A stretch of 64,000 bases of DNA, taken from contig OY820579.1 of assembly GCA_963681965.1 (NCBI GenBank), positions 4,128,001-4,192,000 of the forward strand, given 5' to 3'. Made by a program: the position numbers and the translations under genes. Below the pieces are notes generated by a model. It made no database searches and was not told the origin of the DNA. It saw only the letters and a list, made by a program, of their open reading frames with translations. The DNA comes from a bacterium (GTDB lineage Bacteria; Electryoneota; JAOADG01). Below, piece by piece: positions 1 to 64,000 of the stretch (position 1 is its first letter; every line of letters starts with the position of its first letter).

Positions 1-463
1 GTACTTTATCCGGCTGTACTTCCGGAAAATATTTCTCATCGACAATTACCACCGGCGCCATACCGCAGGCACCGACGCAATTGACGGTTTCGATGGTGTA
101 TTCGAGATCGGGACGGGTGCCCGGTTCGGTCATGCCGGTTTCGCGATAGAGCGCTTCCAGCACCATCTGGGCATTGCGCACGTGACACGCGGTACCCATA
201 CAGACTTTGATATTGATTCGACCCATCGGATCGAGCGAAAACGCTTTGTAAAATGTTCCGACCGCAAAAACTTTCGACTTCGGTACATCAAGCTGTTTTG
301 CGACTTCCACCAAAACATCGCATGGCAGAAAACGGTACTCGTCTTGAACATCCTGCAGCACCATGATCAAGCTGGTTTCGTTGCGAGGATACTTCGCGAG
401 AATCTTTTCCAATTTGGTGAAATCGTGTGCCGCCGGAGGCGTTTTGATATCGGCGTTGCTCAT
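1..463 (-). CDS. NuoE/HydC-like [2Fe-2S] thioredoxin-fold subunit (partial, runs off the left edge)
   Basis: Not in the ORF track. Manual translation from ATG 463 gives MSNADIKTPP...SLIMVLQDVQDEYRFLP...VGTFYKAFSL...IKVCMGTACHVRNA...ETVNCVGACGMAPVV, with CxxxxC and CxxxC ligands. ATGA overlap with the upstream gamma-subunit stop. Confidence 0.9.
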   Translation of the reverse strand, partial: MSNADIKTPPAAHDFTKLEKILAKYPRNETSLIMVLQDVQDEYRFLPCDVLVEVAKQLDVPKSKVFAVGTFYKAFSLDPMGRINIKVCMGTACHVRNAQMVLEALYRETGMTEPGTRPDLEYTIETVNCVGACGMAPVVIVDEKYFPEVQPDKV

Positions 464-1029
464 GCTACTGCCTCCACTTTCACTCGCGCTGCCGGTTCGG
501 CAATCGCCTTGGCGCCACGCAGCAGTGCTGCGACGTTGACTTCAATGAATTTCGGTTTGGTTTGGAATTCGTGGCGGACGATCGCTTCGATGGTTTCCAT
601 CTTCACGATTTTCGTCACACCGACGAATGCACCCAGTACGACCATATTCGGACCGCGGGGGTTATTCAATTCGTTGGCGATATGGTTGCAGGGGATCAGG
701 TACTCTTCCAAATCGTCGCGACCGCTGGTGATCGGAATCAGCGAACTGTTGACCAGGCACAGACCACCCGCTGGAATCATCGGTGCGAATTTTTCGAGCG
801 ACGGTCGGTTCATTGCCACCAGATTGCCCGGATTGTTCACCACCGGGCTGCCGATCGGATGATCCGCAATCACCACGGTGCAATAGGCAGTGCCACCGCG
901 CATTTCGGGACCGTAGGAAGGAATCCAGACAACCTGTTTTCCCTCTTCCATTGCCGCTTCGGCAAGTAATTTGCCCGCCAGCATGATACCTTGACCGCCA
1001 AAACCGGCGAATTTTATTTCCATCTGCAT
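460..1029 (-). CDS. 2-oxoacid:ferredoxin oxidoreductase gamma subunit
   Basis: AGFGGQG and SYGPEMRGG motifs. Confidence 0.95.
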   Translation of the reverse strand: MQMEIKFAGFGGQGIMLAGKLLAEAAMEEGKQVVWIPSYGPEMRGGTAYCTVVIADHPIGSPVVNNPGNLVAMNRPSLEKFAPMIPAGGLCLVNSSLIPITSGRDDLEEYLIPCNHIANELNNPRGPNMVVLGAFVGVTKIVKMETIEAIVRHEFQTKPKFIEVNVAALLRGAKAIAEPAARVKVEAVA

Positions 1030-1123
1030 CGGAGAAATCCTCTTCTGCTTGTGTACCGCAAATAAAAGTTTGCGTGAATATTATACTCGAACCATCAAAC
1101 CCGTGATGAGACTCACGTCGGTT

Positions 1124-1873
1124 TTATTTCGTCGTCTCCGGCGTCTTCTTCACACCGGGTACGTAATACGGCTTCATATCGCTGGCGACCCATTCGCACG
1201 CGGCGCGCGGCGTCATGCCCCAGTTCGTCGGACAGGTCGACAATACTTCGACCAGCGAGAAACAGATGTTGTCGCGTTGATATTCGAATGCGCGCTTGAT
1301 CGCTGCTTTGGTTTCGATAATCCCTTTCGGGGTATCGACGGCGGTACGCGCGATGTATGCCGGAGTGCGCAACGTCGACAGCAATTCGCTCTCGCGAATC
1401 GGCCAACCGACATCGTCGACTTTTCGACCGAACGGCGACGTCGTGGTTACTTGTCCGGGCAACGTCGTCGGTGCCATCTGACCGCCGGTCATACCGTAGA
1501 TCGCATTATTTACGAAGATCGTGGTGAATTTCTCGCCGCGATTTGCTGCATGCAAAATCTCGTTGCCGCCGATCGATGCCAAGTCGCCGTCGCCCTGATA
1601 AGTGAAGACGATCAAGTCGGGTCGAGCGCGCTTCAGTCCGGTTGCAAATGCCGGTGCGCGACCGTGTGCCGCTTCCAGAAAATCGACATTGAAATAATTA
1701 TATGCCAACACCGAGCATCCGACTGGTGCCACGCCGACCGTACGTTCGCGTAAACCAAGTTCGTCCAGTACTTCGCCTACGAGCCGATGAATCACGCCAT
1801 GCGTACAACCGGGACAATAGTGCGTAATGGTCTCGGTCATCGCCTCGGTTCGTTGAAAAATCAGATCCGCCAT
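1124..1873 (-). CDS. 2-oxoacid:ferredoxin oxidoreductase beta (TPP-binding) subunit
   Basis: YCPGC, PVGC, HGRA, GDGD...NN TPP motif, YGMTGGQ, CPTNW. Confidence 0.95.
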   Translation of the reverse strand: MADLIFQRTEAMTETITHYCPGCTHGVIHRLVGEVLDELGLRERTVGVAPVGCSVLAYNYFNVDFLEAAHGRAPAFATGLKRARPDLIVFTYQGDGDLASIGGNEILHAANRGEKFTTIFVNNAIYGMTGGQMAPTTLPGQVTTTSPFGRKVDDVGWPIRESELLSTLRTPAYIARTAVDTPKGIIETKAAIKRAFEYQRDNICFSLVEVLSTCPTNWGMTPRAACEWVASDMKPYYVPGVKKTPETTK

Positions 1874-1944
1874 TTTATCGCCTTTCCGGCAATTGCAGAT
1901 GGGTCAAGCGTTCGCGACCCGATCCTACAACCAATGATCTGTGA

Positions 1945-2997
1945 TTACAATAATTTCTTAATTTCTTCGACTACTTCTTCCGGTGCCGGTACTTGACCGC
2001 CTTGACGACCGTAGAAGTGAACCGGCTTCGTGCCTTCCATCGCCATGCGCACATCTTCGATCATTTGTCCATTCGACATTTCGATCGAAAGCAGCATCTT
2101 CGCACCGTCGCCGACTTTACGCAACTGTTGGTACGGGAACGGCCAGAGCGAAATCGGACGGAACAGACCGACTTCAATGCCGTCTTTTTTCAATTCGTCG
2201 ATGGCAGTCTTGCAGACCCGCGAGACCGTTCCAAAAGCGGTAATGACGATATCGCGCGGTTTGTCCAGATTGTAATATTCCCAGCGGCACTCGTTCGCTT
2301 CGATCTCAAGATATTTCTTGGCACGTTTCCGGTTCTCGACTTCCCCTTCGACGGGGTCGAGGAACAGGGTTCGCACTAGATGCGGTTTTCGACCTTTAGC
2401 GCCAGTAGTTGCCCAATCGCTTTTATCGGTCGGATGCGGCGGCGGTACATTGTCGAAATCGACCGGTTCCATCATCTGACCGATGAGACCATCCGCCATC
2501 AACGTGACTGTATTACGATATTTGTCGGCTAGTTCGAATGCCAACATCATCAGATCGACCGATTCCTGAACGGTAGCCGGAGCAAGTACGATCACTTTAA
2601 AATCGCCATGTCCCAAACCGCGGGTCATCATCATGTAGTCGCCCTGCGACGGCAGAATACCGCCCAATCCCGGACCGGCGCGACAGACATTGACGATCAC
2701 CACCGGCAAATTGGCAGCGGTGATATAGGAAATCGCTTCGGACATCAGTGCGATACCGGGCGAACTGGAAGTTGTAAACGTGCGTTCACCGGTGGAAGCC
2801 GCGCCAAATAGCGCATTCGATGCGGCAACTTCACTCTCCATTTGAAGGAACACACCGTTCACTTCCGGCAGACGGCGGACGAGATATTCGGAGACTTCAG
2901 TCTGGGGAGTAATCGGATACGCAAAAAAGCGAATGGCACCCGCACGGATAGCGGCTTCGCCGAGTGCTTCGTTCCCTTTCATCAGTACTTTGCTCAT
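1945..2997 (-). CDS. vorB: 2-oxoacid:ferredoxin oxidoreductase alpha subunit (3-methyl-2-oxobutanoate dehydrogenase VorB-like)
   Basis: MKGNEA, YPITPQTE, QMESE, SSSPG, RAGPGLG. Likely start ATG 2997 (ATGA overlap with the delta subunit), not the ORF-track start at 3213. Confidence 0.88.
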   Translation of the reverse strand: MSKVLMKGNEALGEAAIRAGAIRFFAYPITPQTEVSEYLVRRLPEVNGVFLQMESEVAASNALFGAASTGERTFTTSSSPGIALMSEAISYITAANLPVVIVNVCRAGPGLGGILPSQGDYMMMTRGLGHGDFKVIVLAPATVQESVDLMMLAFELADKYRNTVTLMADGLIGQMMEPVDFDNVPPPHPTDKSDWATTGAKGRKPHLVRTLFLDPVEGEVENRKRAKKYLEIEANECRWEYYNLDKPRDIVITAFGTVSRVCKTAIDELKKDGIEVGLFRPISLWPFPYQQLRKVGDGAKMLLSIEMSNGQMIEDVRMAMEGTKPVHFYGRQGGQVPAPEEVVEEIKKLL

Positions 2998-3251
2998 TTC
3001 GTCACCCCCTTCGTTACAGTTGCATCGAAGAAGCGATAGACGACGGCATTGGCACCGATCGAGATTGCCAGATCCGGACAGGAAATCGCGCAAAGGGTAC
3101 AACCGATACAGCGTGGCTGATCGAATACTTCCGCGAAGAAGTACCCTTTGATGTTGATCTGACGCGACATCCGAATAATCTGTTGCGGACAGGCGCGCGC
3201 ACAAAGTTCGCACCCTTTACAACGATTTGGTTCAATATTTACACGGGGCAT
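2994..3251 (-). CDS. 2[4Fe-4S] ferredoxin / oxidoreductase delta subunit
   Basis: CKGCELCARACP and CIGCTLCAISCP. GGAG RBS before ATG 3251. Confidence 0.92.
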   Translation of the reverse strand: MPRVNIEPNRCKGCELCARACPQQIIRMSRQINIKGYFFAEVFDQPRCIGCTLCAISCPDLAISIGANAVVYRFFDATVTKGVTK

Positions 3252-3394
3252 ATTAACTCCGGTCATGGGTCGGTGAATCGCGACCCATCGCTGTCACCAG
3301 CCATTAGGCACTATGATAAGCACCTATTCGTTCCAAATTGGAACCTTTTTAAATCGAATAACAACCGCGGACGATGATTGAATCGCACCGCAGC

Positions 3395-4150
3395 TTACGT
3401 TTTTTGTGCCGCTGCCGCGCGAGCAAACCCGTCACGTGCATGCGTGACCTGCCGAATATTGATTCCCAACTTCCATGGTGGCAATAACATCCGAACGATC
3501 GGCAGGATCGGGAAATCGGCGGAAACCATTAACGGGTGATCCAGAAATTCATGGTTGACTGCGGCAAAGGCAAATTTCACCCCTTTCGCAACGGCGACGG
3601 TACGGGCAAACTCAATACCGTCCAATACCATTGTCGGGGTGGTTTCGTCCATCAAATGCGTGTTGGCGACAATCGCCGTCACTTTCATTCTTGAACTCCC
3701 TTCCACCTCGCTGATGAGCTGCAATGCGCCATCGACGGTTCCGGTGAAGGGTCGGTTTTTGTTTAGAACAAAAAACATTTCGTAGCGATTTCGGGCAAAA
3801 CTCTTGACTAATCCCGATAATACCGTCGCGCCCACACTATCGCCGCCGACATCCATAATCGAGATGCCTTGCGGTTGTTCGATGATTCCTCGGACTGTAG
3901 GTAGGAGAATCGGTAAATCGGCGCTGTGGTACTCCCCTTCCGGGGCAATAACTTCCACACCCAGCGCTTCCAGGGGATCGCGGGCTTCACGACAGCGAAA
4001 ATAAGGGTTGACTAAGTCAAGGTCGGCGATTTTAGTGATGACACCCGAACGCGCAAAGTGTGCGGCGTAATTGACTGCAACTTCAGTTTTACCACTACCG
4101 TAATTTCCAGTGAACAAAACCACAGGTGCGAAGGGAATGGACAAAAGCAT
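3395..4150 (-). CDS. Uncharacterised P-loop NTPase (MinD/CobQ-like) leading the vor operon
   Basis: GNYGSGKT Walker A, DLDLVNPYFR, DVGGD. GAGG RBS before ATG 4150. Confidence 0.8.
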   Translation of the reverse strand: MLLSIPFAPVVLFTGNYGSGKTEVAVNYAAHFARSGVITKIADLDLVNPYFRCREARDPLEALGVEVIAPEGEYHSADLPILLPTVRGIIEQPQGISIMDVGGDSVGATVLSGLVKSFARNRYEMFFVLNKNRPFTGTVDGALQLISEVEGSSRMKVTAIVANTHLMDETTPTMVLDGIEFARTVAVAKGVKFAFAAVNHEFLDHPLMVSADFPILPIVRMLLPPWKLGINIRQVTHARDGFARAAAAQKT

Positions 4151-4420
4151 CAACGCCTCGGAAAAACAACGGTTCTGAGGAATAACTGCGGAAACCGTGA
4201 CGATGAGGAGAAGCCAACAATGATAGGTGATCGACAACCCGGCAAACCGAGTTGGATCGAGGTTTTTCAATGACTTCAATCCCCGAACGAGCATAATATA
4301 GGGAACTCAATTCAGCGATGCAATCGAGAAAATATTGCTAAATTTCCGAAAACAATGCAAGATTTCCGCGAATTATTTGTACATTAATCGAAATGTGAAA
4401 CTTCGATTATACTGGCTATA

Positions 4421-4630
4421 ATGCGTCTTATTCTGCGAATTCTGATCAAAATTTACCGCTATACCCTTTCACCACTTCTCGGCGGACAGTGTCGGTTTCA
4501 CCCATCGTGCAGTGTCTATGCCGAACACGCCATCATCAAGCACGGCGCGTGGAAGGGCAGCAAACTCGCCCTGATTCGCTTGCTCAAGTGCGGTCCGTGG
4601 CACCCCGGCGGGTTCGACCCGGTTCCGTAA
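4421..4630 (+). CDS. yidD: Membrane protein insertion efficiency factor YidD
   Basis: [10 protein letters not shown]...KHG and [17 protein letters not shown] signature. Confidence 0.95.
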
Positions 4631-4665
4631 AGAGCGTGCAGCTCGAAAATTAGTTGTGATCGATA

Positions 4666-4827
4666 GTAGGGGCGGATCCCCGCATCCGCCTGCATCTTTT
4701 AATCCTTCTGGTGGCGCAGGCCTCCGAGCCTGCGATAATCCTTCTCGATATGCATTAAAATCGCTCGCGGTCAAATTTAAATTCGTGCAACCATCCGAGG
4801 ACGCGGGCGGTTCGCGCCCCCCCCTAC
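4666..4827. repeat. Cluster of REP-like GT(A/G)G-footed hairpins
   Basis: GTAGGGGCGGATCCCCGCATCCGCC at 4666, GTGGCGCAGGCCTCCGAGCCTGCG at 4711, and an inverted degenerate GGGCGGTTCGCG...CCCCTAC at 4805-4827. All three types recur elsewhere in the window. Confidence 0.85.
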
Positions 4828-4961
4828 CAAAAGTGTAATGATAATTAACTAATACGATCGCAGTACTTCATTCAATCCTACCAGTGTCAAATCGAGACTT
4901 GCGACGATCAATCCGATTGATTAGTTTTGCCCCAATTTCAACACATTTCTGAAACGGGAGA

Positions 4962-5600
4962 ATGACCATGGAAGGGATCGGTGCACCGGAAAGTACCGGA
5001 CAGGGCAGATTTGAATTGCTGTGCGGGATCGTGATCACCCTATTTGCAGCACTTTTGGCAGTGACTGATCTGGGTGCCGGACGATTTGGCGACGATGAAT
5101 TGATTTCCTACAACGAAAAAGCGAACGCATATCAGTGGTTCAATTCGAAAGGGATCAAACAGACGCTGGTCGAAGGTCAACGCGACTTGTTACAATCGCT
5201 GCTCGACGCCAAAACGATCAATCCCGCCAATGAAGAAGCAATGAAAAAATACGTGACTCATCTTGAACAAGACATCGATAAATACAAGAAAGAGAAGAAA
5301 GAGATCTTACTCGGTTCCGCCAAGATCGGGCAGGAGAACTGGGTTCAAGATGTCGATGGGCAATTAGGGAAAGTTGTCGGGGCGAAAGAATGGGAATCAA
5401 AAAATCAAATTCTTGGTCAATCAGGAGATATATTCGACTACGCGTCGTTATTCCTGCAGATTTCGTTGGTGATCGGCGCGATAAGCATCGTTGTGCAATC
5501 CAAACGGATGAAGTACGCTTTCTTTACGATGATGTGCTGCTCGGGAATTACCGGAGTGATCTTTTCGGTGTTTGCATTTCGTATCGCCTTTAGTGTGTAG
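4962..5600 (+). CDS. DUF4337-like membrane protein
   Basis: One N-terminal and two C-terminal hydrophobic segments flanking a helical region; W.NSKGIKQ motif; GGGAG RBS. Confidence 0.7.
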   Translation: MTMEGIGAPESTGQGRFELLCGIVITLFAALLAVTDLGAGRFGDDELISYNEKANAYQWFNSKGIKQTLVEGQRDLLQSLLDAKTINPANEEAMKKYVTHLEQDIDKYKKEKKEILLGSAKIGQENWVQDVDGQLGKVVGAKEWESKNQILGQSGDIFDYASLFLQISLVIGAISIVVQSKRMKYAFFTMMCCSGITGVIFSVFAFRIAFSV

Positions 5601-5601
5601 T

Positions 5602-5632
5602 AAAAAAAGGGTACGAGTCTGGACTCGTACCC
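5602..5632 (-). terminator. Rho-independent terminator of the aldo-keto reductase gene
   Basis: GGGTACGAGTC/GACTCGTACCC perfect stem with an A7 tract on its left (U tract on the minus strand), between convergent genes. Confidence 0.8.
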
Positions 5633-5655
5633 GAACTCTCGATATTCGTTTTTGC

Positions 5656-6690
5656 TCAGTCGCCGCGCAATTTCGAAACTGTTCGATCGTGCCGGATAAT
5701 ATCGTGCATCCATTGCGGGTAAGGGCGATACGGCTTGCTCAATTCGTCGAGTTTCGCCACTTCCCCGTCAGTCATCGTCCAATCTACCGCTTTAAGATTG
5801 TCCACTAATTGTTCAACCGATTTTGCACCGATAATAACTGATGCCACACCCGGTTTTCGCAACAGATAATTCAACGCGCCTTGGGCAACTGTCGCATCGT
5901 GAGCGGCAGCGATGCGATCCAATTCCTCGACAATCGGATACCCTTGATCATAGTTGATCGGGATGAAATTGTACTGCTCGGATGCTCTCCGTGCACCCTC
6001 CGGACCCTTCTCGCCGCGACGATATTTCCCGGTCAAGAAACCTCCACCGAGTGGCGACCATGGGGTAATACCGAGCCCCTGATCCAGACAGAGTGGAACC
6101 AACTCATTTTCCAGATCGCGCGAAATCAGCGAATAGAGCGCCTGCAATGAGACGAATTTCTCCAGATTCTGCCGTTCCGATGTCGCCAGCGCTTTCATCA
6201 GTTGCCAGCCGGCAAAATTGGAACAACCGAGATAGCGCACCTTTCCTTGCCGTACCAAATCATCCAAGGCGCGTAAGGTTTCTTCCAGTGGAGTGATGAA
6301 ATCGAAACTGTGGACGATGTAAAGATCGATGTGATCTGTGTTCAGCCGTCGGAGACTGTTTTCGCAACCGGTGAGAATGTGGTGGCGGCTTAGACCGACA
6401 TCATTGATCTCGGCACTCATACGACCGCGAACTTTCGTGGCAAGGACAATCTCGTTACGCCGGTCGTGCAAAGCCTTACCGAGAAACTCTTCTGCCATTC
6501 CGTACGAGTATACATCGGCGGTATCGAAAAAATTTACACCGGCATCGAGTGACAGATCGACGAGTCGCTTCGATGCTTGGTACTCCAATTCGCCAATTGT
6601 TTTCCAATACCCTCTACCCCCGAAAGTCATGGCACCGAAACAGAGTTCGGAAACCAATAACCCGGATTTTCCTAGTTGTCGATATTGCAT
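5656..6690 (-). CDS. Aldo/keto reductase
   Basis: LGKSGL.VSELCFG, DTADVY, ATKV, IDLYIVH, GKVRYLGCSN, WSPLGGG. GGGAGG RBS before ATG 6690. Confidence 0.95.
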   Translation of the reverse strand: MQYRQLGKSGLLVSELCFGAMTFGGRGYWKTIGELEYQASKRLVDLSLDAGVNFFDTADVYSYGMAEEFLGKALHDRRNEIVLATKVRGRMSAEINDVGLSRHHILTGCENSLRRLNTDHIDLYIVHSFDFITPLEETLRALDDLVRQGKVRYLGCSNFAGWQLMKALATSERQNLEKFVSLQALYSLISRDLENELVPLCLDQGLGITPWSPLGGGFLTGKYRRGEKGPEGARRASEQYNFIPINYDQGYPIVEELDRIAAAHDATVAQGALNYLLRKPGVASVIIGAKSVEQLVDNLKAVDWTMTDGEVAKLDELSKPYRPYPQWMHDIIRHDRTVSKLRGD

Positions 6691-7105
6691 TCTTCCTCCC
6701 ATTGCTTAATCGTTCAATTGAAAATCAACAGAAAGATAACCAATCCTATCACGCTGTTCCAATGCAACCACCGAGAAACGCAATATGCATTGTGACTCGG
6801 AAATCCCAAAATCGAATCCAATCACTAAATTTTACCTAGAATGCTCATTTTTTACATATGGAGGATCCGAAAAAACGGAGTTGCTTTAACTAATATTCTA
6901 TATGGAAGTTATTGCTTCAGCTCTTGTTAATAAATTCTGAACGAGATTCTATACTTAAATATGAGTTCTTTGTGACAAAATTATTGAGTTTGTATTGAAT
7001 TATTCTTGCATGAACTCCAATGATATCATACATTATGTCGTATTTTACTACGTACTAACGTACTTCAAACGAACATCCGATTAATCTAACATCCCGGGAG
7101 GAATC

Positions 7106-7714
7106 ATGAAAAAATCCGTAATCGTAGTTCTAGCAGTATTATTGGTTGCATCGCTGTCGATGGCTGGCGGCTGGTCTTATGGTATCAAAGCCGGCTTGAA
7201 TATGGCAAGCTTGAAATTAGATCCATCACCGTCAGGTGTGACTGTGAAGTCGCGTACAGGCGTGGGCATCGGTGGTGTTTTTAACTACAATATCGATAAC
7301 AAGATGGATATCCGCACCGATGTACTCTATTTGATGAAGGGTGCGAAAACGGAATGGACCGGTGGCAGTGGCGAAGTGAAGCTTGACTATCTTGCGATTC
7401 AACCGACGTTCTCCTATAAATTCGCCGAATGGAATTGCAAACTGAACACCAGCAAAATGGGCAGTGCATTCTTTGAAGTCGGACCGGAAATTGCCATGAA
7501 GATCAGCGCGAAAGACAAAGATGGCAACAAGATTGAAGACGTCAAAGGCACCGATTTCGGTTTGAACCTCGGTTTCGGTATCAATATGCCGTTGTCGAAG
7601 GGTACGCTGGTTCCGGAACTTCGTTATTCCATGGGCTTGGCGAAAGTACTCGATACCGGCGGACAGAGCTGGAAGACCAGCGGTATCGGCATCATGGTCG
7701 GTTACATGTTCTAA
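7106..7714 (+). CDS. Outer-membrane beta-barrel protein (PorT/OMP_b-brl_2-like)
   Basis: Signal peptide, GIKAGLN start, alternating beta strands, ELRYSMGL, terminal GYMF. GGAGG RBS. Confidence 0.85.
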   Translation: MKKSVIVVLAVLLVASLSMAGGWSYGIKAGLNMASLKLDPSPSGVTVKSRTGVGIGGVFNYNIDNKMDIRTDVLYLMKGAKTEWTGGSGEVKLDYLAIQPTFSYKFAEWNCKLNTSKMGSAFFEVGPEIAMKISAKDKDGNKIEDVKGTDFGLNLGFGINMPLSKGTLVPELRYSMGLAKVLDTGGQSWKTSGIGIMVGYMF

Positions 7715-7729
7715 GATTTTTTCAGATGT

Positions 7730-7767
7730 AAAAAAACGGGATCTTTTTCAAGATCCCGTTTTTTTTT
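7730..7767. terminator. Bidirectional intrinsic terminator
   Basis: A7-CGGGATCTT-tttc-AAGATCCCG-T9 between convergent genes. Confidence 0.92.
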
Positions 7768-7785
7768 ATCTCTTTCTTTCTACAT

Positions 7786-9762
7786 TCACTGTTGCCAGCT
7801 CTTCACAATCGGACCACTGAGATCGTGTAATCTTCGCTCAACTTCGGTTAGCGACATCCCCGGTTCAAGCGAACGAATCACCCGATCAGTGCTAAAGCCA
7901 TCGGAAATATAGGATCGCACTTGGTAGAGCAATGAAGTACTAAAACGAGCCGCACCCAGGTGCGTATACGACGTTGCCGCCGGACCGGTCGTGTATGCCA
8001 GAAACGCCCAGGAATCGGTCTGGAGGTTCTTGAAAAAGACCAGATAATTGGTAATCGTTACCGGTACGCCGTGAATCGAAGTATCGACACGCGCCCAGTT
8101 GAGTTGGATGTCGTTACTGACTCGCGTAATCGTCAAATTGCCCGGAGTCGCTGGAAAATACTTCGATGTCCCCGATACGGAGATTTTCAGGGTATCGACA
8201 TTGATGGCACTCGATACTAATCCGATCTGACCGGAATACTGCCCCGGTGTCGTCGGTGTAAAGTAAATCTTGACTGTAGCGGAATCGCCCCCATTGATAT
8301 TTGCAATATTCGGCGAAGTGAAAGGCAATCCGCTCGGAATTGTTACCCATTGACTATTCTGCAAAGGTCGATTCCCCTTCACCCGGATCAGTACCGACAA
8401 CGAATCGCGCAATGTCGGTTCGATGATCGTGTTATAGCTCAAGGTTGTTTGATTGGAATAGGCATAATAACCGATCCCCAATCCCGAGATCGGGATTGTC
8501 ATCGAGGTATACGGTGCTACAAACGAAATTCGCAGAGTATCGAGATAGCTCAGCGTACTATCCGGTCGGAACCTGACCCATATTCTTAGTGTATCGTTCG
8601 CAAATATCTGATATCCTGAATTGGTCGGGTAGTTCGTATACACCCCGGTGCTGGCACCAGTGATTGCTTGATACTGAAATGGAAGATTTCCCTGATTGTA
8701 GATCTTCACCAACACCGAATCAACTTGATGTGGACAAGTACCATTGAATGCGATTGGCGAGGGCGTACATCCGAGTGCGGGAATATCGCGAATCGTAAAA
8801 TTCGAATCGCTGATATCGTTGATTGTCGATGTCGTCACCGAGCTGATGCGAATTCTAGCAGCGGTAGTCGCTACTCCGGAAACGATCCACGGTTCACTGC
8901 CGTCGTTCGTAGTCGATGCGAACAGCGTCTCCCACGTGGTTCCCGGATAATTGCGATTCAATTCAATCATCACATTTCCGGAAAATCCGTTCGAAGCCCA
9001 GCGAATCGTATCGCTCAGCGTTAGATAGCAAATATTTCCGCCATTCGGTTTGACAACTGTGATCGATGCCGGATTGTAAGTATATAGCGATGTGATTTCG
9101 GCAGCGCTCAAGGTACGATTGTAGATTCGCACTTCATCCATCACACCCGCCCAGTGACGATCCAGCCAATAGTGCGATCCCAATACCAGATTTTGCGAGC
9201 CATCGTATAGCGCCGGTCCACTACAGGTATCGCTCGATACCAATGCACCATTCACATAGAACCGAACAACCGTATTGTTTTTCACTACCGTCAGATATTG
9301 CCAGACATTTGACTGAAGTTGCGCATAGATCAACGTCTGAGTATACGGATTGCTGTTGACATAAAACATCATATTGTTGTTTTCAATGCTATTCTGCTGA
9401 ATGACCCAGCCATTCGACCAAGAGTGATCGTTGTCGATAATATTGGCATATGCTGCCTGTTCCGCTGCCGGTTTCACCCACATACCAATTGAAAAATATT
9501 GTGCCGTCATCCATGAACCGAGTTCGATTTTGCTATCCAATCCATTAAACGAATAGGCACCGGATGGATTACCGAATCGGTCGGTGACCAGCGTACAATT
9601 CGAGGCTGTTCCATTGTGATGATTGGCGGCAGAATCGTTGGCATTGCCATTCATCGGATAATAGGCAACCAGCCCGCTAGTCGGTTGAGCAAAGAGCGGC
9701 CAGACTAGAAATAGCAACACTAGTATACCGATTGTGAAAATTTGAACGATTGGTTTTGACAT
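7786..9762 (-). CDS. Secreted surface protein: LamG/concanavalin-like domain, PNGG Ig-like module, two ASH-like Ig domains, C-terminal FN3-like domain
   Basis: Signal peptide; GLVAYYPMNGNAND...DRFGN...MDEVRIYNRTLS (LamG); KPNGG...SDSNFTI module. Start set at ATG 9762 from a GAGG RBS. Confidence 0.8.
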   Translation of the reverse strand: MSKPIVQIFTIGILVLLFLVWPLFAQPTSGLVAYYPMNGNANDSAANHHNGTASNCTLVTDRFGNPSGAYSFNGLDSKIELGSWMTAQYFSIGMWVKPAAEQAAYANIIDNDHSWSNGWVIQQNSIENNNMMFYVNSNPYTQTLIYAQLQSNVWQYLTVVKNNTVVRFYVNGALVSSDTCSGPALYDGSQNLVLGSHYWLDRHWAGVMDEVRIYNRTLSAAEITSLYTYNPASITVVKPNGGNICYLTLSDTIRWASNGFSGNVMIELNRNYPGTTWETLFASTTNDGSEPWIVSGVATTAARIRISSVTTSTINDISDSNFTIRDIPALGCTPSPIAFNGTCPHQVDSVLVKIYNQGNLPFQYQAITGASTGVYTNYPTNSGYQIFANDTLRIWVRFRPDSTLSYLDTLRISFVAPYTSMTIPISGLGIGYYAYSNQTTLSYNTIIEPTLRDSLSVLIRVKGNRPLQNSQWVTIPSGLPFTSPNIANINGGDSATVKIYFTPTTPGQYSGQIGLVSSAINVDTLKISVSGTSKYFPATPGNLTITRVSNDIQLNWARVDTSIHGVPVTITNYLVFFKNLQTDSWAFLAYTTGPAATSYTHLGAARFSTSLLYQVRSYISDGFSTDRVIRSLEPGMSLTEVERRLHDLSGPIVKSWQQ

Positions 9763-9910
9763 GATATCCCTCATTGTGAATTGGCGAGTCATTCGAACAA
9801 CAACAAAATGGAAACATGTACAACAGGATCGGGAATTCAGAACTAGCGAGCACTTCGATTAAGTCGATATTGAAATTTTTGAGGCTCTTGATAATATGTT
9901 GCTATCCGCA

Positions 9911-10019
9911 GTAGGGTCGGATCCCCGCATTCAACCGCCAATATTCGCGGGTACAGACACCCTTTTCGGTACATGTCCGTCGTAAGGCGAACACCGAACA
10001 TGACAACTTCTTTTCAAGA
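9911..10019. repeat. Degenerate REP-like hairpin plus a degenerate copy of a ~70-bp composite element
   Basis: GTAGGGTCGGATCCCCGCATTCAACC at 9911; 9950-10019 aligns with 44108-44181. Confidence 0.75.
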
Positions 10020-10222
10020 GATTTAAGTATCAAAGGAATATTACATTGGAATTGGTTTAAGATAAGTTTACGGAACAGAAGTTTCAATCAAATATCGGAT
10101 AATTGGGATATTTTTGATGTCACTTGATCGGGATTTTACATCACTTAGGGATCGATTTCGGTGCTGTGTTCAGTAAAAACAATGAGTACCGTTAGCCGGG
10201 ATCGGTCGGTAGCGATTGGGAG

Positions 10223-13144
10223 TTATTCGCTGCGGTTTTGCTGCTGATATTTATAGTCTTTATTGTCCTCTTTGTAATAACCGGGGTAGAGTTTTTTCAT
10301 ACACTCGGGACAAATGCTATGAGAAAATTGCGCATCCGACCGCTCGGTGATATAGTGTTCGACTTGCAACCAATATCCTTTGTCGTCGCGAACGTGCTTG
10401 CAATTCGCGCAGATCGGAATTAGACCACTCAATACTTTGACATTTTCCAAAGCATCGGATAACTCTTTCGTGCGCGTCGCCACCCGCTCTTCCAACTTCG
10501 CATTGGCGCGTTTGACGGCTAGCAATCGAACAGTATAGATCAATACAATCACACCAATCACTATGACCGCTACCATCAATTTGAAGAGCATCGTTTCGTG
10601 ATAATATGCCGGCACGTTGATCGTGATGGTTTTCTTGAGATCCTGCTTCTTACCAAAAATATTGGTAGCTTTCAATTGAAAGGTATAGGTTCCCGGTGGA
10701 ATCTGATGGATGTTGACTTCATTCACCTTGGTCAGAAGCGAAAAACTGTCGCTCAATCCATCCAATTTCCACGAATAGCGATTGTTATGCTCGCTTACGA
10801 AATCCAACGATGCATAACGGATCTTAAGCGACCGTTGACCCCGCGGCAAATCGATCGAGGAGTGAATCGGATGCGAAGTATTGTTCGACCAAATCCCCGT
10901 TACCGCTACCGGTTTAGTATTGGTTCCAGAATTCCACAGTGTATTTAAATCGATAATGACGATATTGTTCGATTGGAGTAGTAAATAGCGATCGGGATCG
11001 ATTTCAATGATCCGTTTTACATTGTCTTCATCGAGACCGAATTGTCGATCGATCATATAATTCGACGTGGAATTGGCAAACAGTAACCCTTCCGATGTAG
11101 CATACAAGCGGTTTCCGTGCCGATCGAAAAATAGATCCTGATAACTGCATTTCTGATCCGATAACTCTTCCGGTCGCGAGATTCCGGAGCGATCGATTTT
11201 AACCACCCCTTCGCTTGCCAGAAAATAGAGATTACCCGATCCATCGGCGACGCACCGACTGATCGCACCGACATTGCCAACTTTCTTTAAGTCGCAATCG
11301 GTCAGTGAATCACCTTCCAATCGCATGAGCGATCCGGTGAAGGTGCCAAGATAGTAGCGCGAATCGAATGCATACCCGCCACACATCGCGATGTTGTCGC
11401 GCAACCGGTTCGCTATCGGCAGGTAGAGCAAAGTGTGATCGAAATCCCGCATATCCCATTGCACAAAATCTGCCGTACCGTAGCGATATAAATTATGATC
11501 TACCAAGCGGTAGCTGTGATTCCAATTGCCGAAAAAAGTTGTATTGTCGGGACCGGTGTAGGCGAAGTTGCAATACAACATCGCTTTTTCCCAATCCTTA
11601 TTGTAGATCAGTTTATCGCCCGTCCATTGGCAAATAAACCAACCGCAGTTAATCCACAACTTACCACTGCGATCCAATGAGAATACCGCTTTCTCACCGC
11701 CGGTATAAATATGACTCGCGAGTATTTTTACATTATTGTCGTGAATCAGGAACAGCGAAGAATCGGATAGCAGTACGATATCCTGATTTTTATCCAGCGC
11801 CAGACCTCGAATAATTTCTTCGCTGTTCAGTCGGATCGGTAGATCTGTCAGTTTCCCGCGGGAATAGCGGACCAATTTATTTTCGCAGGCGATATAGACG
11901 TCGCCATTGCGGTGTTTCACCGCTTCGACGGTTTCCTTAATAGCAGGAATTGTTTGCCGATTGTATTTCCTGATGCTGCTCGTGACCAGTTTTTGCAGAA
12001 TGCCTTCTTTGGTAGTAATCCAATAGATTCCCTGATCGTCGCGAAGACAATTGATTACGTCGTCGGAAACTAAACCGGTTGCTGCCGAGAACCGCAGCGT
12101 ATCGTTCGTGCGCAGAATCGTCAGACCATCGTTGTTGCCGACAACCTGCTCGGTTCCGAATAATTGAAAAAATGTCGTGGGTTTATCGAATGGGTCGACC
12201 GGTTTACATTTATGTAGCTCGTCGCCGATGATTTGGTAAACACCGTCGCGAGCATGGACCCATACATTTCCTTGATTATCGCGCAGGATTTTGTTAATGA
12301 ACCACCCCTTGGAATAAGCAGGTGCGATCCAAAATTTACTATTGGCAAGAAAGAAACTCTTACTGCGATCATTCGAATTAAATGTAAAACAGGTCGAATC
12401 GATCGTTTGTGCCGAATGATATACAAAACCGAGATGTATTCCGGGATATTTTTTTTGAAATTCCGCTTCCGGTAATCCTTCAAAATCTTTTAATAACGCT
12501 TTATCTTTCAGCTCCCACAGCGCCAGCAGCGTACTCAGTTTTACCCGATAAATTCCATCCATTTCGGATGCCAGCCAAAACGTCTCGGAAGTAGGATCGT
12601 AGGTAAAGTCGACCAGATAATTCGTCTGAAGATAAGTAGTATTGAAATTCCGCCAGATCCAAGCATAGAAGCCTTCGCCACGCTTCATGATCAGACCGGC
12701 AGATGTCGCGTAAAACGACATCCCCTTGATAAATTGCACATTCTTCACAACCAGATTGTGCAATGTCGGATCAACAGTGATTTTTCCAGTCTCCGGATCG
12801 TACACTGAAATCCCACTCCAGCTACAAATCCAGAGCTTACCATCAGGGGCTTCCACTATTTTGTAAGTATGGTTGTTCGAGAGCCCATCGCTCACGGAGA
12901 ATCGTTGGAATTCGTAACCGTCGTAACGCACAATTCCGCGCGATCCGGCAAACCAAAGGAAACCCCGGCTGTCTTGCATACTACCATTCACTTCGCCAAT
13001 ATCCGGGAAGTGGACATCGTCGTAAGTGTAGAACGCGTATTGTTGGGCTTGTGAACAGTGGGGAGAGAACAAAACCGCCAGACTGAGAATCAGTATGGAG
13101 AGCAGAGGAATTCGATTAATTACCGATCTCAAGTAATCGTTCAT
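10223..13144 (-). CDS. Membrane sensor: two-component-regulator beta-propellers, Y_Y_Y domain, TM helix, coiled coil and C-terminal CxxC...HxxCxxC module
   Basis: QDSRGFLWF...GIVRYDG...DGLSNN propeller repeats; YSWKLDG...PPGTYTFQLKA; TM; LEERVATRTKEL; LIPICANCKHVRDDKGYW...FSHSICPEC. Start uncertain (ATG 13144 gives a signal-like N-terminus). Confidence 0.82.
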   Translation of the reverse strand: MNDYLRSVINRIPLLSILILSLAVLFSPHCSQAQQYAFYTYDDVHFPDIGEVNGSMQDSRGFLWFAGSRGIVRYDGYEFQRFSVSDGLSNNHTYKIVEAPDGKLWICSWSGISVYDPETGKITVDPTLHNLVVKNVQFIKGMSFYATSAGLIMKRGEGFYAWIWRNFNTTYLQTNYLVDFTYDPTSETFWLASEMDGIYRVKLSTLLALWELKDKALLKDFEGLPEAEFQKKYPGIHLGFVYHSAQTIDSTCFTFNSNDRSKSFFLANSKFWIAPAYSKGWFINKILRDNQGNVWVHARDGVYQIIGDELHKCKPVDPFDKPTTFFQLFGTEQVVGNNDGLTILRTNDTLRFSAATGLVSDDVINCLRDDQGIYWITTKEGILQKLVTSSIRKYNRQTIPAIKETVEAVKHRNGDVYIACENKLVRYSRGKLTDLPIRLNSEEIIRGLALDKNQDIVLLSDSSLFLIHDNNVKILASHIYTGGEKAVFSLDRSGKLWINCGWFICQWTGDKLIYNKDWEKAMLYCNFAYTGPDNTTFFGNWNHSYRLVDHNLYRYGTADFVQWDMRDFDHTLLYLPIANRLRDNIAMCGGYAFDSRYYLGTFTGSLMRLEGDSLTDCDLKKVGNVGAISRCVADGSGNLYFLASEGVVKIDRSGISRPEELSDQKCSYQDLFFDRHGNRLYATSEGLLFANSTSNYMIDRQFGLDEDNVKRIIEIDPDRYLLLQSNNIVIIDLNTLWNSGTNTKPVAVTGIWSNNTSHPIHSSIDLPRGQRSLKIRYASLDFVSEHNNRYSWKLDGLSDSFSLLTKVNEVNIHQIPPGTYTFQLKATNIFGKKQDLKKTITINVPAYYHETMLFKLMVAVIVIGVIVLIYTVRLLAVKRANAKLEERVATRTKELSDALENVKVLSGLIPICANCKHVRDDKGYWLQVEHYITERSDAQFSHSICPECMKKLYPGYYKEDNKDYKYQQQNRSE

Positions 13145-13461
13145 CACTATTCGAAAGTTAGTTGTACCGAGCTGGCACTGTTCTTTTATATCGGCACTTT
13201 CCTGTAAATCATTATCAACTAAGTTGAGACGTATTGGTCTTGGCTGAAACCCCAAACATGACTGAGAAAACACTCTTTCAGTCTAATTATCAATATCGTA
13301 TCGTTGATTTCGGCAAGCAAATCGGAATTATGTCTATTACCAACTTCAGTACTATCGAAATCCGAACCTGTAACACGGTTATAATCTCGATTCTGGGCTA
13401 TTCGCCGAATCTCAGCATAACCCTATTCTAGCGAAAAAATCACAATTTATCTCATTTCCTA

Positions 13462-13490
13462 TTGATTATCCCCCCACTCCGGTGTATCCT
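13462..13490 (+). promoter_or_regulatory. Putative sigma70 promoter of the catabolic cluster
   Basis: TTGATT-N17-TATCCT about 50 bp upstream of AAGGAG-N5-ATG 13542. Confidence 0.4.
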
Positions 13491-13541
13491 GTATGTTACA
13501 TTCAATTTTCAGTGCAATTTAAAAAAAATTAAGGAGAATCC

Positions 13542-14288
13542 ATGGCGATAGATCTGGAAAAAATCCTACGACCAGTCGATACGCCCCTGCCACCTTTTCC
13601 GGCGAAATACATGACGCTTGCCGGTGGCGAGCAATTAGTAATCCGTCAAGTCTCCCGCGATGAAATTCCCGAGATTCTACCCCATGTCGAACCGCTGATC
13701 CATGTCGAGCGCGACTATTACGACATCGTTGCAGCACGGGTCTATGCCGAACTGCTGAGTTACTACACCTACCGGGTGCAGGATGAGTACGTTTTGGCGG
13801 CGCAGATCGATGGCGAGTTGGTCGCAGTGGTCAACGGTCGGATCGTGAACAAAGATGTCGGCATGTCCTTCCATACCCTTGCACTCCGGCGCGGTTTGCG
13901 CGTAGGCGCTCACGCCTTTGCGGCGAAGATGGAATATCACATCGATGTGCTTGGGCAAAAGGAAGTACTGATTGTTGCCGAATCGCCGATCGGTTTCCGG
14001 CGCTGGATGATCGAATATAAGTTGGAAAAACGCTTTGAAATTCCTCACGAATTGGGCGGTTGTCCATCGTGGGCACTCACCAAAGAGCTGTTCGATAAAG
14101 CGCGCGACAGTTTGATTGTCGGTCGTCGACCGGTCCCGGAAGCGTTGCTGGTGAAAGCGCATGCCGCCATCCTGCCGCCGACCGATCCACCGCGACCTCC
14201 GGTCGACCTGCTCGCCGCAACGCGCTCACTCTACGATTCCACCGGAACTGCGCTGCTCGAGCAGCGAAAACATCTGGGAGGAAACTAA
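13542..14288 (+). CDS. Hypothetical protein, possibly GNAT-fold
   Basis: Strong RBS; stop 1 bp before the thiolase-like start. The pattern LVIRQV...VLAAQIDGELVAVV...LRRGLRVG...EVLIV resembles GNAT topology (inference). Confidence 0.7.
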   Translation: MAIDLEKILRPVDTPLPPFPAKYMTLAGGEQLVIRQVSRDEIPEILPHVEPLIHVERDYYDIVAARVYAELLSYYTYRVQDEYVLAAQIDGELVAVVNGRIVNKDVGMSFHTLALRRGLRVGAHAFAAKMEYHIDVLGQKEVLIVAESPIGFRRWMIEYKLEKRFEIPHELGGCPSWALTKELFDKARDSLIVGRRPVPEALLVKAHAAILPPTDPPRPPVDLLAATRSLYDSTGTALLEQRKHLGGN

Positions 14289-14289
14289 T

Positions 14290-15465
14290 ATGCGCGATGT
14301 CTATGTAGCGGGAATCGGCATTACCAGTTTCACCCGGCTCGAGTATCCGTTGGTGGAAATTGCCGCCTATCCCGGATTGATGGCGATGAAAGAGAGCGGT
14401 ATCAAATCGATCGACCAACTCTATGTCGCCAACATGGGTGCTGCCCGGGTCAATCACCAGACCAGTCTTGCCAGTGCCGTCGTCGACAATCTGAGTTTGA
14501 CACCCGCCGGTGCAGTATCGGTTGAAAATGGTCCGGCATCCGGCGCTTCGGCAATCATGCAGGGTTTTCTCGCCGTCGCTTCGGGTGTGTACGATACCGT
14601 TATGGTCATCGGCGCCGAACGGATGCGCGAAGTGAACAATCTGGAAGCCACCGACTTCGTCGCGACACTCACTCACCCGATGGCGGAATACATCTACGGA
14701 ATCACACTCCCGTCGCTGGCGGGCATGTTCGCCCGGTTGTATATGGAAAAATACGGCGTTACCTCGCGACATCTCGCGATGGTCGCAGTAAAGAATCACA
14801 AACATGCGATGGACAATTTCTTTGCGCATCTGCACGAAGAGATAACGCTCGAAGGGATCCTCGATTCCCCAGACGCATCGACCAACAACCCGATCGTAGC
14901 CGACCCGTTGCGGTATTACGATATGTGCCCGGTATCCGATGGCGGTGCGTGCTTGATCTTGACTTCTGCCGATATCGCAAAGAAGACCGGCAAACCGATT
15001 GTGCGCCTCGCGGGTATCGGTCAGGCTACCGACACTCATGCCGTACACGACCGGAAGGATCCGACCGATCTGTTGGCGGTGCGGTTGGCAGCGCAAAAAT
15101 CGTTTGCAATGGCACAATTGACGCCGAAAGATGTCCATGTCGCCGAACTCCACGACGCATTCACGATTCTGGAAATTGCCGAAAGTGAAGAAGTCGGTTT
15201 CTTCGAACGCGGTCAGGGTCATATTGCGTTGCAGGAAGGATACACCAAAATCGGTGGTAAACTACCGATCAATCCATCCGGCGGTCTGAAGGCGAAGGGT
15301 CACCCGGTCGGCGCAACCGGCGTCGGACAGGCACACGAGATCGTGTTGCAGTTACGCGGCGAAGCCGCAAAACGGCAAGTGAAAGGGGCGAAAGTCGGTT
15401 TCACCTGCAATTTCGGCGGGTTCGGCAATAACGTCGTCTGTTTGACTTTTGTGCGGGAGGAGTGA
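14290..15465 (+). CDS. Thiolase-superfamily protein (SCP2/archaeal type) lacking the canonical nucleophilic Cys
   Basis: DMCPVSDGGA, ELHDAF, NPSGGLKAKGHPVGATG. VENGPASG replaces the usual VENACASG. Start ATG 14290 after GGGAGG. Confidence 0.9.
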   Translation: MRDVYVAGIGITSFTRLEYPLVEIAAYPGLMAMKESGIKSIDQLYVANMGAARVNHQTSLASAVVDNLSLTPAGAVSVENGPASGASAIMQGFLAVASGVYDTVMVIGAERMREVNNLEATDFVATLTHPMAEYIYGITLPSLAGMFARLYMEKYGVTSRHLAMVAVKNHKHAMDNFFAHLHEEITLEGILDSPDASTNNPIVADPLRYYDMCPVSDGGACLILTSADIAKKTGKPIVRLAGIGQATDTHAVHDRKDPTDLLAVRLAAQKSFAMAQLTPKDVHVAELHDAFTILEIAESEEVGFFERGQGHIALQEGYTKIGGKLPINPSGGLKAKGHPVGATGVGQAHEIVLQLRGEAAKRQVKGAKVGFTCNFGGFGNNVVCLTFVREE

Positions 15466-15815
15466 TCGTGGAAATGAATATTTATGCCTACAAGTGCAAG
15501 CGCTGCGGTCACGTGCAATACCCTTACCGTACGATCTGCCGCAATTGTCACGAAAACGACCACAACGAATTCGATATCGTACCGTTGCCGAAGTCCGGGA
15601 AGTTGGTGACCTACACGCATCTATACAATCCCCCTTCGGACTATGCGATTGTCTGCCTGACACTGGGCATCGTCGAACTCGAAGATGGCAACAAAATCAC
15701 TGGACAACTCAACATCAAAAATCCGCGAACCGGAATGCCGGTGACCGGAAAAGTGGAAGTGGTCCGCAAAGACGAATACAACAAATATTACGGGATGGTT
15801 TTCTACGAAGCCTGA
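15462..15815 (+). CDS. DUF35-type Zn-ribbon/OB-fold protein (thiolase partner)
   Basis: CKRCG...YP.R.ICRNC, GKLVTYT, LGIVELEDG. Abuts or overlaps the thiolase stop (start may be 15468 or 15474). Confidence 0.92.
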   Translation: MIVEMNIYAYKCKRCGHVQYPYRTICRNCHENDHNEFDIVPLPKSGKLVTYTHLYNPPSDYAIVCLTLGIVELEDGNKITGQLNIKNPRTGMPVTGKVEVVRKDEYNKYYGMVFYEA

Positions 15816-15879
15816 TCCCGACATACCGGATCAAGTAGCAATTCGCTCCCCGTTATCGAATGCGACCGACGGGGAGCAG

Positions 15880-16719
15880 TTGCCACAATTGCGAAGCTAC
15901 GGCGACGCGATTCGACGCGGTCACTTTCGCGTACACAGCCGGTTTGAGCATGTCGTCAATTTTCTCGATGGTGAGAATCTGGTATCGATTGTCGATCACT
16001 CTGTCGGTGCAGGTCCGACATCGATCATTCTCGATCGATTTACTCCAACCGAATGGTCTGCGCTGGCGATTTACTCCAATCGAATGCTACTCGATCGAAT
16101 GCGAATCGATCTCAACCCGGCGAATCAATATCAATCGCGAATCGCTTTTCCTCAGACGATCGAACAAATTCTGGTGATCGACAATATCGCTTCCCTGCAT
16201 GAACTTGTCGTGAGGCAAGCAACACCGGATAATTTGGCATTCCTGCTTTCCGACGATGAGGATATCGGAACCGATTTATCCTTCAAGGCGCAACTAAGAA
16301 CTCGGTTTTTTACCGCCAAAGCTCAGTTGGCAGCCGGGCAAATCGAAGCGGGCATCTCGCTCATCAAGGGCGTTGGTGTCGGATTGACACCGAGTGGCGA
16401 CGACTTTATCGCCGGAGCGATGGTCGCATTGCATTTACGGCAGCACTTATTTCCGATATCATTAACACAATTGATCGATCAAATTTATCAACGGTCGCAT
16501 TCGACCAATCCGATTGTAGCCACCATGCTGCGACAGGCACACGACGGTCGCGTGAATGAAAAATGGCAGCGTCTGATTACGGCGTTGACCGGTAATGAAC
16601 TGGATCGAATCAAACCACTCGCGCTAGACGTGCTTGCGACCGGCGCTACGTCCGGCGTCGATATGATGGTAGGTTTTCTCTTTGGCTTGACCAATTTCCG
16701 GTGTACACATGACAACTAA
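15880..16719 (+). CDS. DUF2877 family protein (YahE/YlbF-like)
   Basis: VHSRF..VVN, G.G.GLTPSGDDF..G, GATSG.D..G. Start uncertain. Confidence 0.88.
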   Translation: MPQLRSYGDAIRRGHFRVHSRFEHVVNFLDGENLVSIVDHSVGAGPTSIILDRFTPTEWSALAIYSNRMLLDRMRIDLNPANQYQSRIAFPQTIEQILVIDNIASLHELVVRQATPDNLAFLLSDDEDIGTDLSFKAQLRTRFFTAKAQLAAGQIEAGISLIKGVGVGLTPSGDDFIAGAMVALHLRQHLFPISLTQLIDQIYQRSHSTNPIVATMLRQAHDGRVNEKWQRLITALTGNELDRIKPLALDVLATGATSGVDMMVGFLFGLTNFRCTHDN

Positions 16720-18244
16720 CGGTCTTATCGTGCGCGGTGAATATTTCGATTCCGTCACGCTGATGATGGCGGCGAAGCGCGTCAATGAATTACCCGGTGT
16801 GATCGATAGTGCAATCGTGATGGGTACTGCCGAGAACAAAGCGATTTTAGCGGCATCGGGATTATTGATCGCGTCATTCGCAACGGCTACCGATGCCGAT
16901 TTGTTAATCGCGGCAAAAACCGACGATCCGGCTCGTGCCGAAACAATTCTTCCCGAAATCCGGGAATTATTGAAAACAATTCGGAAACGGGGAACATCCG
17001 GCAGCAAATCGTTACCGCGTACGCTCGATTCGGCAATCAAGCTATTACCGGATGCCAATCTCTGCATGATTTCGGTGGCGGGTCGTTTTGCCGGCGATGT
17101 CGCGATGAATGCATTGCAACACAATTTGCACGTGATGCTGTTCTCGGATAATGTCAGTGTCGAGCGGGAAATTGAATTGAAGCGCTTTGCGCGCGAACAC
17201 GGTTTGCTGCTGATGGGACCCGACTGCGGTACCGCGATTATCAACGGTGTTCCACTCGCGTTTGCGAATGTCGTTCAGCCGGGTGATATCGGTTGTGTCG
17301 CGGCAGCAGGAACGGGACTGCAGGAAGTCACGAGTCTCGTTTCGAATCTCGGCGGCGGTATCTCGCAAGCGATCGGCACCGGTGGTCGCGATGTCAAGCA
17401 AGCCGTCGGCGGAATTATGTTCCTCGAAACGATCCGCCTGCTGGCAGCAGATCCTGCCACAAAAGTCATCGTGCTGATTTCTAAACCGCCGCATCCCGAC
17501 GTTCTGAACAAGATTTTCGAACTTTGTATATCGATTACGAAACCGATTATCGCTTCGTTCCTCGGTGTCGATCCAGAAATCATTCGAGCTGCTGGTATGA
17601 TTCCGGCGCAATCCCTCGCCGCTGCCGCTCGTCGCGTAGTTGCATCGAGTAATCCGGAATTCGCTCCATCGGAATCGTCTGTGATCAATCCCAAAAAAGC
17701 ACCCGTCGAATTCACTGCGCAACAAAAATTTGTTCGTGGATTATTCAGTGGTGGCACTTTCTGTTACGAAGCGCAGTTGCTGTTGCACGATCTAACCGGT
17801 GCGATCTATTCGAATGCTCCAACTGGACGTTCGATCGCACTGGAAAATGTATTAGTAAGCCGCGAACACACGATCATCGATCTCGGTGAAGATGAATTCA
17901 CTGTCGGTCGACCGCACCCGATGATCGATTTTTCACTCCGCAACAAGCGGATTATTCAAGAAGCCGACGACCCTGAAACAGCGGTCATTCTGCTCGATCT
18001 GGTACTTGGCTATGGCGCGAACCGCGATCCACTTACCGACCTGCTACCGGCAATCCGGCAGGCGCAAGCCGTAGCAAAAGATCATTCTCGGAATTTACCC
18101 ATCGTCACTTCGGTGACGGGTACCGATAGCGATCCGCAGTGTCGTTCGACAGTGGTGGAAGGGCTCCGCAGCGCTGGAGTGATTGTTGCGGAATCGAATG
18201 CGGCAGCGTGCGAAATCGTAAAATCACTGCTCGGAATTCACTGA
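16709..18244 (+). CDS. fdrA: FdrA/YahF-like protein (succinyl-CoA synthetase alpha-like)
   Basis: YFDSVTLM, FSDNV, MGPDCGT, GTGLQE, GTGGRD, SKPP, GLFSGGT, GRPHPMID, LDLVLGYG. Confidence 0.92.
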   Translation: MTTNGLIVRGEYFDSVTLMMAAKRVNELPGVIDSAIVMGTAENKAILAASGLLIASFATATDADLLIAAKTDDPARAETILPEIRELLKTIRKRGTSGSKSLPRTLDSAIKLLPDANLCMISVAGRFAGDVAMNALQHNLHVMLFSDNVSVEREIELKRFAREHGLLLMGPDCGTAIINGVPLAFANVVQPGDIGCVAAAGTGLQEVTSLVSNLGGGISQAIGTGGRDVKQAVGGIMFLETIRLLAADPATKVIVLISKPPHPDVLNKIFELCISITKPIIASFLGVDPEIIRAAGMIPAQSLAAAARRVVASSNPEFAPSESSVINPKKAPVEFTAQQKFVRGLFSGGTFCYEAQLLLHDLTGAIYSNAPTGRSIALENVLVSREHTIIDLGEDEFTVGRPHPMIDFSLRNKRIIQEADDPETAVILLDLVLGYGANRDPLTDLLPAIRQAQAVAKDHSRNLPIVTSVTGTDSDPQCRSTVVEGLRSAGVIVAESNAAACEIVKSLLGIH

Positions 18245-18286
18245 ATTGTTCCAAAGAAAATACATGTATCGAGGAAATAGCCAATC

Positions 18287-19690
18287 ATGAGCAATTTATT
18301 CGATCAAAAATTAAATGTGATTAATGTCGGTCTGGAATCGTTTAAGACGACACTCGATGAATCGGGAACGCCCGCAGTGCAGATGGATTGGCGTCCACCA
18401 CTGGCGGTGAGTACGGCTGCTCGCGATGCGATCACCGCTCATCGCACCGAAATCGACCAAGCGAATCGCGAGACGGTCGACCGCATCATCGCCGGAAAAC
18501 CATATTGGATTGGCTTGGGTCACGCGCTTGAATGTATCCCCGGCATGCACCCGAAATTGATTCTGCACGCCGGACCACCGATCACCTGGGAGCGGATGTG
18601 CGGACCGATGCGCGGCGCGATCATCGGCGCGTTGTTGTATGAAGGACTCGCCGCGGACGAAGTCACAGCCGAACAGATGGCGGCATCCGGCGAAATCGAA
18701 TACGCCCCGTGTCATGAACACGCCACAGTCGGTCCAATGGCGGGAATCGTGTCGGCGTCGATGCCGGTCTCGGTGGTGTTCAATGCCACGTTTGGCAATT
18801 ATGCCTACACCACACTGAATGAAGGTCTTGGTAAAGTATTGCGCTACGGTGCCTACAGCCCAGAAGTACTGACCCGCTTAAAGTGGATGGAACGCGTGTT
18901 GTTTCCGGTGCTGCAGGCTGCCGTCGCCCATGCCGAGAAAATCGATCTCAAAGCGATCATAGCCCAAGCGCTGCACATGGGCGATGAAGTGCACAACCGC
19001 AATCGCGCGGCGACCTCGCTGCTCTACCGTACATTGGCAACACATATCGTGCGTACTGCCGAGGATTACGAAACCGCTGCGAAAGTACTCGACTTCATCA
19101 ACGGTAACGATCATTTCTTCCTGAATCTTTCCATGGCATCCGGGAAAGCATGTCTCGATGCTGCGCGCGATATTCCCAATAGCAGCGTCGCCATCGTGAT
19201 GGCACGCAATGGTACCGACTTCGGGATCCAACTATCCGGCACGGGAAATCGCTGGTTCACCGGTCCTGCGCCGGTTCCCGATGCACTCTTCTTTCCCGGA
19301 TTCACGAAAGCCGATGCCAATCCCGACATCGGCGACAGCGCTATCACCGAAACGTATGGTCTCGGCGGTTTCGCGATCGCAGCATCACCCGCGATCGTGC
19401 AATTCGTCGGCGGTCAAGCCAGCGACGCGCTGCAATACACTTTGAAGATGTACGACATCACGACAGCGGAGAATCCCGGATTCCAAATTCCCGCGCTCGA
19501 TTTCCGCGGTACGCCGATCGGGATCGATGTCCGTAAAGTTGTCGATACCGGCATTCTCCCGTTTATCGATACGGGCGTCGCACACAAAAAACCCGGCATC
19601 GGTCAAGTTGGAGCAGGAGTGTTATCAGCACCGCCGGAACCGTTTATCAACGCCTTTGAAGGTTTTTCCGAACAATACCGAAACGCATAA
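18287..19690 (+). CDS. DUF1116 family protein (YahG/YlbE-like)
   Basis: N-terminal VINVG...DWRPP, LHAGPP, VGPMAG, NEGLGKVLRYGA, MGDE.HNRN, RNGTDFG, PDIGDSAITE, GQVGAG. Confidence 0.92.
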   Translation: MSNLFDQKLNVINVGLESFKTTLDESGTPAVQMDWRPPLAVSTAARDAITAHRTEIDQANRETVDRIIAGKPYWIGLGHALECIPGMHPKLILHAGPPITWERMCGPMRGAIIGALLYEGLAADEVTAEQMAASGEIEYAPCHEHATVGPMAGIVSASMPVSVVFNATFGNYAYTTLNEGLGKVLRYGAYSPEVLTRLKWMERVLFPVLQAAVAHAEKIDLKAIIAQALHMGDEVHNRNRAATSLLYRTLATHIVRTAEDYETAAKVLDFINGNDHFFLNLSMASGKACLDAARDIPNSSVAIVMARNGTDFGIQLSGTGNRWFTGPAPVPDALFFPGFTKADANPDIGDSAITETYGLGGFAIAASPAIVQFVGGQASDALQYTLKMYDITTAENPGFQIPALDFRGTPIGIDVRKVVDTGILPFIDTGVAHKKPGIGQVGAGVLSAPPEPFINAFEGFSEQYRNA

Positions 19691-19728
19691 CGAACGAATA
19701 CAATCAATCGAAAATGAAGGAGCAGAGC

Positions 19729-20541
19729 ATGAAGACTGAAGAATTTCTGGCATTCATGGGCAAATTGAAGCTCTACGATTTAACCCAGCGACTTTCGATC
19801 CACACCCCCCCGTGGCCGAGTTACATGCCGCTCGGGATCCAGTATTTCAAGCGCATCGCTGGCGCACACATGGGTCAGGGCGCCAATGGTCAAATCATCA
19901 CGACCAGCAATCATGTCGGTACCCATATCGATGGCGAGATTCATTTTCACGCGAGCGGTCGTGCGATCGGTCAGGTTCCGATGACGGAGTGGGTTGGTGA
20001 TGGCGTGATTGTCGATATTTCTAAAGAGGTCGAGGATTACGGTCTCTATTCGCCGGATTTATTGATGAGCAAAGCCGAAATCAAGAAGGGCGACATTCTG
20101 ATCATCAATACCGGCTATCACAAGTATGCCTGGGATCAACCCGGTTCCGACGAAATCCGCTACTTCGTGAAGCATCCCGGACCCGATCCGGAATTTCACA
20201 AGTGGGCGCTAAAAATGAAATTCAAGTGGATCGGCGTCGATTGCGGCAGCGCCGACCATCCGATGAACACAATCATTCGCAACTGGCATCCGAAACCGTT
20301 CATCGAAGCCGAGAAGAAATTGAAGAAGCAGTACGGCAAGGATTGGGATGAATTCTTCCCACCGGAAATTTATTATCAGGTAATGCACCTAAAATTGTTC
20401 CCGAAGAAATTGGTGCATGCCGAAAATCTCGGTGGTGAAATCGACAAACTCTCCAACAAACGCGCGTGGATCGGTCTGTTCCCGTTGCGCGGTATCGAGC
20501 TGGAATCGTCGATGTGCCGGATTGTCGCAATGCTTCCCTGA
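19729..20541 (+). CDS. Metal-dependent cyclase/hydrolase (kynurenine formamidase-like family)
   Basis: HVGTHID motif, GDILIINTG, GVD..S.DHP, HAENLGG. AAGGAG RBS before ATG 19729. Confidence 0.92.
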   Translation: MKTEEFLAFMGKLKLYDLTQRLSIHTPPWPSYMPLGIQYFKRIAGAHMGQGANGQIITTSNHVGTHIDGEIHFHASGRAIGQVPMTEWVGDGVIVDISKEVEDYGLYSPDLLMSKAEIKKGDILIINTGYHKYAWDQPGSDEIRYFVKHPGPDPEFHKWALKMKFKWIGVDCGSADHPMNTIIRNWHPKPFIEAEKKLKKQYGKDWDEFFPPEIYYQVMHLKLFPKKLVHAENLGGEIDKLSNKRAWIGLFPLRGIELESSMCRIVAMLP

Positions 20542-20611
20542 TCGGTGTTGGGGATTGGTGCTTGGTGCGAGGAAAAGAAGTCGGGTGCATTGAGGATGAA
20601 CTACTTTTTTG

Positions 20612-20750
20612 GTAGGGGCGGTTCGCGAACCGCCTGTATCTAGTGGATAATTACTTGCGAAATTTTGCAGGCTCTTTCGGCAGAAGGGGCGGACCCCCGT
20701 GTCCGCCCGCAGATATTTTTTACTAGTACCGGTACTCTTGTCTGTACACG
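20612..20750. repeat. REP-like hairpin cluster inside the catabolic cluster
   Basis: GTAGGGGCGGTTCGCGAACCGCC at 20612, GGGCGGACCCCCGTGTCCGCCC at about 20686, and a degenerate ...TGTCTGTACACGT. Confidence 0.8.
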
Positions 20751-20831
20751 TTGTGCAGCGCCGATCATAGCATCCTGACAATAATAGATTTATTACAGTT
20801 TGACCGATACAAGCGTTAATGAGGAGTCGTC

Positions 20832-21719
20832 ATGGCGATCCTGCATGAATTCGACTACCACCGCCCGGAAACGGTGTCGGCGGCAGTCAAACTACTGACC
20901 AAATTCAAACATCCGATGTTGCTGGCAGGCGGCACCGATCTGATCAATGAATTGAAAGCGGAAGTCATCCACCCGGATGGAGTCATCGATCTCAAAGCAA
21001 TTCCCGAACTGCACGACATTACATTTTCGAATGGCGTCTTGACAATCGGTGCGGCTGTGACTTTTGCCGAATTGATCGAATCGCGGATCATTCAAACGAA
21101 ATTCCCGGTGATTGCGGAAGTCGCGCGAACCGTCGGTTCCACCGGTGTTCGCAATCGCGCCACCATGATCGGGAATATCTGTTCCGCCGTTCCCTGTGCC
21201 GACAGCGCCCCGTTGCTCACCGCCTATGAAGCGCACGTGTTGGTGCGCAGCCTCCGATCGAAACGAAAAATTCCGATCGCCTCGTGGTTCATCGGCAATC
21301 GCAAAACCGCCATCAAACCGGGTGAGATCGTTACTGCGGTGGAAATCGCATTGCCTGCCCGCAATCATGCCGGTTGCTTTGTGAAGTTGGGTCGCTACTC
21401 CGGTGAAGATCTGGCGCAAGCGAGTGTGATTATACTCGCGCTACCGAAACGCCAATATCGCATCGCGTTTGGTTCGGTCGGGATTACGCCAATTCGCGCC
21501 GAGCGGCTGGAAAAGCTGTTGAACGGGCATCTTCCATCGGACGAGCGTATTGCTGAAGCCAAAGCCATCATTCCGGAAATTGTCAAACCGATCTCCGATA
21601 TCCGTGCCTCGAAAGAGTACCGGTTACATATGTGTCAGGTAATGTTTGCGCGCGGAATCGAAGCCGCCGTCGCACGCCTGAATGGTAACGGTTCCGAATA
21701 CGGTTCGAAGTTGATCTAG
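20832..21719 (+). CDS. Xanthine dehydrogenase/CoxM-family FAD-binding subunit
   Basis: LAGGTDL, IGA.VT, RN.AT..GN....P.AD, D.RAS.EYR. Confidence 0.93.
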   Translation: MAILHEFDYHRPETVSAAVKLLTKFKHPMLLAGGTDLINELKAEVIHPDGVIDLKAIPELHDITFSNGVLTIGAAVTFAELIESRIIQTKFPVIAEVARTVGSTGVRNRATMIGNICSAVPCADSAPLLTAYEAHVLVRSLRSKRKIPIASWFIGNRKTAIKPGEIVTAVEIALPARNHAGCFVKLGRYSGEDLAQASVIILALPKRQYRIAFGSVGITPIRAERLEKLLNGHLPSDERIAEAKAIIPEIVKPISDIRASKEYRLHMCQVMFARGIEAAVARLNGNGSEYGSKLI

Positions 21720-21733
21720 GAGAGCGTGTCGCC

Positions 21734-22243
21734 ATGAACAATAAAACAGCATTTATCCTGAATGGTCAATCCGTGGAAATCGCGGTGGAACCGCATGAAA
21801 TCCTACTCGACGTGTTGCGCTACAAGCTCGGTGTGAAAAGTCCGAAATGCGGCTGCGATCGCGGCGATTGCGGGTCGTGTACCGTCATGATCGACGGTCG
21901 CACCGTCCGCAGTTGCATGGTGCTTGCGATCGAAATTGCCGGGCAGCGTGTCACGACCCTCGAAGGCTTGATGGCAGGCGGCGAGCTGACCAATCTGCAA
22001 CAGGCATTCCTGAAACATAATTCGTTTCAGTGTGGCTACTGCGCACCCGGAATGATTCTCTCCGCGACCGAATTGCTTGCGAAAAATCCTCATCCCGACA
22101 AGACCGAAATCAATCAAGCGATCGCGGGTAACCTCTGTCGCTGTACCGGATATCATCCGATCACCGATGCAATCGTCGAAGTCGCGAACGAAGCACCTCC
22201 GCCACCGAAAATTGCCAAAGCTGCGAAAGGAGGTCGGCGATGA
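21734..22243 (+). CDS. Xanthine dehydrogenase/CoxS-family [2Fe-2S] subunit
   Basis: GCDRGDCGSCTV...SC, QCGYCAPG, GNLCRCTGY. Confidence 0.95.
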   Translation: MNNKTAFILNGQSVEIAVEPHEILLDVLRYKLGVKSPKCGCDRGDCGSCTVMIDGRTVRSCMVLAIEIAGQRVTTLEGLMAGGELTNLQQAFLKHNSFQCGYCAPGMILSATELLAKNPHPDKTEINQAIAGNLCRCTGYHPITDAIVEVANEAPPPPKIAKAAKGGRR

Positions 22244-24585
22244 GTGAACTCAATTTTGTCGGTCACGATGCCATTCGAGTGGATGGAAAAGTCAAAGTCA
22301 CCGGTGCCGCACAATTCGTCGACGATCTCGAATTCGGTCCCGGATTGTTGTTTGCCGAAATCATCGAGAGTCCCCACGCACATGCATTGATCAAAAAAAT
22401 CGATACCCGTGCGGCGGAAAAAGTGCCGGGTGTCGTGAAGATCGTCACTGGCGCCAATTTTCCGTATCGCTTCGGGTTGTATATGCACGACCGGTATATC
22501 TTTGCGCAGGATCGTGTCCGGTTCGTCGGCGAGCAAGTCGCCGCAGTGATCGCGCGCGATGTCGTGACGGCGAAGCGCGCCGCGAAACTGGTGAAAGTGA
22601 CCTATCGGGAACTCCCGCCGATCCTCGATGTCGCAACCGCAATGTCGCCTGATGCCTTGTTGATCCATCCCGAATTGAAAGGATACCACCACGTCCCGTG
22701 GTTCTTCCCGCAAGCGGACAGCAATATTGCGCACTGGCGCAAAGTCCGGAAAGGGGATACCGACGCAGGGATGCGCGAAGCCGATTTTATCTTCGAAGAT
22801 ACTTACACCGTTCCACGATATGCGCATTGCGCCATCGAGACTCATGGTGCCGTCGGACAATTCGATTTGTCGGGACGATTGACTGTCTGGTCGGCATCTC
22901 AATCGCCGTTCACTCAGCGCAATCTCTTTGCCGAAGCGCTTGCACCGTTGGGCATTACGCATAGCGATGTGCGGGTAATCGCACCGTATGTTGGTGGTGG
23001 ATTTGGCGGTAAAGCCGGAGTGTCGATGGAGATTCTCGCGGCAGCATTGGCAACTGCCGTACAGGGAAATCCGGTGAAAGTGCTCTGGTCGCGCGAACAG
23101 GAATTTTACAACACCTATCAGCGGCAAGGGGTGACGGCGAAAACCAAAATCGGTGTGAAGCGCGACGGTACGATCACTGCGCTGGAACAGACGTTGTATT
23201 GGGATGCCGGCGCGTATGTCGAATATGGCGCGAATGTCGTGAATGCCGCCGGTCTCTCTGCTACCGGACCATACCGCATTCCGCATGTCAAAATCGATTC
23301 GTATTGCGTCTATACCAATCTCCCGCCGGGTGGTCCGTACCGCGGCTTCGGCTATTCCGAATTCCTGTTCGGTCTCGAATCGCACATCAACGAAACCGCG
23401 AAAGCGCTCGGCATCGATCCAGTCGAGTTCCGGCGGATCAACGCGATTCAGGCGGGCGACACGCTAACCTACGGTGCGAAAATGAATCCAAGCGGGATGA
23501 AAGAGTGTATCGATAAAGCGGCAGCAGCAATCGAATGGGGCACGCCATCGCTTCCATCCGACAACCCGAATATCTTGAAAGGGAAAGGCTTCGCCTGCTT
23601 CTGGAAAGCACCGGCAATGCCGCCGAATGCGGCTTCGACCGCATTCATCAAATTCAATGAAGATGCCAGTCTGAATATTCTGGTATCTGCGATGGAGATC
23701 GGACAAGGCTTCCTGACAGTGATGGCGCAAATTGCCGCGGAGGTTTTAACAATTCCGGTCGAAAAGATTCGCGTTGAATTGCCGGACACCGATCGCAATC
23801 CGTACGAATGGCAAACCGTCGCCTCGCATATCACGTGGGGTACCGGCAATGCCGTCAAGAAGGCGGCGGAGGATTGCCGTGAGCAAATCTTTGCCGTGGT
23901 CGAACGCGCACTCGGCAAGTCGCACGAGGATTTATTTCTCGTGAATGAGGAAGTACATTCTCACAAAGATCTGGAATTCATCCTTCCGTTACGGAATTTC
24001 GTGATCAACGGGATCATGATGCCTGACGGCACCTTTCGCGGCGGTCCGATCATGGGACGTGGCACCTTCATGCCGGAATTTGCCTCGGCGCAATCCGATC
24101 CCGAGACCAGTCAAGGCAGCAAACCGAATGTTCATTACACCGTCGGTGCTGCTGCCGTTGAAGTCGAAATCGATCGTGAAAGCGGGAGTGTCCGCATTCC
24201 CCGGGTCGCGCTCGCAGTCGATGTCGGCAAGGCGATCAATCCCGGTCTGGTGAAGGATCAGGTGATCGGTGGATTAATGCAGGGGATCGCGACGGTGCTC
24301 TATGAAGACATGCGGTTCGATGCAAAGGGACGAATGCTGAACGACAACTTCACCGACTATAAAATTCCGACGGCACTCGATGTTCCCGACGAAGTGATTC
24401 CGATTATCGTCGAAGTCGCGCAACCGGACGGTCCCTATGGCGCTCGCGGGATGGGTGAACATACGATGATTCCAGCCGCGCCGATGATTGCGAATGCGAT
24501 CGAGAATGCGACCGGTATTCGAATCAAAGCGATGCCGATCACTGCCGAAAAAATCGCACTGGCAATCAAGAATCGCGGAGCGTAA
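22240..24585 (+). CDS. Xanthine dehydrogenase-family molybdopterin-binding subunit
   Basis: KVTG.A.F.DD, GGGFGGK, YRGFG, EIGQG, DYKIPT, GPYGARGMGE (catalytic Glu). ATGA overlap with the small subunit. Confidence 0.95.
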   Translation: MSELNFVGHDAIRVDGKVKVTGAAQFVDDLEFGPGLLFAEIIESPHAHALIKKIDTRAAEKVPGVVKIVTGANFPYRFGLYMHDRYIFAQDRVRFVGEQVAAVIARDVVTAKRAAKLVKVTYRELPPILDVATAMSPDALLIHPELKGYHHVPWFFPQADSNIAHWRKVRKGDTDAGMREADFIFEDTYTVPRYAHCAIETHGAVGQFDLSGRLTVWSASQSPFTQRNLFAEALAPLGITHSDVRVIAPYVGGGFGGKAGVSMEILAAALATAVQGNPVKVLWSREQEFYNTYQRQGVTAKTKIGVKRDGTITALEQTLYWDAGAYVEYGANVVNAAGLSATGPYRIPHVKIDSYCVYTNLPPGGPYRGFGYSEFLFGLESHINETAKALGIDPVEFRRINAIQAGDTLTYGAKMNPSGMKECIDKAAAAIEWGTPSLPSDNPNILKGKGFACFWKAPAMPPNAASTAFIKFNEDASLNILVSAMEIGQGFLTVMAQIAAEVLTIPVEKIRVELPDTDRNPYEWQTVASHITWGTGNAVKKAAEDCREQIFAVVERALGKSHEDLFLVNEEVHSHKDLEFILPLRNFVINGIMMPDGTFRGGPIMGRGTFMPEFASAQSDPETSQGSKPNVHYTVGAAAVEVEIDRESGSVRIPRVALAVDVGKAINPGLVKDQVIGGLMQGIATVLYEDMRFDAKGRMLNDNFTDYKIPTALDVPDEVIPIIVEVAQPDGPYGARGMGEHTMIPAAPMIANAIENATGIRIKAMPITAEKIALAIKNRGA

Positions 24586-24626
24586 CAAATCATTTATCGG
24601 TGAATATCGTATCAATGAAACGTTTG

Positions 24627-24650
24627 AAACCCGCCTTATTGGCGGGTTTT
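24627..24650. terminator. Intrinsic terminator between convergent genes
   Basis: AAACCCGCC-ttatt-GGCGGGTTTT. Confidence 0.75.
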
Positions 24651-24695
24651 GGCGTTATACACAGTTTTGAATGGATGGCGATTCGAATCTTCTGT

Positions 24696-25826
24696 TTATT
24701 CACCCAACAGTCGTTCGTACAGTGCAAACAGCTTTTCCTCTTCCGGTTCCCAACGAATATTCTTGCGCACCCATTCCCGAGCAGCCGCTCCTGCTCGCAC
24801 GCGCTCCCGTTCGTCCGACAGCACGGCAGCGATCGTATCGGCAATCGCAGTGGCATCTTCGGGAATGTAATAGACGCCGGGCAGATCGTTCGGCAGCACG
24901 TCCGCCAACGCTGCCAGTTTCGTGGTAATCACCGGTACGCCCCAACCGAGGTAGTAGAAGATTTTTTGCGGAATATTGAACCGGTAGCGATCAACCATCG
25001 TCGGCATCACTGCCAATTTCGCCATTGCCATTAAATCGTAATTCTCGTCGAGTGAAACATAACCGCGATGCTCGACCAATTCTTCGATACCGCGCGAAAT
25101 CAACGCTCGATCCCAGGGCAACAATTCCGGATCGGTCGGCGGTGTGCCGGTAAAAATCATTCGTGTCGGTCTACCGCGATCCTTTAACATTTTCAGAGCA
25201 TCGAGGATCAATGTCCCGCCGCGATCTTGTGTCAAAATACCGCCGTAATGCAGTTCCGGATGATTGCTCGGACGTTCCGGAATCGCGCGGTCCAATTCGA
25301 ATTGAAAGGGGAAATTCAACAACGGCTGTACCGGTTTGATCCGTTTATCGAGATAATAGCGTGCCGTCGGATTGTCGCTTGTCAACGTTGCATCGACTTG
25401 GTGCACCAGAAACGGAATGATATCGTTGGAAAACCACTGAAAGAATGGTTGCTTGAAGGTGCCCTGAGCATAATCGGCATATCGCGCGGCATCCGGATAG
25501 AATTCGTACGAATCGAAGATCGATGCGACATGTCGACGTTTGGCAATTTCAATCAAGATCGGCAATTGTTCGGGTGAATTGATCTGAATCGCGTCGGGCG
25601 GATCTGCCAGCATTTTGCGGCGATAAATTTTCATTCGCTCGTAACGTTCGCGAAACGATTGTCCCCCGGGATACCCGAAGATCTCGATTCCATCGACAAT
25701 TTTGTGATCGAATTTCGCGCGCGCGTGGATCTCGACCCGGTATTTTTTGGCGAGAGAGCGCGCAATACGCCACATCCGGACGTAATCCCACTGCGTGATG
25801 GTCGCTAGATGTACAATTCGTTTCAT
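24696..25826 (-). CDS. Glycosyltransferase family 4 (GT-B)
   Basis: D..E.YP, YGG....RG, P.K.F.Y...GVPVITT, C-terminal WE. Start uncertain. Confidence 0.85.
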   Translation of the reverse strand: MKRIVHLATITQWDYVRMWRIARSLAKKYRVEIHARAKFDHKIVDGIEIFGYPGGQSFRERYERMKIYRRKMLADPPDAIQINSPEQLPILIEIAKRRHVASIFDSYEFYPDAARYADYAQGTFKQPFFQWFSNDIIPFLVHQVDATLTSDNPTARYYLDKRIKPVQPLLNFPFQFELDRAIPERPSNHPELHYGGILTQDRGGTLILDALKMLKDRGRPTRMIFTGTPPTDPELLPWDRALISRGIEELVEHRGYVSLDENYDLMAMAKLAVMPTMVDRYRFNIPQKIFYYLGWGVPVITTKLAALADVLPNDLPGVYYIPEDATAIADTIAAVLSDERERVRAGAAAREWVRKNIRWEPEEEKLFALYERLLGE

Positions 25827-26003
25827 TGGAATAGTGATCAAATTCGTCGAGTACTGAAATAAACGCTTCTGTTTAGCGGTCGGAACGAAATCACGACCGA
25901 ACTAGACAGCTTATATAATACAGGGAACGTGAAAATATCGTGAATAATCGCGATTAATGCAACCGAAATTTTTCCGACCATTTCTGGTATTCTTTATCTT
26001 GAA

Positions 26004-26102
26004 GTAGGAACTGGTCCCAGCATCCGCCCGTTTATTTTCAGTTGTAGCCTCAGGCTTTAGACTGCGAGCATCTTCTCATGGTAGGTCGGAATTTATTCCG
26101 AC
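26004..26102. repeat. REP-like hairpin cluster (three different types)
   Basis: GTAG feet at 26004, 26044 (GTAGCCTCAGGCTTTAGACTGCG) and 26081 (GTAGGTCGGAATTTATTCCGAC). Confidence 0.85.
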
Positions 26103-26150
26103 TTCTCTAGAATTTCTTGAAATCATTCGACTATTACTTCATAATATGAA

Positions 26151-28262
26151 TTACTTTAACAGGATTATCTTCTGCGTTCTAACCGCTTCACTTGCTTTCA
26201 TCCGCACAAAATATGTCCCTGACGATAGGCTTTTACCGTCGAAATTGAGTTTGTAATTCCCGGCGCGCTGAAATCCCTGCGATAGCGTCGTCACTTCGCG
26301 CCCCTGCAGATCGAAGACTTTTAGATCGACGTTGCCTGATTGCGGCAGCGAATACGAGATCCTGGTCGAGGAGTTGAACGGATTCGGGTAAGCAGGGTGG
26401 AGCGAGAGTTGAATCGGCAGTGAAGGCGTTCGTTGCTCTTCAACGAATGTTTCTCCGCCGTCGGTTGTATGAAGGATGGTGCCTAAATAACCGATTATCC
26501 ACCCTTCACTAAGATTGATAAAATGTACTTTCCACAGCTCATCTGAAGTACCACTATAAGAACAATCCCAAGTCACACCACCGTTGCTGGTTCGCATTAT
26601 TACACCATAAACTCCCACTGCCCAGCCATGCATGGAATCTAAGAATTGAACGCTATTTAATGTGGGACCATAGCGCTGTACCTGCCAAGTTGACCACCCA
26701 TCGAAAGTTTGGATGAGCAGTCCGTAACCGACGATCCATCCGTGTATTGAGTCGGGACAAGAAATGCCGAACATTTGGTAATCTTCCGGAAAAGGAATTC
26801 TGTTCCAGGTACTTCCACCATTATTTGTAGTCAGCAAACAATTTCCGCCGATTGCATACCCATGCAGCGTATCGCGAAAATCAACTTGCCAGAGATCCAC
26901 ATTGGGAAGAGTAGTGTGGTTCTGTATTGTCCAATTGTTGCCACCGTCATTAGTGTGAATAATTGTGGTATTGTTACCTGAAATCCAGCCTTGATGTCGA
27001 TCGACGAAACAGATACTCCATAACCGGGAATTCAGTTGATAAGGGCTTTGAGTACTCCATGAAACACCTCCATCTGTACTACGACAAATATGATCACTTG
27101 GACTTACTGCCCACCCGTAAAGCGAATCGACGAAGGTTACTCCCCAATAACTATCGCTTGTATCAACGAGTTGCGATGTCCAAGTGACTCCGCCATTCGT
27201 AGTATGGAGAATTGCTCCGCGTAAATTGTCCTCAACCAACGGTCCAGTTGCCCAACCATTATTTCGATCGATAAAATGAATATCGGTTAACCAGCTATAA
27301 TAACCACGGTTTCGGTTAACCCACGTACTACCGTTGTCGGTTGATTGAGATATTAAGCCATGGCTGCCAACAACCCATAAGGTATTCGTTGCGGAGTAAT
27401 CGATGTTGCGACCGATATAATAATTCGGAATTGAATCGGTGACCCAGCTACTCCCTCCATTGGTTGTCCGTAAGATAAACGATGCCACAGACGTGGTACC
27501 AAGAAGGCAACATCGATTGGAATCCCGAATAGCGATCGTAACCTGATTATAGAATCGGTTCACTTGTTGACAACACCAGGTTTCACCCCCATCGGTAGTG
27601 TGATAAATGCTATCGGAAATTGCCCATCCGGATAATGGTGTAGAAAATCCAATTTTCCATACCGCATGGGTACAGGGAAGCTGTCGTAACGTCCAATTAT
27701 CGCCACCGTCGGAAGTGCGATACATCGCACCGGAACCGCTGGTAACCCATCCTACCGAATCGTTGATGAAATTCACATCGTACAAACCGGTAGTGATCGA
27801 ATGTGCCAGATTACTCCAATTCGCGCCACCGTCGCTGGTATGAAAAAACACGCCATGCGTTCCAACAACCCAACCATGCGATTGACCGACGAACGACATT
27901 GATCGCAAACTATCAATCACGGGCATGTTCATGGGAAGCCAATTTTCACCGCCATTGCTGGTTCGATATGCCAATCGGTAGGAGCTTAGCAACCATCCGG
28001 TTTGTGAATTTGCGAATGCGATCTGTTTGAAATTGGCAAAAGTAGGTAGATTTTCCACCGCCCAGAAATTGCCGCCATCGGTCGTGTGCAGGAGTGTGCC
28101 GTCATCACCGGCGATCCAGCCATTCAAAGAATCGGAAAAGCAGATTGAGTTCAAATTGGCAGAGGTCGGATATGGGTTCTGGAATTGCCAATGCTCGCAC
28201 CATGCCAACAGTGGCAAGCTCAATATGAATATGGCAACGAAAAACTTGAAAGACGAATTCAT
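26151..28262 (-). CDS. YCF48/BNR-repeat beta-propeller protein with T9SS type-A C-terminal domain
   Basis: Signal peptide, many F...GW..G..G....T.DGG..W repeats, YPNPFN.ST.I.Y...DL.VFD..GREV...SSGTYF...K..LLK. Confidence 0.9.
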   Translation of the reverse strand: MNSSFKFFVAIFILSLPLLAWCEHWQFQNPYPTSANLNSICFSDSLNGWIAGDDGTLLHTTDGGNFWAVENLPTFANFKQIAFANSQTGWLLSSYRLAYRTSNGGENWLPMNMPVIDSLRSMSFVGQSHGWVVGTHGVFFHTSDGGANWSNLAHSITTGLYDVNFINDSVGWVTSGSGAMYRTSDGGDNWTLRQLPCTHAVWKIGFSTPLSGWAISDSIYHTTDGGETWCCQQVNRFYNQVTIAIRDSNRCCLLGTTSVASFILRTTNGGSSWVTDSIPNYYIGRNIDYSATNTLWVVGSHGLISQSTDNGSTWVNRNRGYYSWLTDIHFIDRNNGWATGPLVEDNLRGAILHTTNGGVTWTSQLVDTSDSYWGVTFVDSLYGWAVSPSDHICRSTDGGVSWSTQSPYQLNSRLWSICFVDRHQGWISGNNTTIIHTNDGGNNWTIQNHTTLPNVDLWQVDFRDTLHGYAIGGNCLLTTNNGGSTWNRIPFPEDYQMFGISCPDSIHGWIVGYGLLIQTFDGWSTWQVQRYGPTLNSVQFLDSMHGWAVGVYGVIMRTSNGGVTWDCSYSGTSDELWKVHFINLSEGWIIGYLGTILHTTDGGETFVEEQRTPSLPIQLSLHPAYPNPFNSSTRISYSLPQSGNVDLKVFDLQGREVTTLSQGFQRAGNYKLNFDGKSLSSGTYFVRMKASEAVRTQKIILLK

Positions 28263-28292
28263 CCTTACTCCGATCTTCACTGCTACTGTTGT

Positions 28293-30518
28293 TTACTTGA
28301 TGAGTTGCAGCTTTCTGACCTGATTTTGATTGCCTGCTTTCATTCGCACAAAATAGGTGCCGGACGAAATATTCCTGGCATCGAAATTGAGTTTGTAGTT
28401 ACCAGCACGTTGAAATCCCTGCGACAACGTCGTCACTTCGCGCCCCTGCAGATCGAAGACTTTAAGATCGATGTTCCCCGATTGCGGCAGCGAATACGAG
28501 ATCGTAGTTGAAGAGTTGAATGGATTGGGATAGCAAGGAAAGAGAGTAAATTTTTCGGGAACGAGTTTTCGTTCGGTTTCGGTGGGGTCAACCCAAGTCA
28601 CACCACCGTTAGTCGTACGCAGCAAAAAGCCATTCGGTCCCGATATCCATCCATGAGCGACATCGGAAAAGCTGATACTATTACTCAAACCAGTCATCAA
28701 CGGTTGATACGACCAAGTCGTTCCGCCATCGGAAGTGTGCATCAAAATGTTTTCGTAATTCATCGAAGAACTGTTTAACCACTGTTCAATCATCCATCCA
28801 TCCATTCGAGAGGTAAAGGTTAAATTGGATAACGTCCACCCCGGTCGACCCAAAAAAACGGATATTCTGAATTGGCGGTTCCAATGATAACCGCCATCGG
28901 TGGTATGAAATAGACTTAATGAATTAGGGTATTGAGTAATCGTATCGGAAATCACGCCGCTTGCCCAGCCGGTAAGTGAATCGAAGAAACAGATTTTTTG
29001 AATAGTGACGGTAGTATCGATAGTTTGTCGATTCCAAGTAACACCACCATCAGTCGTACGGCGCAAAGCCCTAAGAAATACCCATCCATGCAACGAATCG
29101 ACGAAGGATATCATTGATGGTGATGAGTACGGAACTAATAAGTGTGCTGTCCAATGAACGCCGCCATCGGTCGTACGGAGTAACGAATCACTTTTGAATA
29201 ACCAGCCGTGATTCGGATCTGTGAATGTTCCATAGTAAAAATTGTTTGTTGATTGATCGGAACAGCGAATGCTCCAATGTCTCCCCCCATCGGATGAATA
29301 TTGCGCAATTCCGTAATGCAGTCCATTACCGTTAGTACGGCCGAATTTCCAAAATTGATTGGTATCGCACTCGATAAATCCATATACAACTAAAGAATCT
29401 ATATTCGATGAATCGGGATTACTCCAACTGCGACCGGCATCATTGGTTGTCCAGAGCTTACCATCGTTGCTGGAATAGCCATGGTTGCGATCGATATATC
29501 TGGAATATCCGCGAATTGGGATGCGTGGGTTCAGTTCAGTCCAGGTCAAACCAACATTGGTTGAATGAGCAATATATCCGCAGGTGCCGACGCACCATCC
29601 TTGATTCAAACTGGTGAATGCAATACTACCCGGAGGATTGTACCCTTGACTAAAATTATCGACGACAACTCGCCACGTCGTTCCACCGTCACTCGTTACG
29701 ATCAGTGAACCGTCACAAACCGCCAGCAGTGCTTGTTGATTTAAAAAATCGGAATAGATAAAGTATGAATCTCTACCTCGATTGGTCTGTTGCTGGTATC
29801 GGAGTGACCAATTCCGACCCCCGTCAGAACTGTGATAGACTGCATTTTCAAAAATACCCCAAATATTGTTGGTATCAGGTGCAATAAAGTCAAGGATATT
29901 CCGATGTACCGCGCTAGATAGATTCACCCAAGTTCTGCCACCATTTGTCGTCTTGCGAAAATGGCTAGTGTCAAAACCCGGCTCCCAACTCCATCCAAGA
30001 TTTCGATTGAAAAATTTGATTGGGTCTTGTCCATAATGGGAGACTACTTCATTCCAGGTAATTCCTCCATCGGTTGATTGCTGAAGGTTATCGTCGGCGA
30101 TTATCCATCCGGTGGAATCATCGACAAATTGCAACCGATTGATGTTCGTCCTAGTTAAGTCGCCAAAAAATGTGTAGATGGCAGTCCAGTTAGCTCCTCC
30201 ATTAGTTGTGCGAATTAGCATACCGGAATCCCCGGATGCCCAACCGTGATTCAAATTGGTAAATGAGACCTGTCGCAGGTGCCCGGGATAGATTGTCAAC
30301 CATGAGTTTGGACAGTTTTGTCTACTCCAAGTACTTCCGCCATCGGTGGTGCGAAGGATTGTGCCAAAGTCTCCTACTGCCCAGCCATGAAGACTATCGA
30401 GAAAAGTTACAGCGTTGAGCGATTGACCGGTGAATGTCGGACTAATCCAGTTCCAGTTTTGCGCTACAGATATTTGAAATATTGCGAGTATCAGGAATAT
30501 GATTACTGCCGTTTTCAT
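28293..30518 (-). CDS. YCF48/BNR-repeat beta-propeller protein with T9SS type-A C-terminal domain
   Basis: Same architecture as the neighbouring gene; AAGGAG RBS before ATG 30518. Confidence 0.9.
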   Translation of the reverse strand: MKTAVIIFLILAIFQISVAQNWNWISPTFTGQSLNAVTFLDSLHGWAVGDFGTILRTTDGGSTWSRQNCPNSWLTIYPGHLRQVSFTNLNHGWASGDSGMLIRTTNGGANWTAIYTFFGDLTRTNINRLQFVDDSTGWIIADDNLQQSTDGGITWNEVVSHYGQDPIKFFNRNLGWSWEPGFDTSHFRKTTNGGRTWVNLSSAVHRNILDFIAPDTNNIWGIFENAVYHSSDGGRNWSLRYQQQTNRGRDSYFIYSDFLNQQALLAVCDGSLIVTSDGGTTWRVVVDNFSQGYNPPGSIAFTSLNQGWCVGTCGYIAHSTNVGLTWTELNPRIPIRGYSRYIDRNHGYSSNDGKLWTTNDAGRSWSNPDSSNIDSLVVYGFIECDTNQFWKFGRTNGNGLHYGIAQYSSDGGRHWSIRCSDQSTNNFYYGTFTDPNHGWLFKSDSLLRTTDGGVHWTAHLLVPYSSPSMISFVDSLHGWVFLRALRRTTDGGVTWNRQTIDTTVTIQKICFFDSLTGWASGVISDTITQYPNSLSLFHTTDGGYHWNRQFRISVFLGRPGWTLSNLTFTSRMDGWMIEQWLNSSSMNYENILMHTSDGGTTWSYQPLMTGLSNSISFSDVAHGWISGPNGFLLRTTNGGVTWVDPTETERKLVPEKFTLFPCYPNPFNSSTTISYSLPQSGNIDLKVFDLQGREVTTLSQGFQRAGNYKLNFDARNISSGTYFVRMKAGNQNQVRKLQLIK

Positions 30519-30651
30519 TTTTATCTCCTTCACAACGCTTCGATCGAATAGTAGTAACTCATTTTCTGTCGTGCGATCCCACTATTATTCGGAGTGGCAA
30601 CCTCACAATTCGTAGTCTGAATTGCTTCCAAATTCAGATTCAAAACATGGA

Positions 30652-31272
30652 TTACTTCAACAAAACGACCTTCTGTGTTCTTACCGATTCACCTGCTTTC
30701 ATCCGCACAAAATAAGTACCCGACGATAAATTCTTCCCCTCGAAATTGAGCTTGTAATTCCCGGCGCGCTGAAATCCTTGATAGAGGGAACGCACTTCGC
30801 GCCCCTGCAGATCGAATACCTTTAGATCGATGTTCCCCGATTTAGGCAGCGAATACGAGATCGTGGTCGAGGAGTTAAACGGATTCGGGTAGTTTGGGTG
30901 CATCGTGAAGGACTGCGGGATCGATCGTTGCGGTGGTTCTTCAATCCAAGTGGTGCCACCGGTGGAAGTGTGAAAAATTGTACCCGATGCACCACTTATC
31001 CAACCGAGATTTCTATTAAGAAATGCCAGACCCTGAAAATAACCGGTACCAATTTCTGACTGAGAACTCCAATTTTGGCCGCCATCGTCTGTACGCAAAA
31101 TTGTCTCGGCAAATCCAATGATCCATCCAGTTGAATCATTGACAAATTGAACATTTGTTAGACTGGTACTTGTCGGCAGCGGATTCTGCCACTCCCAGTT
31201 CTGCCCCAACGCAGAGTTCGACAACGATTCGAACAGAATGAAAATCGCGGAAATAAGGATTGAGGTTTTCAT
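30652..31272 (-). CDS. Short YCF48-repeat protein (two repeats) with T9SS type-A C-terminal domain
   Basis: Signal peptide, WEWQNPLP, two T..GG..W repeats, YPNPFN...KVVLLK. Confidence 0.82.
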   Translation of the reverse strand: MKTSILISAIFILFESLSNSALGQNWEWQNPLPTSTSLTNVQFVNDSTGWIIGFAETILRTDDGGQNWSSQSEIGTGYFQGLAFLNRNLGWISGASGTIFHTSTGGTTWIEEPPQRSIPQSFTMHPNYPNPFNSSTTISYSLPKSGNIDLKVFDLQGREVRSLYQGFQRAGNYKLNFEGKNLSSGTYFVRMKAGESVRTQKVVLLK

Positions 31273-31491
31273 CGCAACTCCAACAAGTTTCTGGAAGATT
31301 CTTGGTAGTATAATGATAATACAATCAAAAATATCGCAATTCTAGAGGAATTCAGTGAATTTGAAAAAATCCACCGGTAGTGGTCGCTTGTCGTCCAACC
31401 ACAACCGCAACTCATCAATTCTTCAGAATTACCGAATTATTTCTGGAAAAATGCTTTTACTTTAGCGAAAACTTGCTTATTTTTTGCAGCC

Positions 31492-31965
31492 ATGTCCGAA
31501 CCAACCCCCACGAATTCGTGGCGCATCTTACCCTTGACCGAAGATTACCGCAAGACCGCCTTCTTTGCGATGGCAGTCGCTGTATGCTTACTGGCAGTAC
31601 AACTCGGCTTTCAGGAAAACTGGCTGACGGCGCTTGCGGCGCTGTTCCTGCTCGGATCGCTACGAATGTTTTGGTCCCCCACCTGGTATGAGATTACTCG
31701 GGAGGGTGTGGTCGTGCGCACAGCGTTCTATCGCGTGGTACACAAATGGGAGCGGTTCAAAGTGGTGAAAGACGATCCGCGCGGTCTAGTATTGACCCCG
31801 TTCCGCAGCAATTCGCGACTGGAGAGTTTCCGCGGTCTGTTTTTGCGGCTGCCGCTCAACCAACTTGAGCTGAAAGCCGATATCCGGCGACAGTGCGAAC
31901 ACTACCTCGGCATCGCGCCTAAACCGGAAGTCGAACCGTCGACAACCACGGAGCACCCGGTATGA
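31492..31965 (+). CDS. Hypothetical membrane protein (two TM segments plus a soluble domain)
   Basis: Two hydrophobic segments; ATGA overlap with the next gene. Confidence 0.7.
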   Translation: MSEPTPTNSWRILPLTEDYRKTAFFAMAVAVCLLAVQLGFQENWLTALAALFLLGSLRMFWSPTWYEITREGVVVRTAFYRVVHKWERFKVVKDDPRGLVLTPFRSNSRLESFRGLFLRLPLNQLELKADIRRQCEHYLGIAPKPEVEPSTTTEHPV

Positions 31966-32387
31966 ATTGGTTCGGCAATTATCAGACCACCGATACCGGT
32001 AAACCGGAATTCACCCAAGCCGATATCGAGCTGCTAAATCGACTGGCGAAGAAAATCGTCTCGCGACGGATGACCATTCCGGCAGTGATGTTTTTCGAAT
32101 CGATCAAGCCGCTCAATTTCGTCGGTGCGCAAGCGATGATTTTTATTCAACCGTTCGTCACGGTGCTGTTCACCATCCCGGAATACGAGCGGGTACGCGT
32201 CTTGCTGGAACGACGCGAAACGCTGTACAAATTTGTCGAAATCCTCGAGCAACAAGAAGACGAATTCCTGGTGCTGGAAAAACTGGAAAACGAAGCACAA
32301 CGCCAACGAACCGCCGCCGACCGGATTGCCCGGGGAAAACCCGAATTGCCGTGGTGGAGACGAATCTTCCACCGCGATCCGCGGTAA
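31962..32387 (+). CDS. Hypothetical protein
   Basis: GGAG RBS, ATGA coupling, protein-like composition (PA.MF.ES.KPL.F.G.Q). Confidence 0.7.
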   Translation: MNWFGNYQTTDTGKPEFTQADIELLNRLAKKIVSRRMTIPAVMFFESIKPLNFVGAQAMIFIQPFVTVLFTIPEYERVRVLLERRETLYKFVEILEQQEDEFLVLEKLENEAQRQRTAADRIARGKPELPWWRRIFHRDPR

Positions 32388-32413
32388 TGTTTTATTAGAA
32401 TACGAGCGAAGAG

Positions 32414-33646
32414 ATGCGTACACTGCTTTGCAATGCCACCGTCATCACCCAAAATGCCACGCGTGAAATTTTTCGCGGCGACATCGTCATCGATAACGAC
32501 CGGATCGAAATACCCGAATCGGGTCCGGTGATTCAAGCCGACGAAGTGATCGACCTTACGGGAAAGTTTTTGCTCCCCGGTTTCATTCAAGCACACATCC
32601 ACCTCTGCCAGACTAATCTCCGCAATTGCGCCGACGACCGCGAACTGCTGCCATGGCTGCGCGAAGTGGTCTGGGTCGGCGAAGCGAAACACAACCGCGA
32701 AACGATTTATCAAACGGCACGATTGGCAATCGATGAATTGATTGCCGGCGGTACGACTGCGATCCTAACGATGGAGACGGTGCATTATACCGCTGCAGCA
32801 GTGGAAGCGGTAATCGACGGTGGAATCCGCGCCATCATCGGCAAGACCTTGATGGATGTCGATGCCGGTCAACCGGCGGCATTGTTGGAAAACAGCGAGG
32901 AAGCTTTGCGCGAAGCGGACCGACTTTTCGATCAATTTCACGGTCGCGAATCGGGTCGTATTGGGATCTGTTATGCACCGCGATTCGTACCTACCTGTTC
33001 GGAAAAACTTCTTCGCGGCGTGGCTGCGCGCGCAACCGAGCGCAATGCGATTATCCATACGCACTGTTCGGAAAATCTCGGTGAAATTCAGCTCGTTCGC
33101 GAACAGACCGGGATGGACAATCTGCAATATCTTTCTCACCTTGGATTGTTATCGCCGCGTACCGGATTGGCGCACTGCATTCATTTGATCGCCGGCGATA
33201 CCGAAATTCTGCGCGATCATGGGGTCCATCTGCTGCACTGCCCATCGTCGAATTTGAAGTTGGGTAGTGGCATTGCGCCGATCGCAGAACTCATGGCAGC
33301 CGGAGTCAATATCGCGCTGGGCGCCGACGGCGCGCCGTGCAACAACAATCTCGATGGTTTACATGAAGCGCGATTGATGCCGATGTTGCAGGCGATTCGC
33401 GTCGGACCGGGCAAGGTGACGGCGCAACACGCACTCGATGCACTGACGATCAATGGCGCGAAAGCATTGGGATTATCCCATGAAATCGGTTCGATCGAAC
33501 CGGGCAAGAAAGCCGATCTGATTGTGATCAATCCGAATCGACCGCATGCGCAAGGGGGCGACGATCCGGTATCGCGATTGATCTATTCGTGTCGTGCCGA
33601 CGATGTCGAGCGCGTCTGGATCGACGGTGTTGAAATCGGATCATAG
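32414..33646 (+). CDS. Amidohydrolase, 5'-deoxyadenosine/MTA-SAH deaminase-like
   Basis: PGFIQAHIHLCQT, GGTT, HTHCSE, AHCIH, CPSSNLKLGSG, GADG, GSIE.GKKAD. Confidence 0.9.
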   Translation: MRTLLCNATVITQNATREIFRGDIVIDNDRIEIPESGPVIQADEVIDLTGKFLLPGFIQAHIHLCQTNLRNCADDRELLPWLREVVWVGEAKHNRETIYQTARLAIDELIAGGTTAILTMETVHYTAAAVEAVIDGGIRAIIGKTLMDVDAGQPAALLENSEEALREADRLFDQFHGRESGRIGICYAPRFVPTCSEKLLRGVAARATERNAIIHTHCSENLGEIQLVREQTGMDNLQYLSHLGLLSPRTGLAHCIHLIAGDTEILRDHGVHLLHCPSSNLKLGSGIAPIAELMAAGVNIALGADGAPCNNNLDGLHEARLMPMLQAIRVGPGKVTAQHALDALTINGAKALGLSHEIGSIEPGKKADLIVINPNRPHAQGGDDPVSRLIYSCRADDVERVWIDGVEIGS

Positions 33647-33687
33647 GTGATTGGTGCTCGGTAGAAGACGGTAGCGATCGTATTTCG

Positions 33688-33965
33688 GTAGGTCAGAACT
33701 TGTTCTGACCACCTCCTGTGTCCGCAACCGTATTTCGGTAGGTCGGAATTTATTCCGACTCCTCCGGTGTCTTGTTTTTGGTGGCGCAGGCCTCCGAGCC
33801 TGCGATCCCTTTCGGTAGGTCGGAATTTATTCCGACTTTTTTTTCGTAGGTACAGACACTCCTGACTGTACATGTCCGCCGTATGGCGGACACAAATTCA
33901 AAGGTCGACAGACAGGAGTGTCTGTCGCTACGAATGATTGCACGACCGCGGAGATAAGCCCCTAC
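33688..33965. repeat. Dense REP-like cluster with an inverted (REPIN-like) pair
   Basis: Feet at 33688, 33738, 33781, 33815 and 33846. Inverted partner CGACAGACAGGAGTGTCTGTCGCTAC at 33906-33931. Confidence 0.88.
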
Positions 33966-34165
33966 TCATAAAAGAATCGGAAAATTTTTCGTCTTTCAGA
34001 AAAGAACCGACTCGTCCATTACCGATCCTTTACGGATTGCCGACGATCACAACTATTTCTCTTGATTCCTAATATTTCATGTTAATTGCCCCAAAGAATC
34101 GATATCTTTCAAAGATTCTTTCTACTAATTGTATCGCCTTTACCAATGACTCAAATGGATCACAC

Positions 34166-37100
34166 ATGCGCCATCTGCTACCCGCGTTTATCGCCAATGC
34201 CAATCAACGAGAACAGTATCACGGTTCGTTTCACGGTTATGCCGCCATGATCGATATCAGTGGCTTTACTGCGCTGACTCAGGCACTGATGCAGCACGGT
34301 GTCGAAGGGGCGGAAGTGCTGTCCGGTGCGATCAACCAGATCTTCACACCGACGATTGCTGCAATTCACCAGCACGGCGGATTTGTTTCCAGTTTCGCCG
34401 GAGATGCAATTACCGCGCTGTTCCCTTCGCGCTCAGTTTCTGCAAACAGACTGCTGTCAGCAGCCATTGCGATTCGCGATCAATTCGAGCGCCATGGCAA
34501 CATCTCGACCAAATTCGGCGCATTCAATCTCGCTGTCCATATCGGAATCGGCTTTGGAAAAATTCAGTGGGATATTCTACCGTGCCAACCACAGCATCTC
34601 TATTGGTTTTCCGGTGACGCAATCCAGCAATGTTCGGCGAGCGAGCATTTGGCGGGTGTGAATGAGATTGTTTGCGATGCCAGTACCGTAACGAATCATA
34701 CCAATCGTCGAGAAGTATCAGCGAAAAAAATCGCGTCGGGTTATTATCGAATTGAATCGATTCGATCAGCTAGTGAACCGAAACTGATTTCACCTCAACG
34801 AATCGCTCAAGCGCATTTCATTCCCAAATCGATCCGTACCCAAACGAATGCCGGCGAATTTCGCGAAGTCGTATCCTGCTTTATCAATTTGCAACCCGGA
34901 AAATCAGTCCGATCCGATATTGCAACGATTGCAGCGCTATGCCATCAATTCGGCGGGTACTTGAATAAAGTCGATTACGGCGATAAAGGGTGGGTCGTGT
35001 TAGTAGTATTCGGTGCACCGATCGCACACGAAAAAATTGCCCACCGCGCCAGTTATTTTGCTGTCGCGTTAAAGACCCATATCGGAAATCACATCCGGAT
35101 CGGCCTATCGATGGGAACCGCATTTGCCGGATTCACCGGTGCTGCAGCTCGCGGTGAGTATACCGTTTTGGGGATGTCGGTTAATCTTGCCGCTCGCTTC
35201 ATGATGGCAGCGGAATGGGGTGAAGTGCTGCTCGATTCGCAATTATCGCATCATTTGCGGCAACGCTGTGTCATGACTGCGCTGGCAAATAGGTCATTCA
35301 AAGGGTTCAGCGATCCGATTCCAGTGCATCGCCTCGAGAGAAAGGGAGTGCAGCATACAGCCCGGCACGGTTTCTCCGGACAGTTGATCGGACGCGATTC
35401 GGAATTGGAGAAATTGCGGGAATGGTGCACACCGATATTCACCAACAAATATGCCGGCATCGGATATATCTACGGTGAACCGGGTCAAGGCAAATCGCGC
35501 CTGATCTGGGAATTTGAACAGTTGATCGCCGACCGCGCGCGGATCATAACATTGCCTTGTGACGGCATTTTACAGCAACCGTTGAATCCATTTGCCTATT
35601 GGATTAGACAACTAGTTTCGATCGATGATTCACCTGCGACTGCCGGGAAACTGGAACAATTCCACCAGTATTGGAAACAATTCATTGCCGAATTTGCGAC
35701 ATCAGAAGCCCACCACAACGAATTGCAGCGAATCGAATCGCTGATCGCCGCCATCATCGGTTTGGAGTGGGAAGGTTCGATCTATACCGTGTTGGCGCCG
35801 AAAGACCGCCCTGCCGCAATCCGAATGGCACTCAAGGAATTGGTCGTTACATTAGCACATAAACAACCATTGATTCTAATTCTCGAAGATTTACACTGGA
35901 TCGATTCGGTTTCGATCGAGGTCTTTCGTTATCTGCTCCGTGCGATTACCGACCTGCCCCTTGCCGTTATTGTTACGAGTCGCTATCGCGACGACGGCAG
36001 CAAACCGATACTAACTGCCGATGACGATGTCCCGCGGCAGGAACTCGATCTCAATCAGCTTGATAAAAAGCAAGTTGCCACCCTGCTCGAAGATGTGTTG
36101 CAAGCGGCACCGGATAATGATTTGGTGACATTTATCTTCGCCAAAGCACATGGCAATCCATTCGCGTCGGAACAACTGGCATACTATCTACAGGAACGAA
36201 ACAGTATTCACCTCCGCGTTGAACGCGCAATCCTCACTTCGGTGGCAGCAGGAATGCCCTCGGATCTTCAGGGAGTTCTGATTGCTCGACTCGATCGTCT
36301 CGAAGCGCAACTCAAAGCGATCGTTCAAACTGCCAGTGTGTTGGGTCGCGAATTTGCCGTAATCGTGTTGGAAAAAATGCTGAATAGCTTGGGTCGGAAA
36401 CGAACTCGATCGCAATCGGAAGGATTGCTTATACCTCAGCTCGAAGCCGGCGAACAAAAGCGCGTCTGGAATGCTTTGGAAGAGTATCGCTACATCTTCA
36501 ATCACTCGTTGTTGCGCGATGCTGCCTATCAGATGCAACTCAAAAAGCATTTGAAACATATCCACCAAATTGCCGCCGAAACATTGGTTGCACTCTATCC
36601 CGATGACAAGAGTTTTACGGCGGAAATTGCCAATCACTTCGATCTGGCAGAGCAGTGGGAACAAGCAGTCGAATTTTATCTCAAAGCCGGTGATTATGAA
36701 AAAGAGGGATTTCACTTCCAGCTAGCACTGTCCAACTATCAGCGTGCGATGACGATCAGTCTGAATCAAAATTGGAATGTGACTCCTACGACAGCGCAGT
36801 TGCACTACAAAATCGGGCTCACACATCAGGATAAAGGGGAATATGCACTGGCGATGACGCTATACGAGCAGATGTTGCAAATCCATTTAGCGCTGTATGG
36901 CGAACACCATGAGAAAATTGCCGATGTGTACCAAGCCTTCGGATATATCTATTGGATTACCGGCGAATACGATCGGTCGCTGGAAATTTTCCTGAAAGCG
37001 TTGCAGATTCGACTGGACACACAGGGCGATTCGCATCCGAATGTTGCACTCCTATACGGCAATATTGGTCTGATCTATGCCTACAAGAAATCAACCGATC

Positions 37101-38167
37101 TGGCATTGGAGTATATACAAAAATGTCACGACATGCAGTTGAAGATATATGGCGATCTGCATCCCGATATGATCACCACTTTCAACAATCTCTCCGCAAT
37201 ATACATCGATAAGGCACAATACGATCAAGCGTTGGAGTATCTACATACCGCTTTGAAGATTCAGATAACCCATCGCGGTGAACTCCATCCACAGGCAGCG
37301 ATTTGTTATTTCAATATCGGCGTGGTTCATCAAGATCTCGGTAAATACGATCTGGCACTGGTGTGCTATCAGAAGGGGCTGGACATTCAACTGGCGCTGC
37401 TTGGCGAGACTCATGCCGATGTCGCCGACACTTATCGCCAGATCGCAATTGTCTACAATTCGATCGGCGATTACGATCGCTCGCAGGAGTATTGTCAAAA
37501 GAATTACCAGATTAAACAACTCGTATTCGGTGAAAACCACCCCTTCACCGCATCTGCGCTCAACAATATCGGTGTGAATTATCGCTGTAAGGGTGAGAAC
37601 GATCTGGCACTGGAATATTACACCAGGGTTTTAAAGATTCAACTAGCTACGATTGGCGAGAATACTACTTCTACTGCCAACACATTCACCAATTTGGGAA
37701 TCGTTAATACCGAGAAGAAGGAGTACGATAAGGCATTGGAGTATCTCCAAAAATCGTTGGATATCAAGCATGAATTGTTGGGTGACCGGCATCCCGATTT
37801 GGCGTCGTGTTACAACAATATTGGCTCGGTATACAACAAGATGGGAATGCATGACCAAGCATTGGAATATTTCCAGACCGGATTGAAACTTCGATTGGAG
37901 GCTTATGGCGAAAACCACCCGGATAATGCGATGAGTTACCACAATATCGGTAACGTATACGCAGAGATCGAACAATTCGAATTGGCAGTGGAGAATTTGG
38001 AGCGTGCGCTTGCGATCAGAATCGAACATCATCTTGAACATCATCCGCACACGATCGAGAATCTGAATAATCTTGCTGAAGCCTATCAGCGGCTGGGAAA
38101 TCTCGAGCAGTCGGCGGCTTATCGCGCTCGCGCCGATGAATTCACCGCCGCAAATCGCGATGGTTAG
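34166..38167 (+). CDS. Tandem class III nucleotidyl cyclase domains, STAND-type NTPase and TPR array (soluble adenylyl cyclase-like)
   Basis: IDISGFT and FAGDA (C1); GDKG and EYTVLG.SVNLAARFM (C2); GEPGQGKS and LEDLHWID; GNP; many ~42-aa HP..A..Y.NIG TPR repeats. Start ATG 34166 assumed. Confidence 0.92.
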   Translation: MRHLLPAFIANANQREQYHGSFHGYAAMIDISGFTALTQALMQHGVEGAEVLSGAINQIFTPTIAAIHQHGGFVSSFAGDAITALFPSRSVSANRLLSAAIAIRDQFERHGNISTKFGAFNLAVHIGIGFGKIQWDILPCQPQHLYWFSGDAIQQCSASEHLAGVNEIVCDASTVTNHTNRREVSAKKIASGYYRIESIRSASEPKLISPQRIAQAHFIPKSIRTQTNAGEFREVVSCFINLQPGKSVRSDIATIAALCHQFGGYLNKVDYGDKGWVVLVVFGAPIAHEKIAHRASYFAVALKTHIGNHIRIGLSMGTAFAGFTGAAARGEYTVLGMSVNLAARFMMAAEWGEVLLDSQLSHHLRQRCVMTALANRSFKGFSDPIPVHRLERKGVQHTARHGFSGQLIGRDSELEKLREWCTPIFTNKYAGIGYIYGEPGQGKSRLIWEFEQLIADRARIITLPCDGILQQPLNPFAYWIRQLVSIDDSPATAGKLEQFHQYWKQFIAEFATSEAHHNELQRIESLIAAIIGLEWEGSIYTVLAPKDRPAAIRMALKELVVTLAHKQPLILILEDLHWIDSVSIEVFRYLLRAITDLPLAVIVTSRYRDDGSKPILTADDDVPRQELDLNQLDKKQVATLLEDVLQAAPDNDLVTFIFAKAHGNPFASEQLAYYLQERNSIHLRVERAILTSVAAGMPSDLQGVLIARLDRLEAQLKAIVQTASVLGREFAVIVLEKMLNSLGRKRTRSQSEGLLIPQLEAGEQKRVWNALEEYRYIFNHSLLRDAAYQMQLKKHLKHIHQIAAETLVALYPDDKSFTAEIANHFDLAEQWEQAVEFYLKAGDYEKEGFHFQLALSNYQRAMTISLNQNWNVTPTTAQLHYKIGLTHQDKGEYALAMTLYEQMLQIHLALYGEHHEKIADVYQAFGYIYWITGEYDRSLEIFLKALQIRLDTQGDSHPNVALLYGNIGLIYAYKKSTDLALEYIQKCHDMQLKIYGDLHPDMITTFNNLSAIYIDKAQYDQALEYLHTALKIQITHRGELHPQAAICYFNIGVVHQDLGKYDLALVCYQKGLDIQLALLGETHADVADTYRQIAIVYNSIGDYDRSQEYCQKNYQIKQLVFGENHPFTASALNNIGVNYRCKGENDLALEYYTRVLKIQLATIGENTTSTANTFTNLGIVNTEKKEYDKALEYLQKSLDIKHELLGDRHPDLASCYNNIGSVYNKMGMHDQALEYFQTGLKLRLEAYGENHPDNAMSYHNIGNVYAEIEQFELAVENLERALAIRIEHHLEHHPHTIENLNNLAEAYQRLGNLEQSAAYRARADEFTAANRDG

Positions 38168-38186
38168 CATCTCATATAATATTTAA

Positions 38187-38438
38187 GTAGCGGCGGACTT
38201 TAGTCCGCGTATTTGTCTTGCATCTTGAAGTAGGGGCGGGCTCCCGTGCCCGCCCGATCTTGTATCTTTTATTTATCATGTATCCTGAGTAGGGGGACAT
38301 CCTCGCATGCTCCCCGTTCTTGTTTCTGAATTGTCAATCATCTGAAAAATTAAAAATGCCCAATCGGAGTTGGGCAGTACTACAAGTTAATGACACAAAC
38401 GTAGATCGCCACAGCCCCTGCGGGGCTTCGCGACGACA
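38187..38438. repeat. REP-like hairpin cluster
   Basis: GTAG feet at 38187, 38230 and 38289; inverted TGCCCAATCGGAGTTGGGCAGTACTAC at 38357-38383; AGCCCCTGCGGGGCT hairpin at about 38413. Confidence 0.85.
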
Positions 38439-38519
38439 AATCAAGATAAAAAAACGGCAGCAATCAATCATTCAATGATACCGATTTAATGCTCTCTGTT
38501 AAATCTACATGGTATACAT

Positions 38520-38548
38520 AAAAAAAGCCGGACAGAAATGCCCGGCTT
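38520..38548 (-). terminator. Intrinsic terminator after nadB
   Basis: A7-GCCGGACA-gaaa-TGCCCGGC, giving a hairpin plus U tract on the minus strand. Confidence 0.65.
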
Positions 38549-38572
38549 ATAACTGCTGTTGGAAATAAATCA

Positions 38573-40198
38573 TTACCACCGATTCGCCAACTCCAGTACG
38601 CCGCGATCAAGCATCGTGTCCTTCGGTTCGTCTTCGGACAGTTTCGGGTAGTCGGTGCGATAGTGCAAACCGCGGCTCTCGTGGCGACGCGTCGCACATT
38701 CGATCACCAGCAGCGAAACCAATGCAATATTCCGCAATTCGAGCAGCGGTAACGTTACCGTCGTACGTTTCCAGTAATCGCGAATCTCTTCCCGGATCAA
38801 ACTGATACGCCGCCGTGCGCGATCGAGACGCGGACCGCTTTTCACAATTCCGACATAGTGCGTCATCAATTCGCAAATCTCTTCGCGATCATGTGAAATC
38901 AGAATCCACTCTTCCGGATCGGTGGTTCCGTGTGCATCCCACTGCGGTACAACACCGCTCCAACCGAATTCTTTGACAGTCGGAATCGCATCGGCAGCGG
39001 CAGTATGCGAGAACACCAGCGCTTCGAGCAACGAATTCGAGGCAAGTCGATTCGCGCCGTGTACACCTGTCATTGCCACTTCGCCGATCGCATACAGCGC
39101 GGCAATATTGGTTTTCCCCTTCAGATCGGTCACGACACCGCCGCACATGTAGTGTGCCGACGGCACGACTGGTACCGGTTCGCGGGTAATATCGATGCCA
39201 TAGGTAAGTAGCGTATTGTAGATGTAGGGAAACCGCTCGCGCGTTTCCGGAGCCGGCATGTGCGTAACATCGAGCAGGACGTAATCGTCGCCGCGCGTCT
39301 TCAATTCGGCGTCGATAGCGCGCGCTACGATGTCGCGCGTTGCCAGTTCGCCATCGGGATGATAGCGTTGCATGAACCGCTCGCCGGCGCGATTGAGCAG
39401 TCTCGCACCGTAGCCGCGAACCGCTTCGCTGATCAGAAATGCCGGTACGTCTTTATGAGTATGGAAAGTTGTCGGATGGAATTGCATGAATTCGAGATTG
39501 CCCAATCCGGCACCGGCACGTGCCGCCGCCGCGATCCCATCGCCGGTCGCAATCGTCGGATTGGTCGTGTGACTCCACGCTTGTCCGCAACCACCGGTCG
39601 CAAGCACCGTGATCCGCGCCGTGAATGTCTCAACCAACCCTTTTTCGGTATCGAGCACATACGCGCCGAAGCAGCGCGACTGTTCGCCACTCCACCCTTC
39701 GACTTGGTGTTCGGTAATCAATTCCACCAGTGCGTGATGTTGATGCAATTCGATATTCGGATGGCTTTTGATCCGATCGATCAGCGCACGTTCCACTTCC
39801 TGTCCGGTGAAATCGGCACGATGCACGATCCGGTGCGTGCGGTGTCCCCCTTCGCGATGCAGCTCGAACACCATCTTGCCGTCGTGAAATTCCATCGTGA
39901 ATTCGGCGCCCCATTGCCGGAGTTGCTCGATCCGCGCGGGTCCTTCGTGAACCAGCAATTCGACCGCGTCGCGATGGCAGAGCCCGGCACCCGATTTCAA
40001 TGTGTCGTCGATGTGCCATTCGATCCGGTCTTTCCGGTCGATGACTGCCGCAATTCCGCCCTGCGCGTAGTTCGTGTTCGATTCCGTGTCGCTTTTCTTG
40101 GTAATAATTGCCACACTTCCATAGTCGGCGACTTCGAGGGCAAATGACAGACCCGCGATACCGCTACCGATGACAAGAAAATCGAACTCACTTCGCAT
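38573..40198 (-). CDS. nadB: L-aspartate oxidase
   Basis: GSGIAGL, NTNYAQGGIA, REGGH...RIVH..D.TG, QFHPT, SEAVRG, HYMCGG, HGANRLASNSLLE, ESRGLH. Confidence 0.96.
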   Translation of the reverse strand: MRSEFDFLVIGSGIAGLSFALEVADYGSVAIITKKSDTESNTNYAQGGIAAVIDRKDRIEWHIDDTLKSGAGLCHRDAVELLVHEGPARIEQLRQWGAEFTMEFHDGKMVFELHREGGHRTHRIVHRADFTGQEVERALIDRIKSHPNIELHQHHALVELITEHQVEGWSGEQSRCFGAYVLDTEKGLVETFTARITVLATGGCGQAWSHTTNPTIATGDGIAAAARAGAGLGNLEFMQFHPTTFHTHKDVPAFLISEAVRGYGARLLNRAGERFMQRYHPDGELATRDIVARAIDAELKTRGDDYVLLDVTHMPAPETRERFPYIYNTLLTYGIDITREPVPVVPSAHYMCGGVVTDLKGKTNIAALYAIGEVAMTGVHGANRLASNSLLEALVFSHTAAADAIPTVKEFGWSGVVPQWDAHGTTDPEEWILISHDREEICELMTHYVGIVKSGPRLDRARRRISLIREEIRDYWKRTTVTLPLLELRNIALVSLLVIECATRRHESRGLHYRTDYPKLSEDEPKDTMLDRGVLELANRW

Positions 40199-40273
40199 AC
40201 TTCACCGTATTATTGAATTCACTTGAGAAAAGGTAACACCGATTCGCGAAACCACCAACCGAAAATCCACCGA

Positions 40274-41440
40274 TTACAAGTGATTTTCTTTGGCTAGCGG
40301 TAATTCCAATCGGAATGTCGTACCCGCGCGGCTGGTAGCACTTACAGCCAGTGTGCCGTGGTGTTCTTCTTCGACAATGCGTTTGGCGAGCGACAGACCG
40401 ACGCCCCACCCTTTGTTTTTGGTGGAAAAACCAGCACGAAACGCGTTGCGCCGCTCTTTCTTCGTCATCCCCTTGCCGTTGTCCGTGACTAGAACAATGC
40501 CGCGATTCCGTTCCGACGTCACCGCTACGACAATCAAACCATCGCCGCGATCAATTGCCTCGGCGGCATTCCGCAACAAATTCTCCAACACCCAGTCGAT
40601 CAATTCGGGACGCATTGTCACCATCACCGGATCGCCGGCTGTACATTCAACCGTGATATTCCGCGCCTTCTGCGGCAATCGCTTCCGCATGTAATCGACG
40701 GCATCGCGCACCGTCGCCGAAAGATCGGCAACGATCAATTTCTGATCTTTACCGATTGCCGAGAATCGCGCGAGTACATTGCGTAGCCGTTGAATATCGT
40801 TGTCCATTTCGCGCAACGCCGGTTCTTCTGGATAGTGCGACTGCAACAGTTCCAACCAACCCATCAAACCACTGACCGGAGTGCCGAATTGATGCGCAGT
40901 CTCGCGCGCAATCCCAATCCACATTGCGCGTTCTTCCGCGGCACGTACCGAACTAAATCCGGTATAGCCGATAAATACCAGCATAATCGCGGCACAAATA
41001 CCGAGCCAGGTCATGATCCGCAACTGCCGGATCAGCGTTTCGTCGTGGTAATGGAAGTAGTGGATGTTCGAGCCGAATTCCAACGGAATCGGGCGATTCC
41101 CCTCGGCATCGAAATCTTTGATGAATTGTTTTAATTTCGCAATCGCGATTTCGGAATGATTGTCGGAAGCGATCGGCATATTTTTCCAGAAGAGCGGTTC
41201 CCCATGTTCATCGGCGAGGATCAGCGGGAAATCGATCTTCTGGATGACTTGCAGTGCGGGTGTCGGATCTTCCGCTTTCAGTAATTCGCTGTACCGTTCG
41301 ACGGTCACCGTCAGGTGACGACGGGTCGTATCGCGAATCTGATCGACCAGCCGAAATGAAAACATCAGCACTGCCGCGATCAGGATCAATCCTGCCGCAA
41401 ACAGACCTGTCTTCAAATTGGCTGGTGCTGGGTATTTCAT
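40274..41440 (-). CDS. Membrane sensor histidine kinase (Bacteroidetes-like, possible PorY homologue)
   Basis: Two TM segments, ARETAHQFGTP H-box, ENLLRNA, DNGKG, GFSTK..GWGVGL. Confidence 0.9.
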   Translation of the reverse strand: MKYPAPANLKTGLFAAGLILIAAVLMFSFRLVDQIRDTTRRHLTVTVERYSELLKAEDPTPALQVIQKIDFPLILADEHGEPLFWKNMPIASDNHSEIAIAKLKQFIKDFDAEGNRPIPLEFGSNIHYFHYHDETLIRQLRIMTWLGICAAIMLVFIGYTGFSSVRAAEERAMWIGIARETAHQFGTPVSGLMGWLELLQSHYPEEPALREMDNDIQRLRNVLARFSAIGKDQKLIVADLSATVRDAVDYMRKRLPQKARNITVECTAGDPVMVTMRPELIDWVLENLLRNAAEAIDRGDGLIVVAVTSERNRGIVLVTDNGKGMTKKERRNAFRAGFSTKNKGWGVGLSLAKRIVEEEHHGTLAVSATSRAGTTFRLELPLAKENHL

Positions 41441-41490
41441 GCACACTCACTGCAAATGTTCACCGGGAAATTACTCCCGGTGAGATCTCG

Positions 41491-44004
41491 TTACACATTC
41501 ACTTCTTCACTGCGATTGCGGCGATTGAACCACCAGCCGCCGGCGATGATCAACAACGCGACCACAAACGATACCAGCGAGAGCCACAGCCCTTTCTTGA
41601 ACTGTTGGTCTGCCGTATAGACCCATTCAACCGTCGCTTTCCCGGCAGGCACTGCGACGCCGCGCATCACCGCATTCACCGTTAGAGGATCGGCAGGTTG
41701 TCCATTGACATTCACTTTCCAGAATGGTGCCGACACTTCCGCCAACACCAATACTCCCGGCGTTGCCCGATTCGTGGTAATTTCAATCCGATCCGGTGAA
41801 TATTTCGTCACGGATGCCGACGCCAGCGAATCGTATGAATGTGCCGGAGCCGTCTTTTCGACGTAGGTTACATCGTCACCATGCCAACTGCTCTCGCGCA
41901 TCTTCTCTTGCGCGGCTTCTTGATCCGCTACCGATTCGACGCGCCGCGCAAAGTACGCTCGCGGCAAGGCGCCTTTTAATTCATAGAGGTAGCCGGTCTC
42001 GTCGCGTGCCACTTCGCGGAAATACGGTGTCAGTAGGAACCGATCAATTTGATAGGCACGCTGATTGATTTCGCGCCACTGATTCATCGGTGCGACTTTC
42101 AACATTGTGAGTGAATCGAGCACCGGTTGTTCGGTTGCGAAGTAGCGCACGTTCAGCGCTCGCAATACATTCGGATTCAGCAACACTTCGGATTTGACGA
42201 ATTTGTCCCAATTCGCCAATTTAACGCCGCTGTAACCGCGCACGTTCTGCAAACCGAATGCCGACCACCAATTGATTGCGCGATTACGTTGCATTTCGGT
42301 CGGTGCTACCCGGAACAGTCCCGGCTGTTGCTTCATGAACTTCACACGACCGGTTTCAGCAAAGTAATTGTCCCATTCCGAGGCATCGACGAAATTGACC
42401 AATGGACGGGCATTGTTGTTGATGATCGGGAGGAATTCGATCGCGACACCGACAATCAATGCCGCAATCAATACCGGTGGTTTGATCGTTTCCTTCACGA
42501 TGAAGTAGAGCAATGCGCAAATAGCCGCGAGAATCAAGAATGCCCGGACACCGCCACCGAATGCGACACTCCACATATCCTCAGCGGCTTGATTGAATTG
42601 TTCGGCGGGCACATTCGGATTCATCGACATGCCGTGTTGCACATAAGACGCCTTCATGCCGGTCGACATCATTGCCGAAAGCAGGAAGAATGCGATCAGC
42701 AGTACCGCACCACCGATCATCACTTTCTTGAATAGTGCCACCTGTTTCTCACTCGAGTTGAGAGCGATCCGGAATACTTCGCCGTAACCGCGCGCCGCCA
42801 GTACAATCATTCCGAGTTGAGTTAATATCAATATCAACGACGGTACCCGGAACTTCTTGAACATCGGAATGAAATCGAAGAACAATTTGTACAGGATCGG
42901 AGCGAATTTACCCCATGACACCATCCATGCTACCACTGCGAGAATCAGCAGCATCCAAGTGACACGATCGCGTTTCAGCGAGATCGCGAGGATCGCACCG
43001 ATCAATGCGACAATACCGAACGTGAGCGGCATATCGGTAAACGGCATATAGCCCCAATACGTGGCACCACCGGAACCGAAGAATGTCGACCAGAGGAACG
43101 TGATCGATTCCATCGGATGGAACGACCAGCCCGTCGCATATTCCCAATCGACGCCACCGCCGGTCGCGCCGCGACTCGATGCCGACGTGAAATCCAAGAC
43201 CGGCAACACCAGCACGAGACTGATACCGACACCGATTGCGACGGCAAGAACAATCTTCCCGACTTTCAATGCCCCTTCGGGAATCTTCTTGTCGCGAATC
43301 GCACAGATCAGTTCCCAGATTCCCATCCAACCGACCAGCATAAACCCGTAATAGGAGAGTTGCGTGTGCAACGACAGCACCGACAAACCGCAGATGATCG
43401 CGAGAATGCCGACATGATGCCACCCTTTGTATTTGGTGACCCGCATCGTGCCCCAGAGCATCCACGGAATCACCGCCGACGACATCAGCTTCGAACCGTG
43501 TCCGACATCGGGCAGCACAATCAGAGCTGGTAACCACAACCAGACCAATCCCGAAACAAAACCGAGACCGCGATTCTCACCCATCTCCCGAACGACATAA
43601 TACACACCGACTGCGCCAATCAGCAGATAGAAATAAATCACTGCCGCTTCACCGCCGAACAGAAAACCGATCGGTTTCACCAGATACCAGATCGGATTCA
43701 CAAACAGACCGTAATGGTATGCAGCAAACAGCGGCATTCCGCAGAAGATGTACGGATTCCAGAGCGGTAGCGCGCTGTCTTTCAACACCATTTCGGTGGC
43801 ACGCGACAACGATGATGCGGCAATCGAGTCCGGCGAAAGACTGGTCTTCATTCCCAAAAAGAACAGCGGGTAGAACAGTACCACCATTGCGGCGTAAAAG
43901 CCGATAATGGCGATTGCATCCAGTTTCCACCCTTCCCAAGCGAATCCCGGTTTCGATTCGCTGGTGGTGTGGGTTGTCGTATTCGGTTTCTTCGGTTTGG
44001 ACAT
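41491..44004 (-). CDS. YfhO-family polytopic membrane protein (GT-C-like)
   Basis: PLWNPY.F.GMP, GH..K, FRVP, LPRAYF, W...VNG...GV.VPAG; many TM segments. GAGG RBS before ATG 44004. Confidence 0.85.
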   Translation of the reverse strand: MSKPKKPNTTTHTTSESKPGFAWEGWKLDAIAIIGFYAAMVVLFYPLFFLGMKTSLSPDSIAASSLSRATEMVLKDSALPLWNPYIFCGMPLFAAYHYGLFVNPIWYLVKPIGFLFGGEAAVIYFYLLIGAVGVYYVVREMGENRGLGFVSGLVWLWLPALIVLPDVGHGSKLMSSAVIPWMLWGTMRVTKYKGWHHVGILAIICGLSVLSLHTQLSYYGFMLVGWMGIWELICAIRDKKIPEGALKVGKIVLAVAIGVGISLVLVLPVLDFTSASSRGATGGGVDWEYATGWSFHPMESITFLWSTFFGSGGATYWGYMPFTDMPLTFGIVALIGAILAISLKRDRVTWMLLILAVVAWMVSWGKFAPILYKLFFDFIPMFKKFRVPSLILILTQLGMIVLAARGYGEVFRIALNSSEKQVALFKKVMIGGAVLLIAFFLLSAMMSTGMKASYVQHGMSMNPNVPAEQFNQAAEDMWSVAFGGGVRAFLILAAICALLYFIVKETIKPPVLIAALIVGVAIEFLPIINNNARPLVNFVDASEWDNYFAETGRVKFMKQQPGLFRVAPTEMQRNRAINWWSAFGLQNVRGYSGVKLANWDKFVKSEVLLNPNVLRALNVRYFATEQPVLDSLTMLKVAPMNQWREINQRAYQIDRFLLTPYFREVARDETGYLYELKGALPRAYFARRVESVADQEAAQEKMRESSWHGDDVTYVEKTAPAHSYDSLASASVTKYSPDRIEITTNRATPGVLVLAEVSAPFWKVNVNGQPADPLTVNAVMRGVAVPAGKATVEWVYTADQQFKKGLWLSLVSFVVALLIIAGGWWFNRRNRSEEVNV

Positions 44005-44071
44005 CGGTGCCTCAAGATTTTGAATAAAAGTCAATTAAATAGTATCAATTGAGAATAGGTTGTTGTCGATA

Positions 44072-44181
44072 GTAGGGGTGGCTCCCCGCGGCCGCCCGCA
44101 GGTCATTGTAGGTACAGACACTCCTGTCTGTACACGTCCGCCGTAAGGCGGACACCGAATCAAGACAACTTATTTTCAAGA
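44072..44181. repeat. REP-like hairpin plus ~70-bp composite element
   Basis: GTAGGGGTGGCTCCCCGCGGCCGCCC at 44072; GTAGGTACAGACACTCCTGTCTGTAC followed by GTCCGCCGTAAGGCGGAC from 44108. Confidence 0.85.
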
Positions 44182-44310
44182 ACTACCATAATAAATTCCA
44201 AGATAGTTGTTCAGGGCGCGGATCGAAAATAATAATCGTTCTCATTCGAATTCTTTACCGTCTGATCGTTGGTTCGCACAATTCCTGTTCGCCGCATTAC
44301 AACTCGACGG

Positions 44311-45084
44311 TTATGAACAGAAATGATGCTCAAGTAACCATTGGTATGAAGATTCGAGATAATTTTCTTTCGCTTCCACTGCCCAATATGCATCGGGAGC
44401 ATGTTTCAATAACGCTTCGCAAACTTCCTGAAACGGGATTGTACCCATACCGAAACCCAGATGTTCGTCGGCGAGACCGTGATTGTCGTGCATGTGCACG
44501 TATCCGATGCGCGGACCTAGTTGTTCGATCCATTCGAAGATCGGGTACTTCGATGCAAAATTGACATGACCGATATCGAGATTGATCTTCACATTCGGAC
44601 GATCGATCGCATCGACCGTATCCATCAGTATCCGGTACTCGCGATCGAACAGATTCTCGATATAAAACCGGATCGCATTATCTTTCCCTTCCAGAAACGA
44701 GTGCCAGAATGCGGTAGATCGTTTGACCCAATTCGCCGGGTTACTGGTTAGTGGAACATACCCATGATGAAAAATGATGTGTTTCGCATCTAGTTGCAAA
44801 GCGTCGCGGTAACTTTGTTCAAATCGCTGCCGCGCAACTTCTCGAACCAGTGGATCGAAACTGCCGGGACAGAGATCGCCGAAACAACCGTGTAGCGAAA
44901 TCAAATCGATTCCCGCAATGGCTTGTCGATGCCGTGAAATCGCGTCCGGTTCATGGTCGATAAATAGTGGATCGAAAAACGCCTGAATTTCGATACCGGT
45001 ATGAAACCGCTTGCAAAGCGGGACAACCTGCTCGACCAATCCGTTATCGCAAATTATCGGCTTTACCACACTATCCTCGCTCAT
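44311..45084 (-). CDS. Sugar phosphate isomerase/epimerase (AP endonuclease 2-type TIM barrel)
   Basis: SLHG.F.DL, FHHG, IEN, LDIGH, HMHDN.G..DEH...G.G.I.F. Confidence 0.85.
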   Translation of the reverse strand: MSEDSVVKPIICDNGLVEQVVPLCKRFHTGIEIQAFFDPLFIDHEPDAISRHRQAIAGIDLISLHGCFGDLCPGSFDPLVREVARQRFEQSYRDALQLDAKHIIFHHGYVPLTSNPANWVKRSTAFWHSFLEGKDNAIRFYIENLFDREYRILMDTVDAIDRPNVKINLDIGHVNFASKYPIFEWIEQLGPRIGYVHMHDNHGLADEHLGFGMGTIPFQEVCEALLKHAPDAYWAVEAKENYLESSYQWLLEHHFCS

Positions 45085-45132
45085 CGGAGAATTCTTCACA
45101 GCAACTACTGGCAATAGTCGTCTATTGTTGGA

Positions 45133-45897
45133 TTAAGTTTTTTTCGTACCGAGCATCTGCGTCAAATGCATCACAATTTCCGATGCTTCGCCACGGAACA
45201 ATAACCAGGTTCCGTCTGCCGCAATCGATACTTTCCCGGTCTCTTCGGAAACCACCAACACCACGGCGTCGGTTTCCTGCGATGCTGCGAACGCCGCCCG
45301 GTGCCGCATTCCCAACGGTTGATCCGAACTCACCTGAACCGGCAATACGCAGCGTGCTGCGATCATATATTCACCGTCGATAACCACTGCTCCATCGTGC
45401 AACGGTGTTCCCGGCGCAAACAGATTGACGAGCAACTCTGAACTGATTGCGGCATTGATCGTGACACCCGTCTCGATATAATGCGAAACACTGTTCCGGC
45501 GGTGCAGCACCATGATTGCGCCCCAGCGCCGATTCGACAAATCGGTACAGGCACGCGCGAGAATGTCCGGCAGATTCGGATCGACATGACGACGCGACCA
45601 CGGTGTGCGACCCAGATCGCTCAGCGCGCGCCGAAGTTCCGGTTGGAACAGAATGACGAATGCCACCGCCCAAACCGCCGAAAGCGACTCCAGTATCCAC
45701 GAGAGTGCCCGTAAATTCAGCAATCGTGCCAGCATCCCGAATGCGAGCAGCAACAACAGACCAATCCACATGCGCGAAGCACGGGTCGTGCGGGTGAGTC
45801 GCCAGAGATAGAAGAAGACTGTTGCGACCAGTAGGATGTCGATCACATCGACAATCCGGATCGTGGCAAAGCCCAATTTTAGTAAATCAAGATTCAT
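45133..45897 (-). CDS. cdaA: Membrane diadenylate cyclase CdaA
   Basis: Three TM segments, ILFQPELRR.L, PLHDGA, G.RHRAA, VSEETG. Start ATG 45897 overlaps the tsaB stop (ATGA). Confidence 0.93.
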   Translation of the reverse strand: MNLDLLKLGFATIRIVDVIDILLVATVFFYLWRLTRTTRASRMWIGLLLLLAFGMLARLLNLRALSWILESLSAVWAVAFVILFQPELRRALSDLGRTPWSRRHVDPNLPDILARACTDLSNRRWGAIMVLHRRNSVSHYIETGVTINAAISSELLVNLFAPGTPLHDGAVVIDGEYMIAARCVLPVQVSSDQPLGMRHRAAFAASQETDAVVLVVSEETGKVSIAADGTWLLFRGEASEIVMHLTQMLGTKKT

Positions 45898-46463
45898 ATT
45901 GCCGGATCCTTCCGGGAATATTGATCGTAATATTGCGGTAACGTTTGCGAATGCTCGGTTTCCGACACGATTTTCACCAGTGCGCGGAGATATTGTTCGA
46001 AATCGGGTACGCTGCACTGGATCTGTTCATCGGCGCCGTACTTCAACGGATCGAGGCAGGGAAAACCGAATACCGGTTCGGTTAATTCGCAAAGCGGATG
46101 AATTTCAATTCGATCGTTTACATGGTGAACCAGTACTTCCCCGCTGCGCGATGCTGCCACCAGCAACGCTCCTGCTGGAGAAATTGCTGCAAGAATCTGC
46201 CACACCGTGATTCCCGACCACGGTATCGATTTTGCCGTCGCCAGTCCTTGTGCGAATGCGACGCCTACTCGAGTGCCGGTATACGAACCCGGTCCGATAT
46301 CGACACCGATCCGATCGAATCCTTTTGCGATAAACGGCGCAATCAATTCACGCAACTGTTCACCGGTGTTATGTGAGGAGAATTCGTGCCACTCGAACTG
46401 GTTGCCGTTACTCCAAGCCACGCCACAGCGCGCCTGCGAGGTGGAAATTGCGAGTGTTCTCAC
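45894..46463 (-). CDS. tsaB: tRNA t6A biosynthesis protein TsaB (short, divergent)
   Basis: LAI.TS start, IGVDIGPGSYTG.RVG...AQGLA. GTG 46463 overlaps the tsaE stop. Confidence 0.88.
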   Translation of the reverse strand: MRTLAISTSQARCGVAWSNGNQFEWHEFSSHNTGEQLRELIAPFIAKGFDRIGVDIGPGSYTGTRVGVAFAQGLATAKSIPWSGITVWQILAAISPAGALLVAASRSGEVLVHHVNDRIEIHPLCELTEPVFGFPCLDPLKYGADEQIQCSVPDFEQYLRALVKIVSETEHSQTLPQYYDQYSRKDPAI

Positions 46464-46897
46464 CAACCCCTCCCAAACGTCACGACGCGACGATCGTCGA
46501 TTATTTCGAATTGAAGATGTTTCGCCGTAGCCGGTAACCGGCTCGGAAAGCGATCTGCCCACTCCAATGCGATAAAGGGATTCTGATCCACGAATTCATC
46601 CCATCCGATGGAATCCAATTCCGATTCGTGTTCCAACCGATACCAGTCGCAATGCACCAATGATTGAGTTCCGGTATACGTCTGAATGATCGCGAAGGTC
46701 GGCGAACTCACGCTGTCGACACAACCCAATCCAGCCGCCAATCCGCGCACGAAAGTTGTTTTTCCGGCACCGAGATCGCCATGCAATGCGAGAAACCAAT
46801 GTCCCCGCAACTGTTCGGCGCAAAGCATGCCAAACTGTATCGTCGCAGTTTCCGAGGGAAGGTCGATTTGCTCGCCGGTGCGTAAAACGATGTTCAT
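46460..46897 (-). CDS. tsaE: tRNA t6A biosynthesis ATPase TsaE
   Basis: GDLGAGKTTF, VSSPTF, H.D.YRL, EW. Confidence 0.96.
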   Translation of the reverse strand: MNIVLRTGEQIDLPSETATIQFGMLCAEQLRGHWFLALHGDLGAGKTTFVRGLAAGLGCVDSVSSPTFAIIQTYTGTQSLVHCDWYRLEHESELDSIGWDEFVDQNPFIALEWADRFPSRLPATAKHLQFEIIDDRRVVTFGRGW

Positions 46898-48456
46898 TTG
46901 CCTTTTTTCGGGGTTAAGGTCACCACCGGTAAAATCAATTCTTCCAGCGAAATTCCGCCGTGCTGGAAACTTTCGCGATACTGCGTGGCATACTGATTGC
47001 TATTCGTCGGATAAACGAAGAAATAGTCTTCCCGCGCGATCAAATAAGTCGTATTGACACCGCGCTTCGGCAAATGCCAGTGATCGGGATGATCGATATA
47101 GAGCGCATGTTTCCGGTCGCATTTCAAATTTCTGCCGTATTTGTAACGCAATCCCGATGACGCTTCGCGATCCGCCAGCACCCGCGCCGGATGCTTCCCT
47201 CGGGTACTTCCGTGATCGGTCGTCAATACGACAATCATTCCCGCTTTGGCAAAGGCTTCAAGCATCGTCGGCAGCGTACTGTGGCGATACCAGTTGCGCA
47301 CTACATCGCGGTAGGCTGCTTCGTTCGGTACGAGATCCCGCATCACCGCTACGGCACTGCGCGAATGTGCGATTTGATCGACGAAATTGAACACCAATGC
47401 CGTCATCTGCGACGAGGTGTAATGACTGATTCGTCGATCGAGCAATGCCCCTTCATCGGGACTGTTCGCCTTCGCATAGCGAATCTCGCCGGTCAATTTG
47501 ACGTCGTACGAATTCAGTTGGACTTCCAGAAACTCTTTTTCGAATCGGTTCGCCGACATATCGTCTTCATCGGCGAGTGTAAATAAATCGGGATAATGTT
47601 TCTCGATCTCGTCGGGAAATAGTCCGGTGAACAGCGAATTTCGAGCATACGGTGTTGCCGACGGGAGCACGCCGAAATAAGTCTGCCGGTCGATATCGAA
47701 TAGCGGTCGAATCAACGGTTCCAGCGCGAGCCACTGATCGAGTCGAAGACAATCGATCACAATAAATGCGACCGATTTATTTTTTTCCAGATGCGGCACG
47801 ACATATTCGGCGATAATATGTGGCGACATCAACACGCCGTTGTTGTCCCGCACCAAATCGCGATATTGCTTCTCTACTGTCTTGGCGAAATCGATGTTTG
47901 CCTGATTGCGCAGCTCCTGCAGCGTCAGTTGCAAGGCGTCGTCGGCGTGAAGTTCGTCGACCAATTCGATTTCCCATTTCGACAATTCGGTGTGAAATTC
48001 GCACCACTCGTCGATCGTCGATGACGACGAGATCAGCGATTGCAGCCGGTTGAATTCGGTCAGATAGACGCGTTGCGATTCGCTACGTGCCAGTTGACGC
48101 CCTTCCAGCACTCGTTTCAATACTGCCAGCACCTGACTGCCGCGGATCGGTTTGACGATAAAATCGGATAACTGATGCGAAAACGCTTCTTCGATCAACG
48201 CTTCATCTTCCGATTGTGTAATCATGATGATCGGAACATCCAACCGTGCCGCGCGCAGTTCCGGCAGCACTTCCAGACCCGATTTGCCGGTCATCATCTG
48301 ATCGAGCAAAACGGCATCGAACGGAAAGTCGCGCAGTCGGGAGACGCCGTCTTCCGGATTGGAAACCCCTTCGACCTCGTAGCCGCGTTCCTGTAGGAAC
48401 AGAATGTGCGGTCGCAGGTAATCAATTTCGTCGTCGATCCAAAGCAGTTTGAACAT
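46894..48456 (-). CDS. porX: PorX-like response regulator with PglZ (alkaline phosphatase-fold) domain
   Basis: REC domain (WIDDE, LLDQMM, KP); IDCLR.DQW, LPSATPYARN, NFVD..AH, TTDHG, RYKYGRNL, FQHGGIS.EE. Adjacent to tsaE, as in Bacteroidetes. Confidence 0.88.
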   Translation of the reverse strand: MFKLLWIDDEIDYLRPHILFLQERGYEVEGVSNPEDGVSRLRDFPFDAVLLDQMMTGKSGLEVLPELRAARLDVPIIMITQSEDEALIEEAFSHQLSDFIVKPIRGSQVLAVLKRVLEGRQLARSESQRVYLTEFNRLQSLISSSSTIDEWCEFHTELSKWEIELVDELHADDALQLTLQELRNQANIDFAKTVEKQYRDLVRDNNGVLMSPHIIAEYVVPHLEKNKSVAFIVIDCLRLDQWLALEPLIRPLFDIDRQTYFGVLPSATPYARNSLFTGLFPDEIEKHYPDLFTLADEDDMSANRFEKEFLEVQLNSYDVKLTGEIRYAKANSPDEGALLDRRISHYTSSQMTALVFNFVDQIAHSRSAVAVMRDLVPNEAAYRDVVRNWYRHSTLPTMLEAFAKAGMIVVLTTDHGSTRGKHPARVLADREASSGLRYKYGRNLKCDRKHALYIDHPDHWHLPKRGVNTTYLIAREDYFFVYPTNSNQYATQYRESFQHGGISLEELILPVVTLTPKKGK

Positions 48457-48460
48457 GGCG

Positions 48461-49276
48461 TTACTCCCGATTCATTTTCATTGCCGCTCGCAGCAAGTCG
48501 GCATACGCTTTGTAAAACGCTTGCAGCTCGGGATACGGTTCCAATTTCTTCATTGCTTCCGACACCATCTTCCGGTCGTTTCGCGCAACCGGACCAGTCG
48601 CCGCATTCGCAGCGCCCAGTTCCAGTGCGTTCTGGGTCGAACGCATAACCATTTCACTTACCACCCGGGTAATTAATTCCGGAGGAAGTGAGGTGGAACG
48701 AGACAATTGTTCGATTGCGGCAACCATTGCGAACGGAAGATTCGACGCAAATTGACTGATCAAATGAACCAGCGGTTTTTCTTCCGGTTTAATCACGACC
48801 GAAAAACAGCCGGTACTCTTCGAAAATTCATGTGCCCAATTACAGGCACCTTCAGTGCCAGCCAGTGCGAAAACCACGCCGATCAATTCATCGATACTCT
48901 GCCCGAGCAGCGACCGAAGTGGATGGACCGCCGCGTATTCACCGGACGCGCCCACCAATGGTTCGAGTGCATAGGGAAGATGCCAACCCGAAGTATGCAA
49001 CGCCATCTTGGGATGCAAACCAGCCTTCAACCAATCGGCAATAACTTGATCGAGATAATCGTCCGGAACGCAAAACCAGACACGATCCGGTGTACCGGAA
49101 AAGATCCCGGCTTCGATCGTGAATTGCGCATCGTCAATCAGTACTATACCCTGCGTTACATCGAAGAGGCGAATCTTCGATCCGTATTTTCGTTCGGCGA
49201 TGGCGATCAACCGACCGACCCGACCCGAACCGATAATCCACGCTTGCTCGCTGTCATTAAATTCACTGACAGTCAT
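48461..49276 (-). CDS. Rossmann-like plus DUF2520 oxidoreductase (PanG-like)
   Basis: IIGSGRVG, VPDD, HTSG, HPL.S, F.SN, TGPVARND. Confidence 0.85.
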   Translation of the reverse strand: MTVSEFNDSEQAWIIGSGRVGRLIAIAERKYGSKIRLFDVTQGIVLIDDAQFTIEAGIFSGTPDRVWFCVPDDYLDQVIADWLKAGLHPKMALHTSGWHLPYALEPLVGASGEYAAVHPLRSLLGQSIDELIGVVFALAGTEGACNWAHEFSKSTGCFSVVIKPEEKPLVHLISQFASNLPFAMVAAIEQLSRSTSLPPELITRVVSEMVMRSTQNALELGAANAATGPVARNDRKMVSEAMKKLEPYPELQAFYKAYADLLRAAMKMNRE

Positions 49277-50342
49277 ATTCACCTTTCACGAGGGAGATCG
49301 CAACCGGATCGGTACGATGAAACCGACCAATCACGGCAGCTAAATCGCCCGATGCGAGTAATTGCTTGATCAATGAGTCCTTTCGATCGGGATTGACCGC
49401 GAGCAGCAGACCGCCGGAGGTTTGAGGATCGAATAAGAGACTCAATAACGCTTCGTCTTGAATTTGGATTTGTAAATTCGATTCCGAATAAAGCCGATTG
49501 CGATGCAATCCGCCCGCTAAGTTCGAGCGATCCAGTGCCAATTCGTATGCGGTTGCAAGTAGTGGCACGCGATCGGTAAAAATCATCAGCGATAGTCCGG
49601 AATTTTTCGCAATCTCGAAAGCATGACCGATCAGCCCGAATCCGGTCACATCGGTTGCCGCACGAACGCCCGTCGCGCAAGCCGCATGAGCAGCCGAGGC
49701 ATTCAGTCGCACGAGTGAGGTATGCAGCGCTTCCAATCCTTCGGCTCTCAACTTGTCTTTTTTACACGCTGTTGCCAATACCCCTGTACCGATCGCCTTC
49801 GTTAAAATCAACCAATCGCCGTCACACGCGCCGCTCTTGGTCATCAAATGTTCCGGCTGCACGATACCGGTTACCGAAAATCCGAATTTCACTTCGCGAT
49901 CGCGCACGGTATGCCCACCGAGCAGCACGCAATTCGCTTCTTTCAGTTTGATTTGCGCACCGCGAACAATTTCTGCTAAAATTTCCGGTGGAATTTTTCC
50001 ATCCGGGAAACAGGCGACACTCAGTGCACTGAGCGGCGTACCACCCATCGCATAGACATCGGATAACGAATTTGCTGCGGCAGCCATACCGAAAATAACC
50101 GGATCGTCGACGATCGGTGTAAAAAAATCCACGGTTTGAACGAGTAGGTCGCCACCGGGCGTGCGAATCACGCCGGCATCGTCTAATGCCGAAAGCCCGA
50201 CCAAGACACGGGGATCTTCGATCGTCTCGATATGCTGCAAAATTAGACCCAGCTCCGCCGGACCAATTTTAGCCGCTCAACCGGCACAATCGGAAAACCC
50301 GGTCAGCCGGATTTTATCCACTTTCTCAGGATCATCGTTCAA
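49263..50342 (-). CDS. selD: Selenide, water dikinase SelD; selenoprotein with in-frame UGA at 50277-50279
   Basis: DDAGV, QTVDFFTP, AANSLSDVYAMGG, GGHT, TDVTGFGL.GH, DPQTSGGLL. The frame extends upstream through TGA as IRLTGFSDCAG-U-AAKIGP. Start TTG 50342 or GTG 50321. Confidence 0.93.
50234..50273 (-). promoter_or_regulatory. Putative bacterial SECIS hairpin
   Basis: Just 3' of the UGA: AAAAUUGG-UCCGGC-GGA-GCUGGG-U-CUAAUUUU, a stem with a bulged U and a G-containing apical loop. Confidence 0.7.
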
Positions 50343-50537
50343 TGGGAACTCTCTTATAATCAACTACGTACAATACTAATTGGGCGATAAATGTACCGCG
50401 AATCCGATACGGGACTGCTCCCGCGGAACGTCTAACCCAGAAAGATAACCGTTTGACGGCGGTTCTGAAAGCGTTTTAACCGAGTTGCTCGAACGCATCA
50501 ACGATCTTACCTTATTCGAAATCTGATTGGAGGAAAA

Positions 50538-52313
50538 GTGAAAACACTTTGGCGGCTCACTGGCATCACGCTTCTATTGTATTTGCGTACATTAACGTCA
50601 GGTTTACCACCCATCGACGTGGGCGAATTCATCGGTTGCGCCAAGACATTCGGCATCCCGCATCCGACCGGATATCCGATTTATTTGCTGGTTGCACGTC
50701 TGTTCGCGATGCTTCCGATCGATACGATTAAAGCACTTTCGATCCTTTCGGCGTTGGCGGCAACTGCGAGCTTCTTCTTTCTGGCGTGGGCAGCGAAAGA
50801 CGAGTCGAAAGACCGTGATGGTTGGTGGTTGGTGCTACTGTATCCGATCACGGCACTAGTCTGGAATAGCGCGATTCGTCCCGAAGTATATGCCTTCAAT
50901 CTATTTTTTCTAGCCGGTGCGCTCTGGTCGGGGTTCCGGGTCTGGAACGGAAATCGACGCGCCGCGATTCATTTCGGTCTCTTCAGCGGGCTGGCTGCCG
51001 TCACGCACCTTTCCTCCGGCTATCTCCTGCTCCCACTCTGGCTGGGATTGTTGCTCAAAACCGATAGTCGCCGACAATTGTTGAGTCCGATTCCCATTTT
51101 TGCGGCACTGATTCCGATCACTTCTCATCTGATATTACCGCTCCGGCAATTGACCGGACACCCGCCGTATACGTGGGGCGATTTCACTTCGATCGATGGC
51201 TGGTGGCGCCACGTTTCCGGCTGGCAGTATCGTGTCTGGCTCTTCGAATCGAGTCAGGTATGGCAAGATAATTTGATCGATTTCCTCAAGACGTGGGCGC
51301 CGCGCATGGGCATTTTGGCGCTAGCCGGACTCTATTTCCTGTTCCGCGACGATTGGCGGCGGGGCTTCTGGATCCTCAGTATGTTGGTGTTTCCGGTCAT
51401 CATGATTTCCGGATATCGCATTCCCGATCTTGACACTTATTATCTTCCGGTATATTTAATTTCGATTTGGCTCGGTTGCTATGCGGCGAACAAATTGCCA
51501 CTGGAGCGGATCAAGCAGTGGTGGCTGGCACCTGCCGTGTTGGGTGTGGCGGTGCTGTTGCTGGGGTGGTGGCAGTATCCCGCCGATACCCGCGCTGAGG
51601 ATCGCCGGCAGATGACGTACGCAAATGCCCTGCTGGCGCAGCTTCCCGCGCCGTGCGTGTTGTTCAGTTCCGATTGGGAAATTGTGGTCGGACCATTGCA
51701 GGGACTCATTGCACAGGGGTATCGCAGCGATGTCGCGGTGATCGATATTGAATTGATGCGACGTTCGTGGTACATCGAAAGTTTGATGAAACGATATCCA
51801 CATTTTTGTCGTGGCAGTCTGAATGAATTGAATGATTTGATTCCGGCGTTGCGAAAATTCGAACGCAAGGAAGAGATTTCGTCGGAGACGCTCGAGCAAC
51901 TTTACCGCCGTGCGATTTGGTCGTTGATGGTGAACAATATCGCCGGTTCTGCCGTCTGTTTCACGTACGATGTGCAGCCACCGGCTCGCGGTTTGAACGG
52001 GATTCCGTTGTTTACCGTGCCGCTGCTGCTGTTTTCACGGGTACAGACTTCGAATGTGAATTACGTCGCCGAAATCGAAGGGCTGAAGATCGATGCCTTG
52101 TATGAGAATCCGGCGGGTACCCGGATCGATTATCGTATTCGTGAGAAGGTCGCGACCAGTCTGCTCCAGCGCGCAATTTTCCTGTTCAAACAGGGGTATC
52201 GATCCGAGGCATTCGAGGTCGTGAAGTATGCGAAGAATGTCAAACCGGAAGAGGGGAGTCAGTTCTGGACGATGGTCAATCTCCTCGAACGCGAAGAGGG
52301 TCGCAAATATTAA
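50538..52313 (+). CDS. DUF2723/TMEM260-like polytopic glycosyltransferase (GT-C)
   Basis: D.GEF......GIPHPTGYP.Y, EVY, H..., WG motifs; many TM segments. GGAGG RBS before GTG 50538. Confidence 0.85.
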   Translation: MKTLWRLTGITLLLYLRTLTSGLPPIDVGEFIGCAKTFGIPHPTGYPIYLLVARLFAMLPIDTIKALSILSALAATASFFFLAWAAKDESKDRDGWWLVLLYPITALVWNSAIRPEVYAFNLFFLAGALWSGFRVWNGNRRAAIHFGLFSGLAAVTHLSSGYLLLPLWLGLLLKTDSRRQLLSPIPIFAALIPITSHLILPLRQLTGHPPYTWGDFTSIDGWWRHVSGWQYRVWLFESSQVWQDNLIDFLKTWAPRMGILALAGLYFLFRDDWRRGFWILSMLVFPVIMISGYRIPDLDTYYLPVYLISIWLGCYAANKLPLERIKQWWLAPAVLGVAVLLLGWWQYPADTRAEDRRQMTYANALLAQLPAPCVLFSSDWEIVVGPLQGLIAQGYRSDVAVIDIELMRRSWYIESLMKRYPHFCRGSLNELNDLIPALRKFERKEEISSETLEQLYRRAIWSLMVNNIAGSAVCFTYDVQPPARGLNGIPLFTVPLLLFSRVQTSNVNYVAEIEGLKIDALYENPAGTRIDYRIREKVATSLLQRAIFLFKQGYRSEAFEVVKYAKNVKPEEGSQFWTMVNLLEREEGRKY

Positions 52314-52319
52314 TTTTCA

Positions 52320-53247
52320 GTAGGTGCGGGCTCCCATGCCCGCCCGTATGTTTTATTTCCAGTAGGGGAGACCCTCCGCGGTCTCCCGTTCTTGTTACAT
52401 TTTTATCTTGTATCCTGCAGTACTGCCGATCTCCGAATCGGCTCTTGTATCTTTTCTTCTTTTCCCAATCCCTATCTCCCAAGACCTATCTTTTCAGTAG
52501 GGGCGGATCCCCGCATCCGCCCGTTTTTTTTCTTGTATCCTGTAGTACTGCCGATCTCCGAATCGGCTCTTGTATCTTTTCTTCTTTTCCCACCACCCAT
52601 TTTTTTAGTAGGGGCGGGCTCCCACGCCCGCCCGCATTTTTTTTTAATTTTGTCGTTGCGAATGCGCCGTTCGGCGCATGTGGCAACCCACTCTGTTCAT
52701 CGGTTGATCCTTCTTCTTTAGTATCTGCAATTGATTTTCGATTTGAGCAAAAAAAAAACAAATTTTAATAAATAGGAAACGCAGTCTAAAGCCTGCGGCT
52801 ACAAAGAAAACAGATACGGAAACAGAAAGCGGACTAATGGTTTTAACTAAATAGATAAACTTCGCTGAAGCGTTGGACTTTAGTTCATTCTCTGTTTCAT
52901 TTTTCAAGAATTGCAGATGGAAGACCGAAGCGACAAATCAGTGTGTCATGGTAGGGGCGGTTCGCGAACCGCCCGTAACAGTTGAATTGGCAGAATACGA
53001 AAATTAAAATATTGAATTAAAAGATGCGGGCGTTTTACCTTCACTGAGCGCTTCGCGGTTGCCATTAGCCCTACTGGGGCTTATGCACCAGACACGGGCG
53101 GTTCGCGAACCGCCCCTACCAAAGATGTATAGATAAAGAATGAACAGCCATAAGTCCGCTACCAAAAAAGATACAAGAAGAGTCGGAATAAATTCCGCGC
53201 CACATGAAAACAATTACTGATACAAACGGTGGTCAGAACAAGTTCTA
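52320..53247. repeat. Large mixed REP-like array with a 62-bp direct duplication and an inverted pair
   Basis: Plus-strand feet at 52320, 52362, 52417, 52497, 52542, 52608 and 52951. Minus-strand units at 52780-52802, 53096-53119, 53182-53203 and 53228-53247. Confidence 0.9.
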
Positions 53248-54369
53248 CGGATTACATGTCGAATACACGATAGGATCGATCCGCAATAGCTCCTTCGGAT
53301 TGTAGCCGTGCGGCAGAGCAATCCCAAATTGTTTCGCATTCTTCAACTCGAAGCGCGCCTCGACTTCGGTCTTCACACCATTGTCAGAAATCTGGTAAGC
53401 TCCGGGCAACGCCGTCCGCAGATCGCCCAGCGAAGTCGGCAGCGAAAGCTCTTTCCCGGTCGAAATGGATTGCGGCGAAATTTCCTGATCCGGTTTCGTC
53501 GCTTCCATCGCCCCTTCCAAACCATCGACATTAATTAGAATCTGTTTCGGATCGGCACCCGGTTGCACCACGAAATCGAATTTCAACGAACCATTTTGCT
53601 CATGCCACTCGACATCGATCCCGGGCCAGACATTGCGATACGTCAAACCAGTGTAATTACGACAATGCGGTGCCCACTTCGTGGAATCCTTACCGATAAA
53701 ATAGTTATTCTTCCATGATAATTTGCCGCTCGTTACAACCGCTTCCGGTGTGGTATACTTCGACCGATCCACCACCGTGTCATACGGATCCTGCGCGAGA
53801 TGCTTTCGGTACCAGTCAACCAGTTGCTGCCGCTCGATCTGTGCCGGCGACATATCTTTGAAGCTATCCGGTTCGACGAATTGCAGATCGGAATCGATGG
53901 AAAATGTTATCGCTGAATTGCTGGTATCATTCAAGTTCGGAGGTCGGACACTCTTGTCCGACTCCATTAAAATTTTAGAAGTCGATTTTTCGGCAGCAAG
54001 TTGTTGCGCACTCTTCACGAATTTGAATTTGAGGACGTGCCCTTTCATCGGATAGCGCGGCGGGAATCGCCCCGCCATGCCGCCACGTGCCATCGGGTCT
54101 TCGATCGGTGGCTTGGTGGTGTCGCGAGTCATCGTCACCATCGTGATCCCTTCGCGTTCGAGGAACCATGTCATACCGTTGTGACCGATGCATTTGAACA
54201 GGACATGTGGATCCCACTGCCCTTTGTTCTCGGTAAAATTGAACCACTTCGGCGGTTCCTTCACCTTAGTAGGAATCGGTGCAGGTGATGTTTTATTTTG
54301 CGCCGAAGTGATAGTTGCCAGTATGAACAATATCGCTAGTGCGATCCCGATATGCACATTCTTTCGCAT
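53245..54369 (-). pseudogene. Probably truncated secreted SBBP-repeat-family gene (N-terminal domain only)
   Basis: Signal peptide, FTENKGQW, NYFIG.D..KW, Y.NVWPGID, KFDF.V.PGADP..I, ending LRIDPIVYSTCNP*. In this family IDP..YST normally continues YLGG into propeller repeats. Confidence 0.6.
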
Positions 54370-54482
54370 GTATAGTTTCCCTGAATTCAACTCGCCGCAT
54401 CTGCTCATAATAATCACATTCTCGTAATTTGTAGCCGGAAGTTTCAGCCTGCGTTTTATATTTCTCTTTCTCTGCAGGTGCA

Positions 54483-57400
54483 CTATGCACGATCGCCAAT
54501 TTCAATCGCACACCCGAGCACAAGTGACCAAATCACACCGCGTGCCAGTAAACCTGTGGCATTGCGTACCGCTTGGCAATAAAGTTGCAACTGCGCACTG
54601 TATCGCTCGACCAGAATTTGCGGATCGGTTACCGCATCGCTCTTGAAATCGATTACTATCCACTCTCTGCCGATCTGCGCCAGCAAATCGATTCGACCAC
54701 TCACCAGCGCCTCGCCGGAATGATAGAGCAGCGGATACTCGACTTGAAAATCACTGATGTACACTTGTTGCGCAAGTTCCGAATCGAGCCACTGGTGTGT
54801 CATCTGCCCGATACGCGTCGACCACTCCTGCCGTATCGTCGAAGTTAATTGCTCAGCGTCAAGCAACGTCAATTGCCGAGCAACGATTTGCGCGATTTGC
54901 TCATCGGTGGAAGAACGATCCACTCGCGCCAATACTTCGTGAATTGCAGTACCAAATATTCTGCCTAAATCGGTTTCTTCACCCGGTTGCAGACTTTGGG
55001 TGAATGTCGCTTCGTCATGGGTCACTGCGGTTGCCGACATTAGTGACAACGGCTTACTGAAGCGCAATGGTTCCGGATAGCAAATCTCGGTATCCGGCAA
55101 TTCACTCGTCGTTAAAGCGCCTGCGGCTGGAAGTGTGCGCCAGTCAATGCATTCGGATGTCTCAGCAGCGATGGCATTGCGGACAGCTTCGGAAAAATCG
55201 AGACTGCTACTCTTCTTTCGCGGCAAGAGTGGCAGAATTAACCGTTGCTTTGCGCGAGTACAAGCGACATAGAACAGCCGCTTTCGCTCCTCCTGCTCGC
55301 GTTCGCGATAACTGCTCAGCGCATCGCCGAATTGCAGCGTGCGGTACCACTCATTAAAATTGAGTTGCGTTTTTCCGGTCACGGGGTGATTCAGAATCAT
55401 CGGTGTCCGCTTCTCGCCCGGATCGCCCCAATACGGCGCACCGTGAACGAAAACCCACTCGAATTCCAATCCTTTTGCGCCATGCACCGTCATCATCCGC
55501 ACTGCCGACTCTTCCGGTATCGCCGGTGACGACAAGCGTTGCGCATCGTTCACTAACTGTCGCAACTGCTCCGACGCCGCCAGTAACGATGTTCCGACCG
55601 GCATTCGCCGCAAGAGCGTGAGCAATCCGTCGAGCTTCGCGCGCATCGCCGGACCACCATCGCGCCAACTCGCCAACACGATTCCAGTGCGATCGAATAA
55701 CTCCTGTGCAATCGATATTGGACTCCGTTCGAATGATTGCCGCGCCAACTCCGATAGCAGCGCGAGTGCATTCCGCAACAATGCCGGTGCCCCATCCGGC
55801 GCTGGTTCCAATTGCATCATCCGAACCGTGTCGTTTGCAAGATTGCTCGTTTCCAGCGACTTGCGCCACCACCACAGTTCCTTGTCGGGTACCGCGAACA
55901 ACGCACCGCGCAGTGCTCCCAGTAACGCGACTCCATCGCTCGGATCGGCAATTACCGCTAATGCATTGATCGCATCGCGAATTAAATCGTCATCGAAAAA
56001 TCCGCGATTCAATTGATTGATGAACGGAATTCGATAACTGCGAAACGCCTTTTCATACGTCGCCGCCGCACTGGATGTCGGCAACAGCAGCGCAATTTCC
56101 GACCAATTCACGGCACCTTTCGAATCGATTGGCAACGTACCCTTGTCGCGGCAGTGTGCCAGATACGCGGCAACCGCTTGTGCGGTGTTTCGCGTACCTT
56201 CGTCGGCGGAATACGACTCCTCGGCTGGTCCTTGTAGCAAGACAATTCCGGTTTTCGCCGTCGATTTATCGTCGTCGTTCGGAGCCACCATCACTGGCGG
56301 ATTCGCGTCAAAGATTTGGGCAAACAGTCGATTGAAAAAATCGATCAGCGTTTTCGTCGAACGGAAATTCGCCGACAGTTGCGAAATTGCCTCGACATTT
56401 TCCTGCTGTAAAGCGTCGTGCAATCGATCGCGAAATTGTGTGACATCGGCATTGCGAAACCCGTAGATCGATTGATTGCTGTCACCCACCACAAACAGCG
56501 TACGTTCGTTCGGAGTATGTTGCGCCGCGACGGCTTCCCACAGCGCCACTTGCCGTGGATCGCTGTCCTGTGCTTCGTCGAGATGAAGATGTTGAAACCG
56601 AATCGGAGCATGAGGAGTAGCATCTGGATTGGACAGAAATGCAATTGCCAATTCGATTAAATCGTCGAAGCGCGCCTCGCCGTTTGCCAGCAGCGCTGTT
56701 CGAAATCGCTCCGATAAATCCTGCAGCGGTCGTTCCCAGCGTCCCGCCTCCCGCGCCGCGAGCAGATTTCGCCACTGCAATGCCGCATCGATCCAACCTG
56801 CGATCAGCTCTCTAGCTCGAGTAAGTGTGTCGGGATCGATCCAACTACTTTTCGCACCAGTTTTCTTGAAGCTGCGAACCGCGCCGGTTCCAGTGAGCGC
56901 AAAGGTACTTAACCACTCCTGAATGTCGACCAGATACTCGGTGGAATTCTCGGTTGCCGATAGCTGCAATGTCGTCCATCCATCGAGTCCAAGTTGCATT
57001 CGTTGCGCTAGTTTGTCACGCACATCGCTGCACTGACGCAGGCAATTTCGAATGGACGATACAAGCTGCTCGACAGATTCAAACGATTGTTGAATTTCAC
57101 AGTCCGTCGGGGGAGCATCGAATTCAATACAGTTCAATTCAACCGCATGATCGGCAATACTGTTGCATAAATTCCGTGTGATCGCATCGACGGATATCGC
57201 ATCGACATGCAGCGTAGTAACGTCTTCGCGATGTCGCCACTCGTTCACGACCGCTGCCAACCGGCGTGACAATTCCAGATCATCGATTACTTGCAATTCC
57301 GGATCGATACTTGCCGTGAGCGGTGCTTGTTTGATCAGATGCAACGCGAAAGAGTGAATTGTACCGACAAACATCCGTCGTACCGACCGAATCTGTTCCG

Positions 57401-57659
57401 GCGAAATCGGTGCAGTATCCGTATCGGTCGCACGTGCGCGCAATCGGGCTATCACCCGCTTCTTCAATTCGCCTGCCGCTTTTTCGGTAAATGTGATCGC
57501 GACAATGGATGCCGGATCGATTCCCGATGCAATCATATTCGCAATGCGGGTCACGAGTACTTCGGTTTTTCCGGCACCGGCACCGGCAGAAAGCCAAATC
57601 GTCTGTGGTGGCGTAGCAGTTGCGCGTTCGCGTTCGGCAAGATCGGGTAGCCTATTCAT
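54483..57659 (-). CDS. addA: AddA-like UvrD helicase with C-terminal PD-(D/E)XK nuclease
   Basis: AGAGAGKT, ITFT.KAA.E, GTIHSF, DEAQD, VGD..QSIYGFRNA, NFRS, MTVHGAKGLEF, YVA.TRA; G.ID....DFKS...Q..LY. Confidence 0.88.
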   Translation of the reverse strand: MNRLPDLAERERATATPPQTIWLSAGAGAGKTEVLVTRIANMIASGIDPASIVAITFTEKAAGELKKRVIARLRARATDTDTAPISPEQIRSVRRMFVGTIHSFALHLIKQAPLTASIDPELQVIDDLELSRRLAAVVNEWRHREDVTTLHVDAISVDAITRNLCNSIADHAVELNCIEFDAPPTDCEIQQSFESVEQLVSSIRNCLRQCSDVRDKLAQRMQLGLDGWTTLQLSATENSTEYLVDIQEWLSTFALTGTGAVRSFKKTGAKSSWIDPDTLTRARELIAGWIDAALQWRNLLAAREAGRWERPLQDLSERFRTALLANGEARFDDLIELAIAFLSNPDATPHAPIRFQHLHLDEAQDSDPRQVALWEAVAAQHTPNERTLFVVGDSNQSIYGFRNADVTQFRDRLHDALQQENVEAISQLSANFRSTKTLIDFFNRLFAQIFDANPPVMVAPNDDDKSTAKTGIVLLQGPAEESYSADEGTRNTAQAVAAYLAHCRDKGTLPIDSKGAVNWSEIALLLPTSSAAATYEKAFRSYRIPFINQLNRGFFDDDLIRDAINALAVIADPSDGVALLGALRGALFAVPDKELWWWRKSLETSNLANDTVRMMQLEPAPDGAPALLRNALALLSELARQSFERSPISIAQELFDRTGIVLASWRDGGPAMRAKLDGLLTLLRRMPVGTSLLAASEQLRQLVNDAQRLSSPAIPEESAVRMMTVHGAKGLEFEWVFVHGAPYWGDPGEKRTPMILNHPVTGKTQLNFNEWYRTLQFGDALSSYREREQEERKRLFYVACTRAKQRLILPLLPRKKSSSLDFSEAVRNAIAAETSECIDWRTLPAAGALTTSELPDTEICYPEPLRFSKPLSLMSATAVTHDEATFTQSLQPGEETDLGRIFGTAIHEVLARVDRSSTDEQIAQIVARQLTLLDAEQLTSTIRQEWSTRIGQMTHQWLDSELAQQVYISDFQVEYPLLYHSGEALVSGRIDLLAQIGREWIVIDFKSDAVTDPQILVERYSAQLQLYCQAVRNATGLLARGVIWSLVLGCAIEIGDRA

Positions 57660-60576
57660 CGGTACCCTCCGCAACCGGTTTTCTCGAAGCAGTTAACCGA
57701 AATTGGATTCCGGTCAGCGATGCAATCCGCGCCTCATCGATTGCATCCGGTTCGAGTACGCGTTCGCCGCAGACTGTCGCAAATGGACAACGATCGCACT
57801 CCTCTTTCAACATGCCATGTGCAGGCATCGGTTGTGGTGTCGGTGCGAAATTGCCGCTGCGAATTCCGTCGACAATCCCAACCAGCAATTCACTTGCCTG
57901 TTCGCACAACATCTGCAACTCAATTCCGCTACAGCGGACATTTCCCGGTTTGTGCGGATTCAAATACATCCAGGCAACTTCATCGACACTGCCCCAGTCT
58001 GCTGCTTCGGCTGCCAGCTTGTACAGCGGTCCTTGCAGAATTCGAGTCGCGGAAAATGTCAATTCTTTCGGTGGTGGCAATCTACCCGTCTTGTAATCGA
58101 TAATGCGCAATCGCTTGGCATCGCCGTCAAGCATCAGCGTTTGTACTAAATCGACGCGACCGCGAAAATGAATCGTCGCATTGTCCAACACTACTTGTTG
58201 TGCGACTTTATCGCGTGCAAACTCCTTTTCCACTTCTTGACCGACCGGTCGCTCGGTAAATTCATCACACAATTTCCGCCATGTTTCCAGTCGCGTTCGA
58301 ACAGTCCTGTGAATCAGCGCGCGTTCGATCGGGTCGCGTTTCGCATCGGGAATGTGTTCCTGATCGAGTGCCTGTGCGATGCACTGTTCCCAATCTGCCG
58401 CATCGGCTTGTGCCGCTTCACCACGCCAATTCTCCAGAATCTTGTGTACCACCGATCCCACTTGCCGATCGTAACGGTCGTCGCGATCCACCAGTTGCAA
58501 TGGTAGCAGATAGCGGAAAAATCCTCGCAACGGACAACTGAGAAAATCTTCGAATGACTGTACCGAACGCAGTCGAGTAATCTCGGTTTCGCCGATTTCA
58601 GTCGGTGAGATATTTCCCCATTGATCGACTGCAACCAGAGGTGGAATCGGTACCGATGGGGGTAACGCTATCATGCAATCGGCGGCAATTGAATGACAGC
58701 GACTGATCAGAATTTCTTTTTGCGAGAGTGCGACTGATTTCAACAAATCGATTCGCTCGACAATTTCGGTATGTTCCTGTTCACCGATCGATTTCTGGAA
58801 ATCGGAATAGTGAGGCGATTCCGGTTGTTCGCGACCGCTGCCAAGTTGAAATCGATTCCGGCTGATAACGATGCGGTCGCCTTGCGCAACCGCCATCGCA
58901 AATAGCCATGACGCTTCGTCTTCGCGATCGGAACCAGTTCCGAAAATCGGAAAACGGTGTTGCCGATTCCAGGCAGTGCGCAATATTTCCGGTAAAATTG
59001 GACTATCGACAACTCCGGAAATCCCAATGCCACCACCTGGCGCTAACACTACCCGGAACAGCGCACCACGCAACGCATGGATCGATCCGACCAACACACC
59101 ACCGGGCTGGTTATTGTTCGATATTTGCGCCTTTGCCAATGCCGATCGTACCAGCGACAACCACTCGCCGAAGGCTAGCCGCGGTTCTTCGACGATCCAG
59201 CTTTTCGAAGTTAGAAGAGTGGACGTAAAAATTTCGAGTGCTTCGCGTTCGCATGGCGACTGGCAGTCGTCTCTACGCCACCATTTCGCCGATGCACTTA
59301 ATAATAAATCGATTTTTCGATCGAGCGAATCGGTCGCGAATATTCCCTTGACTGCCAGAATCGACTGTGCTTCCGCCAGCGGCATGCGCTTTGACAGTCG
59401 TTCCAGTCGATCGGGTATCGCCGTGCTTTTACCGAGATATGATTCATTCAATATTTTATTCAGTTGCTCAGTCGACATCGCACAACCGATTGCACGCAGC
59501 ATTCCGCCCACTGTTTCGGGACGTTCCGGATCGGCAAACCATTCCCACAACAACTGACTGCGCCGACCAATTCCGGTGCGGAGAAACGATTCACCTTCGA
59601 GAAATTGCAATGGTACTTCAACCCGCTCGGAGTACTCCCGCAAGACTTCCAAATATGGATCGGTGGTGGCAAGGACAATTGCCTGTTCATGGAAAGGAAT
59701 GCCCTCTACCATTGCCAGCTTTACACTATAGCGGAGCAATGCATCGATCTCACCTGCTTCATCGCCGGCAACCACGGTATGGCATCCGGTTGCGAGCGGT
59801 TGCCCCGACAGACGTTCCACGATGCGATCCGACGAAATCGAATCGCTTGCTGCATCTCCGAATAGATGTTGTAGCAGCGGCATCATCCGCCGGGAATATT
59901 CGGCATAGTCGCTTCGGGAAGTCGGCAGCAGAAAGTGAAGTTGCAAGTTGTTACGTTTGAGAAATTGAACCAGCGCGACAAAATAATCGATTTGCGATGG
60001 TGCAAAATCGTAGAATCCGGCAAAAATCATATTACCGGAATAGATCGGATCGAGGTCGGATGGTTGCGATTGTGCCAAGATACGTGCCGCTTCACGGAAG
60101 CGCCGGGCGCGGTACCCGATCCCGATCGATTCCGCGAATGTTCTTAATTCGAGTAGTGTCTTCGCCGTCGATTGCAGCGGTTCGTCGATGCCCGCCGGGA
60201 CTTGTTTGACATCCGCTTCCAGTAACTCTTCGGCGGCACTCAGCAAGGTTCGTGCACCACTATTATGAATTCGTAATAGAGCCAGCGGATGTCCGTCCGG
60301 CAGATTGCGTAACCACCGGCGCAGTTTCAGCAGTGCAATTTCAGTTGGAGTTTTTTGAATGGTGAGTTGGAACCGTTCGATTAACGCGTTCAGTGTGACA
60401 ATTTCGACACCGATCAAACTTCTGCCGGGACTGGCGAGCAAAAACCGCAACACCCGCTCGCGCATCGTTCGATCGGGAACGACGATCGTGCAGCGCTTGC
60501 GCTCAGATTGCGCGCGGGTCAATTCGTCGACAACCGCCGAATACAGTGCTTCGACTGCGACCAGACGCCAGCTCAT
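57652..60576 (-). CDS. addB: AddB-like protein: degenerate helicase scaffold plus Fe-S PD-(D/E)XK nuclease
   Basis: SCP...G..VH..LE, GRVD, IIDYKTG, LQ.PLY, CDRCPF..VC (1+3 Cys staple). Overlaps the addA start. Confidence 0.82.
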   Translation of the reverse strand: MSWRLVAVEALYSAVVDELTRAQSERKRCTIVVPDRTMRERVLRFLLASPGRSLIGVEIVTLNALIERFQLTIQKTPTEIALLKLRRWLRNLPDGHPLALLRIHNSGARTLLSAAEELLEADVKQVPAGIDEPLQSTAKTLLELRTFAESIGIGYRARRFREAARILAQSQPSDLDPIYSGNMIFAGFYDFAPSQIDYFVALVQFLKRNNLQLHFLLPTSRSDYAEYSRRMMPLLQHLFGDAASDSISSDRIVERLSGQPLATGCHTVVAGDEAGEIDALLRYSVKLAMVEGIPFHEQAIVLATTDPYLEVLREYSERVEVPLQFLEGESFLRTGIGRRSQLLWEWFADPERPETVGGMLRAIGCAMSTEQLNKILNESYLGKSTAIPDRLERLSKRMPLAEAQSILAVKGIFATDSLDRKIDLLLSASAKWWRRDDCQSPCEREALEIFTSTLLTSKSWIVEEPRLAFGEWLSLVRSALAKAQISNNNQPGGVLVGSIHALRGALFRVVLAPGGGIGISGVVDSPILPEILRTAWNRQHRFPIFGTGSDREDEASWLFAMAVAQGDRIVISRNRFQLGSGREQPESPHYSDFQKSIGEQEHTEIVERIDLLKSVALSQKEILISRCHSIAADCMIALPPSVPIPPLVAVDQWGNISPTEIGETEITRLRSVQSFEDFLSCPLRGFFRYLLPLQLVDRDDRYDRQVGSVVHKILENWRGEAAQADAADWEQCIAQALDQEHIPDAKRDPIERALIHRTVRTRLETWRKLCDEFTERPVGQEVEKEFARDKVAQQVVLDNATIHFRGRVDLVQTLMLDGDAKRLRIIDYKTGRLPPPKELTFSATRILQGPLYKLAAEAADWGSVDEVAWMYLNPHKPGNVRCSGIELQMLCEQASELLVGIVDGIRSGNFAPTPQPMPAHGMLKEECDRCPFATVCGERVLEPDAIDEARIASLTGIQFRLTASRKPVAEGTDE

Positions 60577-61016
60577 CAATGAGTCCGGTTGCGGCGTCGA
60601 CGCAGATCGAGCAACACATCGAGAAAGAATTTTTTCGACGGTTGAAAATCCTGGCGTAGAAATCGTACCGATTTCAACACCTCGATTTCATCCGGCGAGA
60701 TATTGTATAGAATCCGCGCTTCCTCGTCGTGCAGCAGTTCATTGAGTTCCGGATACGTGCCATAACCCGGTTCTGCGTGCGCTTCGGTAGTGCCCGGTTC
60801 GTAACTCGATAGCAAATCGCTCGGTTTGCAATCCATCGCTTTGGCGAATCGAACGATCAAATCTACTGTCGGTGAACTTTGTCCCCGCTCCAGATTCGAG
60901 ATATAGGGGCGCGTCACCATCGCGCGTTCAGCGAGTTCCTGTTGCGACAATCCGCGCTCTTCCCGCATCTGCCGGATGTGTTCGCCTAGCCCTTTGTTAT
61001 CGCGTTTGTGTTCCAT
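60576..61016 (-). CDS. XRE-family HTH transcriptional regulator
   Basis: IRQMREERGLSQQELA...YISNLERG..SP. GGGAGAG RBS; TGATG overlap with addB. Confidence 0.92.
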   Translation of the reverse strand: MEHKRDNKGLGEHIRQMREERGLSQQELAERAMVTRPYISNLERGQSSPTVDLIVRFAKAMDCKPSDLLSSYEPGTTEAHAEPGYGTYPELNELLHDEEARILYNISPDEIEVLKSVRFLRQDFQPSKKFFLDVLLDLRRRRNRTH

Positions 61017-61052
61017 TCCCGTGCTCTCCCGTTTATCTTCCTGCTAATTCTG

Positions 61053-61913
61053 TCAACAATACTCGCGAATCAATTCCTCGATCTGCATGCGAATCGGTTG
61101 TTGTTGATCCAAGGTAAAACCATCGACCGACTCTGTCGATTGCAACGTTCGACCATCGATTGCACCGCATTCGATCATTTCTCGCAGAAGCAGTTGCTCC
61201 AGTTCGCGATCGGGCAAGAGCGATCGCTTCAATTCCACGGTCAATCCCGCCAACACGCCCCACACGCCCCAATTCGATATGCCTGCGACAATCAAATGAT
61301 CGGTGGGTACCCGACAGGCAATGCGCGCACCGTGTGCAATACTCTGCTCGATCGCTTCGGGATTCAATTTGCCCATCCCGATTTCATTTCCACCATCGCC
61401 AATGCCGGTAGTGTTGATTCCCGCAGCCCGCGCAGCCTCGAAACACGATTCCAGCGAATAATACTGGTCGGTGACAGCATCGCCACTCATTGCATAGCAG
61501 ATCCCATCCATAGCCGGACCGACCCGCTCGATCGCGACCAGATGATCGACTTGATCGATTCGAAACTCGCGCCAATCAACCAATTCAAACGGTATTCGTA
61601 ACTGCGTTTGAAGCACTTCGAACAGCGATCGTGAAAATTGATCGCAGACAATTGTCGCTGTCCGCTCCAATCGTTGCCACGCCAACGCCAGTTCCAGAGC
61701 ACCGAGCGGACCGTCGGTTTCGCAGGCGAGCGCTGCACCGACTGGAAATCCGGTAATGATACCGAGTCGATTCGCACTCTTCAATTGCGCACAACTCCGT
61801 GCCAAATCGCCCGGACAGAGCAAACTGGCAACTCCGCGCGCACCCGGATCGGTAATTAGAATCTGTTCCAACTGATCGTAAAAATCTTGAGTAAGCATTG
61901 TCAACGCTACCAT
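61053..61913 (-). CDS. DUF4392 / D-glutamate cyclase-like protein
   Basis: DPG.RG, ITGF, ETDGP.GA, AIER.G, GIGDGGNEIGMG, SNWG, SVDG. Start may be 61898. Confidence 0.88.
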   Translation of the reverse strand: MVALTMLTQDFYDQLEQILITDPGARGVASLLCPGDLARSCAQLKSANRLGIITGFPVGAALACETDGPLGALELALAWQRLERTATIVCDQFSRSLFEVLQTQLRIPFELVDWREFRIDQVDHLVAIERVGPAMDGICYAMSGDAVTDQYYSLESCFEAARAAGINTTGIGDGGNEIGMGKLNPEAIEQSIAHGARIACRVPTDHLIVAGISNWGVWGVLAGLTVELKRSLLPDRELEQLLLREMIECGAIDGRTLQSTESVDGFTLDQQQPIRMQIEELIREYC

Positions 61914-62238
61914 TCGTGGTTATCGTGCATAAAATCAAACAAATGTGGTAAATCAAACGCGTCATAGCTCGTATTATTCGAGCATATATTACGAATAAGG
62001 TAAACTATAACAAACAGGTATTGCAAGTGGATATTGCCGCTTTATCTGCGAAATTACCACACAAAGACGAATTATTGTTATCTTCAAAAAAGCATAATAT
62101 TCGCACCATTGGTTCGATCATTGCCGGTTGCATCACAACCGATCTTGCGGGAATTGACTTCTCGGCTAGACTGTGCAGTACGAAAATCGTACCGTGTATA
62201 GTGCGTTTGCCGACGTTGGTGTCGGTTGGGGAGAATTC

Positions 62239-64000
62239 ATGAATGTTCGGAAATATTTTTTATCAGGTTGGCTGATCCCGGTTATCATCTTGCTGTTTCA
62301 TACTTCGCTCTGGGCAATTCCAATCGCGAAACCGGACCGGATCTGGATCCGGCTCGATGCTGCGCTCTACCAGTCGCTTTCCAAAGCCGACCTCGATGTG
62401 ATTCCCTATCCGACCGGTGACAAGCAACTAGACGATGCCATGCGCCGTTACGGCGTCACGCAACTGGAACCGGTTTTCCGGCATCATGAAACCGCGCTGT
62501 CCGATCCCATTTTTTTAAAGCTCGGTATGGAGCGCGACTATCGTTTCATTGGCAGTAAAATTTCCAATGCGATCGATCCCGAACAACTCGCTACCGAACT
62601 GAAATCGCTCCCTGCCATCGAAGATGCCGCACCATTCTATTTCCGCGAAATCTGTTTTCAACCGAACGATTGGGCACTCAGCAGCCGCAATTCCTGGGGA
62701 CTCGATTCCTGTCATGCCCGGCAGGCATGGGATACGCAACGCGGCGACAGCACGCTGCTCGCACTCACGATCGATACCGGCGTCAATTACAATCACCCCG
62801 ATCTCTATCCCAATATCGCAGTAAATCCACTGGAGGACATCAATCACGACGGTCGGTACACGGCAGCCGACATCGACGGCATCGACAACGACGGTAACGG
62901 TTACATCGACGATGTCATCGGATACAATTTTGTCTCCTACATCCCGATGACAGGCGATACGATTGCTACCGGCGAGATCCTCGGACCGCGCAATGGCAAT
63001 CCGGTCGATGTAAACGGGCACGGTACCCATGTTTGCGGCATCCTCGCCGCCCGCACCAACAACGGCGTCGGTGTTGCATCGGTGAGTTTCAACATCAAGA
63101 CGATCTGTGTGAAAGCGAGCTTTGCCTATATCAGTGGCGGAGCGTTGCGGGGTGGCGGCTTCGACGACGATTTTATTGCCGCAATTCAATATGCGATCGA
63201 TCGCGGTGCGCGCATCATCAGTATCAGCACCGGTGGTTCGAGCACCACCGCGCTCTATCAAACGGCGGTTACCTATGCGCGAAGCCACAATTGCCTGGTG
63301 TTTGCGGCGGCAGGGAATAGCAATAATTCCACGAGAGTTTATCCTGCCGCACTCGATAGCGTCGTTGCCGTTGCGAATTTGGGAACGGGAAACATCCGCT
63401 CCTCATCGTCGAGTTACGGCACGTGGGTCGATCTTGCCGCTCCCGGTAATGGTATCTGGTCGACGCAAGCAAACAATAGTTATCACGCCGCCGATTACGC
63501 GACGATGTCCGGCACATCGATGGCGTCACCGATGGCGGCTGCTGTCGGAGCGCTGACGTTGTCGCGCCGCCCCACTATGTCGGCAGATACCCTGTTGGCA
63601 CTGCTGAAGCGGACTTCGACCAATGTCGATGCGATCAATCCGACATATGCCGGACGCCTTGGCAGCGGATTGGTCAATGCCGATTCCTCTGTTCGATCCG
63701 TGATTGCGACGCCGCTGCTGGTGACATATCCCAACGGCGGGGAGGCTTGGCAATCCAACTTCACGCGCGAGATCTATTGGTCAACTCAAACCGGTGTAGC
63801 GAATGTCGCGATTGAAATCGATCGCAATTATCCGTCGGGAATTTGGGAGACGATTGCCGCATCGACGCCGAATTCCGGTCGATATACGTGGCTCGTCACG
63901 ACACCGATCACGGCTTCAGCGCGCATCCGAATTCTGAATGTGGCGAATCCGGCAATCGGCGATACTTCCAATGCGAATTTTTCAATATCCCTGCCGGCGC
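62239..64000 (+). CDS. Secreted S8 (subtilisin-family) serine peptidase, partial (runs off the right edge)
   Basis: Not in the ORF track. GGGGAG-N5-ATG 62239, then MNVRKYFLSGWLIP signal peptide, IDTGV...HPDL, DNDGNGYIDD, GHGTHVCG, AAGN, SGTSMASP, followed by a YPNGGE Ig-like module. Confidence 0.93.
   Translation, partial: MNVRKYFLSGWLIPVIILLFHTSLWAIPIAKPDRIWIRLDAALYQSLSKADLDVIPYPTGDKQLDDAMRRYGVTQLEPVFRHHETALSDPIFLKLGMERDYRFIGSKISNAIDPEQLATELKSLPAIEDAAPFYFREICFQPNDWALSSRNSWGLDSCHARQAWDTQRGDSTLLALTIDTGVNYNHPDLYPNIAVNPLEDINHDGRYTAADIDGIDNDGNGYIDDVIGYNFVSYIPMTGDTIATGEILGPRNGNPVDVNGHGTHVCGILAARTNNGVGVASVSFNIKTICVKASFAYISGGALRGGGFDDDFIAAIQYAIDRGARIISISTGGSSTTALYQTAVTYARSHNCLVFAAAGNSNNSTRVYPAALDSVVAVANLGTGNIRSSSSSYGTWVDLAAPGNGIWSTQANNSYHAADYATMSGTSMASPMAAAVGALTLSRRPTMSADTLLALLKRTSTNVDAINPTYAGRLGSGLVNADSSVRSVIATPLLVTYPNGGEAWQSNFTREIYWSTQTGVANVAIEIDRNYPSGIWETIAASTPNSGRYTWLVTTPITASARIRILNVANPAIGDTSNANFSISLPA

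Follow-up and report, generated by a model that had tools for sequence, protein, structure and literature searches.

Layout of the gene cluster

Ten genes at positions 13542-24585 of the window (the whole 64,000-nucleotide stretch of DNA that was analysed) raise the question which compound their products degrade, and by which steps. An earlier note on this DNA had read them as a single operon for the breakdown of an unknown N-heterocycle. No description of such a cluster was found in the literature. The ORF list bears out ten plus-strand ORFs, all co-oriented and flanked on both sides by unrelated genes on the opposite strand:

10223-13273, minus strand: Reg_prop/Y_Y_Y protein, neighbour before the cluster
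13542-14288, plus strand: g1, 248-aa GNAT-fold protein (assigned by fold only), first of the g1-g2-g3 trio
14290-15465, plus strand: g2, thiolase-fold protein of the SCP-x/archaeal type (Pfam Thiolase_N/C)
15462-15815, plus strand: g3, DUF35 protein with zinc ribbon (CxxC...CxxC) and OB fold (zf-ChsH2, OB_ChsH2_C)
15880-16719, plus strand: g4, AllH/DUF2877-like subunit (PF11392, 85.7 bits)
16709-18244, plus strand: g5, FdrA-like subunit with CoA_binding and Ligase_CoA domains (NCBIfam PRK06091)
18287-19690, plus strand: g6, AllG/DUF1116-like subunit with YahG-type N-terminal extension (PF06545, 324 bits)
19714-20541, plus strand: g7, cyclase-family metal hydrolase of the KynB/isatin-hydrolase type (PF04199, 112 bits)
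20542-20831, unstranded: 290-nt spacer between g7 and g8, two dispersed repeats, each with a GC-rich hairpin
20832-21719, plus strand: g8, FAD-binding medium subunit (PF00941, PF03450)
21734-22243, plus strand: g9, 2x[2Fe-2S] small subunit (PF01799, PF00111)
22240-24585, plus strand: g10, molybdopterin large subunit (PF02738, PF20256, PF01315)
24627-24652, plus strand: GC hairpin followed by TTTT, terminator-like by eye only
24696-25841, minus strand: glycosyltransferase, neighbour after the cluster

Several of the genes abut or overlap, as had been claimed, with a gap of 1 nt between g1 and g2 and overlaps of 4 nt (g2/g3), 11 nt (g4/g5) and 4 nt (g9/g10) by the ORF coordinates. Pfam and NCBIfam searches returned the expected thiolase, DUF35, AllH (DUF2877), FdrA, AllG (DUF1116), cyclase, FAD, 2Fe-2S and Mo domains, and they gave no carbamate kinase, allantoinase or transporter inside the cluster. 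The described arrangement is real, but it was confirmed only in part: one promoter, one terminator and a single transcript were not borne out. A sigma-70 promoter scan called no site 5' of g1 and a terminator scan called none 3' of g10, where a CCCGCC/GGCGGG hairpin with TTTT is visible by eye (24630-24650). The cluster is moreover split by the 290-nt spacer, whose repeats have 54 matches in the same genome and whose hairpins lie at about 20601-20651 and 20677-20781 (fold -50.3 kcal/mol, z -3.47). This spacer might act as a terminator or attenuator within the cluster; in the close relative L005 the gap is missing.

A conserved core with interchangeable end modules

The cluster has at least 541 relatives. 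Among 80 loci found via AllG, 40 contain a complete core of seven genes, encoding the AllH/FdrA/AllG-like proteins, the cyclase-family hydrolase and the three-subunit Mo hydroxylase. These loci come from many uncultured phyla (labelled Elusimicrobia, Cloacimonadota, Verrucomicrobiota, Eisenbacteria, Acidobacteriota, Bdellovibrionales, Ignavibacteria and others), and identity across them is 64-80% for the Mo subunit and 73-88% for the cyclase. Long loci without the Mo genes or without the cyclase also occur (L043, L044, L051, L058, L075).

Of the 40 complete loci, 37 combine the core with exactly one accessory module and none with two. The module is a CoA-transferase III with an amidase (14), a C-N hydrolase (13), the GNAT/thiolase/DUF35 trio (9) or an isochorismatase-type hydrolase (1). 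These are four mutually exclusive, interchangeable end modules, the trio with its Cys-less thiolase being the variant in the window. One module per locus is what one would expect if a small dicarboxylic amide were hydrolysed at its amide group and activated with CoA. The closest relatives of the CoA-transferase are enzymes of the oxalate, mesaconate and glutarate types. Of the ten genes in the earlier proposal, only seven belong to the conserved core; g1-g3 are one of its four alternative endings. Absence of co-occurrence between the thiolase and yah-like (g4-g6) modules had been set as a test of the earlier reading. The two were found together in 12 of the 80 AllG-derived loci and in 30 of 32 gene-1-derived loci with at least 3 kb past g3, which does not refute it. 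In six loci AllH is the only core gene after the trio, and in two no core gene follows.

A barbiturase relative substituting for the cyclase

The metal motif of g7, HVGTHIDGEIH, aligns to kynurenine formamidase. AllG and the FAD gene occur together in 18 of the gene-1-derived loci, and in 15 of these the cyclase lies between the two. The cyclase is missing from the other three (L168, L177 and L178, all metagenome loci), where a gene of the AtzD family lies 5' of FdrA. Against the solved barbiturase 5hwe_A the L168 protein reaches 508 bits, compared with 311.6 bits for the highest-scoring cyanuric acid hydrolase, and it shares an Asn with barbiturase where that hydrolase has Arg. L168, L177 and L178 are close relatives (85-89% identity in the common piece), so that the displacement is effectively one event. 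NCS2 permeases are present in seven loci (L059-L061, L170, L173, L177, L178) and absent, like NCS1 permeases, from the window's own genome. Among NCBIfam models they match uracil permease best (350.6 and 340.7 bits, under the cut-off of 477), with RutG second and xanthine permease third. The presence of a barbiturase where the cyclase is missing, together with uracil-type permeases, points to uracil or thymine, degraded via barbiturate, as the substrate. The N-heterocycle of the earlier note is thereby kept and given a probable name, and its logic of hydroxylation, ring opening, ureide cleavage and CoA-linked end steps fits the comparative data.

We therefore propose, as a reasonably probable reading, that the cluster encodes an oxygen-independent oxidative pyrimidine pathway. 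The Mo hydroxylase (g8-g10) would hydroxylate C6 of uracil or thymine with oxygen from water, giving barbiturate or 5-methylbarbiturate, respectively. The ring would then be opened to ureidomalonate by g7, a putative non-homologous barbiturase that would take over this role while belonging to an unrelated family. In a phosphorolysis catalysed by the g4-g6 proteins, this N-acylurea would yield carbamoyl phosphate and malonamate. Finally, g1-g3 might convert malonamate or a malonyl unit to a CoA ester, the weakest step of the scheme, for which other lineages would rely on an amidase or a C-N hydrolase, sometimes together with a CoA-transferase. While the domain families are observed, we infer the substrate of every step. 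Energy would probably be recovered from the ring fragments. Several observations speak against this reading: the displacement counts as one event, the permease scores stay under the cut-off and the window's own genome has no such permease, some long loci are short of the Mo genes or the cyclase, the trio sometimes occurs with AllH only or with no core gene, and a carbamate kinase gene hardly ever adjoins the cluster.

The molybdenum hydroxylase and the choice of heterocycle

In its three-subunit Mo/FAD/2x[2Fe-2S] make-up, catalytic Glu and YRGFG Arg, g8-g10 resembles the xanthine dehydrogenase/4-hydroxybenzoyl-CoA reductase branch, from which it differs by an Ala at the substrate-Glu position of xanthine dehydrogenase (XDH), by the missing 4Fe-4S insert and by scores under the curated cut-offs. 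For g10 no NCBIfam cut-off was reached, the best model being XdhA (547 vs 780). It reads GGGFGGK-A where the genome's own canonical XDH reads GGGFGGK-E; this Ala is present in all 40 orthologues, and all 40 retain the catalytic Glu (GEH) and the YRGFG Arg. Judged by these residues, g10 is not a canonical xanthine dehydrogenase; it represents a new subfamily, for which we propose a uracil/thymine dehydrogenase function. Its nearest solved relative, the alpha subunit of 4-hydroxybenzoyl-CoA reductase (4-HBCR; 357 bits, next family 256), belongs to an enzyme that reduces a CoA ester, which speaks against the uracil reading.

The same enzyme logic could serve another N-heterocycle whose hydroxylated product is a cyclic imide other than barbiturate, such as a hydantoin/parabanate-type ring leading to oxalurate, 5-azauracil leading to cyanurate, or a substituted pyrimidine or pyridine. 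We consider this rather unlikely. That the substrate is inferred and the Mo subunit falls under every curated cut-off leaves room for it. In the Cloacimonadota variant the CoA-transferase comes closest to CoA:oxalate CoA-transferase (370 bits, cut-off 522), which would fit a conversion of oxamate to oxalate. NCBIfam also labels the L168 protein a cyanuric acid amidohydrolase, over the cut-off (453.7 vs 360), a result that counts against barbiturate, but the protein is far nearer barbiturase than the solved cyanuric acid hydrolases. The permease ranking likewise favours uracil, the presence of just one hydrolase to link hydroxylation with ureide cleavage suits the sequence uracil, barbiturate, ureidomalonate, and the wide spread of the cluster argues for a common natural substrate.

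Ureide cleavage by the AllFGH-like proteins

The closest characterised system to g4-g6 is the oxamate carbamoyltransferase AllFGH of E. coli (FdrA-YlbE-YlbF), which consists of the same families (PF00549/PF02629, PF06545, PF11392). According to Kim & Kim 2024 (PMC11326118) it acts on an N-acylurea with phosphate, as we propose for the cluster. Its conversion of oxalurate and phosphate to carbamoyl phosphate and oxamate would be the model for the third step, ureidomalonate being oxalurate with one additional CH2. The FdrA-like g5 exceeds the PRK06091 cut-off (499.9 vs 433 bits) and matches the E. coli FdrA chain 3dmy with 310 bits. The GRPHP motif (residues 400-404) is identical in 3dmy, so the retained His noted earlier stands; it lies outside the stretch of g5 that can be aligned to succinyl-CoA synthetase alpha. 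Since the genome contains a carbamate kinase, energy conservation is explained more simply by carbamoyl phosphate and this kinase than by the FdrA histidine that the earlier note had suggested. The kinase gene (PRK12352, 308 bits vs cut-off 266) is the only one in the genome and lies about 880 kb from the cluster; its product could yield ATP from carbamoyl phosphate. A carbamate kinase gene adjoins the cluster in only one (L115) of 159 AllG- or gene-1-derived loci. In the actinomycete Embleya such a gene lies immediately 5' of a barbiturase homologue.

The yah-like layout was confirmed: the order DUF2877-FdrA-DUF1116 is that of E. coli yahEFG, and the AllG-like protein has an N-terminal extension in both, residues 7-37 of g6 matching E. 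coli FdrA residues 509-539. Lengths agree as well (g5 and YahF, 511 vs 515 aa, 43% identity; g6 and YahG, 467 vs 472 aa, 46%). YahEFG, of unknown function, sits beside the carbamate kinase-like YahI and the amidohydrolase YahJ, whereas no adjacent kinase or YahJ-type amidohydrolase is found here. Identity to AllF is 41% for g5 and to AllG (YlbE) 49% for g6; for g4, alignments of about 110-120 residues give 26% with YahE and 30% with YlbF. Identity to YahFG is no higher than to AllFG and so does not mark g4-g6 as orthologues of YahEFG. The g6 protein is single copy in the genome and 62-76% identical across phyla. From AllFGH the cluster differs in gene order, in the position of a segment of about 50 residues (on AllG here, on the FdrA C-terminus there), in the lack of an adjacent carbamate kinase and allantoin genes, in its linkage to a Mo hydroxylase and a ring-opening hydrolase, and in the proposed substrate, ureidomalonate instead of oxalurate.

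All three AllFGH families, the FdrA score over the subfamily cut-off, a carbamate kinase in the genome and XdhA models among the top NCBIfam matches of g10 would also be consistent with an oxamate carbamoyltransferase acting on purine- or allantoin-derived oxalurate, with the Mo enzyme as xanthine dehydrogenase and the kinase encoded elsewhere. This reading, which the earlier note had itself named as the simpler outcome, is very improbable. Allantoinase, allantoate amidohydrolase, ureidoglycine aminohydrolase and ureidoglycolate dehydrogenase are missing from the cluster and from the conserved neighbours examined in AllG-derived loci, g10 has no XDH substrate Glu and is under all XDH cut-offs, and g5 and g6 are about equally far from AllFG and YahFG (41-49% identity). 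The genome also has a separate XDH and urate-breakdown island (G000:C1:1028001-1048000) with XDH, YgfK-like, SsnA, YgeY, YgeW and XdhD-like proteins. This set matches the reductive uric acid pathway (XdhD, YgfK, SsnA, HyuA, YgeW, YgeY, YgeX) of Li et al. 2025 (PMC12507026). That pathway is likewise a nucleobase route of anaerobes, with an XDH homologue first and ureido release via a carbamoyltransferase, but it uses a different gene set.

The GNAT/thiolase/DUF35 trio

Wherever a locus has room, g1 is followed by g2 (51 of 51) and g3 (48 of 48), making them an obligate trio. No Pfam, NCBIfam or PDB sequence match was found for g1, and its GNAT label is supported by the fold only: for the AF2 model (pLDDT 86.9) the top Foldseek matches are all GNATs (E about 1e-6), and VIA superposes it on a GNAT with Z 12.9 and rmsd 3.2 A over 164 residues. 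The family is very small (206 representatives at E<=1e-3 among 1.84 billion). The start of g2, previously placed at 14161 where the long ORF opens, was corrected to 14290, behind GGAGG; for g3 an alternative ATG lies at 15474. The description of g2 as Cys-less is right: it reads VENGPASG where solved thiolases (aligned to 7yvy, 4yzo and 6esq) read VEAACASG, and HDAF where 6esq reads HDCF. Pro82, at the position of the nucleophile Cys, and N328 and H338 are invariant in 11 of 11 orthologues. Identity of g2 across loci is 73-91%, and its score to PRK06064 is 391 bits, under the cut-off of 420. The four Cys of g3 are invariant in 12 sequences.

In archaea, acetoacetyl-CoA thiolase, HMG-CoA synthase and a DUF35 protein form a complex (PDB 6esq, 6et9). 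The trio resembles it in three respects: the alignment of g2 with the 6esq thiolase (217 bits) covers the full length, the zinc-ribbon/OB protein g3 belongs to DUF35, and the three genes are tightly coupled. It differs in the Pro and Ala that replace the nucleophile and HDCF Cys residues, and in the third partner, which has a GNAT fold here and is HMG-CoA synthase there.

Scarcely probable at all is an anaerobic aromatic-acid pathway with a reductive, 4-hydroxybenzoyl-CoA reductase-like Mo enzyme on a CoA thioester, FdrA as acyl-CoA synthetase and g2/g3 cleaving a CoA ester like BbsAB: the nearest solved structure of g10, its 538 bits to TIGR03194, the BbsB and BbsA matches of g2 and g3 (164.7 and 40.4 bits) and the CoA-binding and CoA-ligase domains of FdrA suggest it, but the scores are far under the cut-offs (HcrA 994.55, BbsB 750, BbsA 250), g8 (295 aa, four scattered Cys) lacks the 4Fe-4S insert of the reductase beta subunit and reaches only 110 bits, in two stretches, to TIGR03195 (cut-off 404), g2 lacks the nucleophile Cys, the trio is dispensable, with amidases instead in most loci, and the core travels with nucleobase permeases and barbiturase, not with aromatic-acid genes.

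Comparison with the classical oxidative pyrimidine pathway

The classical oxidative pathway of Rhodococcus, Corynebacterium and Mycobacterium consists of uracil/thymine dehydrogenase, barbiturase (PDB 5hwe) and ureidomalonase; PMC4051656 cites Soong 2001 as a reference. The proposed pyrimidine pathway would share its intermediates uracil, barbiturate and ureidomalonate, and a barbiturase orthologue is present in L168, L177 and L178. The ring opener of the classical route is of the AtzD 'Toblerone' family, whereas that of the cluster would be of the cyclase/KynB family. In Rhodococcus ureidomalonate is hydrolysed to urea and malonate without phosphate, which counts against our reading, in which cleavage would be phosphorolytic and yield carbamoyl phosphate. 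The end steps of the cluster, unlike the classical ones, would be CoA-linked, and its carriers are mostly uncultured lineages that are assumed to be mainly anaerobic. Taken together, the earlier interpretation is partly supported. If the pyrimidine reading is true, uracil and thymine would be broken down here by enzymes that have so far not been tied to the degradation of these compounds.

Organization of the gene cluster

The ten genes of the cluster (g1-g10) lie in the window G000:C1:4128001-4192000 on the complete 4.24 Mb genome of the bacterium. The domain list that an earlier note had drawn up for them was matched by both Pfam and NCBIfam, namely thiolase (g2), DUF35 (g3), AllH/DUF2877 (g4), FdrA (g5), AllG/DUF1116 (g6), the cyclase family PF04199 (g7) and the FAD (g8), 2x[2Fe-2S] (g9) and molybdopterin (g10) subunits. 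The features of the cluster are as follows.

13542-24585, + strand: ten ORFs (g1-g10), flanked by unrelated genes on the opposite strand
20542-20831: spacer of 290 nt between the cyclase gene g7 and the FAD subunit gene g8, with two genome-dispersed repeats
24630-24650: hairpin followed by TTTT, 3' of g10, recognized by eye

The gap between g1 and g2 is 1 nt, and overlaps of 4 nt (g2/g3 and g9/g10) and 11 nt (g4/g5) were found; the thiolase-like gene g2 starts at 14290 with GGAGG just 5' of it. The G+C content of the cluster is 51-55%, compared to 45-46% in the immediate flanks. The earlier note had placed all ten genes behind a single promoter and before a single terminator. This layout was not borne out at either end, as a consensus scan, covering sigma-70-type promoters only, called no promoter 5' of g1 and likewise no terminator 3' of g10, and the spacer splits g7 from g8. 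The two spacer repeats, perhaps REP- or MITE-like, measure about 40 nt (a hairpin element) and about 100 nt; each contains a GC-rich hairpin, and together they have 54 matches genome-wide. The gap between g7 and g8 is absent in L005, the closest related locus with the same gene order.

Conserved core and alternative end modules

The AllG-like protein was used to scan one genome per species, and the best 80 of at least 541 relatives were kept as loci; among the matches listed, identity of this protein between phylum labels is 62-76%. By tblastn with the window proteins, the complete core of seven genes (AllH, FdrA, AllG, cyclase, FAD, Fe-S and Mo; g4-g10) was detected in 40 of these 80 best loci. 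Contig ends truncate most of the other 40; in L043, L044, L051, L058 and L075, which have room enough, some core genes are missing. The 40 complete loci differ in the accessory module that they carry.

End modules of the 40 loci with a complete core
Family III CoA-transferase and amidase: 14 loci (an NCS2 permease in addition in 3, a HIT protein in 5)
C-N hydrolase: 13 loci
Trio g1-g3: 9 loci (one cut by a contig end)
Isochorismatase-type hydrolase: 1 locus
No end module: 3 loci

Two end modules occurred together in none of these 40 loci, and a pair of family I CoA-transferases takes their place in the incomplete loci L020 and L082. When metagenome contigs were searched with a 12-sequence alignment of g1, 79 loci were obtained. 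Here g1 was followed by g2 in all 51 loci with room for it, and then by g3 in 48 of 48 with room for g3. In 32 trio loci the sequence extends 3 kb or more beyond g3; of these, 30 hold at least one core gene (six of the 30 AllH alone) and two hold none. In the metagenome loci L126, L127, L133, L138, L151 and L161 the trio is followed by AllH/DUF2877, and FdrA and AllG were not found in the remaining 3.1-8.5 kb after g3. The occurrence of AllH alone after the trio in six loci suggests that AllH may act not only with FdrA/AllG but also with the trio. In L026 a g1 homologue (6886-7605, 64% identity) lies directly 5' of AllH-FdrA-AllG without thiolase-like and DUF35 genes, and is itself preceded by a 493-aa ORF without Pfam match.

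A putative phosphorolytic route for pyrimidines

Protein families, conserved linkage and displacement patterns were observed in these loci, and from them we infer the reaction steps. The Mo enzyme (g8-g10) would hydroxylate uracil or thymine to barbiturate or 5-methylbarbiturate, and the cyclase-family hydrolase (g7) would open the ring to give ureidomalonate. This N-acylurea would then be cleaved by g4-g6 with phosphate to carbamoyl phosphate and malonamate, on the model of E. coli AllFGH, whose reaction on oxalurate has been measured (PMC11326118). ATP could be formed from carbamoyl phosphate via the carbamate kinase of the genome. From malonamate, hydrolysis and activation would lead to a CoA ester; this step would be carried out in other lineages by an amidase or C-N hydrolase with or without CoA-transferase and in the window by the trio. 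The classical oxidative pyrimidine pathway, established by enzymology in a few aerobic actinomycetes, releases urea by hydrolysis, and this precedent for a hydrolytic rather than a phosphorolytic cleavage counts against the scheme. The loci with parts of the core only also count against it.

The Mo hydroxylase and the cyclase-family hydrolase

The proteins g8-g10 belong to the Mo hydroxylase (xanthine oxidase) family, with Mo, FAD and 2x[2Fe-2S] subunits and the conserved Glu of the GMGEH motif. The nearest solved relative of the Mo subunit g10 is the alpha subunit of 4-hydroxybenzoyl-CoA reductase (357 bits, next family 256). This closest enzyme is reductive and acts on a CoA ester, which counts against the proposed route. 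A reductive role of this type was nevertheless rejected, since the model scores stay under their cut-offs for both alpha (TIGR03194, 537.9 vs 994.55) and beta (110.3 vs 404.55, in two stretches), and g8, a protein of 295 aa with four scattered Cys, is without the 4Fe-4S insert of the reductase beta subunit. No curated NCBIfam cut-off was reached by g10, the best model being that of XDH (547.5 vs 780). After the GGGFGGK motif, Ala is found in g10 and in each of the 40 orthologues, and Glu in the genome's own XdhB; the catalytic Glu is kept. The Glu at this position is the substrate-binding residue of xanthine dehydrogenase (bovine Glu802). Its replacement by Ala, together with the XDH score under cut-off, led us to reject g10 as a canonical xanthine dehydrogenase. 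The genome has a separate purine island.

G000:C1:1028001-1048000 (own genome; locus L098, 1.028-1.046 Mb), - strand: canonical XDH (TIGR02965, 818 bits), 831-aa YgfK/PreA-like protein, SsnA, YgeY, hydantoinase-like protein, XdhD-like Mo and Fe-S pair, YgeW, PLP enzymes and MocA-like protein

The genes of this island match those of the reductive uric acid pathway (PMC12507026). Xanthine or urate was rejected as substrate of the cluster in view of this island with its own XDH and the Ala of g10 at the substrate-Glu position.

The cyclase-family protein g7 matched PF04199 with 112 bits, and its HVGTHIDGEIH segment, which has the metal-site pattern H-x-G-T-H-x-D-x-x-x-H, aligned with the corresponding site in 4cob. 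The protein is only distant kin of kynurenine formamidase and isatin hydrolase, and was rejected as an arylformamidase because its TIGR03035 score is far under the cut-off (46 vs 223). The 'Toblerone' domain of AtzD/TrzD (PF09663) had no Pfam match in any of the ten window proteins. In the window, g7 would therefore be an analogue of barbiturase and not a PF09663 member.

Barbiturase homologues and permeases

AllG and the FAD gene occur together in 18 g1 loci, in 15 of which the cyclase gene lies between them. In the remaining three, the metagenome loci L168, L177 and L178, the cyclase is absent and an AtzD-family gene lies 5' of FdrA-AllG-FAD-FeS-Mo-g1-g2-g3. These loci count as about one event because they are close relatives of each other. 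With the L168 protein as query, tblastn matched only these three among the loci compared and nothing in the window. Against the solved barbiturase 5hwe_A the complete L168 protein scored 508 bits, compared to 311.6 bits for the best-matching cyanuric acid hydrolase. In a column where this hydrolase has Arg (YSRGAS), Asn is found in barbiturase and in the L168 protein alike. Cho et al. report the replacement of one active-site Arg of the hydrolases in the barbiturase subgroup (PMC4051656), possibly at this column. One result speaks against the assignment to barbiturase, as the L168 protein also lies above the cut-off of the NCBIfam cyanuric acid amidohydrolase model (453.7 vs 360).

An NCS2 permease gene is added in L177 and L178. 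For the permeases of L060 and L178 the uracil permease model ranked best (350.6 and 340.7 bits, the cut-off of 477 not being reached), followed by RutG and then xanthine permease. In L177 the permease gene after the trio (10359-11664) is split in two overlapping ORFs, corresponding to a single 465-aa ORF in L178. No NCS2 or NCS1 permease was found in the window's own genome, which counts against the proposed route.

In the plasmid collection, barbiturase homologues were found on two large actinomycete replicons, neither with an AllFG-like gene beside the barbiturase. In Embleya sp. NBC_00888 (L180, NZ_CP108785.1, 2152540-2181628) a carbamate kinase gene lies directly 5' of the barbiturase homologue, and a family III CoA-transferase gene is also located 5' of it. 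The opposite strand encodes, at a distance of about 8-12 kb, a distant Mo hydroxylase (28% identity), the FAD and Fe-S subunits belonging to it, and an NCS2 permease. Uracil or thymine, degraded via barbiturate, is indicated as the probable substrate of the cluster by the AtzD-family gene in place of the cyclase, the ranking of the permeases, the separate purine island and this kinase gene beside a barbiturase homologue.

The window itself also encodes an amidohydrolase about 8 kb 3' of the cluster (32414-33646), for which 5'-deoxyadenosine deaminase was the best model (470 bits vs cut-off 522), followed by guanine and 8-oxoguanine deaminase. Three T9SS-tailed BNR proteins are encoded between it and the cluster.

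The FdrA, AllG and AllH homologues

All three AllFGH families were found above their Pfam cut-offs (FdrA 124.5/25.6, AllG (PF06545) 324 and AllH (PF11392) 85.7 bits), and g5 also passed the FdrA model PRK06091 (499.9 vs cut-off 433). The genes g4-g6 have in common with YahEFG the order DUF2877-FdrA-DUF1116 and a segment of about 50 residues at the N-terminus of DUF1116. Residues 7-37 of g6 align with residues 509-539 of E. coli FdrA, and the segment located here at the N-terminus of AllG thus forms the C-terminus of FdrA in E. coli AllF. By identity, g5 (41% to AllF, 43% to YahF) and g6 (49% to YlbE, 46% to YahG) appear about equally close to both E. coli paralogue sets. The GRPHP motif of g5, also present in the solved E. 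coli FdrA, is not covered by the alignment to succinyl-CoA synthetase alpha, and a phosphohistidine role can therefore not be assigned to it.

The E. coli AllFGH activity is oxalurate + Pi <-> oxamate + carbamoyl phosphate, whereas for g4-g6 the reaction is proposed by analogy, on ureidomalonate. In E. coli, AllFGH form an operon with the carbamate kinase gene allK beside the allantoin genes allECD, and neither is present in this cluster or its flanks. Of the 159 loci collected with AllG or g1 as query, only one has a carbamate kinase gene beside the cluster, which counts against the proposed route.

G000:C1:3261549-3262472, about 880 kb from the cluster: carbamate kinase gene, the sole one in the genome (PRK12352 308 vs cut-off 266; TIGR00746 347, just below cut-off 358)

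This gene overlaps by 4 nt with a co-oriented 444-aa ORF without NCBIfam match (G000:C1:3257000-3264000; L099:13499-19833), and transposase genes of the IS5 and IS1595 families were found near it in the same region.

The g1-g3 trio

The trio is the most original part of the cluster. No Pfam or NCBIfam family matched g1, and sequence comparison with solved structures gave chance-level matches only. The family is very small, with 206 representatives at E <= 1e-3 among 1.84 billion. A structural model built from a 38-sequence alignment had a pLDDT of 86.9; a model from 12 sequences (57.5) was set aside. In Foldseek the top matches to g1 were all GNATs (E about 1e-6, probability 1.00), VIA comparison with PA3270 gave a Z of 12.9 (rmsd 3.2 A over 164 residues), and the nearest ESM Atlas clusters carry the automatic name N-acetyltransferase. 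As judged from the predicted model, g1 is a GNAT by fold. The acyl-CoA pyrophosphate loop of GNATs has the motif Q/R-x-x-G-x-G/A; the invariant R117-G118-L-R120-V-G122 of g1, after strand 4, is similar to this loop though not an exact match. Malonyl-CoA decarboxylase was absent among the 50 structural matches listed for g1, and this speaks neither for nor against a role as decarboxylase.

The fold of g2 is that of the thiolase superfamily (Thiolase_N and Thiolase_C domains), with end-to-end alignment to archaeal-type thiolases (7yvy 244 bits, 6esq 217 bits). The aligned thiolases have VEAACASG where g2 has VENGPASG, and HDCF of 6esq is HDAF in g2. Pro82, at the position of the nucleophilic Cys, is invariant in 11 of 11 orthologues, and g2 was rejected as a catalytically competent thiolase on the basis of this replacement. 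N328 (NPSGG) and H338 (GHPVGATG), presumably the oxyanion-hole residues known from thiolases, are invariant among the orthologues. All four zinc-ribbon cysteines are kept in the DUF35 protein g3. In comparison with the thiolase/HMG-CoA synthase/DUF35 complex, the zinc ribbon of DUF35 is present in the trio and the third partner is the GNAT-fold g1 instead of HMG-CoA synthase.

We speculate that g2, with a thiolase fold without nucleophile and with an oxyanion hole, might stabilise a thioester enolate as in decarboxylation, and that g1 might be the CoA-dependent subunit of the trio. Taken further, g1-g3 could form a new kind of complex converting malonamate and CoA to acetyl-CoA, CO2 and NH3, in which the GNAT would perform an N-to-S acyl transfer and the Cys-less thiolase, as an enolate-stabilising decarboxylase, would pull the reaction forward. 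We consider this last proposal improbable. If true, it would yield, with carbamoyl phosphate, two energy-rich compounds per uracil ring without oxygen. The GNAT, Cys-less thiolase and DUF35 genes form an invariant three-gene set.

Distribution and significance of the cluster

An AllG-like gene was found in none of the three other genomes of the window's class (one of the same genus and 96% complete) and in 3 of the 78 other genomes of its phylum. One of these three, G078 from another family, has the same ten-gene order, with 73-92% identity for most proteins. The patchy occurrence suggests a possible lateral spread of the cluster.

A full-text literature search, with subscription journals outside its scope, returned no description of the cluster, nor of a phosphorolytic or anaerobic oxidative pyrimidine route. 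To our knowledge neither uracil/thymine dehydrogenase nor the cleavage of ureidomalonate has been assigned to any gene, and the same search brought up no such assignment. The cluster thus provides testable gene candidates for both. If the proposed route is correct, g7 would represent a second barbiturase, unrelated to the first, and ureidomalonate would be the first non-oxalurate substrate for the AllFGH/YahEFG enzyme type, giving a lead for the function of E. coli yahEFG. It would also mean that many uncultured lineages may gain ATP from pyrimidines.
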